Origin: Gnetum montanum | Lineage: Eukaryota; Plantae; Gnetophyta | Direction of reading: 5' to 3' | DNA: 64,000 nt | Assembly (NCBI GenBank): GCA_015680685.1 | Contig: MNCI01001825.1 | Coordinates: forward strand, 1,287,876-1,351,875 | Shown: piece after piece, positions 1 to 64,000 of the stretch | Layout of the letters: each line of letters starts with the position of its first letter | Numbering within the stretch: the first letter of the stretch is position 1 | Made by a program: the position numbers and the translations under genes | Notes under the pieces: model-generated | Database searches by the model: none | Told to the model about the DNA's origin: nothing | The model's input: only the letters and a program-made list of their open reading frames with translations

Positions 1-59
1 AGCAGGCACCTAAATCTTGTTCGAGTACACTCATTGACGGTCACGTCCCAAATGGTCGC

Positions 60-870
60 CAACACTCTATCATAATAATTCCATATGCTATTTCCTCATA
101 GAAAGGCAATGCTATGAGAGTTAGTATATATAATTAATGAAACCTATTGTTTTCTAAGCCACAACTTCCCTCATGTGATAATCATGCTATGAGTAATCTA
201 GATTTTTTTATGATAACAATTCTAGATCAATTCCCTCATAGCATGATGATACTATGAAAATCAAGATATGGTATTCAAAACTCATAGTCTTGTAAGTGCT
301 AACTTTGCTCATATGATGATCGTGCTATGAGTCACTCTTATACTCTATCATAATTATTCTTGTGCTATTCCCTCATCAAATGATAGCATATGAAAATTAG
401 TATAAACAATTAACAAAATCTATTATTCTCTAAGCTACAACCTTACTCATATGATAGTTGTGCTATGAATAGCTAAGATACTCTATCATAACTATTTCAG
501 ATTAATTCCCTCATAGGACAATGACACTATGAGAACTAAGATATGATATTTAAAACCCATAGTTTTGTAAGCTCTAAATTCATTCATATTATGGTTGTGC
601 TATGAGTAACTTGGATACTATATCATAATAATTGTAGTGTCTTATTCCTCATAGCACAATGATGCTATGAGAACCTATATATGATTATCAAAATGCATTG
701 TTCTATAAGCTACAAATTTTCTCATACGATAGTCATGCTATGAGTAACTTGGATACTCTATCATAATAATTCTAGATCGATTCCCTTAGAGCATGATAGT
801 GCTATAAGAACTTAAATAAGATTATCAAAACCCAAAGATCATAGTATGGTCATGCTATAAGTAGCTTTAA
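60..870. repeat. Degenerate ~138-bp tandem repeat, about 6 copies
   Basis: The anchor TACTCTATCATAATAATT or a variant recurs near 63, 202, 341, 479, 616 and 754. Each unit has two palindrome-like CTCAT...CTATGA(G) boxes. Confidence 0.85.
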
Positions 871-1099
871 TAGTTTGTCATCCCAATTACAAGGTTACTG
901 TTATCTGAATTATTTTGCTACTATATATGAAAATGTATCTTCTACATTTTCTTTATCTTTATACATATCATTTGAAAATAGTTTGTAGAACTCAATGATA
1001 ATCTTGAAGAATGATGAAATTTCATATAGAAAATAACTTTTTCGATAGACGGTGTAGCTACATCATGATTATCATGTATTGTACTAGTAGAGGGAATAA

Positions 1100-2520
1100 T
1101 ATGTTGTGCTAAAGAGGAAGATTTTTTTTCCAATATAGCTAAAATACTAGGGAGGATAGTCTTTCTAACCCAATTTAGTTAGGTGTATCAAAATATGAAT
1201 TTTTTGTATAGTATATTTATAGTGTGTAATGCTTTTTTTTTTCAAAGAACATATGCTTGCTTTGGCAATATGGGATGTAAAATTCCTTAAGGATAAAGAG
1301 TCTAAGTACATGATAAAACCACTAGAGATGTATCCAAAAGTTGCTCAGGAAATGTAATTTTAACTAGAGATATTGAAAAATAATCTGATTAGCTACCAAA
1401 TATAATATATTTTATGTAAGACTATGATAGAATTACATCCTTATAAGAAAAGAATGCATGCTTATATCTCTCACTCACATCCATTACTTGATGAGGATTC
1501 TACTAGTATCAATTCATTAGGTGAAATCATTATTCGTGATTTTGTATCATTAGCTCAATTTATTAGTGAAATTCATTACTATAAGAAGGGATTTATTGGT
1601 ACAATAAAATTGGAGGAGCTATCCAAAGTAAGAAGATTAATGCATGATATGGATGCAAAGACAGAAAGAGCCTTCATTCTCAATCAGTTGCATGAAAACA
1701 AAGGTGTGATTAAAGATATAGTTATAGTTAGGATAATGAAATTCAGTGGAAAGGAAATATGATGGCAACAACATGATGATGGAAAGAATCCACTAAATCT
1801 TCTTCAACTTTGAAATCCTTAATAAAATCAATATCTTCATAAGAACATAAAAGAAAATCAATGTAAAAGTTACCTTAAGGTTTTGTGAAAGTAAATGATG
1901 AAGATTGAGGCAATCTAGCAAGTCCATTGCAAATTAGAAGATCAAAATGTTTTATCCATTATAATAGTTATTGATCCATCTTATAATAGTACCATCTGTG
2001 GAATGTCAAGTCCAGTTGTGATCTTAAACAATGTCTAAACTACCAACATTATGTTATCACTAAATGATTTTTGTTTACTGTAAACCTATCCTTGCATTAA
2101 AATCTCCATAAATAAATACTAAGCCATTTGTTATAAATTCTATAATATCTTCACCTAAGAAATGCAAAGAATAATCTTAAGACAGTTCTATAAAATCATA
2201 CAATGTAGCATCTCTAGGAGAAAAATAGCATATAGCAAGGAAGCATAATTATGTTAATATAAGATTTTTAGCCAAACATATTATTTGTGATCATCAATTT
2301 TTTCTAAAAGCATATAATTTTCAAGAGATTTTCATACTAACATTGAAATTCCCTTAAAAGGTTTGCCTATTTATCCTACTCTTGTATTTCTTGCAATAAA
2401 TTTAATAAATCTAGAAACTAAAAAATCTATAGAACCAACATCTTTCTAAGTTTCAACAAAATAGAAATCTTAACAATCAGTAACTTAAACATTGATATTA
2501 GTTTACTTATTATAAAACAT
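1100..2520 (-). mobile_element. Highly degenerate LINE (non-LTR retrotransposon) remnant, AP-endonuclease region
   Basis: The minus strand at ~2160-2078 reads LGEDIIEFITNGLVFIYGDFNARIGLQ, containing the LINE endonuclease GDFNAR motif. It is preceded by LAICYF(S)P-like (~2245-2215) and DFYFVET-like (~2470) motifs. Boundaries are approximate. Confidence 0.6.
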
Positions 2521-2958
2521 CATGTAGGTTCATTCATGATATTCCATGTAGCATATTTTATGACCACATGAGTGGTTTTTAAAAATTTATTATCATAACT
2601 AAGCATGATAATATAGGAATGATAAAACAAAGGTTACATAATATAGCTACAACCCATGTCATTGAGGATTTGATAGAAGACTTAGTTGATCATTATCTCA
2701 ATATATTAAGATAAATTATTCAAGATGGTATATCAGCACTAGTGAAATCATTTCCAATGATAATGAATTAGACAATTCTTCTTAATGACTATGTCAATCC
2801 CATGATGAAGGTTATGAATATGCCTACCTTAAGTAGAAGTCTAATGTCTATGTTGTTTTTTAGATATGGTATTCACAAAAGTGCATGATTTTACTATGTA
2901 TCAAACATGTTAGAATTTAGATTATAGAAAAAATTAACTTATTATCATATTAAAAAGA

Positions 2959-3398
2959 NNNNNNNNNNNNNNNNNNNNNNNNNNNNNNNNNNNNNNNNNN
3001 NNNNNNNNNNNNNNNNNNNNNNNNNNNNNNNNNNNNNNNNNNNNNNNNNNNNNNNNNNNNNNNNNNNNNNNNNNNNNNNNNNNNNNNNNNNNNNNNNNNN
3101 NNNNNNNNNNNNNNNNNNNNNNNNNNNNNNNNNNNNNNNNNNNNNNNNNNNNNNNNNNNNNNNNNNNNNNNNNNNNNNNNNNNNNNNNNNNNNNNNNNNN
3201 NNNNNNNNNNNNNNNNNNNNNNNNNNNNNNNNNNNNNNNNNNNNNNNNNNNNNNNNNNNNNNNNNNNNNNNNNNNNNNNNNNNNNNNNNNNNNNNNNNNN
3301 NNNNNNNNNNNNNNNNNNNNNNNNNNNNNNNNNNNNNNNNNNNNNNNNNNNNNNNNNNNNNNNNNNNNNNNNNNNNNNNNNNNNNNNNNNNNNNNNNA
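2959..3398. other. Assembly gap (440 N)
   Basis: Run of N. Confidence 1.
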
Positions 3399-3513
3399 AA
3401 AAATTAATAAGAAAAAGTAATATGTTTAGTCTATCATAGCTTATGAACATGTATCATATAGTAGACCTTGATAGTGGGAAAATTTATAGTTCTTACATTA
3501 TAGAGAATGTTTA

Positions 3514-4075
3514 TGTAACAACATTGTCCCTGAGCATGTTGTTCGGCATCGCAAGAGTTTCCCCAACAGATTTTGAATCAGGACAAAACTCAAGAGGAAT
3601 ACACCTCAACAATCAACAATCCTGAAACACATGCCAACAAACAATCTGTTAGTGTTAGCATGTCTCCTGAGCGGTGTTTCATAAACAATATTTGTAATAT
3701 GCTAACAAGCTAGATAGCACTCCCTTGCTCCACTCATGTGAACACCATGGGGACTACTAGCTAAACCCTCTAGATTCATCACCGCATGCTCGTAGTTGAT
3801 GTCATGCTCCAAAGAGCGCACGCAACATCCCATAGCACGTCTCATGACACACCCGGTAAAAACACTCCAATGCAGAGTTGAACTATGCAACCCTCCCAAG
3901 CAAGGTCCTACCGAGTCGAGTAATGAGGTAGGTTGTAGCCTCCTCTTACTAATGCATGGAATTGCCATGCCAGTATGGTTCCAAAGATACAAGGAGTGGA
4001 GAACCCCTTGTGCCCCCACGGCCCCTAAACCATGGGGGAGGTAGTAGGCCACCACCAACCCTGCTACTTCTCTCA
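3514..4075 (-). repeat. 3' LTR of element O (562 bp, TG...CA)
   Basis: Starts TG at 3514 and ends CA at 4075. Homologous to 63729-64000. Abuts the PPT. Confidence 0.88.
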
Positions 4076-4092
4076 TAATCCTTCCCCACTTA
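4076..4092 (-). promoter_or_regulatory. Polypurine tract of element O
   Basis: Minus strand reads AAGTGGGGAAGGATTA immediately before the TG of the LTR. Confidence 0.85.
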
Positions 4093-4196
4093 AAATGAGC
4101 AACAACCTTAGAGCATGGCTTGGGTAACCCACGAGGCTACTACATCAAAACCAAGGGTGGATTCCATAAATTCTGGGGAAGTATGCCCATGCTATT

Positions 4197-5724
4197 TGTA
4201 GCAACTAAAAACGTCGGTGGCTGGAAGACATTGAGAAGTCGGCGGGTGCGATAGTTTCAACCCCATACCCACGGGAGGGCCATGTTGGGTGTGTGCAGAT
4301 ACAGGGTAGCCTGAATGGTCTGGTCGATCAAACAAGGACTTAGTCGGCATCTCTATAGCCTTTTGCAACATGTAAGTTGGAAGCAGGAATGAAAGCATAA
4401 AGCAATGCTTGAAAGTAAATAATGCAACAAATGATGTAAAACACAACAATAAGCAGGAAAACAAGTAAAATGTAGTTAGAAAAATGCACCTCTCCGAAGT
4501 TATAAATTTGCTCTGTCCAGGTGAATACAGTTGGGTGCATGTTGTGATGGGGTGCAGAGATCCCAAGAGTAACCGAGGTGTGTAGAGAAAAATAGGCTGG
4601 ACACTTGGACGCAGACTTGGGTGCTAGCACCATCGAGCTTCCACCAAGATGGTAGAAAGGGAAAGGGCATCAGCTGAAAATGCTAACTGCTTGCAATGTC
4701 AAATAGCAGGCTTACAATGCTCAATGCTATAATGCGCTAGGAAGGGAACTTAATTGCCAGAGAACGGAAAGAAGTCTAAAAGTTGGGAGAGATTTGGATT
4801 GAACTTTCTGAATGCCGCTTATTCTTTGAAAAGTTCAAACTCCCTAGAAAAGTTTTGTTTTTTTTTTCGAGCCAACCCCTTTGAATGCCGCTCATTAGGG
4901 CATTTATAGGACTAGGGGTACACAAAGGGGTAGTTTGAATGCCATGTACCTTGGGCCCATGTTGACTTGTTTGCACTACACCTATCATGTATGACTATTG
5001 GACCTCCATGATTGTTGTGCTATGAATCTGTCATCCCGCAACTGTCCACCTACCATGCCATAATTGCACCGTCAGCTTCTGGATACATGTGCCAATGGTC
5101 CAATTAGGTGAAGTCCATTGATGTTGCACAACCACCCGCATGCCTCGCTGTGCTTTGTGGCATAACATAGAATCCTGTTGTGTGTCCTGCTACACATGTG
5201 TTACATGTTTGCTACACTATGCTATGCCACATAGCATAGTGTAGCATAGCAACTTGGCCTTAGTTGCGAAAGCTTTGCTGATTTGCAGGCTTTGCTTACC
5301 ACGATGCAAGATTTGCGAACTTTGCTAATTCTACCCCTTCGAAGTGCCTTCTATTTTCTCCATAGGATTGCTACACCTCACTGTGCCATGTAGCTCAACG
5401 TAGCATAACAGAAGACATGGTCCGCTGCTTCCTGATGGAGAGAGACATTATTGAAGGACTCAAAATTGGGCCGAATTATTTCATTCACCCAGAATGTTGC
5501 TACCAACTCTACGCATCATTTCTGAGTAGGCTGTCGATTGGGCAAACTACTTGGGTGGACAAGCAGGATGACCCGTGGAGCCTTTTTACACTCAAAGTAG
5601 AAAATTTGCCGAATTGGACAGCTTGAACTTAGAGCATTCTCCTCCCGAAGAACTGTCGTGGTGCCCTGCAGATTGCAAGACCTGGTGAAGCAAGAATGAC
5701 CTTGAATTTTTTTGGGGTGTTTCA
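4197..5724 (-). repeat. 3' LTR of element A
   Basis: Minus strand reads TGAAACACC...GCTACA. Homologous to 56540-58206 apart from a ~155-bp deletion. Confidence 0.93.
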
Positions 5725-5740
5725 TTGGCCCCTCTTTGTT
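5725..5740 (-). promoter_or_regulatory. PPT of element A
   Basis: Minus strand reads AACAAAGAGGGGCCAA next to the LTR, nearly identical to the PPT of B. Confidence 0.85.
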
Positions 5741-6694
5741 AACATCTGGAGGATGGGCTCGATAGATGTTGACAAAGAATACAAAACACCATAGTGGGCA
5801 AAATGTTGAGGTTTTTGCTCGATGAGTGTCGAGATGTTGCTTGGCTGCACTTGAGAGTGTTGCATTGGTTTTGCAGAGGTTAAGGTAGAGAGCAAAGATG
5901 ATGTTTAGCAAAGCGTTTTCATCTTTGGCTAACATTGTTCTTCAACCTCTTATAGGATAGGTGTTTCCTTCATAGGATGAGTTGTGTTACATCCATGGAG
6001 GGTTTTGACCTTCCTACAAATGCTTTCCATATGGCGAGCTGCGTTACGCACGTCATGGCACTTGCACTCTGAAGTAGCTAGGCTAATTGAGGCACTTGCT
6101 TCGCGACACTGTAGCATTTACTGTTGTGGAATTGTTGAAGCTATGAGGGTGAAGGTCTTGCTGGCTACTAGTGCTGTTGAAGCTGTTGGAAATTGCCACT
6201 GGTGTGATGCCCAAAGTAGGGAGGCCAATAGTGGCCTTGGCAGTGTCGATGCGAAGGAACTGGCTTCGAAGGCACCGAGAGCTGTTGTGGGTGCGGATGC
6301 TCTGGAATCCCTACCGAAGGCATGCATTCTTAGTTTAGCTAAGGGATCAGTTACCACATAGCCAAACATCACGAGAGCCGAGGTGTTGGCAGGACAATGT
6401 TGTGGCTGGGCCACAATACTATTGGGACTCCAGCTGCGGGAACTAGCCTAGGAACTACCGTCAGGGGTATGGGCCGTGGTGATGGTAGGTTCGGAGGGCT
6501 AGTATGATGCCACATGACATCTTCAGAGGGTTAGCATGATGCTATGGGTGGTAGGATCACATATGTTCTAGAACGCATTCCTGTTGCATTGTGAATCACG
6601 TTCTGGAGCATGTGACGACCCACCTGCGCATTGGCATTGTGCTGCCTATTCGATGTGCGTTCAATGTTGACGCATGCTAGGGATGCAACACAAA

Positions 6695-6970
6695 CCTAGT
6701 TTAAGGTCTTGGTAGACCATGTGTTGGTTTAAGATCTTAGTAGACCACTGTGCTAGTTTAAGGTCCCAGCGGACCGTACTTGCCAGTTTAACGTCACAGC
6801 GGACGGTTACTGCCAGTTTAGAGTCATGGTGAACTAACAGTGCTAGTTTTACGTCATAGCAGATAGTTGATGCCAATTTAATGTCATAGCGGATGCTACT
6901 CGATGCTGCTAGTTTATCGTCATCACAGACACTATCTGGTTTAATTGCTAGTATATCATCATAGCGGATG
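6695..6970 (-). repeat. ~30-bp degenerate tandem array in the 3' UTR of A
   Basis: Repeated CCGCTRYGAYNNTAAACTRGCA units on the minus strand just downstream of the INT stop. Confidence 0.8.
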
Positions 6971-6993
6971 GTTGCTGATGCCGCCGTTGTGCT

Positions 6994-9900
6994 TCAAACG
7001 TAGTACGGCTTGAGATACAAGTGATTCACCGTGTTAATGAACTCATTATCATCCATGTCTGCTAGCTTGAAGGCTCCATTTCTGAAGGCTTTAGTGACCA
7101 CGTAAGGGCCTTTTCAATTGGCTGAGAATTTGCTCACGTGTTCACGGATGGCCTTGAGGATGAAGTCTTCCTTCTGTACTGGCCATCGGTGAGGGTCTGC
7201 ATGATGCTTCTACTACTGATTGCTTTGGTAGTACTCGATGCATCTCAGCGTCTATGTGAGCTCCTCCTCCACTGAGTTGAGGTTAATGATTCACGACTCA
7301 TTGTTCTAGGCTTCACTCACAACATCCACGAGGATCATCTAGAGTGATGGTACTTGCAACTCAAGAGGAAATACAGCTCCAGATCCATAAACAATGTTGT
7401 AAGGGATCTTACTTGTTGCAGTTCTACACATTATTCTATAGGCTTAGAGGATGAAGAGGATTTGCTCATGCCACCACCTTTTGCTACTGTTTAGCATCTG
7501 TTTCAACAAGTTGATGATGGACTTATTTGTAGCCTCCGCTTGCCCATTTTCTTGCGGATAATAAGGGGAAGAAAATGATTGTTTAATGCCTACATTGCTA
7601 CAGAAGGTTTGGGTTTCCGTACTGCTAAACTTTGGTTCCTTGTTGGTCAAAACAGTCATTGGAAGCCCAAACTTCGTTACGATGTTGTCTAGAATGAAAT
7701 GGCAAACTTGCTACGACATCGTCTTCCTCAGGGGAATAGCCTCCACCCACTTGGTAAAATATTCAGTGGTAGTGATAATGAAGCTATGCCCTATGGAGGA
7801 CTTAGGTGTAATAGGCCATATGAGGTCTAATCCCCATCGTTGGAAGGGCCACATGATTTGCGTTGGGTGTAGGTCAGTAGGCGAGACATGTATGAGATTT
7901 GCGTATCTCTGGCACGTATTGTATGTCTTAACTTTCGATAGGCAGTCACATTCCATGTGGGCCAGTAGTACCCTAGGTGTTTGATCTTAGCAGCCATAGC
8001 CCTGGGTGCTATGTACCCACTGCACAACCCTTCATGTACTTCATTAACTACCTTTTGCACTTGCTTGCCACCTGGGCATGCCAGCAATATCTCATTGTAG
8101 GAGTGACGACATAGGGCATCATTCCCCATGAGTACATATTGTTGGGCATGCTTGTGGATTACATCTCTTTGGGCAGATGTCAATCCATCTGGGGGTTCAC
8201 CATGTTGTAGATAAGCTTTGATGTTGACGTACCACTCCTAGGTATCCATAGCACTAATAGATGCCATGTGTTCCACCTGAGCAATAGGCTCTGTACATTC
8301 TATAATCGCGATTGGAAAGTTTGCCAAAGACTATGATGGAATGTTTAATGTGAGGGTAGCTAAGGCATCTACCATGGTGTTTTCGTTGCATGGCATGTGT
8401 TGCATATCTGTGGTTGCAAATTGCTGAAGCAAGGTTTTCGCTAGGTTGTAGTAGGGTTGAAAGTGTGTAGCCTTGCAGGTGTAGACCTTGGTGATTTGAT
8501 TCACGACTAGTTGTGAATCTCCCCAGATCGCTAGGTGTCGTATGTGTAGTGCTTGAGCAATTAAGAGGCCTTTGAGTAGCCCCTCGTATTCTACCATGTT
8601 ATTGGTGCAAGGGAACACAAATCGATAGGCGATGAATGCATTTCCCCAGAGGGGAACGTGACTATGGTAGCAGTGCTACCTCCTTGCATGGTTGAGGTGC
8701 CATCGAAATATAAGGTGGCTTCAAAATGCGACAGGACAATGTTGACATTACTTACATATTTGTCCAGGAATTCGGGGTCTATGGTTGCCTGGTCGTCGAC
8801 TGGTGAGGTCGTAAGTTAGGTTGCTATGGCTTGATCCTTTGTTGACAATTGACTTACATAGCATAAATCAAATTCCACTATTATGGCTTTCCACCGGGCT
8901 ATTCTACTACTTTCATTTAAGTTGTTAGTGATAGCCCATAATATGTTGCTTTTGCAGATAATGTTGGTTGTGCTATGGAATAGGTAATGCCGCCACGTTT
9001 TTAGAGAAAACACTAAGACTAGGTCATTCCTCTCCACTTCATTGTACTTCGCCTTATGTGCTATTAGCGCATGACTCAGATAATATACTAGTATCTCAGA
9101 ACCGTCATCTCGTTGTTGACATAGCAATGCTGCAACAGATGTGTCAGAGGTGGTGAGGTAGATAAAGAAGGGCTTATTCCTCTGTAGTGGATGCACAGTG
9201 GAAAGGTGTGAGAGTTTCTTCTTTAGGTCATCGAAGGCTTATTAACACTGGGCTATCCATTCGAAGTTAACCCCCTTCTTTAGAAGATGTTGCATGGGGT
9301 GTAACTTGTCGGTCAAACTTGCTATAAATCTTTGAATGAATTGTACTCTACCTTGCAAACCATGTAACTCCTTAAGGTTTGTGGGAGGTGCTAAGTTGAT
9401 GATGGCCTTGACTTTGTCAGGGTCGACTCATATTTCAGCTTCTGATACTATGAACCCTAACATGCATATGGTATTCACCTTGAAGACGCACTTCTTAGGA
9501 TTGAGGCGTAAGTCATGCCTTTGATAGCATTTGAGGACTACTTCTAGATCATGTGGGTGATCAGCAGCCTCCTTGAACTTGACTGCTATATCATCCACAT
9601 AATAGTTTAATGTTTCCAGGATATAGTCGCTAAAGATGTAAGTCATGGCCCACTGTTAGGTTGCTCCCACGTCTTTGAGCTTGAAAGGCATCATGGTATA
9701 GTAGAAGGTCCCCCATGGGGTCATGAAGGTTGTTGACAGCTGGTGTTCTAGGTTAATGTGGATTTGGTTGTATTCGGAGAAGCCATCCATAAAGGATAGC
9801 AGGGCATGGCCAGCCATGGTGTCGATGAGCTGATCAATACTTGGAAGCAAGAAGTTGTCCTTGATCATTACTTTGTTCAAGTCCCAAAAGTCTATACAGA

Positions 9901-10474
9901 TCCGTATTTCTCCCGTTTTCTTTAAAAATACAATAATGTTGGACACACACTCTAAGTAGTTGACTACATGGATGAAACTAGCTTGATATAGCTTGGTGAT
10001 TTCATCCCTCATGGCCAGTGCAATTTCTGGTTTAACTTTTCAAGCCTTCTGCCTGACTGCCTTCATGTGTGGGTCTAAGACAATGTTATGCTGAATCAGT
10101 CATGGATCTAGACCCAGCATGTTGTTGTACAACCATGCAAAGACATTGATGTTGTCTTGTAGAATCTTAGCTATGTTTTTATGCATATGTGTATCTAGGA
10201 GGGAGCTAAGTCTTAATATTTTCATTTCCCCCTTTGACGTAGTAATGGGCGTCTCGATGAGAGGATCCTCAGTTACATCCCCAACCTCTAAATCTAAGGC
10301 TTGGGCCAGATGCTCGAGCTAGTCAGGGGATGCTTCTAAGGCTGCTATGATGCTCGTCATGGTCGACACCCAGTTGATCATGTTTGGATTCAATTATCTC
10401 TTGATCCTGCCCGATGGCCCCGTTAATGTTAAAGGCATGGAAAGGTCATAATGGATTTCCATCTCCTGCTTGAC
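6994..10474 (-). pseudogene. pol: pol of element A: RT - RNase H - archaeal-type RNase H - integrase, disrupted
   Basis: ORF fragments: IRICIDFWDLNK, LSFMDGFSEYNQI, YVDDIAV (RT); YLTTSD, VYYLSH (RH); CTNNMVEYEGL, IWGDSQLVVNQI (aRH); HEGLCSGY, WGLDLIWP, EYFTKWVEA, YYPQENGQAEATNK (INT). Confidence 0.93.
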
Positions 10475-11370
10475 CTATCATCATAAGACGAAAGCCTAGT
10501 TAACTGGTGTCAGTAGAGCTCATGTGTAATTGAAAATTTGCAAAGTAGTGACGAAATGCAGCTTGTGAAGTGTGGTGATGCAAGGATTGCAGGTTTGCCA
10601 AGGCACAAGAGCATAGAACTGCTAAAGGTGTAAAACTATAGATGTAACGTATGAAGCTGTGTGACTGTCGATGTGCAAGTGCCCAAACTACTAGTTTAAT
10701 GTCATTTTGTACTGCCAGATTACGATATGCAAGGCTTTAATCATGCAAAATAATAATATGTGAAATGGGAAACTTTGAGTATGACTAAAATTGCTAATGC
10801 AGAAATTCAAATTGCAGACATGAAAACAAGAAACCGCTAGAAATCGCGACACCACCAATGCGAAAGAAGATAAAAGAACACTTACATAAGCATGTGATGT
10901 TGTTAGTTTAATGTCATTGCCGACCGCTAGGCATGCAACTATGCTAGGGTTACTTAACTTGAGGTTTTTTTTGGATCAGTCATATTGTGATTACCAAGAT
11001 TACTAGTTTAAGGTCTTTTCAGACCCTTAGCCCAAAACAAATATATTATTATTATTTTTTTTGGGAAGGCAAGTAATGGGCTTGAAGCGTGTCAAGGTTT
11101 TAATGCTAATAGTACCAAGATGTCGTGGAGAGCATGCTACGCTGTGTGGTGCACTCTACCTTAATCGAAGAGAGAGAGAGAGGAAAGTTTCCCCCCTTCT
11201 TGTTATGACAACCATAAATAGAGGTTAATTCCTAGCAACTTTGCCATTTTTTTACTGTAACAGCGTAGAGCCTACATCGGAGCACAAGGTGATTTCGGAT
11301 CACGAGGCAATTGTGTTGATTGACTAGCAAGGCAAGCTTGTACAGCGAACAATGTAAATCAGCAAATGAG

Positions 11371-11481
11371 ATAGGCTCCTAAAACTCATCTAGCACTTGC
11401 AAAGGTTCAAGAGGTGCAGAAAGCTTTGGAGCGTGCGCCACAAGCACATGTTGTCGCGCGGAGGAGCACACCGTTGACCTA
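11371..11481 (+). pseudogene. Exon 1 of the antisense accessory gene of element A
   Basis: Reads APKTHLALAKVQEVQKALERAPQAHVVARRSTPLT, homologous to exon 1 of B and C. GT donor at 11482. TATA-like CATAAATAG near 11213. Confidence 0.6.
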
Positions 11482-11583
11482 GTAGGTTACTGTGTCTTCT
11501 TTGCTTTTTTTTCCGTTTTGCGCTTGCCGTCGTTTTCTGCTCTTGTTTTACATCTTGTTTGTTCTGCGTTCTTTCTTGGCTAC

Positions 11584-13204
11584 TGAAACACCCCAAAAAA
11601 CATGGGGTCATTCTTACTTCCCCAGGCCCTTGCATTCTGTGCAACACTATGGCAGTTTATCAGGAGGAGAACATTCTGAGTTGAGGCCGGCCAGTTTGGC
11701 AAATTTTCTACTTTGGGCATGAACAAGCTCCACAGGTCTTCCTACCTATCCATCCAAGTAGTTTGCCCAGCTGATAGCCTACTCAGAAACGATGAGCAGA
11801 GTTGGTAGTAACATCCTAGATGTGCAAAATAGTTTGGCAAGTTTTCTAAGTCATGAAGTCTGCTACGCTACGCTATGCCTTGTAGCATAGCAAGCTTCAA
11901 AATACGACGGCAGAACAAAGTGCTACGCTATGCTATGCCACATAGCATAGCATGGTAACAGCTTCAATACCACTCCCCTCACCAAATTTCAAGTTCTGCA
12001 ATGATGTCCCTTTCTGTCAGGAAGCGGTGGACCATGTCTGCTGCTACGCTACGCTAAGCTACATGGTGCAGTGAGGCGTAGCAATCCTGCGAAAGAGACA
12101 AAAGGTAGCTCGAAGGGAAGAGTCAGCTGAGTTTACAAAACTTGCATTGCAGGAGATAAAGTTTGCGAATTGGCAAAACTTTCACAACTAAGGCCAGTTG
12201 CTACGCTACGCTACGCTACATAGCATAGCAGAGTGTAGCAAACATGTGACATATAGTAGAATGCATAACAAAGTGCTATGCTACGCCAAGCACACTACAC
12301 TAGAGAGCATAGCGAAGCATGCAGGTGGTTGTGTGACATCAATGCACTTCACCTAATTGGATCATTGGCACACATCTCTAGATGCCAACGGTGCAATTAT
12401 GGCATAGAAGATGCACAGTTGTGGCATGATAGACTTACAGCACAACAGTCCTGCAGGTTCAATAGTCATACGTCGCATGTGTAGCACCAACAAGTCAAAG
12501 TGGGCCCAAGGTATGTGGCATCAAACCGCTCTTTCACATACCCTTAGTCCTATAAATACCCCAACAAGCAGTATTTACCTCCTCTCCTGGAAACCCAAAT
12601 GACTTGGCAACAAAAGGATTCAAAAAGAGATTAGCAAGTTCAAATTCTGAAATTCTAGCATTCATAGCTCTCTTCTTGATACACTGTAATATCAAGCATT
12701 GTAAGCTTTCTATTTGAGACTGCAAACAGTTAGCATTTTGTTATACTCCTCTTCTACTGCCTTGGTAGAAGTCATACATGGTTAGCACCTAAGTCCACGC
12801 CCAAGCACATAACCTGTTTTGCTCGTCTCAGTTACTCTTGGGATCTCTACATCCCGCCACGCCGTGCAACTGACCGTATCCACCTAGACAGGGCAAACTT
12901 GTAGCTTCAGAGCGGTGCATTTTTCTAACTGTGCTTTGCTTTGTTTCCTGCTTATTGTCGCATTATTCTCCCTGCTTTATTTACCTTCAAGCATTACTTC
13001 GCATTTTCATTCTTTTTTCCAAATATACATTGCAAAAGGCTATATAGACACTGATGTAAGTCCCTGTTTGATCAACCAGATCATTCAGGGCACCCTATAC
13101 TCGCACAAACACCCAGCATGACCCTCCTGTGGGTACGGGGTTGAAACTGTCGTGCCCGCCGACCCCTCGATGTTTTCTAGCCACCAACATTTTCAGTCGC
13201 TACA
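11584..13204 (+). repeat. 5' LTR of element B
   Basis: TGAAACACC...GCTACA, with TATAAATA at 12551. Homologous to 28382-29991 and to the LTRs of A. Confidence 0.95.
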
Positions 13205-13210
13205 GTTTTC

Positions 13211-13227
13211 TGGCGCTAGAAGGAGGG
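13211..13227 (+). promoter_or_regulatory. Primer-binding site of B
   Basis: TGGCGCTAGAAGGAGGG, 6 nt after the LTR end and shared with A and C. Cognate tRNA not determined. Confidence 0.85.
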
Positions 13228-13329
13228 CCCTTTGGTGCCTTTTCCGTGTGTCACGATAGTTCTGTGGGCCTTCTGCACCCTAATACACATAAGCGTAAAT
13301 GCAACACCCTCTTGAGGTTGTTTGCACTT

Positions 13330-13970
13330 TGTGCAGTGTAGATCAGTCACCTCAACTGTTCCTCGGGAACCCCACAGATCATAAGGCCTCGGATCGCCAA
13401 CTAACTAGCTCACCTTACAGTTGTCTTGCATGCACTCTGTACCCCATCTTGCATGGTATAGACTAGTCATCTTGATGGTCCCTCAAGGATCCTGTGAGAC
13501 ATAAAGTCTTCCTAACTGCTAGTTAGCCTGCTCATCTTACAGTTGCCTTGCATGTGTTCGGTACCCCATCTCACGTGGTATAGAGCGGTTGCCTCGACAA
13601 TTACTCAGGGATGCTGCGAGACACAAAGCCTTCTTGATCACTAGTTAACTATCTCGTATTATGGTAATCTTGTAAGCCTCCTACACCCCGATATGCATTA
13701 GCGTAGACCTGACACCCATCTGTGTTTGTTTACGCATCATGTGGTGTAGATCGGTCACCTCGATGGTTCCTCGGGAACCCTATATGATATAAAGCCTTTG
13801 ACTATCAGTTGACTTGCCTTCCTATCTTATGGTAGTCTTGCATGTACTCCATACCTCATCATGCACAGGCATAAATGTGATACCCTTTAGTAGTTGTTTA
13901 CACTTTGTGTGGTATGGATCAGTCGCCTCAGTGATTCCTCTGAAATCCAGCAAGACGTAAAGCCTTCTTT
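13330..13970 (+). repeat. 5' UTR tandem repeat of B, ~121-167 bp units, about 5 copies
   Basis: GTGGTRTAGATCGGTCACCTCGA...GGAACCC...ATAAAGCC variants near 13331, 13452, 13573, 13740 and 13907. Confidence 0.75.
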
Positions 13971-14039
13971 TTGTAGCCTTTCAATCTCTTTGTTTGTTTC
14001 ACATTTCTTGCACTTTTCTGCATAACTACTTGTTTAGTA

Positions 14040-17000
14040 ATGGCTTTTTCAACTACCGCTATTGATACCTCCAACGTAGAGGTACCCTTCACGGTTAAAG
14101 GCACCACTGGTGCCGAACAACTATTGAACCCAACACTGGAAACACGTTGATGCCTCAAAATCCAAAACCAAGGACCTAAGGGGTTGGCCCAGCAACATGA
14201 GCATTAGAATTTCCTCTGTGCAAAGGTGTAGGCTAATCTGCCCTTGGATTTACATGAACTCAAATAAAAATGTAGCTTTGAGTTCGCTTATTACAACAGG
14301 GAGGAATTTGTTCCTACCCTCGGTGTTCCTTTGGTTTTGACACAAGCATATCAAAGGCTACTAGACCAATTAATCCAGTTGGCTACACTTAGGAAGCAAC
14401 AGGACACTGTGTCCAACCAGGACTACCCCTTTCAAGATGGACAGGAGGAACTTGATTCCCAATCTGATGAGGGAGGTCAAGCCAACTCCGTTCCTATCCT
14501 ACCTATCCAGCCTTTCTAGGCCAACCCGTTGTCTATCACCGCTCCCTTTGCCACCACACTTATGCTTTGGTAGCCTACAATCGCAACTGCAATGGGTAGT
14601 CGTGCCACATTCCTGGCGTATCATCACCCTTATTCCCCAATTGCATTTGCAGCAACTATACCCCCACAAATTGTTCATCAACATATTCCTACAGTGCATA
14701 ACATGCCTGTCACGGTTACCCTACCGCATGTTCACACTGTACCTACATCACAATTGCACATAACTGCCATGACAATTCCTACGTACATGTATATTCCATC
14801 CACTATGGCAGGCCCTGGCCCATCCGCATTATGGACCCTATTTACCTCTTAGCCTATTCTACAACCGTCGCAGATGTCTCACTACATTCGTGCTCAGACA
14901 TACCCAACCCCGCAAATGGTACATCCTAGCATAGGCCCATGGTCTGTCCTGTCGGTGACCCAAAAGGTCTATTCAGCTGCTCAACCCATTGTTACTACTC
15001 TAATAGCACCACCCACCAGGTGGTGGATGACGCAAATAGCACCTCTAGTGGGGGCGACCCCAATGGCATTGTCAATGAATCAGCCCGCCACCACCACCAT
15101 GTCGCATATGGGAGTTGCCTCCACAGTCCCTCAATCGTGTACAACGTCACCAAGTCTTCACCTAGCGTTTCAGCTCATCCAGACCCTCATTGAGGAAATA
15201 AAATGTCTTAAAGCTATTAGGTCTGACATGGTACAAGTCATGGACTTTTATCAGGATGACCCCTTCAACGCTACAATTCCTACTTTAACATTACCCCCCA
15301 GGCTGTCTCTCCTGCACTTTACAAAGCACGATGGGGAGGGAGATCCCAACGCGCATCTTGTCACTTTCAGGTCTAAGTCTTTGCTATTGCAACAATGGCC
15401 ACACACAATCATTTGCATCTTTGCCATGTTCCTAGCCAGAAAATCCCTAGATTGGTACCGCACATTGCCACGCTCATCCATTTCAACTCTGGAGGAGCTA
15501 CTGACCCTATTCGTGACACACTTCAAGTATAACTTGAAGCCAGAAACCACCCTAGATCAGTTCATGAGCATGAAGCAAGATGCACTAGAACCAGTCTAAA
15601 AGTTCATCCAATGTTAGAGCGCAACACTTAATGAAACCCATGAGCCCATTGCGGAGGCCCACCTGCTGGCTGTCTTTAAGGGTGTAGTAAACAACTTCAT
15701 CAAGTCCAAACTATATTACCTCACTTCTTGGTCTCTTAGTCAGGCTTTCGCTCAAACTAAGAGCATACAAGATGCAGCTAAAGCAAGCAAAGACCCGACC
15801 TACATCGCTTACAAAAACACCTTTGCAAAGAAAGAAAAGGGTAAAGCCCCAACAACCATAGTGGCTGCTGTGGTGGCCAAGCCCAAGCCCAAGCCTAGCG
15901 ATAGCGGTAGCAAGAATAACAAGAAACCACTACCACCGGCGGCTAACCCTGCACCCTAACTGAGCCACGTGCCACAACCTATTGCACCTGCACTTGAGAC
16001 ATCTACACAACCCAAATCCAACTTTGAGCGCAAAGATCGTTCGAAGTACACCACACTACCTCTAAAGCCTTCAGAACTCCTGAAGCAACTGTTGGCAGTG
16101 GGATACGTCCAACACAAGTAGATGTCGAAAGAAGCAAACGCAAGACATCAATGCTATTGCGAGTTCCTTAGGAATTCCTCATTGTCCCTGCCCAATGAGC
16201 CTCCTGTCCCTAGGGATTTCAAGCTAGACAGGTTTTGTAACTACCACCAACTATGTGGTCACACCATGGATTATTGTCTATTTTTGTACGACAACATTCA
16301 AAGATTAATCGACCAGGGAAAACTAAGGTTAGACGAAAGCAATCCAGTATGCCCTGAAAACCAATCTATGTATGTCTATATAGATCCCCTCAACGCCAAA
16401 AATGCCGATTATGTAATCAGTGTCATCAGCATTGACAATGATCGTAGGCCACCCCGCCAACCATTTGTGATCCATGTGCCTCAACTTAGTGTACTAGCAC
16501 CATCAATGATTGGTCCAAGCCTGCAGCCGCCCTTCATCCTGAAAGTCCTGCCATAGGAATCCACCTTTGCATCGCTTATTGAAAAGGCCGTGCAGTCCTG
16601 TTAGTTGATGCCTCTAGCTCCATTCATCATTAGGGGGCTGACGCCCTCGACGGCCCCTACCTTGTGCAACAAAGTTGAACAACCTCCTCACCCCACGAGC
16701 TGAGAAATCCACTTAGTGAGTGAGACGTTGAAAGGAGGTATTGTCAAGGATATCCCCAAGCCCACGTCTTCATCCCCTGCATTCGCACCTTCACCCTCAA
16801 GGAAGAAGGTTGACATGACTATGCAACCTGCATCACCCTGCAAAGAAGGATCTAAATCTAGATCCAAAGTCACCTCTCCTCAAGAGATTCGTCTTCTAGG
16901 ACGAATCGAAGAGGAAGAAGATGTCAAACAAAAGGATAGTCGAGACTTTTTGGACACCCTCACTTAGGTCAAGCAAGTTCTAAAGTAGAAAAATGCTACC

Positions 17001-17861
17001 TTGAGCTTGTACAACCTAATCATGACATCTGTACCCCACCGAGAGGCTCTAGTCCACATGTTAATGGTGATTCTGGTCGACTAAGACATGCCAGTGGAAG
17101 AGGAAGCAATCCACTCGGTAATGCTCCCCTTTGTACCCACAGAGCTCACACTGCCTTCACTAACTTTTAGTAATGATGCCATTAGGAAAGACCCCGAAGG
17201 GGACCAAGTGACCATGGCACCTCTCTTCATCACAATTCGGGTCGACCAACATCGGATCCGAAGGGTACACGTTGATGATGGGGTTGCCACCAACATCATT
17301 CCCTTCCCTATTATGGACAAGTTGGGATTGGTTGACCAGATCAAACCAACAACGACATCGTGTTTGAGGTCCTTCAATGGGGCACACATCCTTATGAAAG
17401 GCATAGTTCACATAAACTTCATAGCAGGGGATCAGTTTCCCATAGACGCAACGCTCATCATAGTCAAGGAAATGCCCAAGTTTAACTTGATCTTGGGAAG
17501 ATCATGGTTAGCGCAACTTAGGACTATCTCCTCGCCTATAGACTAGGAGATCCACTTACCATACACAAGTAGGGAGGTGGTAATCCATGGTGAAAAATTA
17601 GCAACGCAAGCGATCAGCAACGTAAACATGGAACAGGGCTCAGAGGTTACAACCTCTAAGGAGGAAGCACCTATTCATGCATGCATTGATCATTCAATGG
17701 AAGGGTCGGCTCAACAAGTTGACTCCCAAATCAAAAACACATGGGTTGAGTTGCCCTTCCAAGCAGAGGATAGCGATGTGAACGAGTGCCCTGGTGAAAC
17801 ACCTCGGTCCTATGTTTTAATCAACCCACGATGGGTCAAGAAGCAGCTACACATAGTGTAG
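14040..17861 (+). pseudogene. gag: gag-protease of element B
   Basis: DGEGDPNAHLVTF...SLDWYRTLPRSSI (retrotransposon gag), FCNYHQLCGHTMDYC (Tat-type Zn knuckle), VHVDDGVATNII...FNLILGRSWL (aspartic protease). Frame ends at KKQLHIV*. Several in-frame stops. Confidence 0.9.
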
Positions 17862-17954
17862 CAACCCTACCGCATCTTGCCAAGTTTCCATCCCTTGTAC
17901 ATTATCCGTTTCCTTACTTTGTTAGTGTGCCATCATTCTGGCATGCTACACTAA

Positions 17955-18120
17955 CAGCCTGAAATGGCCTAAAACTATCATCACCATTTTTTTCTTCATT
18001 AACGTGTTATCTCTTTTTGGACAATGGCTCGAGATGGCCTAAAACTAGCATTGTTGCTTTTTCGCTTTATCCTGTTGGCACGTTATGCAATGGCCTGAGA
18101 TGGCCTAAAACTAGCATACG
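17955..18120 (+). repeat. Short motif array (GATGGCCTAAAACTAGC), 3 copies, between the gag-PR stop and the 3' end of the antisense gene in B
   Basis: Copies near 17964, 18033 and 18099. Confidence 0.75.
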
Positions 18121-18281
18121 AGAGCATGAAAACTTTACATAGTAGACAAGTTAACCCAAAACTAGTTTCTTTCCTGAAGCTTCTTTTATTATTCAAAATC
18201 CTCGCTTGATGGAAATGTTTGCAAAACCATTACAAAATTGCAAAATTTTAGTATCTCAAAAAAAAAACATATCCCATGCTG

Positions 18282-21200
18282 TCATGGATTGCTATCATTT
18301 TCATCACCTTCATCATTTGCTTCCGCTTCATCTGCTCGCACATCATCCTCTCCTACATTGCTGCCTGTCGGTTCTCCATCCCCTCCCTCTATGGGCCTTG
18401 CACCCTCATCTAGGGCCTGCATCATAGGGACGAAGTAATCATTTAGGGCAACAAATGCAAACTCTAACATAACATAAGCATCTACATAGTAAAGTGACTA
18501 ACCTGGGAGGGGCTCATGTGGGTCTCAAGAGGTATCCAATCTAGGCCGAGCCTAAGGCGACGCTAAATCTCCTCTGTCGTAATGTCCATCCAACGCCTAT
18601 CACTAGGTTTAGCATTCATAGTAGCAACTTTCTCCCTTTCCACAGTCATCCATGTTAGAGGTCCCAGGGAAAGGGAGGCAGTTGCAGTATCCCCTATAGG
18701 AAGGTCCACCTCCAAGTCAAAATATTTCATGACCTTCACCTACTCCTTGAACTTAGCGTAGGACTCAGAAGCACCGATGGCATTCATGAATGCTTCATAT
18801 GTAAATGCCTCCACAGCAGGGTCTTTGTACAGTCTTTGATGGGTGTCGTTCTCCAGCTTGTATACATGTTTGTGGTCTCTCTGGGTTCACCCCCATTCAA
18901 AGACTTTAGCACTGATATCTTTCATATCTTGGCACTTCTGGGCTAGTAGGTCTATCTGCATCTGCTGCTTGACTATCTCATGAGTGGACTCTATTCTAGT
19001 TAACGATAGTCCAAAACCTGGCGTAATCATCCACAGAATTATGCACACCCTCAATGTCAGGGTTGCAATTTATGAGGAAGTCGATCCTCGACCTAAGATT
19101 CTCCACCTCAATGACCAGCTCAACCTCTCTTTGCTTAGCCCTGTTGACCCATTTCCATAGGTCCTCGATGATGCACCTACACTCCCACAGAGACCGTGCT
19201 GAGTGCAACATACACTTTTGAGCCCCGTCGAACATGTGACGAGACACCTCGGTTATGTCAAGTGAGAGTGTAGGCACGGCGCCAACCTTCATGGGTCATG
19301 CTAGGTTCCATTTGAGCCGAGAAGCTACGTCAACACAAAAAGCATAGCAATCACGTTAACTTAGCAAAATTAGCAAATTCAGAAACCCCAGCGTAGCAAC
19401 ATAGAAGCATTTAGCACTACTAGTTACCCGTGCAAGGGTCTTCCTACTGTAGGCGTTTGATCATGTCATCCATGAGTCCCTGTATGAATGTAAACTTATC
19501 AGGGATCTTGACCCACAACTCCACACGAATTGGAGGGGTCTTGTGGCATTAGCAGTAGCACCTGTTACACAAGTAAGTATGTTAGCAATAGCCAAAATGG
19601 ATTTTGATAAAGCGGACATCCTACCAACTCACTAGTGTTTGGCTACGCTCTCTCCTCTTGCTGACATAGGGTGACAATAGTAGCCTCGGTGGAGGACCCT
19701 GCCAAGTCCATACAAGCCCCTTCCTCACACGTTGGTGCCTTTTCTTTTAGCATCCTTTTTATTCAAAGGAGGTACCTCTTCGTCGGTAGGAGGAAGCTCC
19801 CTAATGACGAGAGCCCCTGCCTTAGAAATAAGAGCTCCCTTATTCCTTACAGAGGCCCTTTCCTCCAAGACTGGGGCCTCTACATCTTTATTCATTGTCC
19901 CCATCCTAAGGGCCAACATTTTCTCATTAACTTCTTCTTCATCTTCTTCTTCCTTTGCTAAGAAAAAAGGCATGTTTATGTCGATTCAAAACAAGTTAGC
20001 TCGAAATAGATGCTACGCTACACTACCTAGTGCAGCGTAGCGTAGCAAACTATAACAAACCAAGCATTACACAAAAATACCTACCAATGGGAGGTTGCGT
20101 CCTCTGCAGCTTGAGCTATAGTCTTCATCCCTCCTCTTCATGAAGGGTTTCCCTGGCTGGGGGAGGTCTCTTCTTCTGCAATGCCTTGGGCACAGTCTTA
20201 GTTATGAGATGTTCACCCCATGTCATGCTACCAATTATGATAGGGGGTGTCTCTCCCACGCTGTCCTGGCCACGAATGTTGTGAACCACCAAATCTTTAG
20301 TCATTATAGACAACGACTCCTCAACCACTTTTGGGGGATCATGGGCTCACATAGTCTAGAGGACCTACCAAATCTATGGCTTGGGAATCTATTCACGATC
20401 TTGCACGGAATAGACTCCATCCTCCTAGATCACCAGAAACTCTACGAAGCACCTCAGGCAGCCTATGTAGAAGGAATAGTGTATATTAGAGCGGTACTCT
20501 ATTTGCTCACGGAGCCCCAAAATCTCAGCCTATAGGCCACTACATAGGAAACTTTCCTAGTTATAACGGGCCCCTTCTTCCATAACCTCCTGCATTACCT
20601 AGGCCTAATCAAGCCCTAGGACCTTCCCTTGGGTGAGTAGCTGAGGGAATGCATGGGCATGCGCCATCCTTAAGCTTTTCCATAGAAAACCCCTTTCACT
20701 CCTTAGCAAGCCTCAGCCACTCCTCAATATGCTATTTCTGAAGAGTTAACTCTTGCTTGCTCTTTGACACTACAGGGGTGTTGTCGGTAGGAATGCCGAA
20801 CAGATCCGTAAACAACTGGTCATTGATTTCAATGACAACCCACATGCCCCGCACATATGTGAGAAAATGGCTCATCCTCCCAGAGAAGGAGTTAACCAAG
20901 GAAAGCATCTTGGTAGCAGAGACACTTAGATTCAGGGCCATGAACAAATCCATAAGTCCTACCTTTCGAACTTTCTTGAGCAAAGAGTCTAGGATCCCTT
21001 GTTCTAACCAACTCTGGCTCACCGCTACTTTGCCATATTTGAAGTAAATGTTAGCCCCTTGCCTCTCAGCAGTTACCACCATCACCTCACAAGGCTGCTT
21101 TGCCCCTGCAATGATTTTCACAAAACACACTTAGCATAACGAAGTAGAAAATGCAAGGATTTCCAAAAACACTTGAGCATACGACATTCACCTTTTAACC

Positions 21201-22665
21201 CACCAGGTCTATACGAAAATGGGAATAGTGGGAGTTCAACTAGAGCTGCTTCAACCATAACTTTTTTGAATGGTTCCTTCCACTCCTTATCCAGCCAACC
21301 CTTCTCCCTACACTAATTGTAGAGAGTGTAGAGCATGCATAGGTAGCCACAATATTCTCCTCCGCACTGGCCAATCACTCCCGCCCGCAGGTTCTTAATA
21401 GAAGTAAACTCCCGTAGGGCTAGCTGCACGGTAGCTAGCATCCCTGGTGTGTCATGAACCCCATCACCATCAATATAGAACTTGATAACAAATGCACACC
21501 ATTAAGCCTTTGGCCGGTATGGCCAACGTTGCACAGCAAAGTAAAGCAAAGATACAAAACTCACCCACTAGCACAATAGAAAGTCCCCTATGGGTTTTAA
21601 AAGTACGTCTCCATGTGACGTGAGAGAAACAATGTGTTGAATTGGTGATAGCATTGGTATTCCAGCATGTCCCAGATCTAGGCCAAACGCCTCAGCCCTG
21701 TTGAGTATTGGCTAGATCCTCCTCCCTATTTGCTCATGATTTCCTTGTCAGAAAAATATCTTAGGATGCCTTGATTTGCCCCTGGCAGCATGGCTTCTAT
21801 TATGCCGGATGCCTCCTTCTCCTCTAGGGAGGACCAAATAATCATGCTAAAGTGTTTGAGAAGGAACTGCAAGAAGTCTTGTGCCCCCTCCCTAAACCAA
21901 ACCGCTTGATCTCCCAAACATATTGGGGAAGTAGGAGCATTGGCCACAGGTCTACTCACATAGCACAAGACCCCGCTAATGTCCAAAACGATCAACTGGG
22001 ACCTTGGTCCTACTCTACATGCCATAATCAACAAATGTATACATTTAACTTGAACGCAATACACACGCAACATAGAAATGTCTAGCAGTCTGTATATATA
22101 GCATAACATAACCCTCTGCCGGTACATAGCGTAGCAAGGGCATTGAAGCCTAGTATAGCAAGAATGTGTGAATAAGCCTAGCGTAGCAATAAAATAATCG
22201 ATGATACGCCTTAAAAAAACATGCGTCGCATTGCTACGTCACATCATGGCCTGGCCCCTTTAAGGGTTTTATGTTGCAGCATGCTAAGGTCAAGCGACTT
22301 AAACTACCCTAGCCCCTGCAGTTGTAACAACCATGGTGGTGGTGGTTTCAGTGGCCTTGCATGCAATCACAATGCAATGTTTATGCATCTGCCATGGCCA
22401 AGACAGTGACCGTGGCGATGCAAAGGTCAAAATAACACAACTACAGAAAATGAAAATAGCCAAGAATGAACATAAAACAAACAAGACACAAACCAGGAGC
22501 AGAGAGCAATAGAGAGTGCAACAAAAAAAAAGTCAAAAAGGATGGAGTAATTCACTGGGTTAACGGCGTACTCTGCCGTACTGCAACACATGCTTGTGGC
22601 ACGCGTCCTAGGGTCTTCTTCACCTTGTCAACCTTGGCAAGCACCAAATGGATCTTAGGATCCAT
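18282..22665 (-). pseudogene. Antisense multi-exon accessory gene of B: FCP1/NIF-like domain, plant-transposon-protein-like domain, acidic tract, coiled coil
   Basis: Exon 1 at 22665-22556 (MDPKIHLVLAKVDKV...TPLT). NIF-like exon 22014-21565. ORF pieces 21130-20732, 20328-20125, 19973-19725, 19292-18996 and 18470-18282. GT/AG sites at equivalent positions in A and C. Confidence 0.8.
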
Positions 22666-23556
22666 TGTCTTGCTTGTAGATTTATTCCCTTTGCTGTAGA
22701 AATTCGGCCTACTAATCGATCAACATAGTTGCTTTGTGCTCCGAAATCGCCTTGTGCTCCATTGAGAGTTTTGAACTCTTATGATAAAAATAGCAAAATT
22801 GCCAGGGTTTAACCCCTATTTATGGTTGTAATGCTAGGATGGGGAAACTTGCCACTCCCTCTCCAATTAATGCAGAACGTGCTGAACAACGTAGCATGCT
22901 AGCCACGACATAATAACACTATTAGCATTAAAAATTTGACACGCTTCAAGCCAACTACTTGCCTTCCCAAAACATAAGAAATATATACAATATAGTTGCT
23001 TTCAATAGAGGGTCCAAACAGATCTTAATCTAGTAATCCTAGTGTAGTTGCACCCCTCAGGGTCTGAAAAGATCCTAAATTAGTAGTTTCAACCCATTAC
23101 GTTGGTGGTTCGCAATGACGTTAAACTAACAACCCCATATGCTTACATCAACGGTTATCTCATCTTCTTTCACATAGGCAGTATCACATTTCTTAGTGGT
23201 TTCATGTTTCTATTTTTGCATTGGCGATTCGATACTTCTCATGTGCACAATTTTCTATTTTGTATACTATTATCTTACCTGTTAAGATTTTACATGTTGT
23301 GATTTGACAATCCGAAATGACATTAAAATAGCAGTTTGGCATTTGCGCATTGATAGTCATACAACTTCACATTTTACGATAGCAGTCCTATGCCTTTATG
23401 CCTTGGCGGTCTGCCATGACCCTAACTTGGCAAACTTGCAATCTTTACATCACCACATTTCGCAAGTTGCATCGCATCACTACTTTGCAAATTTTCGTTA
23501 CACATAATTCCTGCCTACGAACGCCTCTTAACCAGGCTTTCATCTTATGATGGCAG

Positions 23557-26500
23557 GTCAAGCAAGAGATGGAAATCCATCATAGCCTCTCCACACATTT
23601 AACATTAGTAGGACCATAGGGCAAGCTTGTGAGACTGTTGAACCCCAACATGATCAACTGGGGATCGACCACAACTAGCACCATAGTAGCCTTAGAAGCA
23701 TCCCCTGACTGGCCTGAGCATCTAGTCCAAGCCTTAGATTTAGAGGTCAAGGATGTAACCAAGGACTCTCTTGTCGAGATGCCCATAACCACATCAAAGA
23801 GGGAAGTGAAAACATTGAAACTCAGTTCCCTCCTACACACGCAAACACACAAAAGTATAGCCAAAGTTTTGCAAGACAACATCAATGTCTTCGCATGGTT
23901 GTACAATGACACGCCAGGTCTGGACCCATGGCTGATTCAGCACAACATCATCTTAGACCCCCACGTAAAGACATTTAAGCAAAAAGCTTGCAAAGTCAAG
24001 CTAGAAATCATGCTGGCTGTGAGGGATGAAATCACTAAGCTATACCAAGCAGGTTTCATCCGTGTGGTTGACTATTCAGAGTGGATATCCAACATCATTA
24101 TGGTTTCAAATAAAATAGGAGGAATATGGATCTGTATAGACTTCCAAGACTTGAACAAGGCAACTATCAAAGATAACTTCCCACTCCCGAGCATTGATCA
24201 ACTCATTGACACCATGGCTGGTCATGCTCTGTTATCCTTTATGGATGGTTTCTCTGGGTACAACCAAATTCGCATTAACCCAAAGCACTAGCTGTCAACA
24301 ACCTTCATGACCCCATGGGGGACCTTCTGCTATACCATGATGCCTTTCGGGCTCAAAAATGCTAGAGCTACCTACCAGTGAGCCATGACCTACATTTTTA
24401 GTGACTACCTCCTAGGAACATTAAACAATGACATGGATGATATATTAGTCAAGCCTAGGAAGGCTGCTGATCACCCATGTGATCTGGAGGTAGTCCTCAA
24501 ATGCTGCCAAATGCACAATTTACACCTAAATCTTAAGAAGTGCATCTTCGGGGTCAAAACTGGATGCATGTTAGAATTCGTAGTATCAGAGGCTGGAATA
24601 CGAGTTGACCTTGACAAAGTCAAGGCCATCATAAATTTAACGCCTTCCACAAATCTCAAGGAGTCACGTGGTTTACAAGGTAGAGTGCAATTCATTTGAA
24701 GGTTCATAGCAAGGTTGATCAACAAGTTACACCCCATGCAACATCTTCTAAAGAAGGGGATTAACTTTGAATGGACAACCTAGTGTCAACAAGCCTTTGA
24801 CGATCTAAAGAAGGAGCTCTCGCACCTCCCAACAGTGCACCCACCACAAAGGGACAAGCCCTTCTTCATATACCTTGCCACCTCTGACACATCCATAGCA
24901 GCACTAGTATGTCAGAAGCAAGACGATGGTTCTGAGATACTAGTGTATTACCTGAGCCATGCACTAGTAGCATACGAGGCGAAATACAATGAAGTGGAAA
25001 GGAACTGCCTAGCCTTAGTGTTCACACTAAAAAAGTGGTAGCACTATCTATTCTGTACTACAACCAACATCATTTGTAAAAGCAATGTACTCCAGGCCAT
25101 CACTAGCAATCTATACGAAAGTAGCAAGATTGCCGAATGGAAGGCAATAACCACGGAATTCGACCTACGCTATGTAAGTCAATCATCGACAAAGGAAGAA
25201 GCCATAGCGACTGAACTCATGGCCTCGCCAGTCGACGACTAGGCAACCATAGACCCTGAATTCCCAGACGAATACATAAGGAATGTCAACATCATCCCAT
25301 TGAATTTCAAAGCCACCTTACACTTCAACGGTGCCTCAACCATGTGAGGAAGTAGCACTGCTTCCACAATCACATTTCCCTCTAGGGAAATGCATCCATT
25401 CGCTTATCGATTTACGTTCCCTCGCACCAACAATGTGGCAGAGTATGAGGAGTTACTTTGAGGCCTCTTAACTGCCCGAGCACTGCACATACAACACCTG
25501 GCAATCTGGGGAGATTCACAACTAGTAGTGAATCAAATCACCGAGGTCTACGCTTGCAAGGCTATGCACCTACAACTCTATTGCAACCTCGCAAAGACCT
25601 TGCTTAAGCAATTCACAACCACAAACATGCAACACATACCACACAATGAGAACACCGTGGCAGATGCCATAGCCACCTTGGTGTTAAACATTCCATCACA
25701 TTCCCTAGAAAACCTGCCAACCTCAATCATAGAATGCGCAGAGCCTATCACTCAAGTGGAACACATGGCATTTGTCAGTGCTAGAGATACCCAGGAGTGG
25801 TACGACAACATTAAAGCTTATCTACAACATGGTGAATCCCCAGGTGGATTAACATCAGCCCAAAGAGATGCAATCCATAAGCGTGCTAGGCAATACGTGC
25901 TCATGGGAAATGATGCCCTGTGCCAATGATCCTATGACGGGATATTGCTAGCATGCATGGGTGGTGAGCAAGCACAAAAGGTAGTTAATGAATTTCATGA
26001 AGGGCTGTGCAGTGGACACATAGCACCCAGGGCTATGGCTGCCAAAATCATATGCCTAAGGTACTATTGGCCCTACATGGAGTGTGAATGCTTGATGAAA
26101 GTCAAGATATGTGACACATGCCAAAGATACACAAATCTCATACACATAGCACCTACAGACCTACACCCAACGCAAATCACACAACCGATCCAATAATGGG
26201 GACTAGACCTCATAGGGCCTATCATGCCTAAGTCTTCCACGGGGAATAGCTTCACTATCACTGCCACAAAGTATTTTACCAAGTGGGTGGAAGCCATTCC
26301 CCTGAGGAAGAAAACTCCATAGCAAGTTTGCCATTTCATCCTAGATAACATCGTAACAAGGTTTGGGCTTCCAATGACTATTGTGACCAACAATGGACCA
26401 TAGTTCAGCAGTATGGAAACCTGAACCTTCTATAGCAATCTAGGCATTAAACAATCATTTTCTTCCCCTTATTATCCATAGGCAAATGGGCAAGTAGAGG

Positions 26501-27039
26501 CTACAAATAAGTCCATCATCAACTTGCTGAAACGGATGCTAAACAACAGCAAAAGGCGATGGCATGAACAAATCCTCTACGTCCACTGGGCCCACCGAAT
26601 GACGTGCAGAACTGCAACAAGTAAGATCCCTTACAGTCTTGTTTATGGATCTGAAGCTGTATTGCCTCTTGAGTTGCAGGTACCCTCACTCCGGATGATC
26701 CTTGCGGATGTCATGAGCGAAGCCCAGAACAACGAGTCATGAACCATTGATCTCAACTCAGTGGTGGAGGAGCATGCGTAGATGCTGAGATGCATCAAGT
26801 ACTACCAGAGCAAGCAGCAGCAGAAGCACCGAGAAAACCCACACCGGAGACCAGTGCAAAAGGGAGACCTCATCCTTAAGATTTTCTGCAAGCACATGAG
26901 CAAATTCTCAGCCAACTGGGAAGGTCCTTATGTTGTCACTAAAGCCTTTAGGAATGGATCCTTCAAGCTAGTGGACATGGATGACAATGAGCTCATCAAC
27001 TTAGTAAATCACTCATATCTCAAGCTGTACTATGTCTGA
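23557..27039 (+). pseudogene. pol: pol of element B: RT - RH - aRH - INT
   Basis: CIDFQDLNK, LSFMDGFSGYNQI, DMDDILV (RT); YLATSD (RH); LHFNGAST, TNNVAEYE, WGDSQLVVNQI (aRH); HEGLCSGH, CDTCQRY, KFSANWEGPY (INT with GPY/F). Confidence 0.94.
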
Positions 27040-27059
27040 AGCACAACGGCAACAACAAA

Positions 27060-27380
27060 CACCATCTGCTACGATGATAAACTGGAAATAGCACCAAGCA
27101 AGGTTCACAATGACAATAAACTAGTAGCATCAAGAAGCGCCCGCTACGGCGTAAAACTAGCTGCAACCATCCGCTAAGACGATAAACTAGCAGTCACACC
27201 AAGCACCGTCTGCTATGATGTAAAACTAGCACTGTTAGTCCACTATGACTATAAACTGGCATAACACGTCCGCTATGATGATAAACTAGCATGTACTGTC
27301 TGCTGGGATCTTAAGCCAGCACACTGGTCTGCTGGTACCTTAAACCAGCACACAGTCCACCAAGACCTTAAACTGGGTTC
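27060..27380 (+). repeat. ~30-bp degenerate tandem array in the 3' UTR of B
   Basis: About ten units with a GAYGAT/GTAAAACTRGC-like core. Confidence 0.8.
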
Positions 27381-28365
27381 GCGTTGCATCCCAACATGCA
27401 TCAACATTGAATGCACATCGAACAGGCGAGCGTGATGCCAATGCATGGGTGGGTCGTCGCATGCTCTAGAATGTAGTTCATGATGCAATGGGAATGCGGT
27501 CGGGAACATATGCAACGCCACCACCCTTGGCATCATGCTGATCCTCTGAAGATGTCATATGGCATCATGCTAGCCCTCCGAACCTACTGTGGCCATCGCC
27601 CATAGCCCTGATGGTGGTTCTTGGGCTAATTCCCGTAGCTGGAGTTCCAGTAGTATTGTGGCCTAGCCACAATATTATCTTCCCAATGCCTCGGCCTACA
27701 TGAAGTTTGGCTATTTGGTAGTTGATCCCATAGTCAAACTTAGCATGCATGTCTTAGGCGGGGATTCTAGTGCGTTTGCACCCACAACACCTCCTGGCAC
27801 CTCGGAGGCTAGCTCCTCCATGCTAGTGCTACCAAGGCCACTGCTAGCCTTCCTTCTTTGGGCATCTCACACCAACGATGATGCCCAAAAGTTGCAACAA
27901 TGCCAGTAGCTAGCAAGACCTTTGTCCCTATGGGCATGTCTTGCCATAGCAGCGAATGCTACTGCATCATGAAGCGAGTGCCTCGACTAACATGGCTACT
28001 TGAGAGTGCAAACTCCAGCACGTGCGTAACACAACTCGCTGCATGGAAGGTGTCTATAGGCAAGTCAAAACCCTTCATGGATGTAATGCAACTCATCCCG
28101 TGAAGGAAGCACCTCTCCTACAAGAGGTTGAAGAACAGCGCCAGTCAAAGATGAAAATGCAAAAGAGTCCCTCAGAGCACTCTGACGAGGGACTCTACTA
28201 AACATCATCTTTTCTCTCTGCCTTAACCTCTGCAAAACCAATGCAACACTCTCAAGTGCAGCCAAGTGATGTCTCGACACTTACCAAGTGAAAACCTTGG
28301 CATTTCGTCTGCTGCGGTGTTTCATTTTCTTTTCCAACATCTATTGAGCCTATTCTCCAAATGCC

Positions 28366-28381
28366 GACAAAGAGGGGCCAA
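28366..28381 (+). promoter_or_regulatory. PPT of element B
   Basis: GACAAAGAGGGGCCAA directly before the TG at 28382. Confidence 0.85.
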
Positions 28382-29991
28382 TGAAACACCCTAAAAAATA
28401 CGGGGTCATTCTTGCTTCCCCAAACCCTTACAGTCCGTGCAGCACTACGACAGTTCATCGAGAGGAGATCATTCTGAGTTTAGGTCAACTAGTTTGGCAA
28501 ATTCTCTACTTTGGGCATGAACAAGCTTCACGGGTCATCCTACCTATCCACCCAAGTAGTTTTCCTAGCTGACAGCCTACTCAGAAATGACACGCAGAGT
28601 TGGCAGCAACATCCTCGATGTGCAAAATAGTTCAGCAAGTTTTCTAAGTCACGAAGTCTCCTATGCTATGCTACACCTCATAGCATAGCAAGCTTCAAAA
28701 GATGATGGTAGAACAAAGTGCTACGCCACATAGCATAGCATGGCAACATCTTCAATACCACTTCCCTCCCCCAATTTTGAGTTCTATAATGATGTCCTTT
28801 TCCATCAGGAAGCAATGGACCATGTCTGCTGCTATGCTATGCTAAGCTACATGGCGCAGCAAGGTGTAGCAATCCTACGGGAAAGACAGAAGGCATCTCA
28901 AAGGGTAGAGTCAACTGAGTTCACAAAACTTGCATTGCAAGAGATATATTTTGTGAATCGGAAAAACTTTTGCAAATAAGACTAGTTGCTACACTACGTA
29001 GCATAGCATAGCATAGCAAATATGTGACATATAGTAGAACATACAACAAAGTGCTACGCTACGCCAACCACGCTACGCTAGAGAGCACAGTGAAGCATGC
29101 GGGTGGTTGTACGACATCAATGCACTTCACCTAATTGGACCATTGGCACACATCTCCCAACGTCGATGACATAATTATGGCATAGCAGACGCACAGTTGC
29201 GTCATGATAGACTCATAGCACAATGGTCCTGTAGGTTCAATGGTCATAAGCAGCACGTGTAGCACTAGCAAGTAAAAGTGGGCCCAAGGTATGTGGCGTC
29301 AAACCGCTCTTTCACATACCCATGGTCCTATAAATACCCCAACAAGTGGTATTTACCTCCTCTCCAAGAACCCGAATGACTTGGCAACAAAAGGACTCAA
29401 AAAAATAATAGCAAGTTCGAATTCTGAAATTATAGCATTCATAGCTCTCTTCTCGATACACTGTAATATCAAGCATTATAAGCTTTCTATTTGAGACTAC
29501 AAACAGTTAGCATTTTGTTATACTCCTCTTCTACCACCTTAGTAGAAGTCATACATGGTTAGCACCTAATTCTTCGCCCAAGCGCATAACCTATTTTGCT
29601 CATCTCGGTCACTCTCAGGATCTCTGCATCCCGCCACACTGTGTAACTGACCATATCCACTTGGACAGGGCAAACTTGTAGCTTCAGAGCGGTGCATTTT
29701 TCTAACTGTGCTTTGCTTTGTTTCCTACTTATTGTCATGTTTTTGGGCATTATTTTCCCTGCTTTATTTACCTTCAAGCATTACTTTGCATTTTCATTTA
29801 TGTTTCCAAATATACATTGCAAAAGGCTATATAATTGTCGACGTAAGTCCCTGTTTGATCGACCAAACCATTCAGGGTGCCCCATACCCGCACACACACC
29901 CAGCACGGCCCTCCCATAGGTACGGCGTCGAAACTATCATGCTCGTCAACCCCTCGGTGTTTTCTAGCCGCCGACATTTTTGGTCGCTATA
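28382..29991 (+). repeat. 3' LTR of element B
   Basis: Homologous to 11584-13204. Terminal CA is mutated to TA and followed by the TSD GCTAC. Confidence 0.94.
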
Positions 29992-30063
29992 GCTACCTAT
30001 GTTTTCTGGGGTCGCGTCATCTTAGCCTTTGCATCGTCATCACCACTATTTTGGTCATGGCAG

Positions 30064-31102
30064 ATGCATAAACGTTACATCATGGTTGCATGCAAGGCTG
30101 CTGAAACTGCCACCACCATGGTTGTTATAACCATGGGGGGTAGGGCTATCTAAGCCTCTTGTCCCTAGCATGCCATAACGTGAAACCCTTAGGAGGGCTA
30201 GGCCATGTGTGATGTGCAACGCGACACATTTTTTTTTGTTAGAGCATGTTGTCAATTATTTTTTTGCCATGCTAGGTTATTTGCATCTTCTTGCTACACT
30301 AGGTACGAGTAGAGAGTTATGCTACACTATCTGTTGCTAGATGTTGCTACGTTGCATGTGTATTATCTTTAAGAATGACGTTAGTCATTCGCTGATTGTG
30401 TCACGTAGGGCAGGGCGGAGATCTAGGTTGATCATTCTAGAAGTTAGAGGGCTTCTGTGCCATGTAAGCAGACCTATGGAAAATGCCCCTCCTCTTCAAA
30501 TATGTATGGGAGATTAAGGGGTCTAGTTCAGACAAGGGGCACAGGACTTCTTGGAATTCCTCCTTGATCATTTTAGTGTGATTGTTTGATCCTCCCTAGA
30601 GGAGGTGGAGGCATTCGACATAATAGAAGCCATGTTGCCTGGGGCAAGCCATGGCATTCTAAGGTTTTTTTACCGATGGAGCAGTTATGAGTAGGCAGGG
30701 AGAGGGACCCAACCAACACTTATCGAGGTTGAGGCGTTTAGCCTGGATCTAGGACATGCCCGAATATAGCTGCTATCACCAGTACAACACTTTATTCCTT
30801 GCACGTTTCATGACAACATGCTTTTAGAACCCACAAGGGATCATCTATTATGCTGGCAGGTGAGTTTTGCAGCCTTGCCCTATTATTTTGTGCAACGCTG
30901 GCCACATTGACCAAGTGCTAATGCTGATGTGTTTTTCACTAGGTTTTCTATTGATGACGATGAAGTTCACGACCGATCAGGTCAGCTAGCAACAACATGG
31001 CTAGCCTTACAGGAGTTCTCTTCTGCCAAGAACCTGTAGGTAGGGTTGATCAGCCAGTGTAGGGGGGGAGGGATGGAAAATCCTACCTACCCTAGCACAT
31101 TT
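30064..31102 (+). pseudogene. Exons 2-4 (part) of the antisense accessory gene of A, including the NIF-like exon 30409-30859
   Basis: Reads RLIILEVRGLLCHV...FRQGAQDFLEFLLDHFSVIV(W)SSLEE. Acceptor CGTAG at 30408, donor AG|GTGAGT at 30860, 83-bp intron to ACTAG at 30942. Confidence 0.78.
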
Positions 31103-32713
31103 TGAAACACCGTGGAAATTGTGAATTGGCCTCAGGTGAAGATTCACGATTCAGGCAAAATTTCGTGACAGAATTTCGGAAGGTAGAACAAGGGAAAGCA
31201 AGGCAAAACGGCACCCGGCATTAAGTCTCCAAGTTCCTTATAGATTTCAATTTTACTGTGTTTTCTGTCTTTACGCTACATTACACAACATAGCGTAATG
31301 ATGCTTAGCGTAATGTTTCTTAACATAGTCTGACATCAGAGGGTAACTTACTTCAACAGATTTGGTGAGGTTTAAGGCCTAAGCAACGTAATATGTGACT
31401 TCTCGCATATCCTACTAAGTCTTTTGTCCAGGGTTAGATTTACGCTCTGTTACGCAAAGCAACGTAATGAGCTTCAAAAATGTCAAAGGGAAAGTCCAAG
31501 GGAAGCGTGACAGATTGACCCCTTTCTTTTTGCAGATTGATCGCCTTACACTCGTTACGCTACACAGCGTACGTCAGCATAATTTATCACCAAGTTGATC
31601 ATTTTTTACGCTTCACTACGCTTTGCTGCGTAAATGAGCGTAAAATAGCTTGACCCACATTTCTATGCTTTGTTACGCTCGGCCATGTGACGCAGCGTAA
31701 ACAAGTGTAATACAGCATAAAGCCAGCAAAATAAGTTATGCATTTGCTATCCATACACACAATACGTTGATAAGCGTATTACGCGTAATCATGAAGCAGC
31801 CTCAGTAGAAGTGTCGACAGTGTACGTTGCAATGTGACGTGACATAGCCAGTTCGTCAAGTCAACGGTATCCGGAATGTTCAAGACACGTGTCATCAAGG
31901 CTGTGCCTTTTCTGCATATTATAAATACGTCAATTGGTAAAGAGAAAAAAAGGAATGGGGGAGGACTTTTTGGACTTCTTGAATAGAGAGCAGTGGCGAG
32001 CATCTTCAACTTTTGGCTATTATCATCCTTGAGTAGAAACAAGAGATATTTTTTTGAGCATTTCGGCAGCAGGAGCGATCATACCCTTTGGCGAAAATAC
32101 AGTTCTCCCATCGGTGATCCTTGGCAGTTTTGAGCAGAGACTATCTAAAGCAAAGAAGATAGATCAGAGATCGAGAGATCATCTAGTGCAGTTGGCAAGA
32201 TCTATTGATCATACACAGTTGGTTGATAGACATCCGAGCTTGACCTTCCTTACACTCCATCTTTGGCTTATAAGGTAGACCAAGCTCCATTCTGCACTCC
32301 TTGTTAAACTATTTTTTTTTCTTATTATTTTGTGTATGTTTCACACAAGATAATTAGAATCTTCTCATTGTAATTTTGTATACAAGATACTTGTTCCTTT
32401 GGGTTAAAGTACAGATCTGAAATCACGCATTTCTCTTAGATCTGATTCCCTTTGTCGCGTTAACGTTGTCATTATTGTAATTTATCCACATCGTTTTCCT
32501 CTACTTTTGCGATCTATCGAATCAAATCGCTCAACAAAACACCTATAATTTTCATCGATTTACTGATTTAGTAAGTCCCTGTCTGATCGACAAGACCATT
32601 CAGGGCACTGCGGATTTGTTTTCTCTAGCACAGCCCTTGCACGGATCCGTGGTTAAGACTGTGTACACAGATTTTGTTTGGTATTCCAGCTACCGACATT
32701 TTTCATCGTTACA
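31103..32713 (+). repeat. 5' LTR of element C
   Basis: TGAAACACC...GTTACA, with TATAAATA at 31920. Homologous to 47122-48727. Confidence 0.95.
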
Positions 32714-32719
32714 GTTTTT

Positions 32720-32736
32720 TGGTGCTAGAAGGAGGG
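32720..32736 (+). promoter_or_regulatory. Primer-binding site of C
   Basis: TGGTGCTAGAAGGAGGG, 6 nt after the LTR. Confidence 0.85.
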
Positions 32737-32962
32737 CCTAGGCTCCCATTCATATTTTTATGGGTAGCCCTGTAAGCTATCTATACCCGCATTGCCAAAA
32801 CGTAAACGTAATACCTCTAGGGGAGTTTAGAAAATCGTGCGGTATAGATCGGTCACAGTAACGATTCCTTTGGAATCCTACAAGGTAGAAAGCCTAATCA
32901 CGATCTTGCTTGTCCATCACCTTTTAGATCTAGTCATTTATTGCCATTAATCTACTTGACCA

Positions 32963-35900
32963 ATGGATTCTTCATACACAACCACAGCCACAATGATCAC
33001 AACTGACTCGGGTGCCACATCTATGAATCCCATCACTGCCACTAGACCAGCTTTCGATGTTATAGGACCTCAGGGACCGTCGCGTCGGTTGTTGAGATTG
33101 TAGGGCAAAGATCCTGTATTTACGATTGTGACCCTTGAGGAATATAACTTCATCTGTGTCAAGATCTAGGCAAAGCTTGCCCTTAGCTGAGCCGAAATCG
33201 AGGCGAAACGAAATTTCGAGATGATCCACCGAGGGGGTCAGGATTTTACCCCTACTACCTACGACATCATTTCTCTGATAGAACATTACCATGAAATCAT
33301 AACACAATTGGTCATGGCTAAGAGTCAGGCTACCTGGGCTATGCAAGAACCCCAGAATGGGGAGGAAGAAGATGACGAATTTGCAGCCCAGTCTGAACAT
33401 TCGTACCATACTCTGAGCCCCCATACCTACATAAATTCCTTATTCCCTCTCAACGGAGAAGCTACCCCTCTTAATCCTGTCATGACCACACAAACTCACA
33501 TTCCTGTCATTCCGCAAGCCACTATGAAGTTGCCAGGGCTGCAAGTGAAAATACCCCAAAATAACATGGAGGTGGTTTCATCGCCGCAAGTAATCAGCAT
33601 TCCGTCAGTGGTCCCTGTATCCATCGTGCCTCATTTCATCCCTTAGATCCAACCCCAAGCCATGTTTACAACTCGCCCATTGCAAAATCTAGCACAAACT
33701 CTGTCGCTGCCGCCCCCTTCCAACCCAACAGATCACAACTATCGTTCAACCACAGACATCCATCCAATAGCCCACCGGGAGTCAGTGGATCATCCCCATG
33801 GCACAACATAACTAGTCTGTAGTATATGGTGTGCAACACTTAGCTGCACCCACAACGCATGTTCCGCAGATGGTCCCACAATATCCCTATCCCTATCCCG
33901 TGCAACCGGCAGCGGCTAATCTCTCTATTCAACCCAGTGGATGGTGGTCTTCGTAGGCAGCTTCGTCCGCGGGGATCTCCGCTGCACCACCTACCAGTCA
34001 AGCCATTCCTCCATTTCCACTCCCTGGCACCGCTCTTCCAGTTCAACCCCCTGCTCCCCTTGCTCAAGCATCTTTATCAACAGGCTTAGATCAAGCATTC
34101 TTACTTATTCAAACCCTCATCGAGGAGGTTAGACGCCTTAAGGCCGCTGGCTCAGACACTATATAGATTATGGATTTCTATCAAGATGATCCTATTAGTC
34201 TAGCACTCCCCATGCTATCATTGTCCCCTAGGATGTCCTTACCCCATTTCACTAAATATAATGGGGAGGGAGATCCCAACGCTCACCTGGTCACCTTCAG
34301 ATCTGAATCTTTGTTGTTACAGCAGTGGCCTCACACAATCATCTGTGTCTTTGCGATGTCTCTGGTAGGGAAAGCTTTGGATTGGTATCAAGCCCTCCCT
34401 CGCTCTTCCAACCTTGGAAGAGCTTCTGACACAGTTCATGACTCGCTTTAAATACAACCTAAAGCCGAAGGTCAAGTTAGATCAACTCATGGGAGTGAAA
34501 TAGGACCCGCTCGAACCAGTCCAAAAGTTCATACAGCGATGGAGTGCTACTTTGAACGAAATTCATGAGCCAATCGCGGAGGCCCATTTGCTGGCCATAT
34601 TCAAAGGAGCAGTTAATGATTTTATCAAATCTAAGCTGTATTATCCTTTCCCTAGCTCCTTACATCTGGGCTTCGCCCAGACTAAAAGCATCCAAGATGC
34701 TATGAAGGCTAGCAAAGACCAGGCGTATGTCGCCTACAAAAATGCTAACAATAAAGGCAAGGATAAAGGTAAAATAACAACAACGACGGTAGCTGCATTG
34801 TCTGAGGGCGCTAAGAACAAAAATAAGAAGGCACCTACAGCATCACCCGAGACCATGGCCAGTGCGAGCAGCACCAGCCAAGACACATATGCCACTGACA
34901 AGCCCCCCCAGCCAGAACCAAACTTTGAGCGTAAAGATCGCTCAAAGTATGCAGCCCTTCCTATAAAACATTTGGAACTGTTGAAGAAACTATTAGGGGT
35001 AGGATACATTCAGACTAAGAAGATATCCGAACAAGCTCTGAAGCATCACAGGCGTCATTGTGAGCTAATGAAGAATCCTTCTTTAGCCCTACCTGACGAA
35101 CCACTAGTTCCGAGGTCTTTCAGGCTGGACCGTTTCTGTGACTACCACCAGTTGTGTGGTCACAAAATAGATTACTACTGGGCATTGAAAGATGACATTC
35201 AACGCATGATCGATGATGGTCATTTGAAACTAGACGGTAGTAGTCCAACGTATCTAGAAAACTAGGTGTTGCACGTGTACCAGGATCCGTTAAATGTAAA
35301 TAATGCACCCTACACGATCAACGTGGTAAGTACAGACAGTGAGAGGAAAGTACCACCCAAACAACCTTTTTTTTTGTGTGTACCTACCAACTCACCAAGG
35401 GCGGTAAGGTTTTCACTAGTAGCTAGTGGTGCCTCAAGGCCACCCTTCATCATTCGGGCGCCTTCTCCAGATTCAACTCAGCCTCCCAGTAACAGTAAAG
35501 CCACGGCTATGTCCGCGCCCACACCTAAGGCACCTTTCATTCTTAGGGTGTCAAAATCATTGACTGCCCCTTTTACGCAGGGGTAAGCCTCTAACACAAA
35601 TCACCAACCATCACCTAATAAACAAAAGGAAGGGGAGGCATCTAGTAATGCCGTAAAAAATCACCTTACGCTAGGCTTCACTAGGCCCAGGCCTTTGGCC
35701 TCTGTACCTTCGTCTGTGCCTCCTGGGAAGGACAAGGGTATAGAAACATAGCCACCCACCCTTGGCAAGAAAAAGAGCAACCCTCTGACCGACGCTGTTC
35801 CACCCCGAGAGATCCGTCTCTTGGGGCGAATGGAAGAAGACAGGGGGGACAAACAAGCTAGTAAAGAATGGGATCTGCTTGACGTGTTTACGCAGGTCAA

Positions 35901-36760
35901 ACAGGCTCTAAAATAAAAAAATACAACGCTGAGCCTCTATGACCTGCTCATGACATCTCAAAAACACCGTGAGGCTATGGTCCACATGCTAACATCCATA
36001 CCTGTGGAGGAAAGCTTACCAGCGGCGGAGGAAGCGATACACGCTGTCATGTTTCCCTCCGATGCTGAGCGACCTAAACCTACCTCATTGACCTTTCATG
36101 ACGAATCCATCAAAGATGATCTTAAGAAAGGTCAAGTGACAACTGAACCCATGTTTATCACCATCAGGGTCGGTCAATACCGGATCCGTAGGGTGCACAT
36201 GAATGACAGCGCAGCTACAAATGTCATCCCTTATCCCATCGTGTATAGGTTGGGTCTGGTCGACCAGATCAGTCCCTCAATGACAACGTGCGTAAAGTTG
36301 TTCAATGGAGCATGGGTTCAGGTCAAGGGAATGGGGCGCATTGAATTTGTGGTAGGGGATCAATTCCCAACGGATGCTACATTCCTTGTCGTCAAGGAGA
36401 TGCCCGAGTTCAACTTAATTCTAGGGAGGTCCTGGCTAGCCCAACTGAGGGCGGTTTCGTCACCAATCCATCAGGAGATACATCTCCCTTACGCAAGGGG
36501 AGAGGTTGTAATATGCGGTGACGAAATCACCCCCAGGACTATCAACAATATCGAGGAAGAACGGGGTTCGGAGATAGAAACATCGGATGATCAGACCCAT
36601 CCCTGAATCCCTGAACAAACCAAAACGAACGATGATAGTCTAGCTTGAACCAACCTGCCATTTTAGGATGGTGGTGTGAAAGAGTCAGACTGCAAACCTC
36701 CCCATCCTTACACACCACTGAGTGTAAAGGCCATCAAGAAACAATTATGAATTAGTAATT
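32963..36760 (+). pseudogene. gag: gag-protease of element C
   Basis: YNGEGDPNAHLVTF, KALDWYQALPRS, FCDYHQLCGHKIDY, VHMNDSAATNVI, FNLILGRSWL. Ends near KAIKKQL. Confidence 0.9.
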
Positions 36761-36988
36761 AATCTGAATGGCATTTACGCGCATTTTTACGTCTTTACTA
36801 ATTTTTCCTTTTACGCTTAGCAGTTTGCATTGTCAATCTTCTTTTATATATTCATACATATTTACACTTACTATTCATTATGCCATTCACATTCCTTTAT
36901 ATATGCTATTTACGCTCATTGATCATTTTAGTTCAATTACGCAGAAATATATGGTATTATCAATTATGCTTCCAGACTTACGCAGAGA

Positions 36989-37150
36989 GCCCGCAACAGC
37001 CTTAAACTAGCCAGGGCCCGCAACGGCCTTAAACTAGCCATGGCCCGCAATGACCTTAAACTAGTTGTGGCCCGCAATGGCCTTAAACTAGTTCATTGGT
37101 ATCTTACGCAAATGTTACACGATGGCCCGCGATGGCCTTAAACTAGCAAT
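36989..37150 (+). repeat. 27-bp tandem array (GCCCGCAAYGGCCTTAAACTAG), 4 copies plus 1
   Basis: Four contiguous units from 36989 and a fifth near 37124. Confidence 0.88.
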
Positions 37151-37341
37151 TCTATTTCACAACAATGTAACTTATTCAAAACCTTTAACAACTACACTTA
37201 CGCATTGCAAATCAAGAGATAAAACCAAAAAAATAAAATAAATAACATTTAAAACCATACAGAAGATCTTAATGCCAGTCTTTTCAACATTCATATAACT
37301 ATTGTTCAATTCCAGTGAAAAAAATCCTGCGTAAGTTACAG

Positions 37342-40300
37342 TTATGCATCCCCCCTGGTGCCACTATCACCCGTATCCCTTAGGTCAGGCTCCAAGCCTA
37401 ATAAATCGTCCTCAAGTGGGCCATCCTTCCTAGAAGGTATTCCTTCGTCAGGAATGCCATCCCCACGAGGCCCTTGCTCCAATGTCGGGTCCACAAGAGG
37501 ACGCTCTCCGCTATTACGCTCCTCTTATTATGCTTGTTCCCCACCCTGTTCACCTAAGCCCTCCAATTCTTGTACCTATATACAGCAGATACATTGGCAA
37601 ATACTTGACACCATAATCAGAAAATTTAGATTCAATAATGTTTAAACTTACTCGCGACGGTCCTGCTTCCGCAGCAAAGGGAAGCTGTTCTAAACCGACC
37701 CATAGACGCTGCATAATCTCATCTTCCGTTAGTTCAGACCATATGTCGTTCCCCAGAGTAGCTCCAGCCTTCACATTCCCCTTTTCCACACTAGTCCAGT
37801 GAGGTGGATCAGGGAAGAAAGTAGGGACAGTAGTCTCACCCTCAAGAAGAGTCATTTCTCTTTCCGGTGATGCGCTTAGTGTCACCTGCTCCTGGAACTT
37901 CTCAAAAGCTTTGGATGTGCCAATGACATCAAGGAATACTCGCAAGGTTTGAGCTTCAACAGCAGAATCATGGTAATGCTGACGATAAGTAATACTTTCT
38001 CGCTTATACAGATGCTTGTGATCCTTTTCTTTCTGCCCCCACTCCTGCACACTTGCGCAGAAATCCTTCCAGTCTTGGATTTTTTGAGATAACAGCTCTA
38101 TTTGCATTCGCTACTCCACCAACTCCCGACTAGTTTGCATGCTATTCTTGATTGCAGTCCAATAGCGAGAGTAGTCAATCATAACTGTGCGCCAATCCTC
38201 CTCACCTGTTGCCCACACCTGCAGGAACTCGCATCGCGATTTTAAGTCTCCAACGTCTTTGGCCAAAGACTCCTTCTCCCTCTTTGACCTCTGCAACCTT
38301 TTCCAGAGGTCTTCATTGACACTCTTACTCTCCAACAAGGAACGAGTCAAGCGTAACGCACATTTACGCATCTCCTCATAAATGCTACGTGGCATGATCG
38401 CCCCGTCAGATGGAGGCTCCACTGTGTCCAAGTCAATGGGCTCCATTGGGTCCCATCGAAGGTGAGCTCTTAATAGCAAACATTATCAATATAAGTGAAA
38501 CATTACCACTTTCTAATAAAATAAACCTATTATAGCTATAACATACCAGCTCCAGGATCGACGAGCTCGAGGTGCTCGATCATATCGCTGACAACGCCTT
38601 CCATGAAGGCGAATTTGTCAGGAAACTCTCTCCATGTTCTGCTCACAGAGGCAGACGTGGATACATCTTCTTCACGTGTAGCGTAATTTAGTTAAAAATC
38701 TTAATTATTAACAAAACTCTTGAAGACATCCAATACGCTTACTACCTCTACCAGTTATAGTGGGGGGTGCATCAACAATTCCTGCCTCCTCCCTCTCCTC
38801 ACGTACAAAAGTCTGTGCATCGCTAGTCCTAACAGCTGGGGCCTCTTCTTCCAAAACTAGGGTCCCTTCTTCACGACTTAATATCACTACCCCTGTCTCA
38901 GGGGTCAACTCCTCCGTAGGTCTCGTTGTTCATATCACATTCACATTTAGATGATTCAAAATATCCTGAATAAAAATTGTGTAATACAATAACTTTCACT
39001 ACGTTTCCTTTGAGCTTACCAGGTGGAGGTTTACTCCATTAAACTTTGACTTGCATGGTTCGACCTGTGCCACTCCCAGGCTCTGCAGGGGCCTCGGTTA
39101 GACGAAGCTTTTTACGTCGAGCTGAAGGCTCTACAGTTTTAGCTGCCAAGCGTTTCCCCCGCAAAGCATCGCCAGTGTAAGTGGGCATCACCCCGCCTAC
39201 ACTATCGGGGCCTCGCACTCGAGACACCGCCAAATCCCTTGTTGTTATAGATAGAGACTCGCCAATCCCTTCCGGGGGATCCTGTCCATGGGTAGTGCCG
39301 AAAATATGGGTAATCTAAGGTTTGGATAGCTGGTCTCGGTCCTGCAGCTTCCAGACCCCATTCGTCTAGATGATCAAAAATTCAGCAAAACGCCAAAGGT
39401 AAGCTATGAAGAAGGCATAATGCACGTTGAAATGAGAATCAAGCTTCTGGCGAAGCCTAATCATTTCAGCGCGTAACCCCTTAGCAAAGTAGCTTGCCCA
39501 GTCAAACTGGGTCCCTTCCTCCATAACCTCCTGCATGATACAGGTCTGTTCTATGGTGAAGAACCTCCCCTGAGAGAGTGTTTTAGGGAAAGCCTGGGCC
39601 CGGAATAGGGGATAAATTATCTTGGCAATCTCTGGTTTGATCTTCTCACAAGGGACCCCCTTAGCCTCCTTCTTGTCCCCTAGCCACTCCTCCAGCCACC
39701 CCTGACAAACGAGGCTCCTCTTTGCCTTTTCCTCTATGGGAAGGCCGTTAGAGGGGATGTCGAAAAGGTCTGCAAAAAGCTAAGCATCAATATCAAAACT
39801 TACATGTACGTGATGCACGTGCATGCAAAAGCGCTTAGCCCTTTCGTTGAAGGAGTTGACTAGGGTCAACATTTCACTGACGGGGACATCAGGGGTTACG
39901 GCCAGAAATAAGTGCATTAGCCTCGCTTGGCGCAGCTTGGTAACCATCGCAACCGGGGCCGCTGCATGGCCGAGCCAGTCCTGTGCCTCCTTGATGTTGC
40001 CATAGCGGAAGAGAAGGGTATTCGCCTCGCAGCCGGAAATTGTAAGGGTAATCTCCTGGGATTCCCTGACTGAACCATGCAAGACATATGTTAAAGGACA
40101 CTATTACGCGACATTCACGATTCACAATTACATTATGCAACAATAACATACACAGCAACTTTACCAGGTCCAAATGGCAAAGGAAATGGAGAAAGTTTCC
40201 TCTGCACGTTTGCGACGGTAAGGGGTGGATCCGAAGTCCAATCTTCATGTAACCACCCGAGATTCTGGCAATTCTTGAAAGCATCAGCGTAACGGGTGGG

Positions 40301-41365
40301 ATACTCATGAATGTCGAAGCTGATTTGCCCCATTACACCAGCGCATACATTGCTAGTAGAGGTAAACGTCTTTATTGCCGTTTTAGTCCATGTTAAGGTA
40401 TCACCATCGCCTACTAACTTGTTCTCATGGATAAAAAACCTATACCATACCCCATATGTTTATCTTACGCTTCAAACAATAGACATATAATAACAATACC
40501 ACCAATAAAACCAGTTACCCCCCTAAATAATACATTGTGCCTGGTGGGTTCTAGAAGTAAGTCGAGACGTGATGGGCCACAAAAAAAGTGCTGTATGCAT
40601 GGTAACAACTAAACTGAGCCATTTTTCAGATCCAACTTAAGCACCTCAACCCTCTAGCGCTAAGTTCGCGGTCCTGGGGATGACCAGTGTCGATAGCCCT
40701 ATCTGTCAAGAATGCCAGAATTCCCTGCGTAGAGCCCACTAACAGGTGTTCCAAAATGGCACCAGCAATATCTCCCAATAGGTGTGACCATACAATAACG
40801 CTATAGTTATGCAGTAAAAACTGCAAAAACTCCAGCGCACCCTTTCGAAACCATATGGCCCTCCCATGCAACCGAGTCTGAGGGGGAGGAACATTAGGTA
40901 CTATTAGGTTTATGTAGCATAAAACCCCGACTATATCCAAGACAATTAGGAAAGGTCTTAACATGATACTGTACAGAGATGATAATAAACACATCAATGT
41001 CTAGATTCAGATTTGCATGCTTAAAATGCAGAAAATCTACAAATTACGCTTAGCTATTCATGCCGAAATCGCCTAAACCCTTGCAACAGTACAAGGTTTG
41101 TCCCTGACAACGGTGATAGACGCAATCCTAATGTATAAACCCTCATTTTAACGCGAGGTTTATAGTCTAAGATTTTAATTTATGCAGGCGACGCTACAAG
41201 AAATAAACACTGCGAAAGTAACACGAATAAGTAAGAGATGGCCTACCGATTCAAAGGCGTAGGGTCTCTCACTTTGACCACTACCTGCGAAACACGCTGC
41301 AGGCTCCCTTGCACCTCGTCAATCTGCGCCAATTTTGTGTTCTTTCCTTTCACTTTAGGCACCAT
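37342..41365 (-). pseudogene. Antisense multi-exon accessory gene of C
   Basis: Exon 1 at 41365-41247 (MVPKVKGKNTKLAQIDEVQ...TPLN). NIF-like exon 40968-40519 (FLIVLDIVGVLC...WFRKGALEFLQFLLHNYSVIVWS). ORF pieces 40333-40133, 40082-39780, 38479-38111 and 38107-37550 are homologous to those of B and A. Confidence 0.8.
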
Positions 41366-41845
41366 TGTTACAGTTCTAACACCTTCACACTTTCGCACCT
41401 TTACGCCTTTACAAATGACACGCTTTAATCTTTTGCTCCTCCTCCTTTCTCTCTGTAACAGCTAAGAATTCAAATTCGCGATGGCAAATAGCCTGTTCTA
41501 AATGAAAAACTGCTTACTTATATGCAAAATTTAACTGACTTGATACCCGATTTCAGCAAGACTTGCCTTAATGCTGGTGTGAGCTAGAACCCGAGGATCA
41601 AGGCATTAATTGCATTAGATATAGCACGCATTACGGTCCAAAACGACCCTAAACTACTGTATCTTATCTCCTCGTAATCAGATATCATTAATTATAGGCT
41701 ATTCGCAAAATTTAAAATTTTGTTAGCTTTACGCTCAGTAATGTCATGTCACATCCTATACACTAAACTAAGCATTATTCGTTAAGCACTTATCGCATCA
41801 AACTTAGTATCTTTCTAATTACTCTCGCATTTGATGATTTTGTAG

Positions 41846-44800
41846 GATAATTGACAAATGGATGAAATTTTATCTGCACCGCTAGTCTTAACAAGCTTAC
41901 ATGGTGAAATTATTAGACAACTTGATCCCACACTAATAGAAATTAACCTAGCCCTTAATGATGCAATCATAGCCACGTCGGAAACATCTCTAGACTGGCC
42001 AAAGCAATTGACGCGCACGCTAGATCTGGAAGTTGGAGATGTAACCAAAGATCCACTCAACAAGGTCTCTGTGGTTACGCATAGGGGTGAGACTAAAACT
42101 CTCAAGGTTAGTTCTCTATTAAACCAAAAGGCACATGATGATATAAAACAGGTTCTTCAGAATAATATCATGGTGTTTGCATGGTCATACGAGGATATGC
42201 CAAGACTAGACCCAAGATTAATTCAACACAACATAATCCTTGATCCCTGTATCAAAGCCGTCAGATAGAAAGCATGAAAGATCAAGCCAGAATTCACGTT
42301 AGCGGTACGTGATGAAATCACTAAACTATACCAGGCTGGCTTTATTTGCACAGTTGATTACTCAGATTGGGTATCTAACATTGTAGTGGTTCCTAAAAAG
42401 ACCGGAGGAATACGCATCTGCATAGACTTCCGAGACTTGAACAAAGCTACAATCAAAGATAACTTTCCATTGCCGAGTATCGATCAATTGATGGATACAA
42501 CCACTGGACATGTGCTTTTGTCCTTTATGGATGGCTTCTCAGGCTACAACCAAATATGCATCAACCCAGAGCACTAGCTAACAACGACGTTCATGACGTT
42601 CTAGGGGACCTTTTGTTACACCATGATGCCTTTTGGCTTAAAAAACGTTGGAGTGACATATCAACAAGCCATGACATACATCTTTAGCGATTACCTCCTA
42701 GGGAGACTGAATGATTATGTTGACGATATAGCTATTAAGTCTTTAAAGTTAGAAGATCATTCGGAGGATCTGGAGTTAGTCCTCAAGAGATGCTCTAAAT
42801 ATGACCTCCGACTCAACCCAAAAAAGTGTGTGTTCGGAGTTAAAACTAGACGCATGCTGGGTTTTTTGGTATCGAAAACTGGCATACGCGTGGATCCTGA
42901 CAATATCAAGGCCATTGTTGAACTAACACCCCCTACAAGTCTTAAGCAATTACACAGATTACAGGGGAGGTTACAGTTTATCAGGTGGTTCATCTCGAGA
43001 TTAACCAATAAGTTACACCCTATGCAACATTTTCTTAAAAAAGGGATCAATTTTAAATGGATGGATGATTGTTAGTGTGCGTTTGATAGCTTGAAGCAAA
43101 AGCTTCAACGCTTGCCAACAGTTTTCCCATTGCAAAGGGATCAACCATTTTATATCTACCTTGCAACTTTAGATGTAGCCTTATTTGCATTACTCTGTCA
43201 AAGGAGGGATGATGGGTTGGAAGTACCCATCTACTACTTGAGTCATGCTCTATGTGTGTATGAAACGAGGTACAACGAAGTAGAGCATAACTGCTTAGTG
43301 TTAGTATTTACGCTCAAGAAGTGTAGGCATTATCTCTTCCGTAGTTAGGTCAACATCATCTGTAAAAATAACATTCTTAGGGCCATTACACATAACTTAT
43401 ACGAAATTAGAAAAATAGCTCGCTGGAAGGCTATCACGGAAAAATTTGATCTGCATTACATTGGCCAATCTTCTACGAAAGGCCAAGCGAGAGCCGACCA
43501 ATTAATAACATCACCTATTGACAGTCAGGAAACCATAGAGCCTAAATTTCCAAATGAACATGTACATAGTTTAAGCCCTGTTTTAACAGGCCCTGAAGCA
43601 ACGTTATACTTCAACGGAGCTTCAACCATTAAGGGTGGCAGTGCTACTATAGTTATTACACTATCACCTAAGGATGTGCATCTTCACGCTTATCGCTTGA
43701 CTTTCCCCTGTATGAACAATGTGGTAGAGTACGAGGGGCTCTTCAGGGGATTACTAACTACCAGCGAACTTGATGTTCGACACCTGGCAATTAGGGGTGA
43801 TTCGATGCTCATCATCAATCAGATCATAGGAGTCTATGCCTGCAAGGCTGCACATCTACAACCCTATTGCGATATGGCTAAAGATCTTCGGAGGCAGTTC
43901 ACGACCATCGATGCCCAACACGTGCCACGCACTGATAACATGTTGGCCGACGCACTGGCTACACTGGCTTTGAACGTACCCTCGTGCCTGTTCGACACCT
44001 ATCCCACATTAATAATAGATTGCATAGATCCCATCATTCAGGGGGTGCAAATATCCTCTCTGCTCAAGGACAGAATGCCAGAGTGGTACAATAGCATTAA
44101 GACATACCTCTTGCATGGTCAGCCACCGCATAAATTAACATGCATGCAGAAAGATGCAATCCGCAAGTGAGCTAGGCAGTACGTCATCATGGGGGATAGT
44201 ACTCTCTGTAGACACTCTTTTGATGGTGTGGTGCTTACTTGCATTAACAAGGACCAAGCACAACGTATAGTTGGCGAGGTCCAGGAGGGTTTATGCGGAA
44301 GACACGTAGCACCACGGGCTATGGCCTCAAAAATCCATCGCTTAGGGTATTACTGGCCATACATGGAAAGAGATTATTTAACAAAGGTTAAAACTTGTGA
44401 CACATGTCAGCGTTACGCAAATCTTATACATGTGTCGTCTACAGAGTTACATACGACTCAGATAACATGGCCGTTTCAATGATGGGGACTGGACATCATA
44501 GGTCCTATCACACCGAAATCTTCCGCAGGTCATAACTTCATAATTACCGCTACTGAGTACTTCACGAACTCGGTAGAAGCTATTCCTCTACAGAAGATCA
44601 CATCTCAACAGGTTTGCCATTTCATCTTAGACAACATTGTAACTAGATTTGTTCTCCCGATGACTATCATGACTGATAACAGGCCACAGTTTAGTAGTTC
44701 GGAAACCAAATCCTTCTATAATAGCCTTGGCATTAAACAGTCTTTTTCTTCGCCCTATTACCCGCAAGCGAATGGTCAAGCTAAAGCCACAAACAAAGTC

Positions 44801-45325
44801 ATCATCAATCTGCTCAAGAAAATGCTTGACAGCAACAAGAGACGGTGGCACGAAAAAATCCTCTATGTGCTATGGGCATATCATATTACATGTAGGATAG
44901 CTATAGACAGTATGCCCTATAGCCTAGTCTACGGATCTGAGGCGGTGCTGTCCCTCGAATTGCAAATTCCTTCTCTGAGAATGGTCCTCTCCACGATTAT
45001 AAATGAGGCTCAACACACCGAGTCTCGGATCATGGATCTGGATTCATTAGAAGAGAAGCGAATATAGACGCTTGATACGATCGAAAATTATCAAGACAAG
45101 CAGAGGCAAAAGCATTGTCACAATCTTCAGCAACGTCTGATCAAGAAGGGAGATTTAGTTCTCAAGGCCATTCGTAAACCAGTGGGCAAATTCTCTGCAA
45201 ACTGGGAGGGCCCTTTCTTGGTGATTGATGTGTATGGCAACGAGGCATTCAAGCTAGTGGACAACGATGGCAACCAACTACCAAATCCTATTAATCATAT
45301 ATATTTGAAGCGGTACTACATTTAA
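41846..45325 (+). pseudogene. pol: pol of element C: RT - RH - aRH - INT
   Basis: IRICIDFRDLNK, MPFGLKN, YVDDIAI (RT); LYFNGAST, CMNNVVEYEGL, RGDSMLIINQI (aRH); CDTCQRY, YYPQANGQAKATNK, KFSANWEGPF (INT). Confidence 0.94.
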
Positions 45326-45349
45326 CTGTATCTCCAGTGTGAACATCAG

Positions 45350-45930
45350 GTATGGCCATAATTGTCCTCTATGACGCTAAACTGGCAACAATCGTCCTCT
45401 ACGACGCTAAACTGGCAACAATCGTCTGCTATGATGCTAAATTGGCAACAATCGTCTGCTATGACGCTAAATTGGCAACAACCGTCCGCTACGACGTAAA
45501 ACTGACACTCCCTTCACGCATCTGCCATGATGCTAAACTGGCATTGATCATCCGCCATGATGTAAAACTGGGAAGTTGTAGCCGTTCGCTACGACGTAAA
45601 AATGGCTGTATTGTACAGGTCCGCCACGATGAAAAACTAGCATCTTTTGCACGTGTCCACCATGATGCTAAACTGGCACTAGCTATCTGCCATGACACAA
45701 AATTGGCGTAGGTAAGTAGTCATCTGCTAAGACGTAAAACTAGCATAGACTTGTCCCTAGGTCATGACACAAAACTGACACCCACAGCATGGTCTGCTGA
45801 GACCATAAATCAGCTTTGCCACTGTTTGCTACGACGTAAAACTAGCATTTCTCGGTCTGCCTAGACTTTAAACTGGGACCATGGTCTGCTGAGACTTAAA
45901 ACCATCACAACAGTCTACCAGGACTTAAAA
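45350..45930 (+). repeat. 30-bp tandem array in the 3' UTR of C
   Basis: Near-perfect ATCGTCYNCTAYGACGCTAAAYTGGCAACA units at 45360-45500, followed by about 12 degenerate units. Confidence 0.9.
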
Positions 45931-47105
45931 CTGGGACTCATAAGCTGCCATCATGCAAGTCAAGCGAGCGTGATCATCTCTGTGCAGCCGCATGACAAAC
46001 GAGGTGGGACACTGAGACAGCCCCAGCTTCACTACCTCACTGGCATTCTGCTGATCTCTCAGATGTGCTGAAGGGCATACTACTGACCCCTCGAAGATAC
46101 CGTCACCGCACCCATTCCAGCGGTGGTACCTTTGAGAGGTTAGTTTTGCCATCCGGAGCCCCAAAGGCGTTCTCATCAATTACGACTTTGGGGATCTCCG
46201 CTCATCATCACTATCAGACCCTGGCTTCACAGATTCACCTAGCTGGTTCTTTACATAACCAATCAGGTGCGCTGAGTCTGATGTTCTTTGGCGGCAATAT
46301 GCTGGGCTGAGTGTCAAGGTTGAAGACTCTGGCCTCGTGCTACAGTTCCTCCTTCACGGCCCGATCACTTTATCTCGCCTCCAATAGTACTTTTTTCAAC
46401 AACCTCGTCCGCAATTCTCATGAACAATGGTACCCTCTATTTTCTTCTTTGGTTGCAGGTTACTTGTTATGAGGACGTCGTTCGAAGGTGCGTTCATCTG
46501 AGTGGTGTAATGCCGACAGCATTTTGAGATGGCTGCTTAAGTTGGCCTGTCCACTCGGAGGGTGCATCCTTGTGTTCCTCATAATCCTACCCTTAACCCT
46601 TATCACTACTCTTAGCTATCCCATCCACTTCCCATATCCAAAATGTACATACGCAGCACATGCTTTCCGCATTCGCATTACAATCAAGTCCATAAGTCGG
46701 CGTAACACAACTCGCCTAGTGGATGCCAAAAAAAAGAGGGGGGTTGACAAAATGGGTGAAACACATCTCACTCAGGCCGTACAGACGTAACACAATTCAT
46801 CTATGTAACCCCCTTTAACACAAAATGAAGGCATAACTCCATGCAAACGCAATCGCAAGAGAAAGCCTATTTACTTATGCATGAAAAAGCTATCCCCGCC
46901 CATTTGCATCTTCCCCGAACCTCACTTGAGTCTTCCACAAACCTGTTTCCTCCTATACCATCCTATCTCTAGATTCCCTCATCTCTGCACTTCTACATTG
47001 ATAGGATCATACTTGAGTACCTGTTGATAAATGCTGTTGGTACTTTCATCAGTCTGGTGTTTCGTATTCTTTGTCGATGTCTTTCGGGCAAGCCCTCTAA
47101 CCGTC

Positions 47106-47121
47106 AACAAATAGGGGCCAT
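47106..47121 (+). promoter_or_regulatory. PPT of element C
   Basis: AACAAATAGGGGCCAT before the TG at 47122. Confidence 0.8.
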
Positions 47122-48727
47122 TGAAACACCGTGGAAATTGTGAATCGGCCTCAGGTGAAGATTCATGATTCAGGAAAAAGTTTGTGACAGAATTCTGGAA
47201 GGTAGAAGAAGACAAAGCAAGGCGAAACGGCGCCCGGCATCAAGTCTCCAAGTTCCTTACAGATTTCAATTTTACTTTGTTTTCTATCTTGACGCTACAT
47301 TACGTAACATAGCGTAATGACGCTTAGTGTAATGCTGCTTAACATAGTCTGACATCAGAGGGTAACTTACTTCAACAGATTTGGTGAAATTTAAGGCCTA
47401 AGCAGCGTAATATGCGACTTCTCACATATCCTGCTAAGTCTTTTGTCCAGGGTCAGATTTACGCTCTGTTACGCAAGGTAGCATAATGAGCTTCAAAAAG
47501 GTCAAAGGGAAAGTCCAAGGGAAGCGCGACAGATCGGCCCCTTTCTTTTTGCAGATTGATCGCCTTACGCTCGTTACGCTACGCAGCGTACGTTAGCGTA
47601 ATTTATCGCTGAGTTGATCATTTTTTATGCTTCACTACGCTTTGCTGCGTAAATGAGCGTAAAACAGCTTGACCCACATTTCTATGCTTTGTTACGCTTG
47701 ACCACGTGACGTAGCGTAAACAAGTGTAATACAGCGTAAAGCTGGCAAAAGCAGTTACGCATTTGCTATCCATATGCGCAATACGTTGATAAGCGTATTG
47801 TGTGTAATCACGAAGCAGCCTCAGCAGAAGTGTCAATAGCGTACGTTGCAATGTGACGTGACATAGCCAGTTCGTCAAGTCAACGGTATCCGGAACGTTC
47901 AAGACATGTGTCATCAAGGCCATGCCTTTTCTACATATTATAAATACCTCAATTGGTAAAGAGAAAAAAAGGAAGGGGAGGGAGGACTTTTTGGACTTCT
48001 TGAACAGAGAGCAACGATGAGCATCTTCAACTTTTGGAAATTATCATCCTTGAGCAGAAACAAGAGACATTTTTTTGAGCATTTTGGCAGCAGGAGCGAT
48101 CATACCCTTTGGTGAAAATACAGTTCTCTCATCGGTGATCCTTGGAAGTTTTGAGTAGAGACTATCTAAAGCGAAGAAGATAGATTAGAGATCGAGAGAT
48201 CATCTGGTGCAGTTTGCAAGATCTATTGATCAGACATAGTTGGTTGATAGAAATCCAGGCTTGACCTTCCTTGCACTCCATCTTTGGCTTATAAGGTTGA
48301 CCGAGCTCCATTCTGCACTCCTTGTTAAACTATTTTTTTTTCTTGTGTATGTTTCACACAAGATAATCAGAATCCTCCCATTTTAATTTTGTATACAAGA
48401 TACTCGTTCCTTCGGGTCAAAGTACAGATCTTGAAATCACGCATTTCTCTTAGATCTGATTCCCTTTGTCGTGTTAACGTTGTCATTATTGTAATTTATC
48501 CACATCTTTTTCCTCTCCTTTCACGATCTATTGAATCAAATCGCTCCACGAAACACCTATAATCTTCGTCGATTTACTGATTTAGTAAGTCCCTGTTTGA
48601 TCGACAAGACCGTTCAGGGCACTGCGGATTCATTTTCTCCAGCACAGCCCTCGCACGGATCTGTGGTTAAGACTGTGTACACGGATTTTGTTTGGTATTC
48701 CAGCTGGCGACATTTTTCGTTGTTACA
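47122..48727 (+). repeat. 3' LTR of element C
   Basis: Homologous to 31103-32713. Ends CA and is followed by the TSD CATTT. Confidence 0.95.
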
Positions 48728-48732
48728 CATTT

Positions 48733-51700
48733 GATCTTCTCTATAATCAATGTGAGGAGAAGTGTTGGCTGGATAGGGAGTGGACAAAGCCCTTCAAGCT
48801 GGTCATAGTTGAAGAGGCTATGGTTGACCTACCACTGTTCCTGTTACCATATAGGCCCAGTGGTCAAATGGTAAGTATCGCATGTTTGAATGTTTTTGAA
48901 ATCCTTGTATTTCTTGCATTTCTATGCTAAGAATTTCCTTTGAAAATTGCTGCATGGGCAAAGAAGTCCCAAGAGGTGACAGTGGTAACCGCTGAGATGC
49001 AGGGGGAGAAAATCTACTTCAAATATGGTGAAGTAGTGGTGAGCTAGTGCTGGTTGGACTAGAGGGCCCCAGACTCCTTGGTCGAGAACATTCAAAGGGT
49101 AGGGCTTATGGACCTTTTCATGGTCCCAAATCTAAGCGTTCCAGCTACCAAAATGCTTTCCCTAGTTGACTCCTTTTCTGAGAGGATGGGCTACTTTTGC
49201 ATGCACATACGGGGCATGCGAGTGGTCATTAAAATCAATGAAGAGCTATTTAGAGACTTGTTCGATGTTCCTGCCAATGGCATTCCCATAGGGTTGAGGT
49301 TTAAGTAGGAGCTAACCCTTATGAAAAAGGACATTGAGGAGTGGTTGTGGCTCATCAAGAAGTGAAAAGGGTTCCCCATGGATAAGCTTAAGGACATCCT
49401 TGCCACAGAGATTTACCCGATCTTCCATGTCGGCACATTCCCCCAACTGCTCACCCAAGGGAACATCCTGGGGCTTTGAGTAGGCTTGGGTAATGCAGGA
49501 GGTTATGGAGGAAGGGGCTCATTATAACTGGGCCAGCTGCCTATGTAAGGGCTTACAGGCTGAGATTTTGAGACTTCATGAAAAGATGGAGTCTTGCTCC
49601 AACATACACTATACCTTCTACATAGGTTGTCTGAAGCACTTCGTGGAGTTTCTGGTGGTTTGAGAGAATGGTGTCTGGGCCATGAGAGATCGCAACTAGA
49701 TCTCTAAGCCATGGATTCACCAGATCCTCTAGACCACACAAGCCTAAGACCTCCTGGAGATGATCGGGGAGTAGTTGTCTGTAACGACCAAGGATCAGGT
49801 GGCCTGCAGTGTTCGTGGCATCGACAGCATAGGAGAGACCCCTCCTGCCATAGTTGGTAGCATGACGTAGGGAGAACGTATCATGGATGAGACCGTGCCT
49901 AAGGATTTGTGAAGGAAGAGGCCTCCCTTAGCTCAGGAAACCCTTCCCATGGAGGAAGAGGAGGGATGAAGACTGTGGTTCAAGCTGCAAAGGACATAGC
50001 CCCCAATTGGTAAATGCTTTTGTGTACTGCTTACTTTGCTATTATTCACTATGTTAGGCTACATTAGGTAGTGTAGCGTAGTGTAGCATCCACCTTGAGC
50101 CAATTTATCTTGTATCAACGTGAATATGCTCTCTTTTTTTTCGCTAGTAGAGGAAGAAGAAGAAGAAGAAGAAGGCGATGAAGAAGTGTCAGCCCTTAAG
50201 AAGGGGGCAACGAATAATGATATGGAGGCCCCAGTTTTAGAGGAAAGGGCCCCGGTCAAAAATAAGGGCGCTCCTGCTTCTATGGTAGGGGCTCTCATCA
50301 TTAGGAATCCTCCTACCAACGATGAGACACTTCCCTTGAATAATAAAGATGTTGGTCTTCTGAAAGGGAAGGCACCAGGGCATGAGGAAAGGGGGCATAT
50401 GATCTTGGCAAGGCCCTCAGCCGAGGCTACCACCCTTACCTTTCATCACCAAGAAGATAGGCCATCTCTAGGTGCTAGTAAGTTCAGTGGTACACCTACC
50501 TTACCATGGTCCATGTTGGCCATTACTGATATGCTTTAGTTGTGTAATAGGAGCTATAGCTGATGTCACAGGACCCCCTTTGATTTGCGCAGAGTCATGG
50601 GTTGAAATCCCTGACAAGTTTGCATTCATGCAGGGACTTGTCGATGACATGATCAAATGCCTTTAGTAGGCGGACCTTGATGTGGGTATGTAGCAGCATC
50701 AAGCGCTCTTGCGTTGTTATGCTGAAACTCTTGAGTTTGTTGATTTTGCTATGCTAATGCAATTGTTACGCTTTTCGGTTCGAGACAGCCTCTCAGCTCA
50801 AATGGGACCTAGCCCATCCTATGAAAGTTGGAATCATGCCTACACTCTCACTGGACGTGACCATGGTGCCTCGTTGTACATTTGACGAGGCTCACAAGTA
50901 TGTCTTGCACTTGGCATGATCCTTGTGGGAGTATAAGTGTGTCAACAAGGACCTATCGAAATGGGTCCAAAGGCTTGAGCAAAGAGAGGCCGAGTTGGTT
51001 GCTGACGTAGTGGATCTTAAAACGAGGAACAAGTTTCTCATTAATCATGACCCCAGTGCTGAGGACTAGTGCAAGGCCATGGACGATTATGCCAGATTTT
51101 GAATAGTCATGTGCCAGAATGTCAACTCTACTTGCGAGATAGTCAAACAAAAAACATAGATGGAGTTGCTAACCTAGAAGTGCCAAGACGTGAAAGATAT
51201 CAACGCCAAGGTTTTTAAATTGGGGTAGATCTAGAGAAACCACAAGCACATGTACAAGCTAGAGAACGATACCCATCAAAAATTTTACAGAGACGCCGTG
51301 GTGGAGGCATTCACGTATGAAGCGTTTGTGAACACCATCGATGCTTCTGAGGCTTACGCTAAGAGTAGGTAAAAGTTATGGAATCTTCTGATTTGAAAGT
51401 GGACCTTCCTACAGGAGAGACTGCAACCACCTCCCTTTTCCTAGGGCCCCTGAAATGGACGATCATGGAAAGGGAAAGAGTCACTGCTAGGAATGCTGAA
51501 CCTAGTGACAGGCGTTGGATAGAGATAATGAAAGAGGAGGTCTGGCATCACCTCAAGCTTGGTCTAGACCAAATACACTTTAATGTCGATGCAGGCCCTT
51601 CTCAAGTTAGTCATTTTATTGTGTAGATGCTCGTGTTATGTTATTGCGTTGTGTGTGTTGCCCTAACTAACCCTTTCATTGCTATGGTACAGGCTCCAGA

Positions 51701-51827
51701 TGAGGGTGCAAGGCCCGTAGAGGGAGGGAATGAGGGACTGTCAGAGGGAAATACAGGGAAGGATAATGCACAAACAGAGGGAACAGTGGCAAGTAGTGAA
51801 GGTGGTGCAAACAAGAATAGGCCATGA
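48733..51827 (+). pseudogene. 3' part of the antisense accessory gene of A
   Basis: CEEKCWLDREW..., VGLMDLFMVPNLSVPATKMLSLVDSF...LFDVPANG, the EEEEEEEE tract, WVEIPDKFAFMQGL and the terminal QAPDEGARP exon are all collinear with B. Confidence 0.8.
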
Positions 51828-51989
51828 CAGTAGGGGAATTTTTTTTTTTTTTTGCAATTTTGAAATTTTGTAAAAGTTCTGCAACTATTGCTGACAGGTG
51901 AAAGCTTTGAATAAGAAAGAAGACTTTAGAAAAGGAAGCAACTTTGCATTGCCTTGTCTATCACATAAAATTTTCTTATGTTTTCATAT

Positions 51990-52130
51990 GCTAATTTACT
52001 AGTTTTAAGCCATTTTGGGCCCATGCTAGTTTTATGCCATTTCGAGCCATAGCGTAGCATGGCGAAAAGACAGCATGCCAAAGAAGCAATGGAAGCTATG
52101 CTAGTTTTAGGCCATTTTGGGCCATAGCAT
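51990..52130 (-). repeat. Short motif array (ATGGCYTAAAACTAG), 3 copies, after gag-PR of A
   Basis: Plus strand shows CTAGTTTTA(A/G/T)GCCATTT three times. Confidence 0.72.
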
Positions 52131-52217
52131 AGCATGCCAAAAAGATGGCATGCTCATGAAGCAATGAAGTAGCCAATATACAAAGGGATGGTGATTGGGC
52201 AAAGAGCAGTAGGGTTG

Positions 52218-55200
52218 CTACGCTATGCATAGCTTCCTCTTGACCTGCCGTGGGTTGATCGGGACATGGGACTGAGGTGTTTTGCTAAGACCTTCACTCA
52301 TGTCATCACCCTTCTCTTGAAAGGGCAACTCAACCCATGTGTTTTTGATTTGGGGTTTGATTCGCTGAGTTGATCCACTCGTTGCATGATTAACGTATGT
52401 GTGAGTAGGCACCTCGCTCTTGGAGGTGGTGACCTTTGATCCCTGCTCCATGTTTATGTTACTAATTGCTTGCTACTTCATCGCCACGGATCACCACCTC
52501 TCTACCTACGTATGGTAACTGGATTTCTTGATGTATAGGCGAGGAGATGACCCTATGTTGCACTAACCATGACCTTCCTAGGATCAGGTTAAACCCAGGC
52601 ATTTCCTCAACCATGATGAATGTTACGTCTGTAGGGAATTGGTCCCCTGCTATGAAGTCTATGTGAACTATGCCCTTCACCAGGATGTGTGCCCCATTGA
52701 AGGACCTCAGACACAATGTTGTTGAGGGTTTGATCTAGTTGACCAACCCCAATTTGTCCATGACAGGAAAGGGAATGACGTTTATGGTAGCCCCATCATC
52801 AACGTGTACCCTTCAAATCTGGTGTTGGCCGACCCGAATTGTGATGAAGAGAGGCATCGTGGTTACCTAACCCCTTTCAGGATCTTCCCTAATGGTATCA
52901 TTATTGAAAGTTAATTGAGATGGTATAGACCCTATGGGTACAGAGGGAAGCATGACTGAATGGATCGCTTCCTCTTCTGCTGGCATGTTTTCATCAACCA
53001 AGATCACTATTAACATGCGGATTAGAGCCTCGTAGTGGGGTAATGATGTCATAAATAGGTCATACAAACTTAGTGTAGTGCTTTTCTGCTTTAGAGCTTG
53101 TTTGACTTGGGTGAGGGCGTCCAGAAGTTTTTGGTCATCCCCTTGTTTGATGCTTTCCTCCTCTTCGATTCATCCCAGAAGATGAATCTCCTGAGGAGAG
53201 GTGACTTCAGATCCAAGTTCAAATCTTTGTCAATAGGATGGTGTTGGTTGCATGGTCATGTTGACCCTCATCCTTAGTGGCAAAGGTACATGTGCAGGGG
53301 ATGAAGACGTAGACTTGGGAGTACCTTTGGCGGTACTTCCTTTCAATGTCTTGCTTGCGAAGTGGACTTCTTGCCTTGTAGGGCGAGAAGGCTGCTCGGT
53401 TGTTTTGCACGAGATAGGGGTCGTTGGAAGCATCAGCCCCCTAATGACAAATGGAGGTAACTGCATTAGCAAGTGAAAAGACATGGTTTTGACACTAGGC
53501 GGTGCAAGCATGGATGTCTGCGGGGGAACCCACAAAATGAACAGTTGCAGCAAGCCTTGGTTGGCTACTCGTGGTGCTAGTACACCACACTAAAGCACCC
53601 AAATCAAAAATGGCTACTAAGGTAGTCTAGGATCATCATCAACACTAATGGCATTGATAACGTAGCCTGTGTCATTGGCATTGAGAGGATCTATATAGAC
53701 ATGCATAGATTGGTTCTCGGGACGTACTGGACTACTTTCATCCAACTTTAGCTTTCCCAGATCAATTAATCTCTAGATGTTGTCCTGCAATGCCAGGCAG
53801 TAGTCTGTGTTGTGACTGCACTGTTGGTGATAGTCACAAAACCTATCTAGCCTAAAACTACTAGGAACTAGAGTCTTATTTGGCAGGGCCAAAGAGGGTT
53901 TCCTAAGAAGCTCACACTAGCGTTGATGTCTCGCGATCGCTTCTTCCAACATCCGCTTGTGTTGGATATACCTTGCTGCCAATAGTTGCTTCAGGAGTTC
54001 TGAAGGCTTGAGAGGCAGTGGAATGTACTTTGAGCAGTCTTTGCACTCAAAGTTGGGTTTGGTTTGTGTAGATGTCTCAGGTGTAGGTGCAGCAGGTTGC
54101 GTCACATGGCCCTGTTTGGGCTCGGGGTTAGCTGTAGGTATGGTTAGTTTCTTGTTACTCTTGCTACCATTGTTGCTAGATTTTGGCTTGGCCTCAGTTT
54201 CCATAGTGGCCACTGTGGTTGTCGGGGCTTTACCCTTGTCCTTCTTTGTAAAAGTGTTTTTGTAAGCGATGTAGGCTGGGTCTTTGTCTGCCTCAACCGC
54301 GTCTTGTATGCTCTTAGTATGGGAGAAAGCCTAACTAAGGGAGCAAGGAGTGAGGTAATACAGCTTAGACTTGATGAATTCATTCACTGCGCCCTTACAG
54401 ATAGCCAACAGGTGGGCTTCCACAATGGGCTCACGAATTTCGTTAAGGGCTACACTCCAACATTGAATGAATTTTTGTACTAGCTCCAGCGCATTCTGCT
54501 TTATGCTCATCAACTAATCTAGCGTGGTTTCTAGCTTCAAGTTGTACTTGAAACATGTCACGAACTAGGACAAGAGTTCTTCCAAGGTTAAAATAGATAA
54601 GCATGGAAACGTGCGATACCTAGTCTAAGGCTTTCCCGACTAGGGACATGGCAAAGACATAGATGATTGTGTGCTGTAATTTTTGCAATAGCAAAGACTC
54701 AGACCAGAAGGTGACAAGGTGTGCATTGGGATCTCCCTCCCCATCGTACTTAGTGAAGTGCAGGAGAGACATCCCTAGTGGTAGTGTGAAAGCAAGGATC
54801 ACTGGATTGATAGGGTCATCTTGGTAAAAGTCCATGACTTGCACGGTGTCAGACCCAATAGCCTTGAGGCATTTTATTTTCTTAGTGACGGTTTGGATAA
54901 GCTGAAATGCTTGGTCCAGACCTAGCAATGTTGTAGATGGTTGGGGAGCTGCGGAGGTAGCCCCTACCTGTGGTATGGTAGGGGCAGCGGCCTGACCAAT
55001 TGGTGGTACCGTTGGGACGACCCCCATGAGCGATGCTACCTATGTTGCCCACCACCCAGCAGGAAGTCTTGTTAAGGCAGCGACCACAAGTTGGGCTGCC
55101 AGATGTGCTACTTGTGTTGCTAGCAGCGTAGACCATAGCCCCGTGTTGGGCTATATCAACTACGAGGCTTGGTGTATTTGATAGTGCCTGAAGTGGAACA

Positions 55201-56044
55201 TTTGCAATGATTGTAGAATAGGTGAGGAAGCGAATGGGGTCCACCACATGGACGGGCCTGGGCCAGCCATAGTAGGTGGAACAGACGTGAGTATAAGAAT
55301 TGACCCAGAGGTCATGTGCAATTGCGAGGTAGGCACAATATGAGCATGCAGTCGGGTAGTTGTGAGTGGCATATTATGTGCCACAGGGATCAATTTCTGA
55401 CCAGCCTGCAAAGGGACAGTAGTTGTAAATGAAATAGGAAAAATAGGCAAAGGTAAGCATTGAAACATCGTAGGGCTAGCGTGGCTACACACAGTAGCCA
55501 TGATCGCGAGTGGTGGAAGTGTAGGCATAATCACAAAGGAAGCGGTAAGAGATGACAGCTTGGTTCAGAGGGACTAGGTAGCAAGGATAGGAGTGGGGCC
55601 TATTGGACCTCCTTCATCCGATTGGGAATCGAGTTCCTCCTGTCTATCTTGGAAAGCGTCATCCTGGTTGGACACTATGTCCTATTGTTCCATAAGCCTA
55701 GCCAACTAGATTAGCTGGTCTAGAAGCCTTTGGTATGCTTGTGTTAATGGTAAAGAAACGCTAGGAGTATGGACAAATTCCTTCCCATTGCAGTAAGCGA
55801 ATTCGAAACTGCATTTTTCTTCGAGCTCATGTAAATCCAATGGTAGATTTGCCTGCACCTTTGCATAGAGGAAACTATAACACTCATGTTGCTAGGCCAA
55901 TCCCTCAGGTCCTCAATTTTGGACTCTGAGGGATCAGCGTGTTTCTAGTATCAGGTTCAATAGTTGTTTGGCACCACTAGTGCCTTGAACCAGGATAGGA
56001 ACCTCTATGTTAAAGGTGGTAACAGTAGTATTTGAAAAAGCCAT
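52218..56044 (-). pseudogene. gag: gag-protease of element A
   Basis: YDGEGDPNAHLVTF, FCDYHQQCSHNTDYC, VHVDDGATINVI, FNLILGRSWL. Ends KRKLCIA*. Collinear with B. Confidence 0.9.
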
Positions 56045-56119
56045 TGCTAAGAAAGTAGTTATGCAAGAGGAATGCAACAAATGCGAAGAACCTAGAAAGC
56101 AAAAAAAATGTAGAAGGCT

Positions 56120-56420
56120 TTATGTCTCACAGGATCCCAGAGCGACCGTCAAAGTGATCGATCTATACCGTGCGTTGGGGTAAAAAGCGCATGCATGACT
56201 ATCATAAAAATGATCTAGCTAACTAGCAGTCAAGAAGGCTTTGTGTCTTGTAGGATCCCAGAGGGACTGTCAAACCAACCGATCTGTACCATGCATTGGG
56301 GTATAGAGCACATGCAAGACTACCATAAAAATGATCTAGCTAGCTAGCTATCAGAGGCCTTATGTTCTATAGGATTCCAGTGGAATCGTCGAGGTGACCG
56401 ATCTGCACCACACAAAGCAC
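56120..56420 (-). repeat. 5' UTR ~121-bp tandem repeat of A, 3 copies
   Basis: AGGATCCCAG...CCGATCTRYACC units near 56130, 56251 and 56370. Confidence 0.75.
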
Positions 56421-56516
56421 AAACAACCATAAAAGGGTGTCACATTTATGCTTATGCATATTAGGTGTAGAAGGCTCACAGAACTATCGTGACACGTGAA
56501 AAAGATGCCAAAAAGA

Positions 56517-56533
56517 CCCTCCTTCTAGCACTA
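56517..56533 (-). promoter_or_regulatory. Primer-binding site of A (mutated)
   Basis: Minus strand reads TAGTGCTAGAAGGAGGG after a GTTTTC spacer. Confidence 0.8.
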
Positions 56534-56539
56534 GAAAAC

Positions 56540-58206
56540 TGTAGCGACCAAAAACGTCAGTAGCTGGAAGAGACTAAGGAGTCGGTGTGTGTGACAGTTT
56601 TGACCCCATACCCATGGGAGGGCCATGCTGGGTGTGTGTAGATACGGGGCACCCTGAACAGTCTGGTCAATCAGACAGGGACTTAGTCGGCATCTCTATA
56701 GCCTTTTGCAACATGTAATTTGAAAGCAGGAACGAAAGCGCAAAGCAATGCTTGAAAGTAAATAATGTAGAAAATGATGTAAAACACAGCGATAAGCAAG
56801 AAAACAAGTAAAATGCACCACTCCAAAGTTACAAATTTGCTCTGTCCAGGTGAATACAGTCGGGTGCACGTCATGACGGGGTGCAGAGATCCCAAGAGTA
56901 ACCGAGGCGTGTAGAGCAAAATAGGCTAGACACTTAGGTGTGGACTTGGGTGTTGACACCACTAGGGTTCCACCAAGATGGTAGAAAGGGAAAGGATGTT
57001 AGCTAAAAATGCAAACTACTTGCAATGTTAAATAGCAAGCTTACAATGCTCAATGCTATAATGCACTAGGAAGGGAACTTGATTGCCAGAGAAAGGAAAG
57101 AAGTCCGGAAGTCGGGAGAGATTCAGACTGAACTTTCTAAATGTTGCTTATTCTTTGAAAAATTTGAACTCCCTAGAAAAGGTTTTTTTTTTGAGCCAAC
57201 CCCTTTGAATGCCACTTGTTGGGGTATTTATAGGACCAAGGGTACACAAAAGGGTGGTTTGGACACCACATACCTTGGGCCCATGTTGACTTGTCTACGT
57301 TGCACGTGTCATGTATGACCGTTGGACCTCTATGACCATTGTGCTGTGAATCTATCATGCTACAACTATGCACCTACCGTGCCATAATTGCACCATCAGC
57401 GTCTGGAGACATGTGGCAATGGTCCAATTAGGTGAAGTGCATTGATGTTGCACAACCACCTGCATGCCTCTCTATGCTTTGTGGCATAGCATGCTTGGCT
57501 TAGCATAGCACCCTATTGTGTGTCCTGCTACATGTGTGTTACATGTTTTCCATGCTATGCTACGCTACGTAGCATAGCAACTTGGCCTTAGTTGCGAAAA
57601 CTTTGCTGATTTGCAGGCTTTGCTTACCGCGATGTAAGATTTGTGAACTTTGTTGTTTCTACCCTTCGACGTGCCTTTTGTCTCCTTCGCAGGATTGCTA
57701 CACCTCACTACACTATGTAGCTCAATGTAGCATAGCAACAGACATCATCCATGGCTTCCTAACAGAGAGAGACATTGTTGAAGGACTCAAAATTGGCCGT
57801 GGGAACTGGCTGTGAAGCTGTTGTCATGCTACGCCATGCTACGTAGCGTAGCATAGCATAACACTCTATTATTCAATCATCTTTTGAAGCTTGCTATGCT
57901 ACATAGCAAGGCATAGCGTAGCATAGCAGACTTTGTGACTTAGAAAAATTGCCAAACTATTTCACAGACCCAAAATGTTGCTGCCAACTCTGCGTGTTGT
58001 TTCTGAGTAGGCTATCAGTTGGGAAAACTACTTGGGTGGACAGGCAGGATGACCCGTGGAGCCTATTTACACTCGAAGTAGAAAATTTACGAACTGGATA
58101 ACCTAAAATTAGAGTGTTCTCCTCCCGAAGAACTTTCATGGTGCTGCGCAAATTGCAAGACTTGGTGAAGCAAGAATGACCCTGAATTTGTTTTTTGGGT
58201 GTTTCA
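56540..58206 (-). repeat. 5' LTR of element A
   Basis: Homologous to 4197-5724. TATA on the minus strand at 57225-57232. Followed by the TSD CTATT. Confidence 0.94.
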
Positions 58207-58739
58207 CTATTTTGACTCAAATTCGAAGGGATCTTTGGTTCTGGAAGGTCCAACTATTAGGGCCTAAGCCTGTAAAGAATTTTCATTGAACTTGACCATC
58301 TTCCTAGGATCCAGACTCATCCTAGCATCTGACACCCAAGTCAAGAGCATCACCCCTTAAGACTTGGACTTTCCATCCTTCCATACCTAGCCTAAATTGC
58401 TAGTCTATGGGAGGAAATCAAGTGGTCTATCATTGCAACATGATAGAACACACCAACCTAGGGATCCATGAGTTATAGGGCATCCCTTAACTTTTTTGAT
58501 CCAAAGATCTAGGGATCTCAAGTTCAGCACTCTTTGAATCTTAAGCCCCATCGCCTATAGAGCACTTTGAATGGCTCCAGGCACCTTCCTCCCCTATTTA
58601 AGGTCGACTCCCATACGAATTCTCTCTCGAATCCTATAAGGCACTGCATGTCATGCCTCTTTCAATTTTTTTTCACATGGGAGGTTTCTCCATCCATCAT
58701 CGGAGCAACCAAGGTGGGAGGTCGATTGCTTACTCCCTA

Positions 58740-61700
58740 CAGAAGTCCAGGATCAAGTTTTCTTGGAACCTCAAGTGCTCTAGTGGTTCCTAGCTATCGT
58801 TTGAGTTAGGACGATGTTTCTAGTGGACAAGGAACTCCACTTTCAAATCTACCCCATTGCCAGTGGTTCAGAAGTTTTGGATGTAATCTACTTTCTTCCC
58901 TTGTATAGATTGTATACAAGGTTTCTCTTAGATCGACAGGATTCTCTCTGGATATGGGAACCCATCCAGCAGTGGCTTTAGCATGCTGACATAAAAATCT
59001 GGATGGACTTGGTCCATATTGATTGGTAGCTGAAGCTTATATGTCATAGGGTTAATTTTATTGATGATCCAGAAGGGACCATCATACTGCCTCATCAGCT
59101 TGGAAGTAGTTACCTGTTTCGGTTTAAACTAACGTGGATCCAACTTCAAGAGGATCCAATCTCCCACCTTTAATTCATGAGGCTAGCATTTTCGATCAAC
59201 ATACTTTTTCGTTTGTTGCACTGCCATCTCTAGATGATACTTTGCTATATCAACATTTTTAGACCACCTCTTCAAGAATTCATCTACTAAGGGATGTCAA
59301 CCCTACAATGAGGGAGAGACCATATGAGGGATAATGGGTTGCCTTCCCATTACCAGTTCTACAGGAGAAACCCCAGTAGCTAAGGACTTTTGGATGTTAT
59401 AGCTTAGCTGGGCAATCCCTAACAGAAATGGCCAATTCTTTTGGTCACTACGAACATAGTGATGAAGGTACTCTTCAAGTACCCGATTCATCCGTTCTGT
59501 CTGCCCATCGGTTTGCAGATAAAATCTTATTAACAATTTGAGGGTGGTATCCATCATGCCAAATAGTGCTCACCAGAAAGTACTTGTGAAGCATGGATCT
59601 TGATCTGAAATGATGCTCATGGGTAACCCAGAATATCGAATCACCCTATCAAAATAGTATGCTACCGTATCCTCAGCAAAGCACTATGATGGATAGGGAA
59701 TGAATATGGAAAATATAGAGAATTTTTCTACCACAAAAATGATGCTACTTAAGCCCTAAATATTTAGGAATCCCATGATAAAGTCCATAGACACTGTAGC
59801 CCATGGAAATGGAGGGATTCCCAAGGGCAATAGAAGACCACCTGGACACTCCATAGACCCCTTATCTTGCTAGCACACTAGGAACTTCTGGATATAAGAA
59901 ATCACATCCCGATACATTTTTGGCCAGAAGAAGGTTCTCTCAATGAGAGCCAAGGTCCTTTGCTGTCTAGGGTGACCTTCCCACTATGTGTCATGGCATT
60001 CTCGAATTATCTCTTTGCATAGGCTATCCCAATTCGGAATGCATATTCGATTATCCCAAAACCAAAGCAGTCCATCCCTCATTTTGAACTGTGGTGCTCA
60101 CCTAGTTTCTATCAGCTTCATTAAATCAATGATATGGGGGTCCCTTTTCAAACCATCTTGAATTCTAGCCAACAACACTTCATCACATTGAACATGCAAA
60201 GTTTGTGGCCCAATGATGGAAAAGAGTTGGAAGGCAGGTTGAGGACAGTGACTCAATGCATCTGCCACCACGTTCTCCTTTCCAGGACGGTAAGTTAATT
60301 GCAAATCAAATTCGGACAACATGGCTAACCATCGAGCCTATTTGGGCCTTAGCTTCATTTGATTCATCAAGTAGCTAGTGGCCAGATTATTTGTCTTTAC
60401 GAGGACACGACTCCCCAGCAAGTAGTGTCTCCATACTCTTAAGCAATGGACAAGAGTGAACGTTTCCTTTTCATGGACCAACCACCTCTACTCTAATTGA
60501 TTTAGCTTCTGGCTCCCATAAGAGACAGGATGACCTTCCTATAGCAAGACACCCCCAATTGCATTCTCACTAGCATCCGTATGAACCTCAAAAGGTTTCG
60601 AGAAATCGATCAATGCCAACATTGGATGGAAGGTTAAAGCCTCTTTGATCCTCTCGAAGGCTTTCTGACAATTTGAGTTCCACTGCCATGCAACTTCTTT
60701 CTTTTGCAGATTGGTCAGAGGAGTAGCAATTCCTGAGAAATTTTTGATGAATTTTCGATAGAAACTAGCTAACCCCATAAACTTTCTAACCTCATGCACA
60801 TTAGTGGGAGCGGGCCATTGACACACAACCTCTACCTTCGAATTTGGCTTTACCTGCCTATACCCCATGAGATGCCCCAAAAATTTTAGCTCTGAGCAGC
60901 AGAATTCACATTTTTCTTTCTTAATGTATAGCCAATTTTCTCGTAGCTTCTCAAGGACCATTTGTAGGTGGAGGGCATGTTCCTCCATCGTCTGGCTATA
61001 TATCAAGATGTCATCAAGATAGATGACCATAAATTTTTCTAAAAAGGGTCAAAATATCTCGTTCATTAAGGTACAAAATGTATCTAGTGCATTGCAAAGC
61101 CCGAAGGATATTATGGTCCATTCATATGACCCATACTGAGTTACACATGCAATTTTTGCTTCCTTCCCTTCTGCAATGTGAACTTGGTAGTACCCTTGTC
61201 TGAGGTCTAGTCGGGTGACATATTGATCCCCTGCCAATTGATCGAACAAGTTAGAAATGAGTGATACTGGGTACTTGTTCTTGATCATGTGTTTATTTAG
61301 TAGCTTATAATTACAACAAATTCGTAGCGTTCCATCCTCCTTGGTGACAAACAACACTGGTTCCCCATAAGGGGATTTTGAGGGACAAATGTATCCCTTG
61401 GACATTAAACCTTCAAGCTGCTTTTTTAATTCCCCCAATTCTAGTCCTATTAAGCGGTATGGCCTTTGGATAGGAGGATCAATGCCAGGCTGCAATTCGA
61501 TTTTATGATCCACAGCTCTCTGAGGGGGCAAACTACTAGGCATTTTAGGTGGCATTACATCTTTAAAACTCTCTAGCACCTATGCTATGCATGGGTCAAT
61601 ATTAGCTTGGGATCCACAAGCCTCAGAAGGATCACCCGTTTGCATAGCTAGCAGAAATTTCTTGGTAGGATCCCTGGCCAAGCATTTCATCACCATTGGT

Positions 61701-62120
61701 GATACAATCTAGGGGCTAGCGCCCTCATCCTTTTCCATCTGTGCTCCATGAGTTTGAATGAAGCATGGGGAGCTTTCATGTGAAATAAAAATCAGGTCCA
61801 AATGTGGAGCTATGAAAACTTTGGCCTTGCATAAAAATTCTTGCCCCAAAATGACCTGAAAGGAGTCCATATCTAGAATTGAAAAATCTAGAACTCCTTG
61901 CCATGAGCCCACTTGAATGGGGACACTATGACATACCTCGATGCACTGAAGGATCCTAAACTTGACCAACTTGTAGGAAGCTTGGATAGGTTCCATCTTT
62001 AGCTACAAGTCTTTCACCATGGCTGGAACCATGTAATTGTGACTAGCCCCATTATCAATGAAGGCACCTAGCTGACTTGAGTTCACAGTGATTAGGGCAA
62101 ATTGAACCTGATGTAGAGTA
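58740..62120 (-). pseudogene. pol: pol of element O: PR - RT - RH - INT - chromodomain
   Basis: AFIDNGASHNY (PR); YLDDILIYS (RT); FEVHTDASENAIGGVL (RH); QTDGQTERMNR and YDGPF (INT); EFLVH(W)KH...DS(W)EPLEHL chromodomain at ~58850-58770. Confidence 0.9.
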
Positions 62121-62249
62121 TCAGGATTAGGGTTCTGGGAGTTTCCAGCTCCTGACCTCTATGTAACCATGTCTGATAACTCCATCATCACTACTAGCCT
62201 TTGTTGTTCCCCTGATGTGCTTCCATCAGTAATATGAAGGCATGGGTCA

Positions 62250-63583
62250 GGGTGATAATCAAGTGCCATCAATTGTTTCCCAGAAGTTGACCCTTACCTA
62301 TTCTCAGTCGTTCCTAAACTCAAGGGACAAATTCTTACCAAATGATTTTCATGACACAAGAAGCACTGAATTGGCCCCTTAAAGGTGCCTCCCATAAACT
62401 ACTTCTTCTTGGCCCCAGGTTGCCACTTGCTTCCTGTATCCTTGCATTTTTGTTTAGAGCCTTGGTTCCCTAGAGGACCATCCATTGGGCAACTACCTTG
62501 CTGAACTAATCTAAAGGTATTTCCAACTTTGATGGATCATGTATCTGTTCTCTAAGAGTGGGAGGACATGACATGCTTACCCTTCCCAAGCTTGCCCTTA
62601 TTTGGCTTCATTGCCTTGAAGTCCAGAAAAGTGCTAGCAGCCACAATAGCCTCTGTGAGGGAGTCAATGCCTCTTTGACGCAACTCCATCTCGAAACGAT
62701 CCTGATCTCCCATATCGAGAATCAACAACAGGAGTTCTTGGAAGCTATTAATATAATCTTCAAGCTTCCCTAAATGTTTTAAGGTCTCTAGCTTGGTTCT
62801 AGCGACCCATTCAGAGTTCCCAGGATGGAACTATTTGATCAATGCAGCCTTAAAGTTGTCCCATGTCTCAATCTTTTCTATTGTGGTGCCCTTTTCTTGG
62901 GCACGAAGGAGACTAAGCCATCATAGCTTAGCACTTCCTATGAGAAATTGTGATGCTATGAAGACCTTTTGGGTTGCAGGAACACCCCTGGTATTTAGGT
63001 ACATCTCTACATCATGGAGGAAGGCATCAATTTTAGCATCATTTCTCTCACCATCATAAGAACTCGATTCTCTAGCTTTGATACGGGTTGTCGCTACTAG
63101 CTCATCTACCAAGAGTCCTGCTAAGGAGGATTTCAGGATGGCATTTTCAATTTTCAAATCAGATAGTTCCTGATTTACCCCCACTAGGGCATCCTCCAGA
63201 ACTTTCACCCAACCAACTAGGTCCTCAACCAAGGATGCTTTTGTTTGTGCCTCTTCCAAGGATCCAAATAGATCCTTGTAGAGGTTGATCATGTGATCCA
63301 AAAGACCTTTCAAGATCGAAACCTTAGCCTCTACCAATTTCACCCTATCCTTGGAGTGAAGGTTCATCTTTTCTTGTGGCAAGTCAACATCTTTAAGAAT
63401 GTGATGGATCGCATCCACGTTTTCTGGACCAAGATAGGCTAAGGCCTCATCAATTGCCTTGACATGATCCCATAATGTTTGAAACCTAGTCTCATCTTGA
63501 CCATGTTCTATCTCGGCCTTAATTTTTGGATTTTCTTGAACATCAGCCATGTTACTCAGTCCACCAAGCTCCATGTTTGCCAA
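62250..63583 (-). pseudogene. gag: gag of element O
   Basis: IKARESSSYDGERNDAKIDAFLHDVEMYL, IETWDNFKAAL, and a CFLCHENHLVRICP Zn knuckle at ~62370-62325. Confidence 0.85.
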
Positions 63584-63714
63584 AGAGAGAGCTTTAGCAC
63601 AAGGCCACCCTCAAAGGGAGATTGGTTAGCAGAAGTTGAAAATGGAAACCTCAAAAACCACAAACCCTCACACCCACTTAGTGAGAAAGTTTTACCAATA
63701 ACTAAAACTATGAG

Positions 63715-63726
63715 GCACTGATACCA
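63715..63726 (-). promoter_or_regulatory. PBS of element O (tRNA-iMet type)
   Basis: Minus strand reads TGGTATCAGTGC, one mismatch to the canonical TGGTATCAGAGC, 2 nt from the LTR. Confidence 0.9.
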
Positions 63727-63728
63727 TC

Positions 63729-64000
63729 TGTAACAACGTTTTCCCTGAGCACGTTGGTTGGCACCCTAAGAGTTTTCCTAGGAAATTTTGAATCGAGACA
63801 AAACTCAACATGAATACACCTCAGCAATCAACAATCCTGAAACACATGCCAACAAACAATGTGTTAGTGTTAGCATATCTCCTGAGTGGTGTTTCATAAA
63901 CAATATTCGTGATATGCTAACAAGGTAGATAGCACTCCCTTACTTCACTCACATGGACACCATGGGGACTACAAGTTGAATCCTCAAGATTCATCACTGT
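63729..64000 (-). repeat. 5' LTR of element O (partial, continues beyond the window)
   Basis: Matches 3514-3785. Confidence 0.92.

Follow-up and report, generated by a model that had tools for sequence, protein, structure and literature searches.

Can a retrotransposon keep a phosphatase-like domain under selection after its catalytic residues have gone, and what would such a domain do for the element? The question is raised by a stretch of 64,000 nucleotides of Gnetum montanum DNA (contig MNCI01001825.1, positions 1,287,876 to 1,351,875 of the forward strand; the window below), in which an earlier inspection of the letters, called here the sequence-only reading, had picked out three related peptides as a retrotransposon-borne domain of the NIF/FCP1 type (CTD-phosphatase family, HAD fold) with a degenerate active site. 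The analysis described here indicates that the peptides represent a real NIF domain, kept by selection and probably dead, which belongs to an unusual predicted antisense gene in elements of an Ogre-like lineage.

Three nested elements and their shared exon

The window consists of eukaryotic repeat DNA, in which the types of element and a depletion of CG and CHG point to a land plant. Self-comparison and analysis of the ends resolved three LTR elements, A, B and C (Table 1). Elements B and C sit inside A, and the insertion site of C is exon 2 of the antisense gene of A. The order of parts is the same in all three: LTR, PBS, gag-protease, a spacer of 5.1-5.7 kb, RT, RNase H, additional RNase H, integrase, PPT and LTR. 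The features of Ty3/gypsy elements were present (LTRs, TSD, PBS, PPT and the order gag-PR-RT-RH-INT), the PBS being one that may match tRNA-Asn. The additional RNase H was seen in element C as a Pfam RVT_3 match (43349-44170) preceding the rve match (44483-45067). By gene order and domains, A, B and C are placed as Ty3/gypsy elements with an Ogre-like layout (Tat clade). The identity of their Pol proteins is 72-73% between A and B and 62% between B and C, and the divergence within the LTR pairs means that the elements are all old and decayed.

Units of about 120 bp are duplicated in the 5' leader of B (13248-13965) and of A (56112-56499). On either side of the nest, two 269-bp LTR-like pieces in like orientation (3514-3782 and 63729-63997; 87% identical) possibly mark a fourth, outer element. 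The region 58300-63700 on the minus strand holds a decayed Ty3/gypsy element of a different lineage, with RT and RNase H matches at 60539-61048 and a weak Ty3 capsid match at 62921-63610. A 138-bp AT-rich tandem repeat of 5.6 copies (64-888) and an assembly gap of 439 N (2959-3397) were also noted. A metagenome scan with the RNase H ORF of C gave one locus from 36 candidates, a decayed gag-protease-like and RNase H-like sequence on a 5-kb contig (L001:2181-3432), 33% identical to that of element C.

Table 1. Positions of the elements, of the predicted antisense gene and of the 16-bp motif in the window
Feature	Position	Strand	Remarks
Element A	4197..58206	-	LTRs 58206-56540 and 5724-4197; K2P 0.16; 5-bp TSD; hosts B and C; layout as B
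Element B	11584..29991	+	LTRs 11584-13204 and 28382-29991; K2P 0.153; 5-bp TSD; PBS near 13211
Element B gag-PR	about 14850-17861	+	
Element B RT-RH-aRH-INT	about 23557-27300	+	
Element C	31103..48728	+	LTRs 31103-32714 and 47122-48728; K2P 0.088; 5-bp TSD; layout as B
B spacer	17862..23556	+	from gag-PR stop (17859-17861) to candidate acceptor before RT; 5.7 kb
C spacer	36751-41845		5.1 kb
B NIF/FCP1-homology domain, antisense exon 1	21565..22014	-	DISG; motif IV Ser-Arg
C NIF exon	40519..40968	-	DIVG; motif IV Ala-His
A NIF exon	30409..30859	+	EVRG; motif IV Ala-Arg; one frameshift near 30670-30683
B predicted intron 1	21482..21564	-	phase 2; A (30860-30942) and C (40518-40440) agree in position and phase; the B acceptor is degenerate
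B antisense exon 2	21192..21481	-	conserved with A and C; no family match
B antisense exon 3	20085..21105	-	conserved domain of about 230 aa and basic NLS-like stretch; C counterpart about 40067-39020
B antisense exons 4-7	18282..19957	-	acidic linker, short conserved exon, predicted coiled coil, acidic tail; stop 18284-18282
B antisense donors, region of exons 4-7	19632, 19427, 18502	-	
16-bp motif cluster behind gag-PR stop, B	17964..18115	+	
16-bp motif cluster behind gag-PR stop, C	36996-37147		
16-bp motif cluster behind gag-PR stop, A	52115-51998		
16-bp motif tandem arrays behind integrase, all three elements	6782-6923, 27146-27230, 45371-45846		

In A, B and C alike, the exon in question lies inside the spacer and antisense to gag-pol. 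The peptides quoted in the sequence-only reading were found at their places and coincide with exons bounded by AG and GT, each within an LTR element, so the domain is indeed carried by retrotransposons. The region 21546-22025 of B contains five in-frame stops, one of them inside the splice donor. Against the Pfam NIF profile (PF03031; curated cut-off 21.8 bits), the exons of B (E 5.8e-7, 29.8 bits) and C (E 7.9e-5, 22.8 bits) scored above the cut-off and the first part of the A exon below it (E 1.3e-3, 18.8 bits); no Pfam match was found for the second part of the A exon. A phmmer search of 1.84 billion proteins with the B exon, in which the stops were entered as X, gave 56 matches, none of them close (best 7e-10), and 54 of these carry a NIF domain. 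Together with the Pfam scores of B and C, this places the claimed likeness to NIF/FCP1 beyond chance. Identity between B and the matches ranges from 23 to 41%, and the alignments are colinear along the whole domain and have the motif L-D-x-x-G-x-L in common. When a profile of these matches was run on six frames of the window, only the three exons were found at E < 1 (4e-26, 1e-16 and 1e-15, the value for B being partly circular). Word-index searches, both with the B exon against longer proteins (423 candidates) and with the three-copy NIF alignment against proteins of near length (7786 candidates), gave nothing, and phmmer with the B exon alone found no match in the PDB.

An AlphaFold model of the domain was produced from an alignment of 37 rows, four of them pieces of the window and 33 homologues, and reached a pLDDT of 88. 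The model has a HAD Rossmann-like fold, as the sequence-only reading had expected, and its best Foldseek matches in the PDB were SCP1/CTDSP/CTDNEP1/Fcp1 (E 3e-6 to 1e-4; SCP1 E 3e-6, TM 0.63), with Tim50 (E 2e-5) and giant-virus NIF proteins matching too. Since the model is driven by the alignment of homologues, the fold match adds little beyond the sequence match. Searching the PDB with the NIF profile gave 16 matches, none of them of the DxNG type described below, and the closest solved sequence relative was UBLCP1. We regard the assignment to the NIF/FCP1-homology (HAD) family as virtually certain.

Relatives, active site and selection

Names were looked up for 30 of the 56 phmmer matches, and the named matches are plant and algal proteins called 'FCP1 homology domain' or 'C1271.03c-like'. 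Motif I reads DxNG in 46 of 53 matches and DxDxT in none. On sequence comparison, the nearest relatives are members of an uncharacterised C1271.03c-like DxNG subfamily, and not the SCP/FCP CTD phosphatases. Since this source family is already DxNG and without DxDxT, the loss of the second Asp would have been inherited and would not be a result of capture. The element copies have gone further than the subfamily (motifs I, III and IV are numbered here in what we take to be the accepted way). The Asn of motif I, found in 47 of 53 natural domains, is Ser, Val or Arg in the elements; the motif-III Lys (52 of 53) is Arg in A, B and C; the Asp-Asp of motif IV (51 and 45 of 53) is replaced by the three different pairs listed in Table 1; and the Lys after motif IV (49 of 53) is Thr. 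Retained in the copies are G, R, WS, an NTL-like sequence and NP, as well as the motif-II Ser in all three and the first Asp in B and C, which is Glu in A. As five active-site changes are common to elements so diverged from each other, they predate the split of A, B and C.

To judge from these residues, the NIF domain is very probably catalytically dead. The degenerate motifs DISG, DIVG and EVRG and the missing motif-IV pair, all named in the sequence-only reading, were read again from the alignment, and its view of a pseudo-enzyme stands as far as a probably dead domain kept by selection is concerned. It has to be amended on two points: the loss of DxDxT was inherited, the element's own further losses being those in motifs III and IV; and within the NIF/HAD family, which was correctly named, the nearest group is the DxNG C1271.03c-like one.

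Sequences of this DxNG group were found in plants, fungi, algae and environmental samples. They share the L-D-x-x-G-x-L motif with the element domain, whereas the latter lacks the Asn, the motif-III Lys and the motif-IV Asp-Asp, stands on a very long branch and is fused into a retroelement gene. SCP1/CTDSP, FCP1, CTDNEP1 and UBLCP1 have the fold and the Pfam family in common with the element copies, but they need DxDx(T/V) and the metal-binding Asp, both absent from the copies, and none of them is among the sequence matches. In a tree of B, C and 52 match domains, computed with A omitted, without an SCP/FCP/Tim50 outgroup and with the bootstrap not settled, the element pair stands on a branch of 3.35 changes per column without a resolved sister. 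The capture of the domain, likely from the DxNG NIF subfamily, would predate the split of A, B and C.

Among the matches, P0015 combines a DxNG NIF domain with a C-terminal region that was judged Ulp1-like by reading, Pfam giving no support for Ulp1. P0052, in the land-plant clade, has a degenerate NIF domain (EVEN, DTD), and in tandem proteins of Asteraceae (P0007, P0008 and P0014) the second NIF domains are degenerate too (DVSG, DIGG, EMDG). By these sequences, further decay within the DxNG subfamily has happened repeatedly, and the finding points to this subfamily as a widespread and uncharacterised one. A search by gene id found no functional study in the available text of PMC10924621 and PMC5485742. 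Among fungal NIF proteins, those with DXNXT have been assigned to the predicted pseudophosphatases (PMC13216928).

The NIF frame of A against B gave dN/dS values of 0.24 and 0.27, which shows purifying selection on the exon. Neutral decay after insertion is part of both values, and the true constraint was therefore stronger. Between B and C, protein identity is 47-49% and third-position identity 0.33-0.42, near saturation. The downstream antisense exons tested showed a selection pattern like that of the NIF exon. Stops common to two copies were counted at 6 of 517 codons for B and A and at 3 of 504 for B and C. A stop shared by A, B and C just before 'NP' was considered as the true end of the protein and rejected, since shared stops are frequent and selection continues behind it. 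Likewise, a conserved coding exon upstream of NIF was rejected, as no codon periodicity was seen and dN/dS was 0.5-0.7 in all frames. The evidence from selection, like that from the 16-bp motif described below, comes from three decayed copies.

The predicted antisense gene and its spacer

From its sequence context, the NIF exon is predicted to be the first conserved exon of a seven-exon antisense gene in the gag-PR/RT spacer, a setting that the sequence-only reading had not recognised. A, B and C agree in the place and phase of the GT donor after the NIF exon, and an intron of about 80 bases follows it. Altogether six GT donors recur at matching places in the three elements, and one acceptor each is degenerate in A and in B. 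The predicted product would have about 1000 aa, with an uncertain start codon, and would comprise the NIF domain, a short conserved exon, a helical domain of about 230 aa with a basic stretch, then an acidic linker, a predicted coiled coil and a tail that is also acidic. The basic stretch is NLS-like and was found in A, B and C, and no clear signal peptide was seen in the product. Exon 2 was considered as a C-terminal extension of NIF and rejected, being without a match to the C-terminal part of the subfamily.

The second domain, of about 230 aa, had no Pfam match up to E 5 and no match to the PDB or to a homologue, and a word-index search with it (7998 candidates) gave nothing. In the Atlas it matched hypothetical clusters from Streptophyta, one of which, at rank 3 (score 0.88), bears DUF1985, a domain of the plant mobile domain (PMD) clan; only 13% of the members of that cluster carry DUF1985, and the recognition is below threshold. 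The other half of the domain had no match in the Atlas, and a single-sequence fold (pLDDT 39.7) was unusable. A PMD-like second domain is taken as a lead only.

In each element a stop closes gag-PR, and ahead of RT there is a candidate acceptor in phase; we infer that the spacer is an intron of the Ogre type. About 8 bases are common to the candidate donor and acceptor in B (17832-17843 and 23554-23562) and in A (52247-52236 and 10477-10469, approximate), a likeness that is absent in C. It could be the target duplication of an insertion that made or widened the intron, or chance. RNA reads of four runs aligned to B at 80% gave three joints, none of them at any predicted intron, which at this low depth is evidence neither way; the reads on B were for the most part less than 90% alike (823 of 972, 298 of 352, 1704 of 2009 and 467 of 549) and come mostly from other family members.

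A 16-bp motif, with 13 matches against 0.09 expected, is clustered behind the stop of gag-PR in each element. A looser form of it, written after the strict matches and the repeat unit had been seen, gave 26 matches, which include the arrays behind integrase. The motif is conserved despite saturation of the synonymous sites between B and C.

Possible roles of the product

Our tentative preference, which falls somewhat short of being probable, is that NIF acts as a non-catalytic binding module in a protein, likely nuclear, that regulates the element, with the 16-bp arrays as candidate target. Unspliced sense RNA would then be the genome and retain the cassette, and spliced sense RNA would be translated to Gag-PR-RT-RH-INT. 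Because of the antisense orientation, the six introns of the gene would survive reverse transcription. The predicted product would be nuclear, and its HAD pocket, in which Arg replaces Lys and one metal-binding Asp, may hold a phosphorylated ligand or partner uncut, comparable to fungal Tim50. The arrays would serve as cis target, and through the product the element would control its own expression or gain protection from silencing. Use of the NIF fold without catalysis is known from fungal Tim50 (PMC8346121, PMC13216928), which is a mitochondrial membrane receptor and so a functional analogy, not the nearest relative of the element domain. A nuclear antisense protein has been described for Grande (PMC11963269).

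The sequence-only reading had suggested that the domain perhaps mimics or competes with Pol II CTD phosphatases. As such a decoy it would bind phospho-CTD and shape transcription through the element. A likely dead enzyme with a basic stretch suited to a nuclear protein would agree with this, as would the best Foldseek matches, but the model behind those matches was driven by the alignment of 33 homologues, the 16 PDB matches include no DxNG member, and all NIF sequence matches are proteins of the DxNG type and not SCP/FCP; the decoy is quite improbable. Alternatively, the product may work after transcription, in the particle or the cytoplasm, its dead pocket binding RNA ends, lipid or a host factor and its coiled coil oligomerising, and so help packaging, reverse transcription or, env-like, movement. 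Such a role is given a small but real chance, as basic residues occupy the former active site and the coiled coil with a captured domain resembles other extra ORFs of Tat elements, themselves of unsettled function (PMC4408406), although all copies have the NLS-like stretch and a clear signal peptide was not seen.

That NIF is still an enzyme of changed mechanism or substrate seems very improbable: the loss of both motif-IV Asp and of the motif-I Asn in all three elements and the Glu in place of the nucleophile in A weigh more than the first Asp of B and C, the motif-II Ser of all copies, the conservative nature of the change from Lys to Arg and the fact that some non-canonical phosphatases remain active (PMC13216928). 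The whole cassette could also be a passenger, for instance what is left of a DNA transposon or host gene after its insertion between protease and RT, useless to the element, with NIF only stabilising a fold or serving as a linker. The likeness of about 8 bases between donor and acceptor in A and B is what a target duplication would leave, and the NIF match P0015 ends in the Ulp1-like protease region mentioned above, again by reading and without support from Pfam. However, the duplication is absent in C, purifying selection was found on every exon tested and the splice donors recur though synonymous sites are saturated; the passenger reading, which may explain the origin of the cassette and not its retention, is judged rather improbable.

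The regulator reading can be extended to an undescribed Tat lineage with a seven-exon antisense gene in an Ogre-type intron, the product of which, a HAD pseudophosphatase joined to a PMD-like DNA-binding domain, would bind its own 16-bp arrays and counter host silencing. In this complete form it is unlikely. If true, it would be a retrotransposon-encoded parallel to the host PMD-phosphatase module. In the host, MAIN/MAIL1-PP7L and the PMD-PP7 fusion MAIL3 pair a phosphatase fold with a transposon-type domain in the regulation of genes and TEs (PMC7156037); there the fold is PPP and host-encoded, whereas here it is HAD and element-encoded, and the PMD identity of the second domain is only a lead.

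Most extra ORFs of plant LTR retrotransposons are without traceable origin or function. The one described here has an enzyme fold that can be recognised as host-type and that selection has kept after catalytic residues were lost, and the ligand of the dead HAD pocket and the candidate DNA motif would offer a concrete handle on extra-ORF function. NIF is absent from all 12 extra-ORF domain rows in Neumann's Additional file 4, for which E 1e-10 in at least 5 elements and ORFs of at least 250 codons were required, so that a gene like this antisense one would be missed. Nor is NIF named in the available text of a screen of 121 angiosperms (PMC9289625), the supplementary domain chart of which may bear on this. 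A literature search, with most subscription papers outside its scope, gave no NIF domain in a retrotransposon and no antisense gene between protease and RT. An intron-rich antisense layout in the gag-protease/RT spacer would escape surveys that search the regions 5' or 3' of the polyprotein for long ORFs without interruption.

The elements have in common with Ogre/Retand (Tat) the separation of gag-PR from RT, the order RT-RH-aRH-INT, the 5-bp TSD and the large size, and also an antisense ORF with a coiled coil and tandem repeats behind integrase (PMC6317226, PMC4408406). In contrast, the Ogre gag-PR/RT intron or spacer averages 274 bp and extra ORFs are found on the 5' or 3' side of the polyprotein (PMC6317226), whereas here the spacer of 5.1-5.7 kb contains a predicted multi-exon gene, antisense between gag-PR and RT. 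The PBS is of the tRNA-Arg type in 89% of Ogre elements and may differ here. In reviews, extra ORFs are placed mostly between pol and the 3' LTR (PMC7264820, PMC11963269). Domain capture by Tat elements is known for PMD, Transposase_28, a LOG-like domain and AlkB. The orchid Ogre-related elements with an AlkB demethylase (PMC9289625) are, like those described here, a case in which a Tat element took up a host enzyme domain and stably kept it; the AlkB domain is recent, near to host genes and active, whereas the NIF domain of the elements is old, highly diverged and likely dead.
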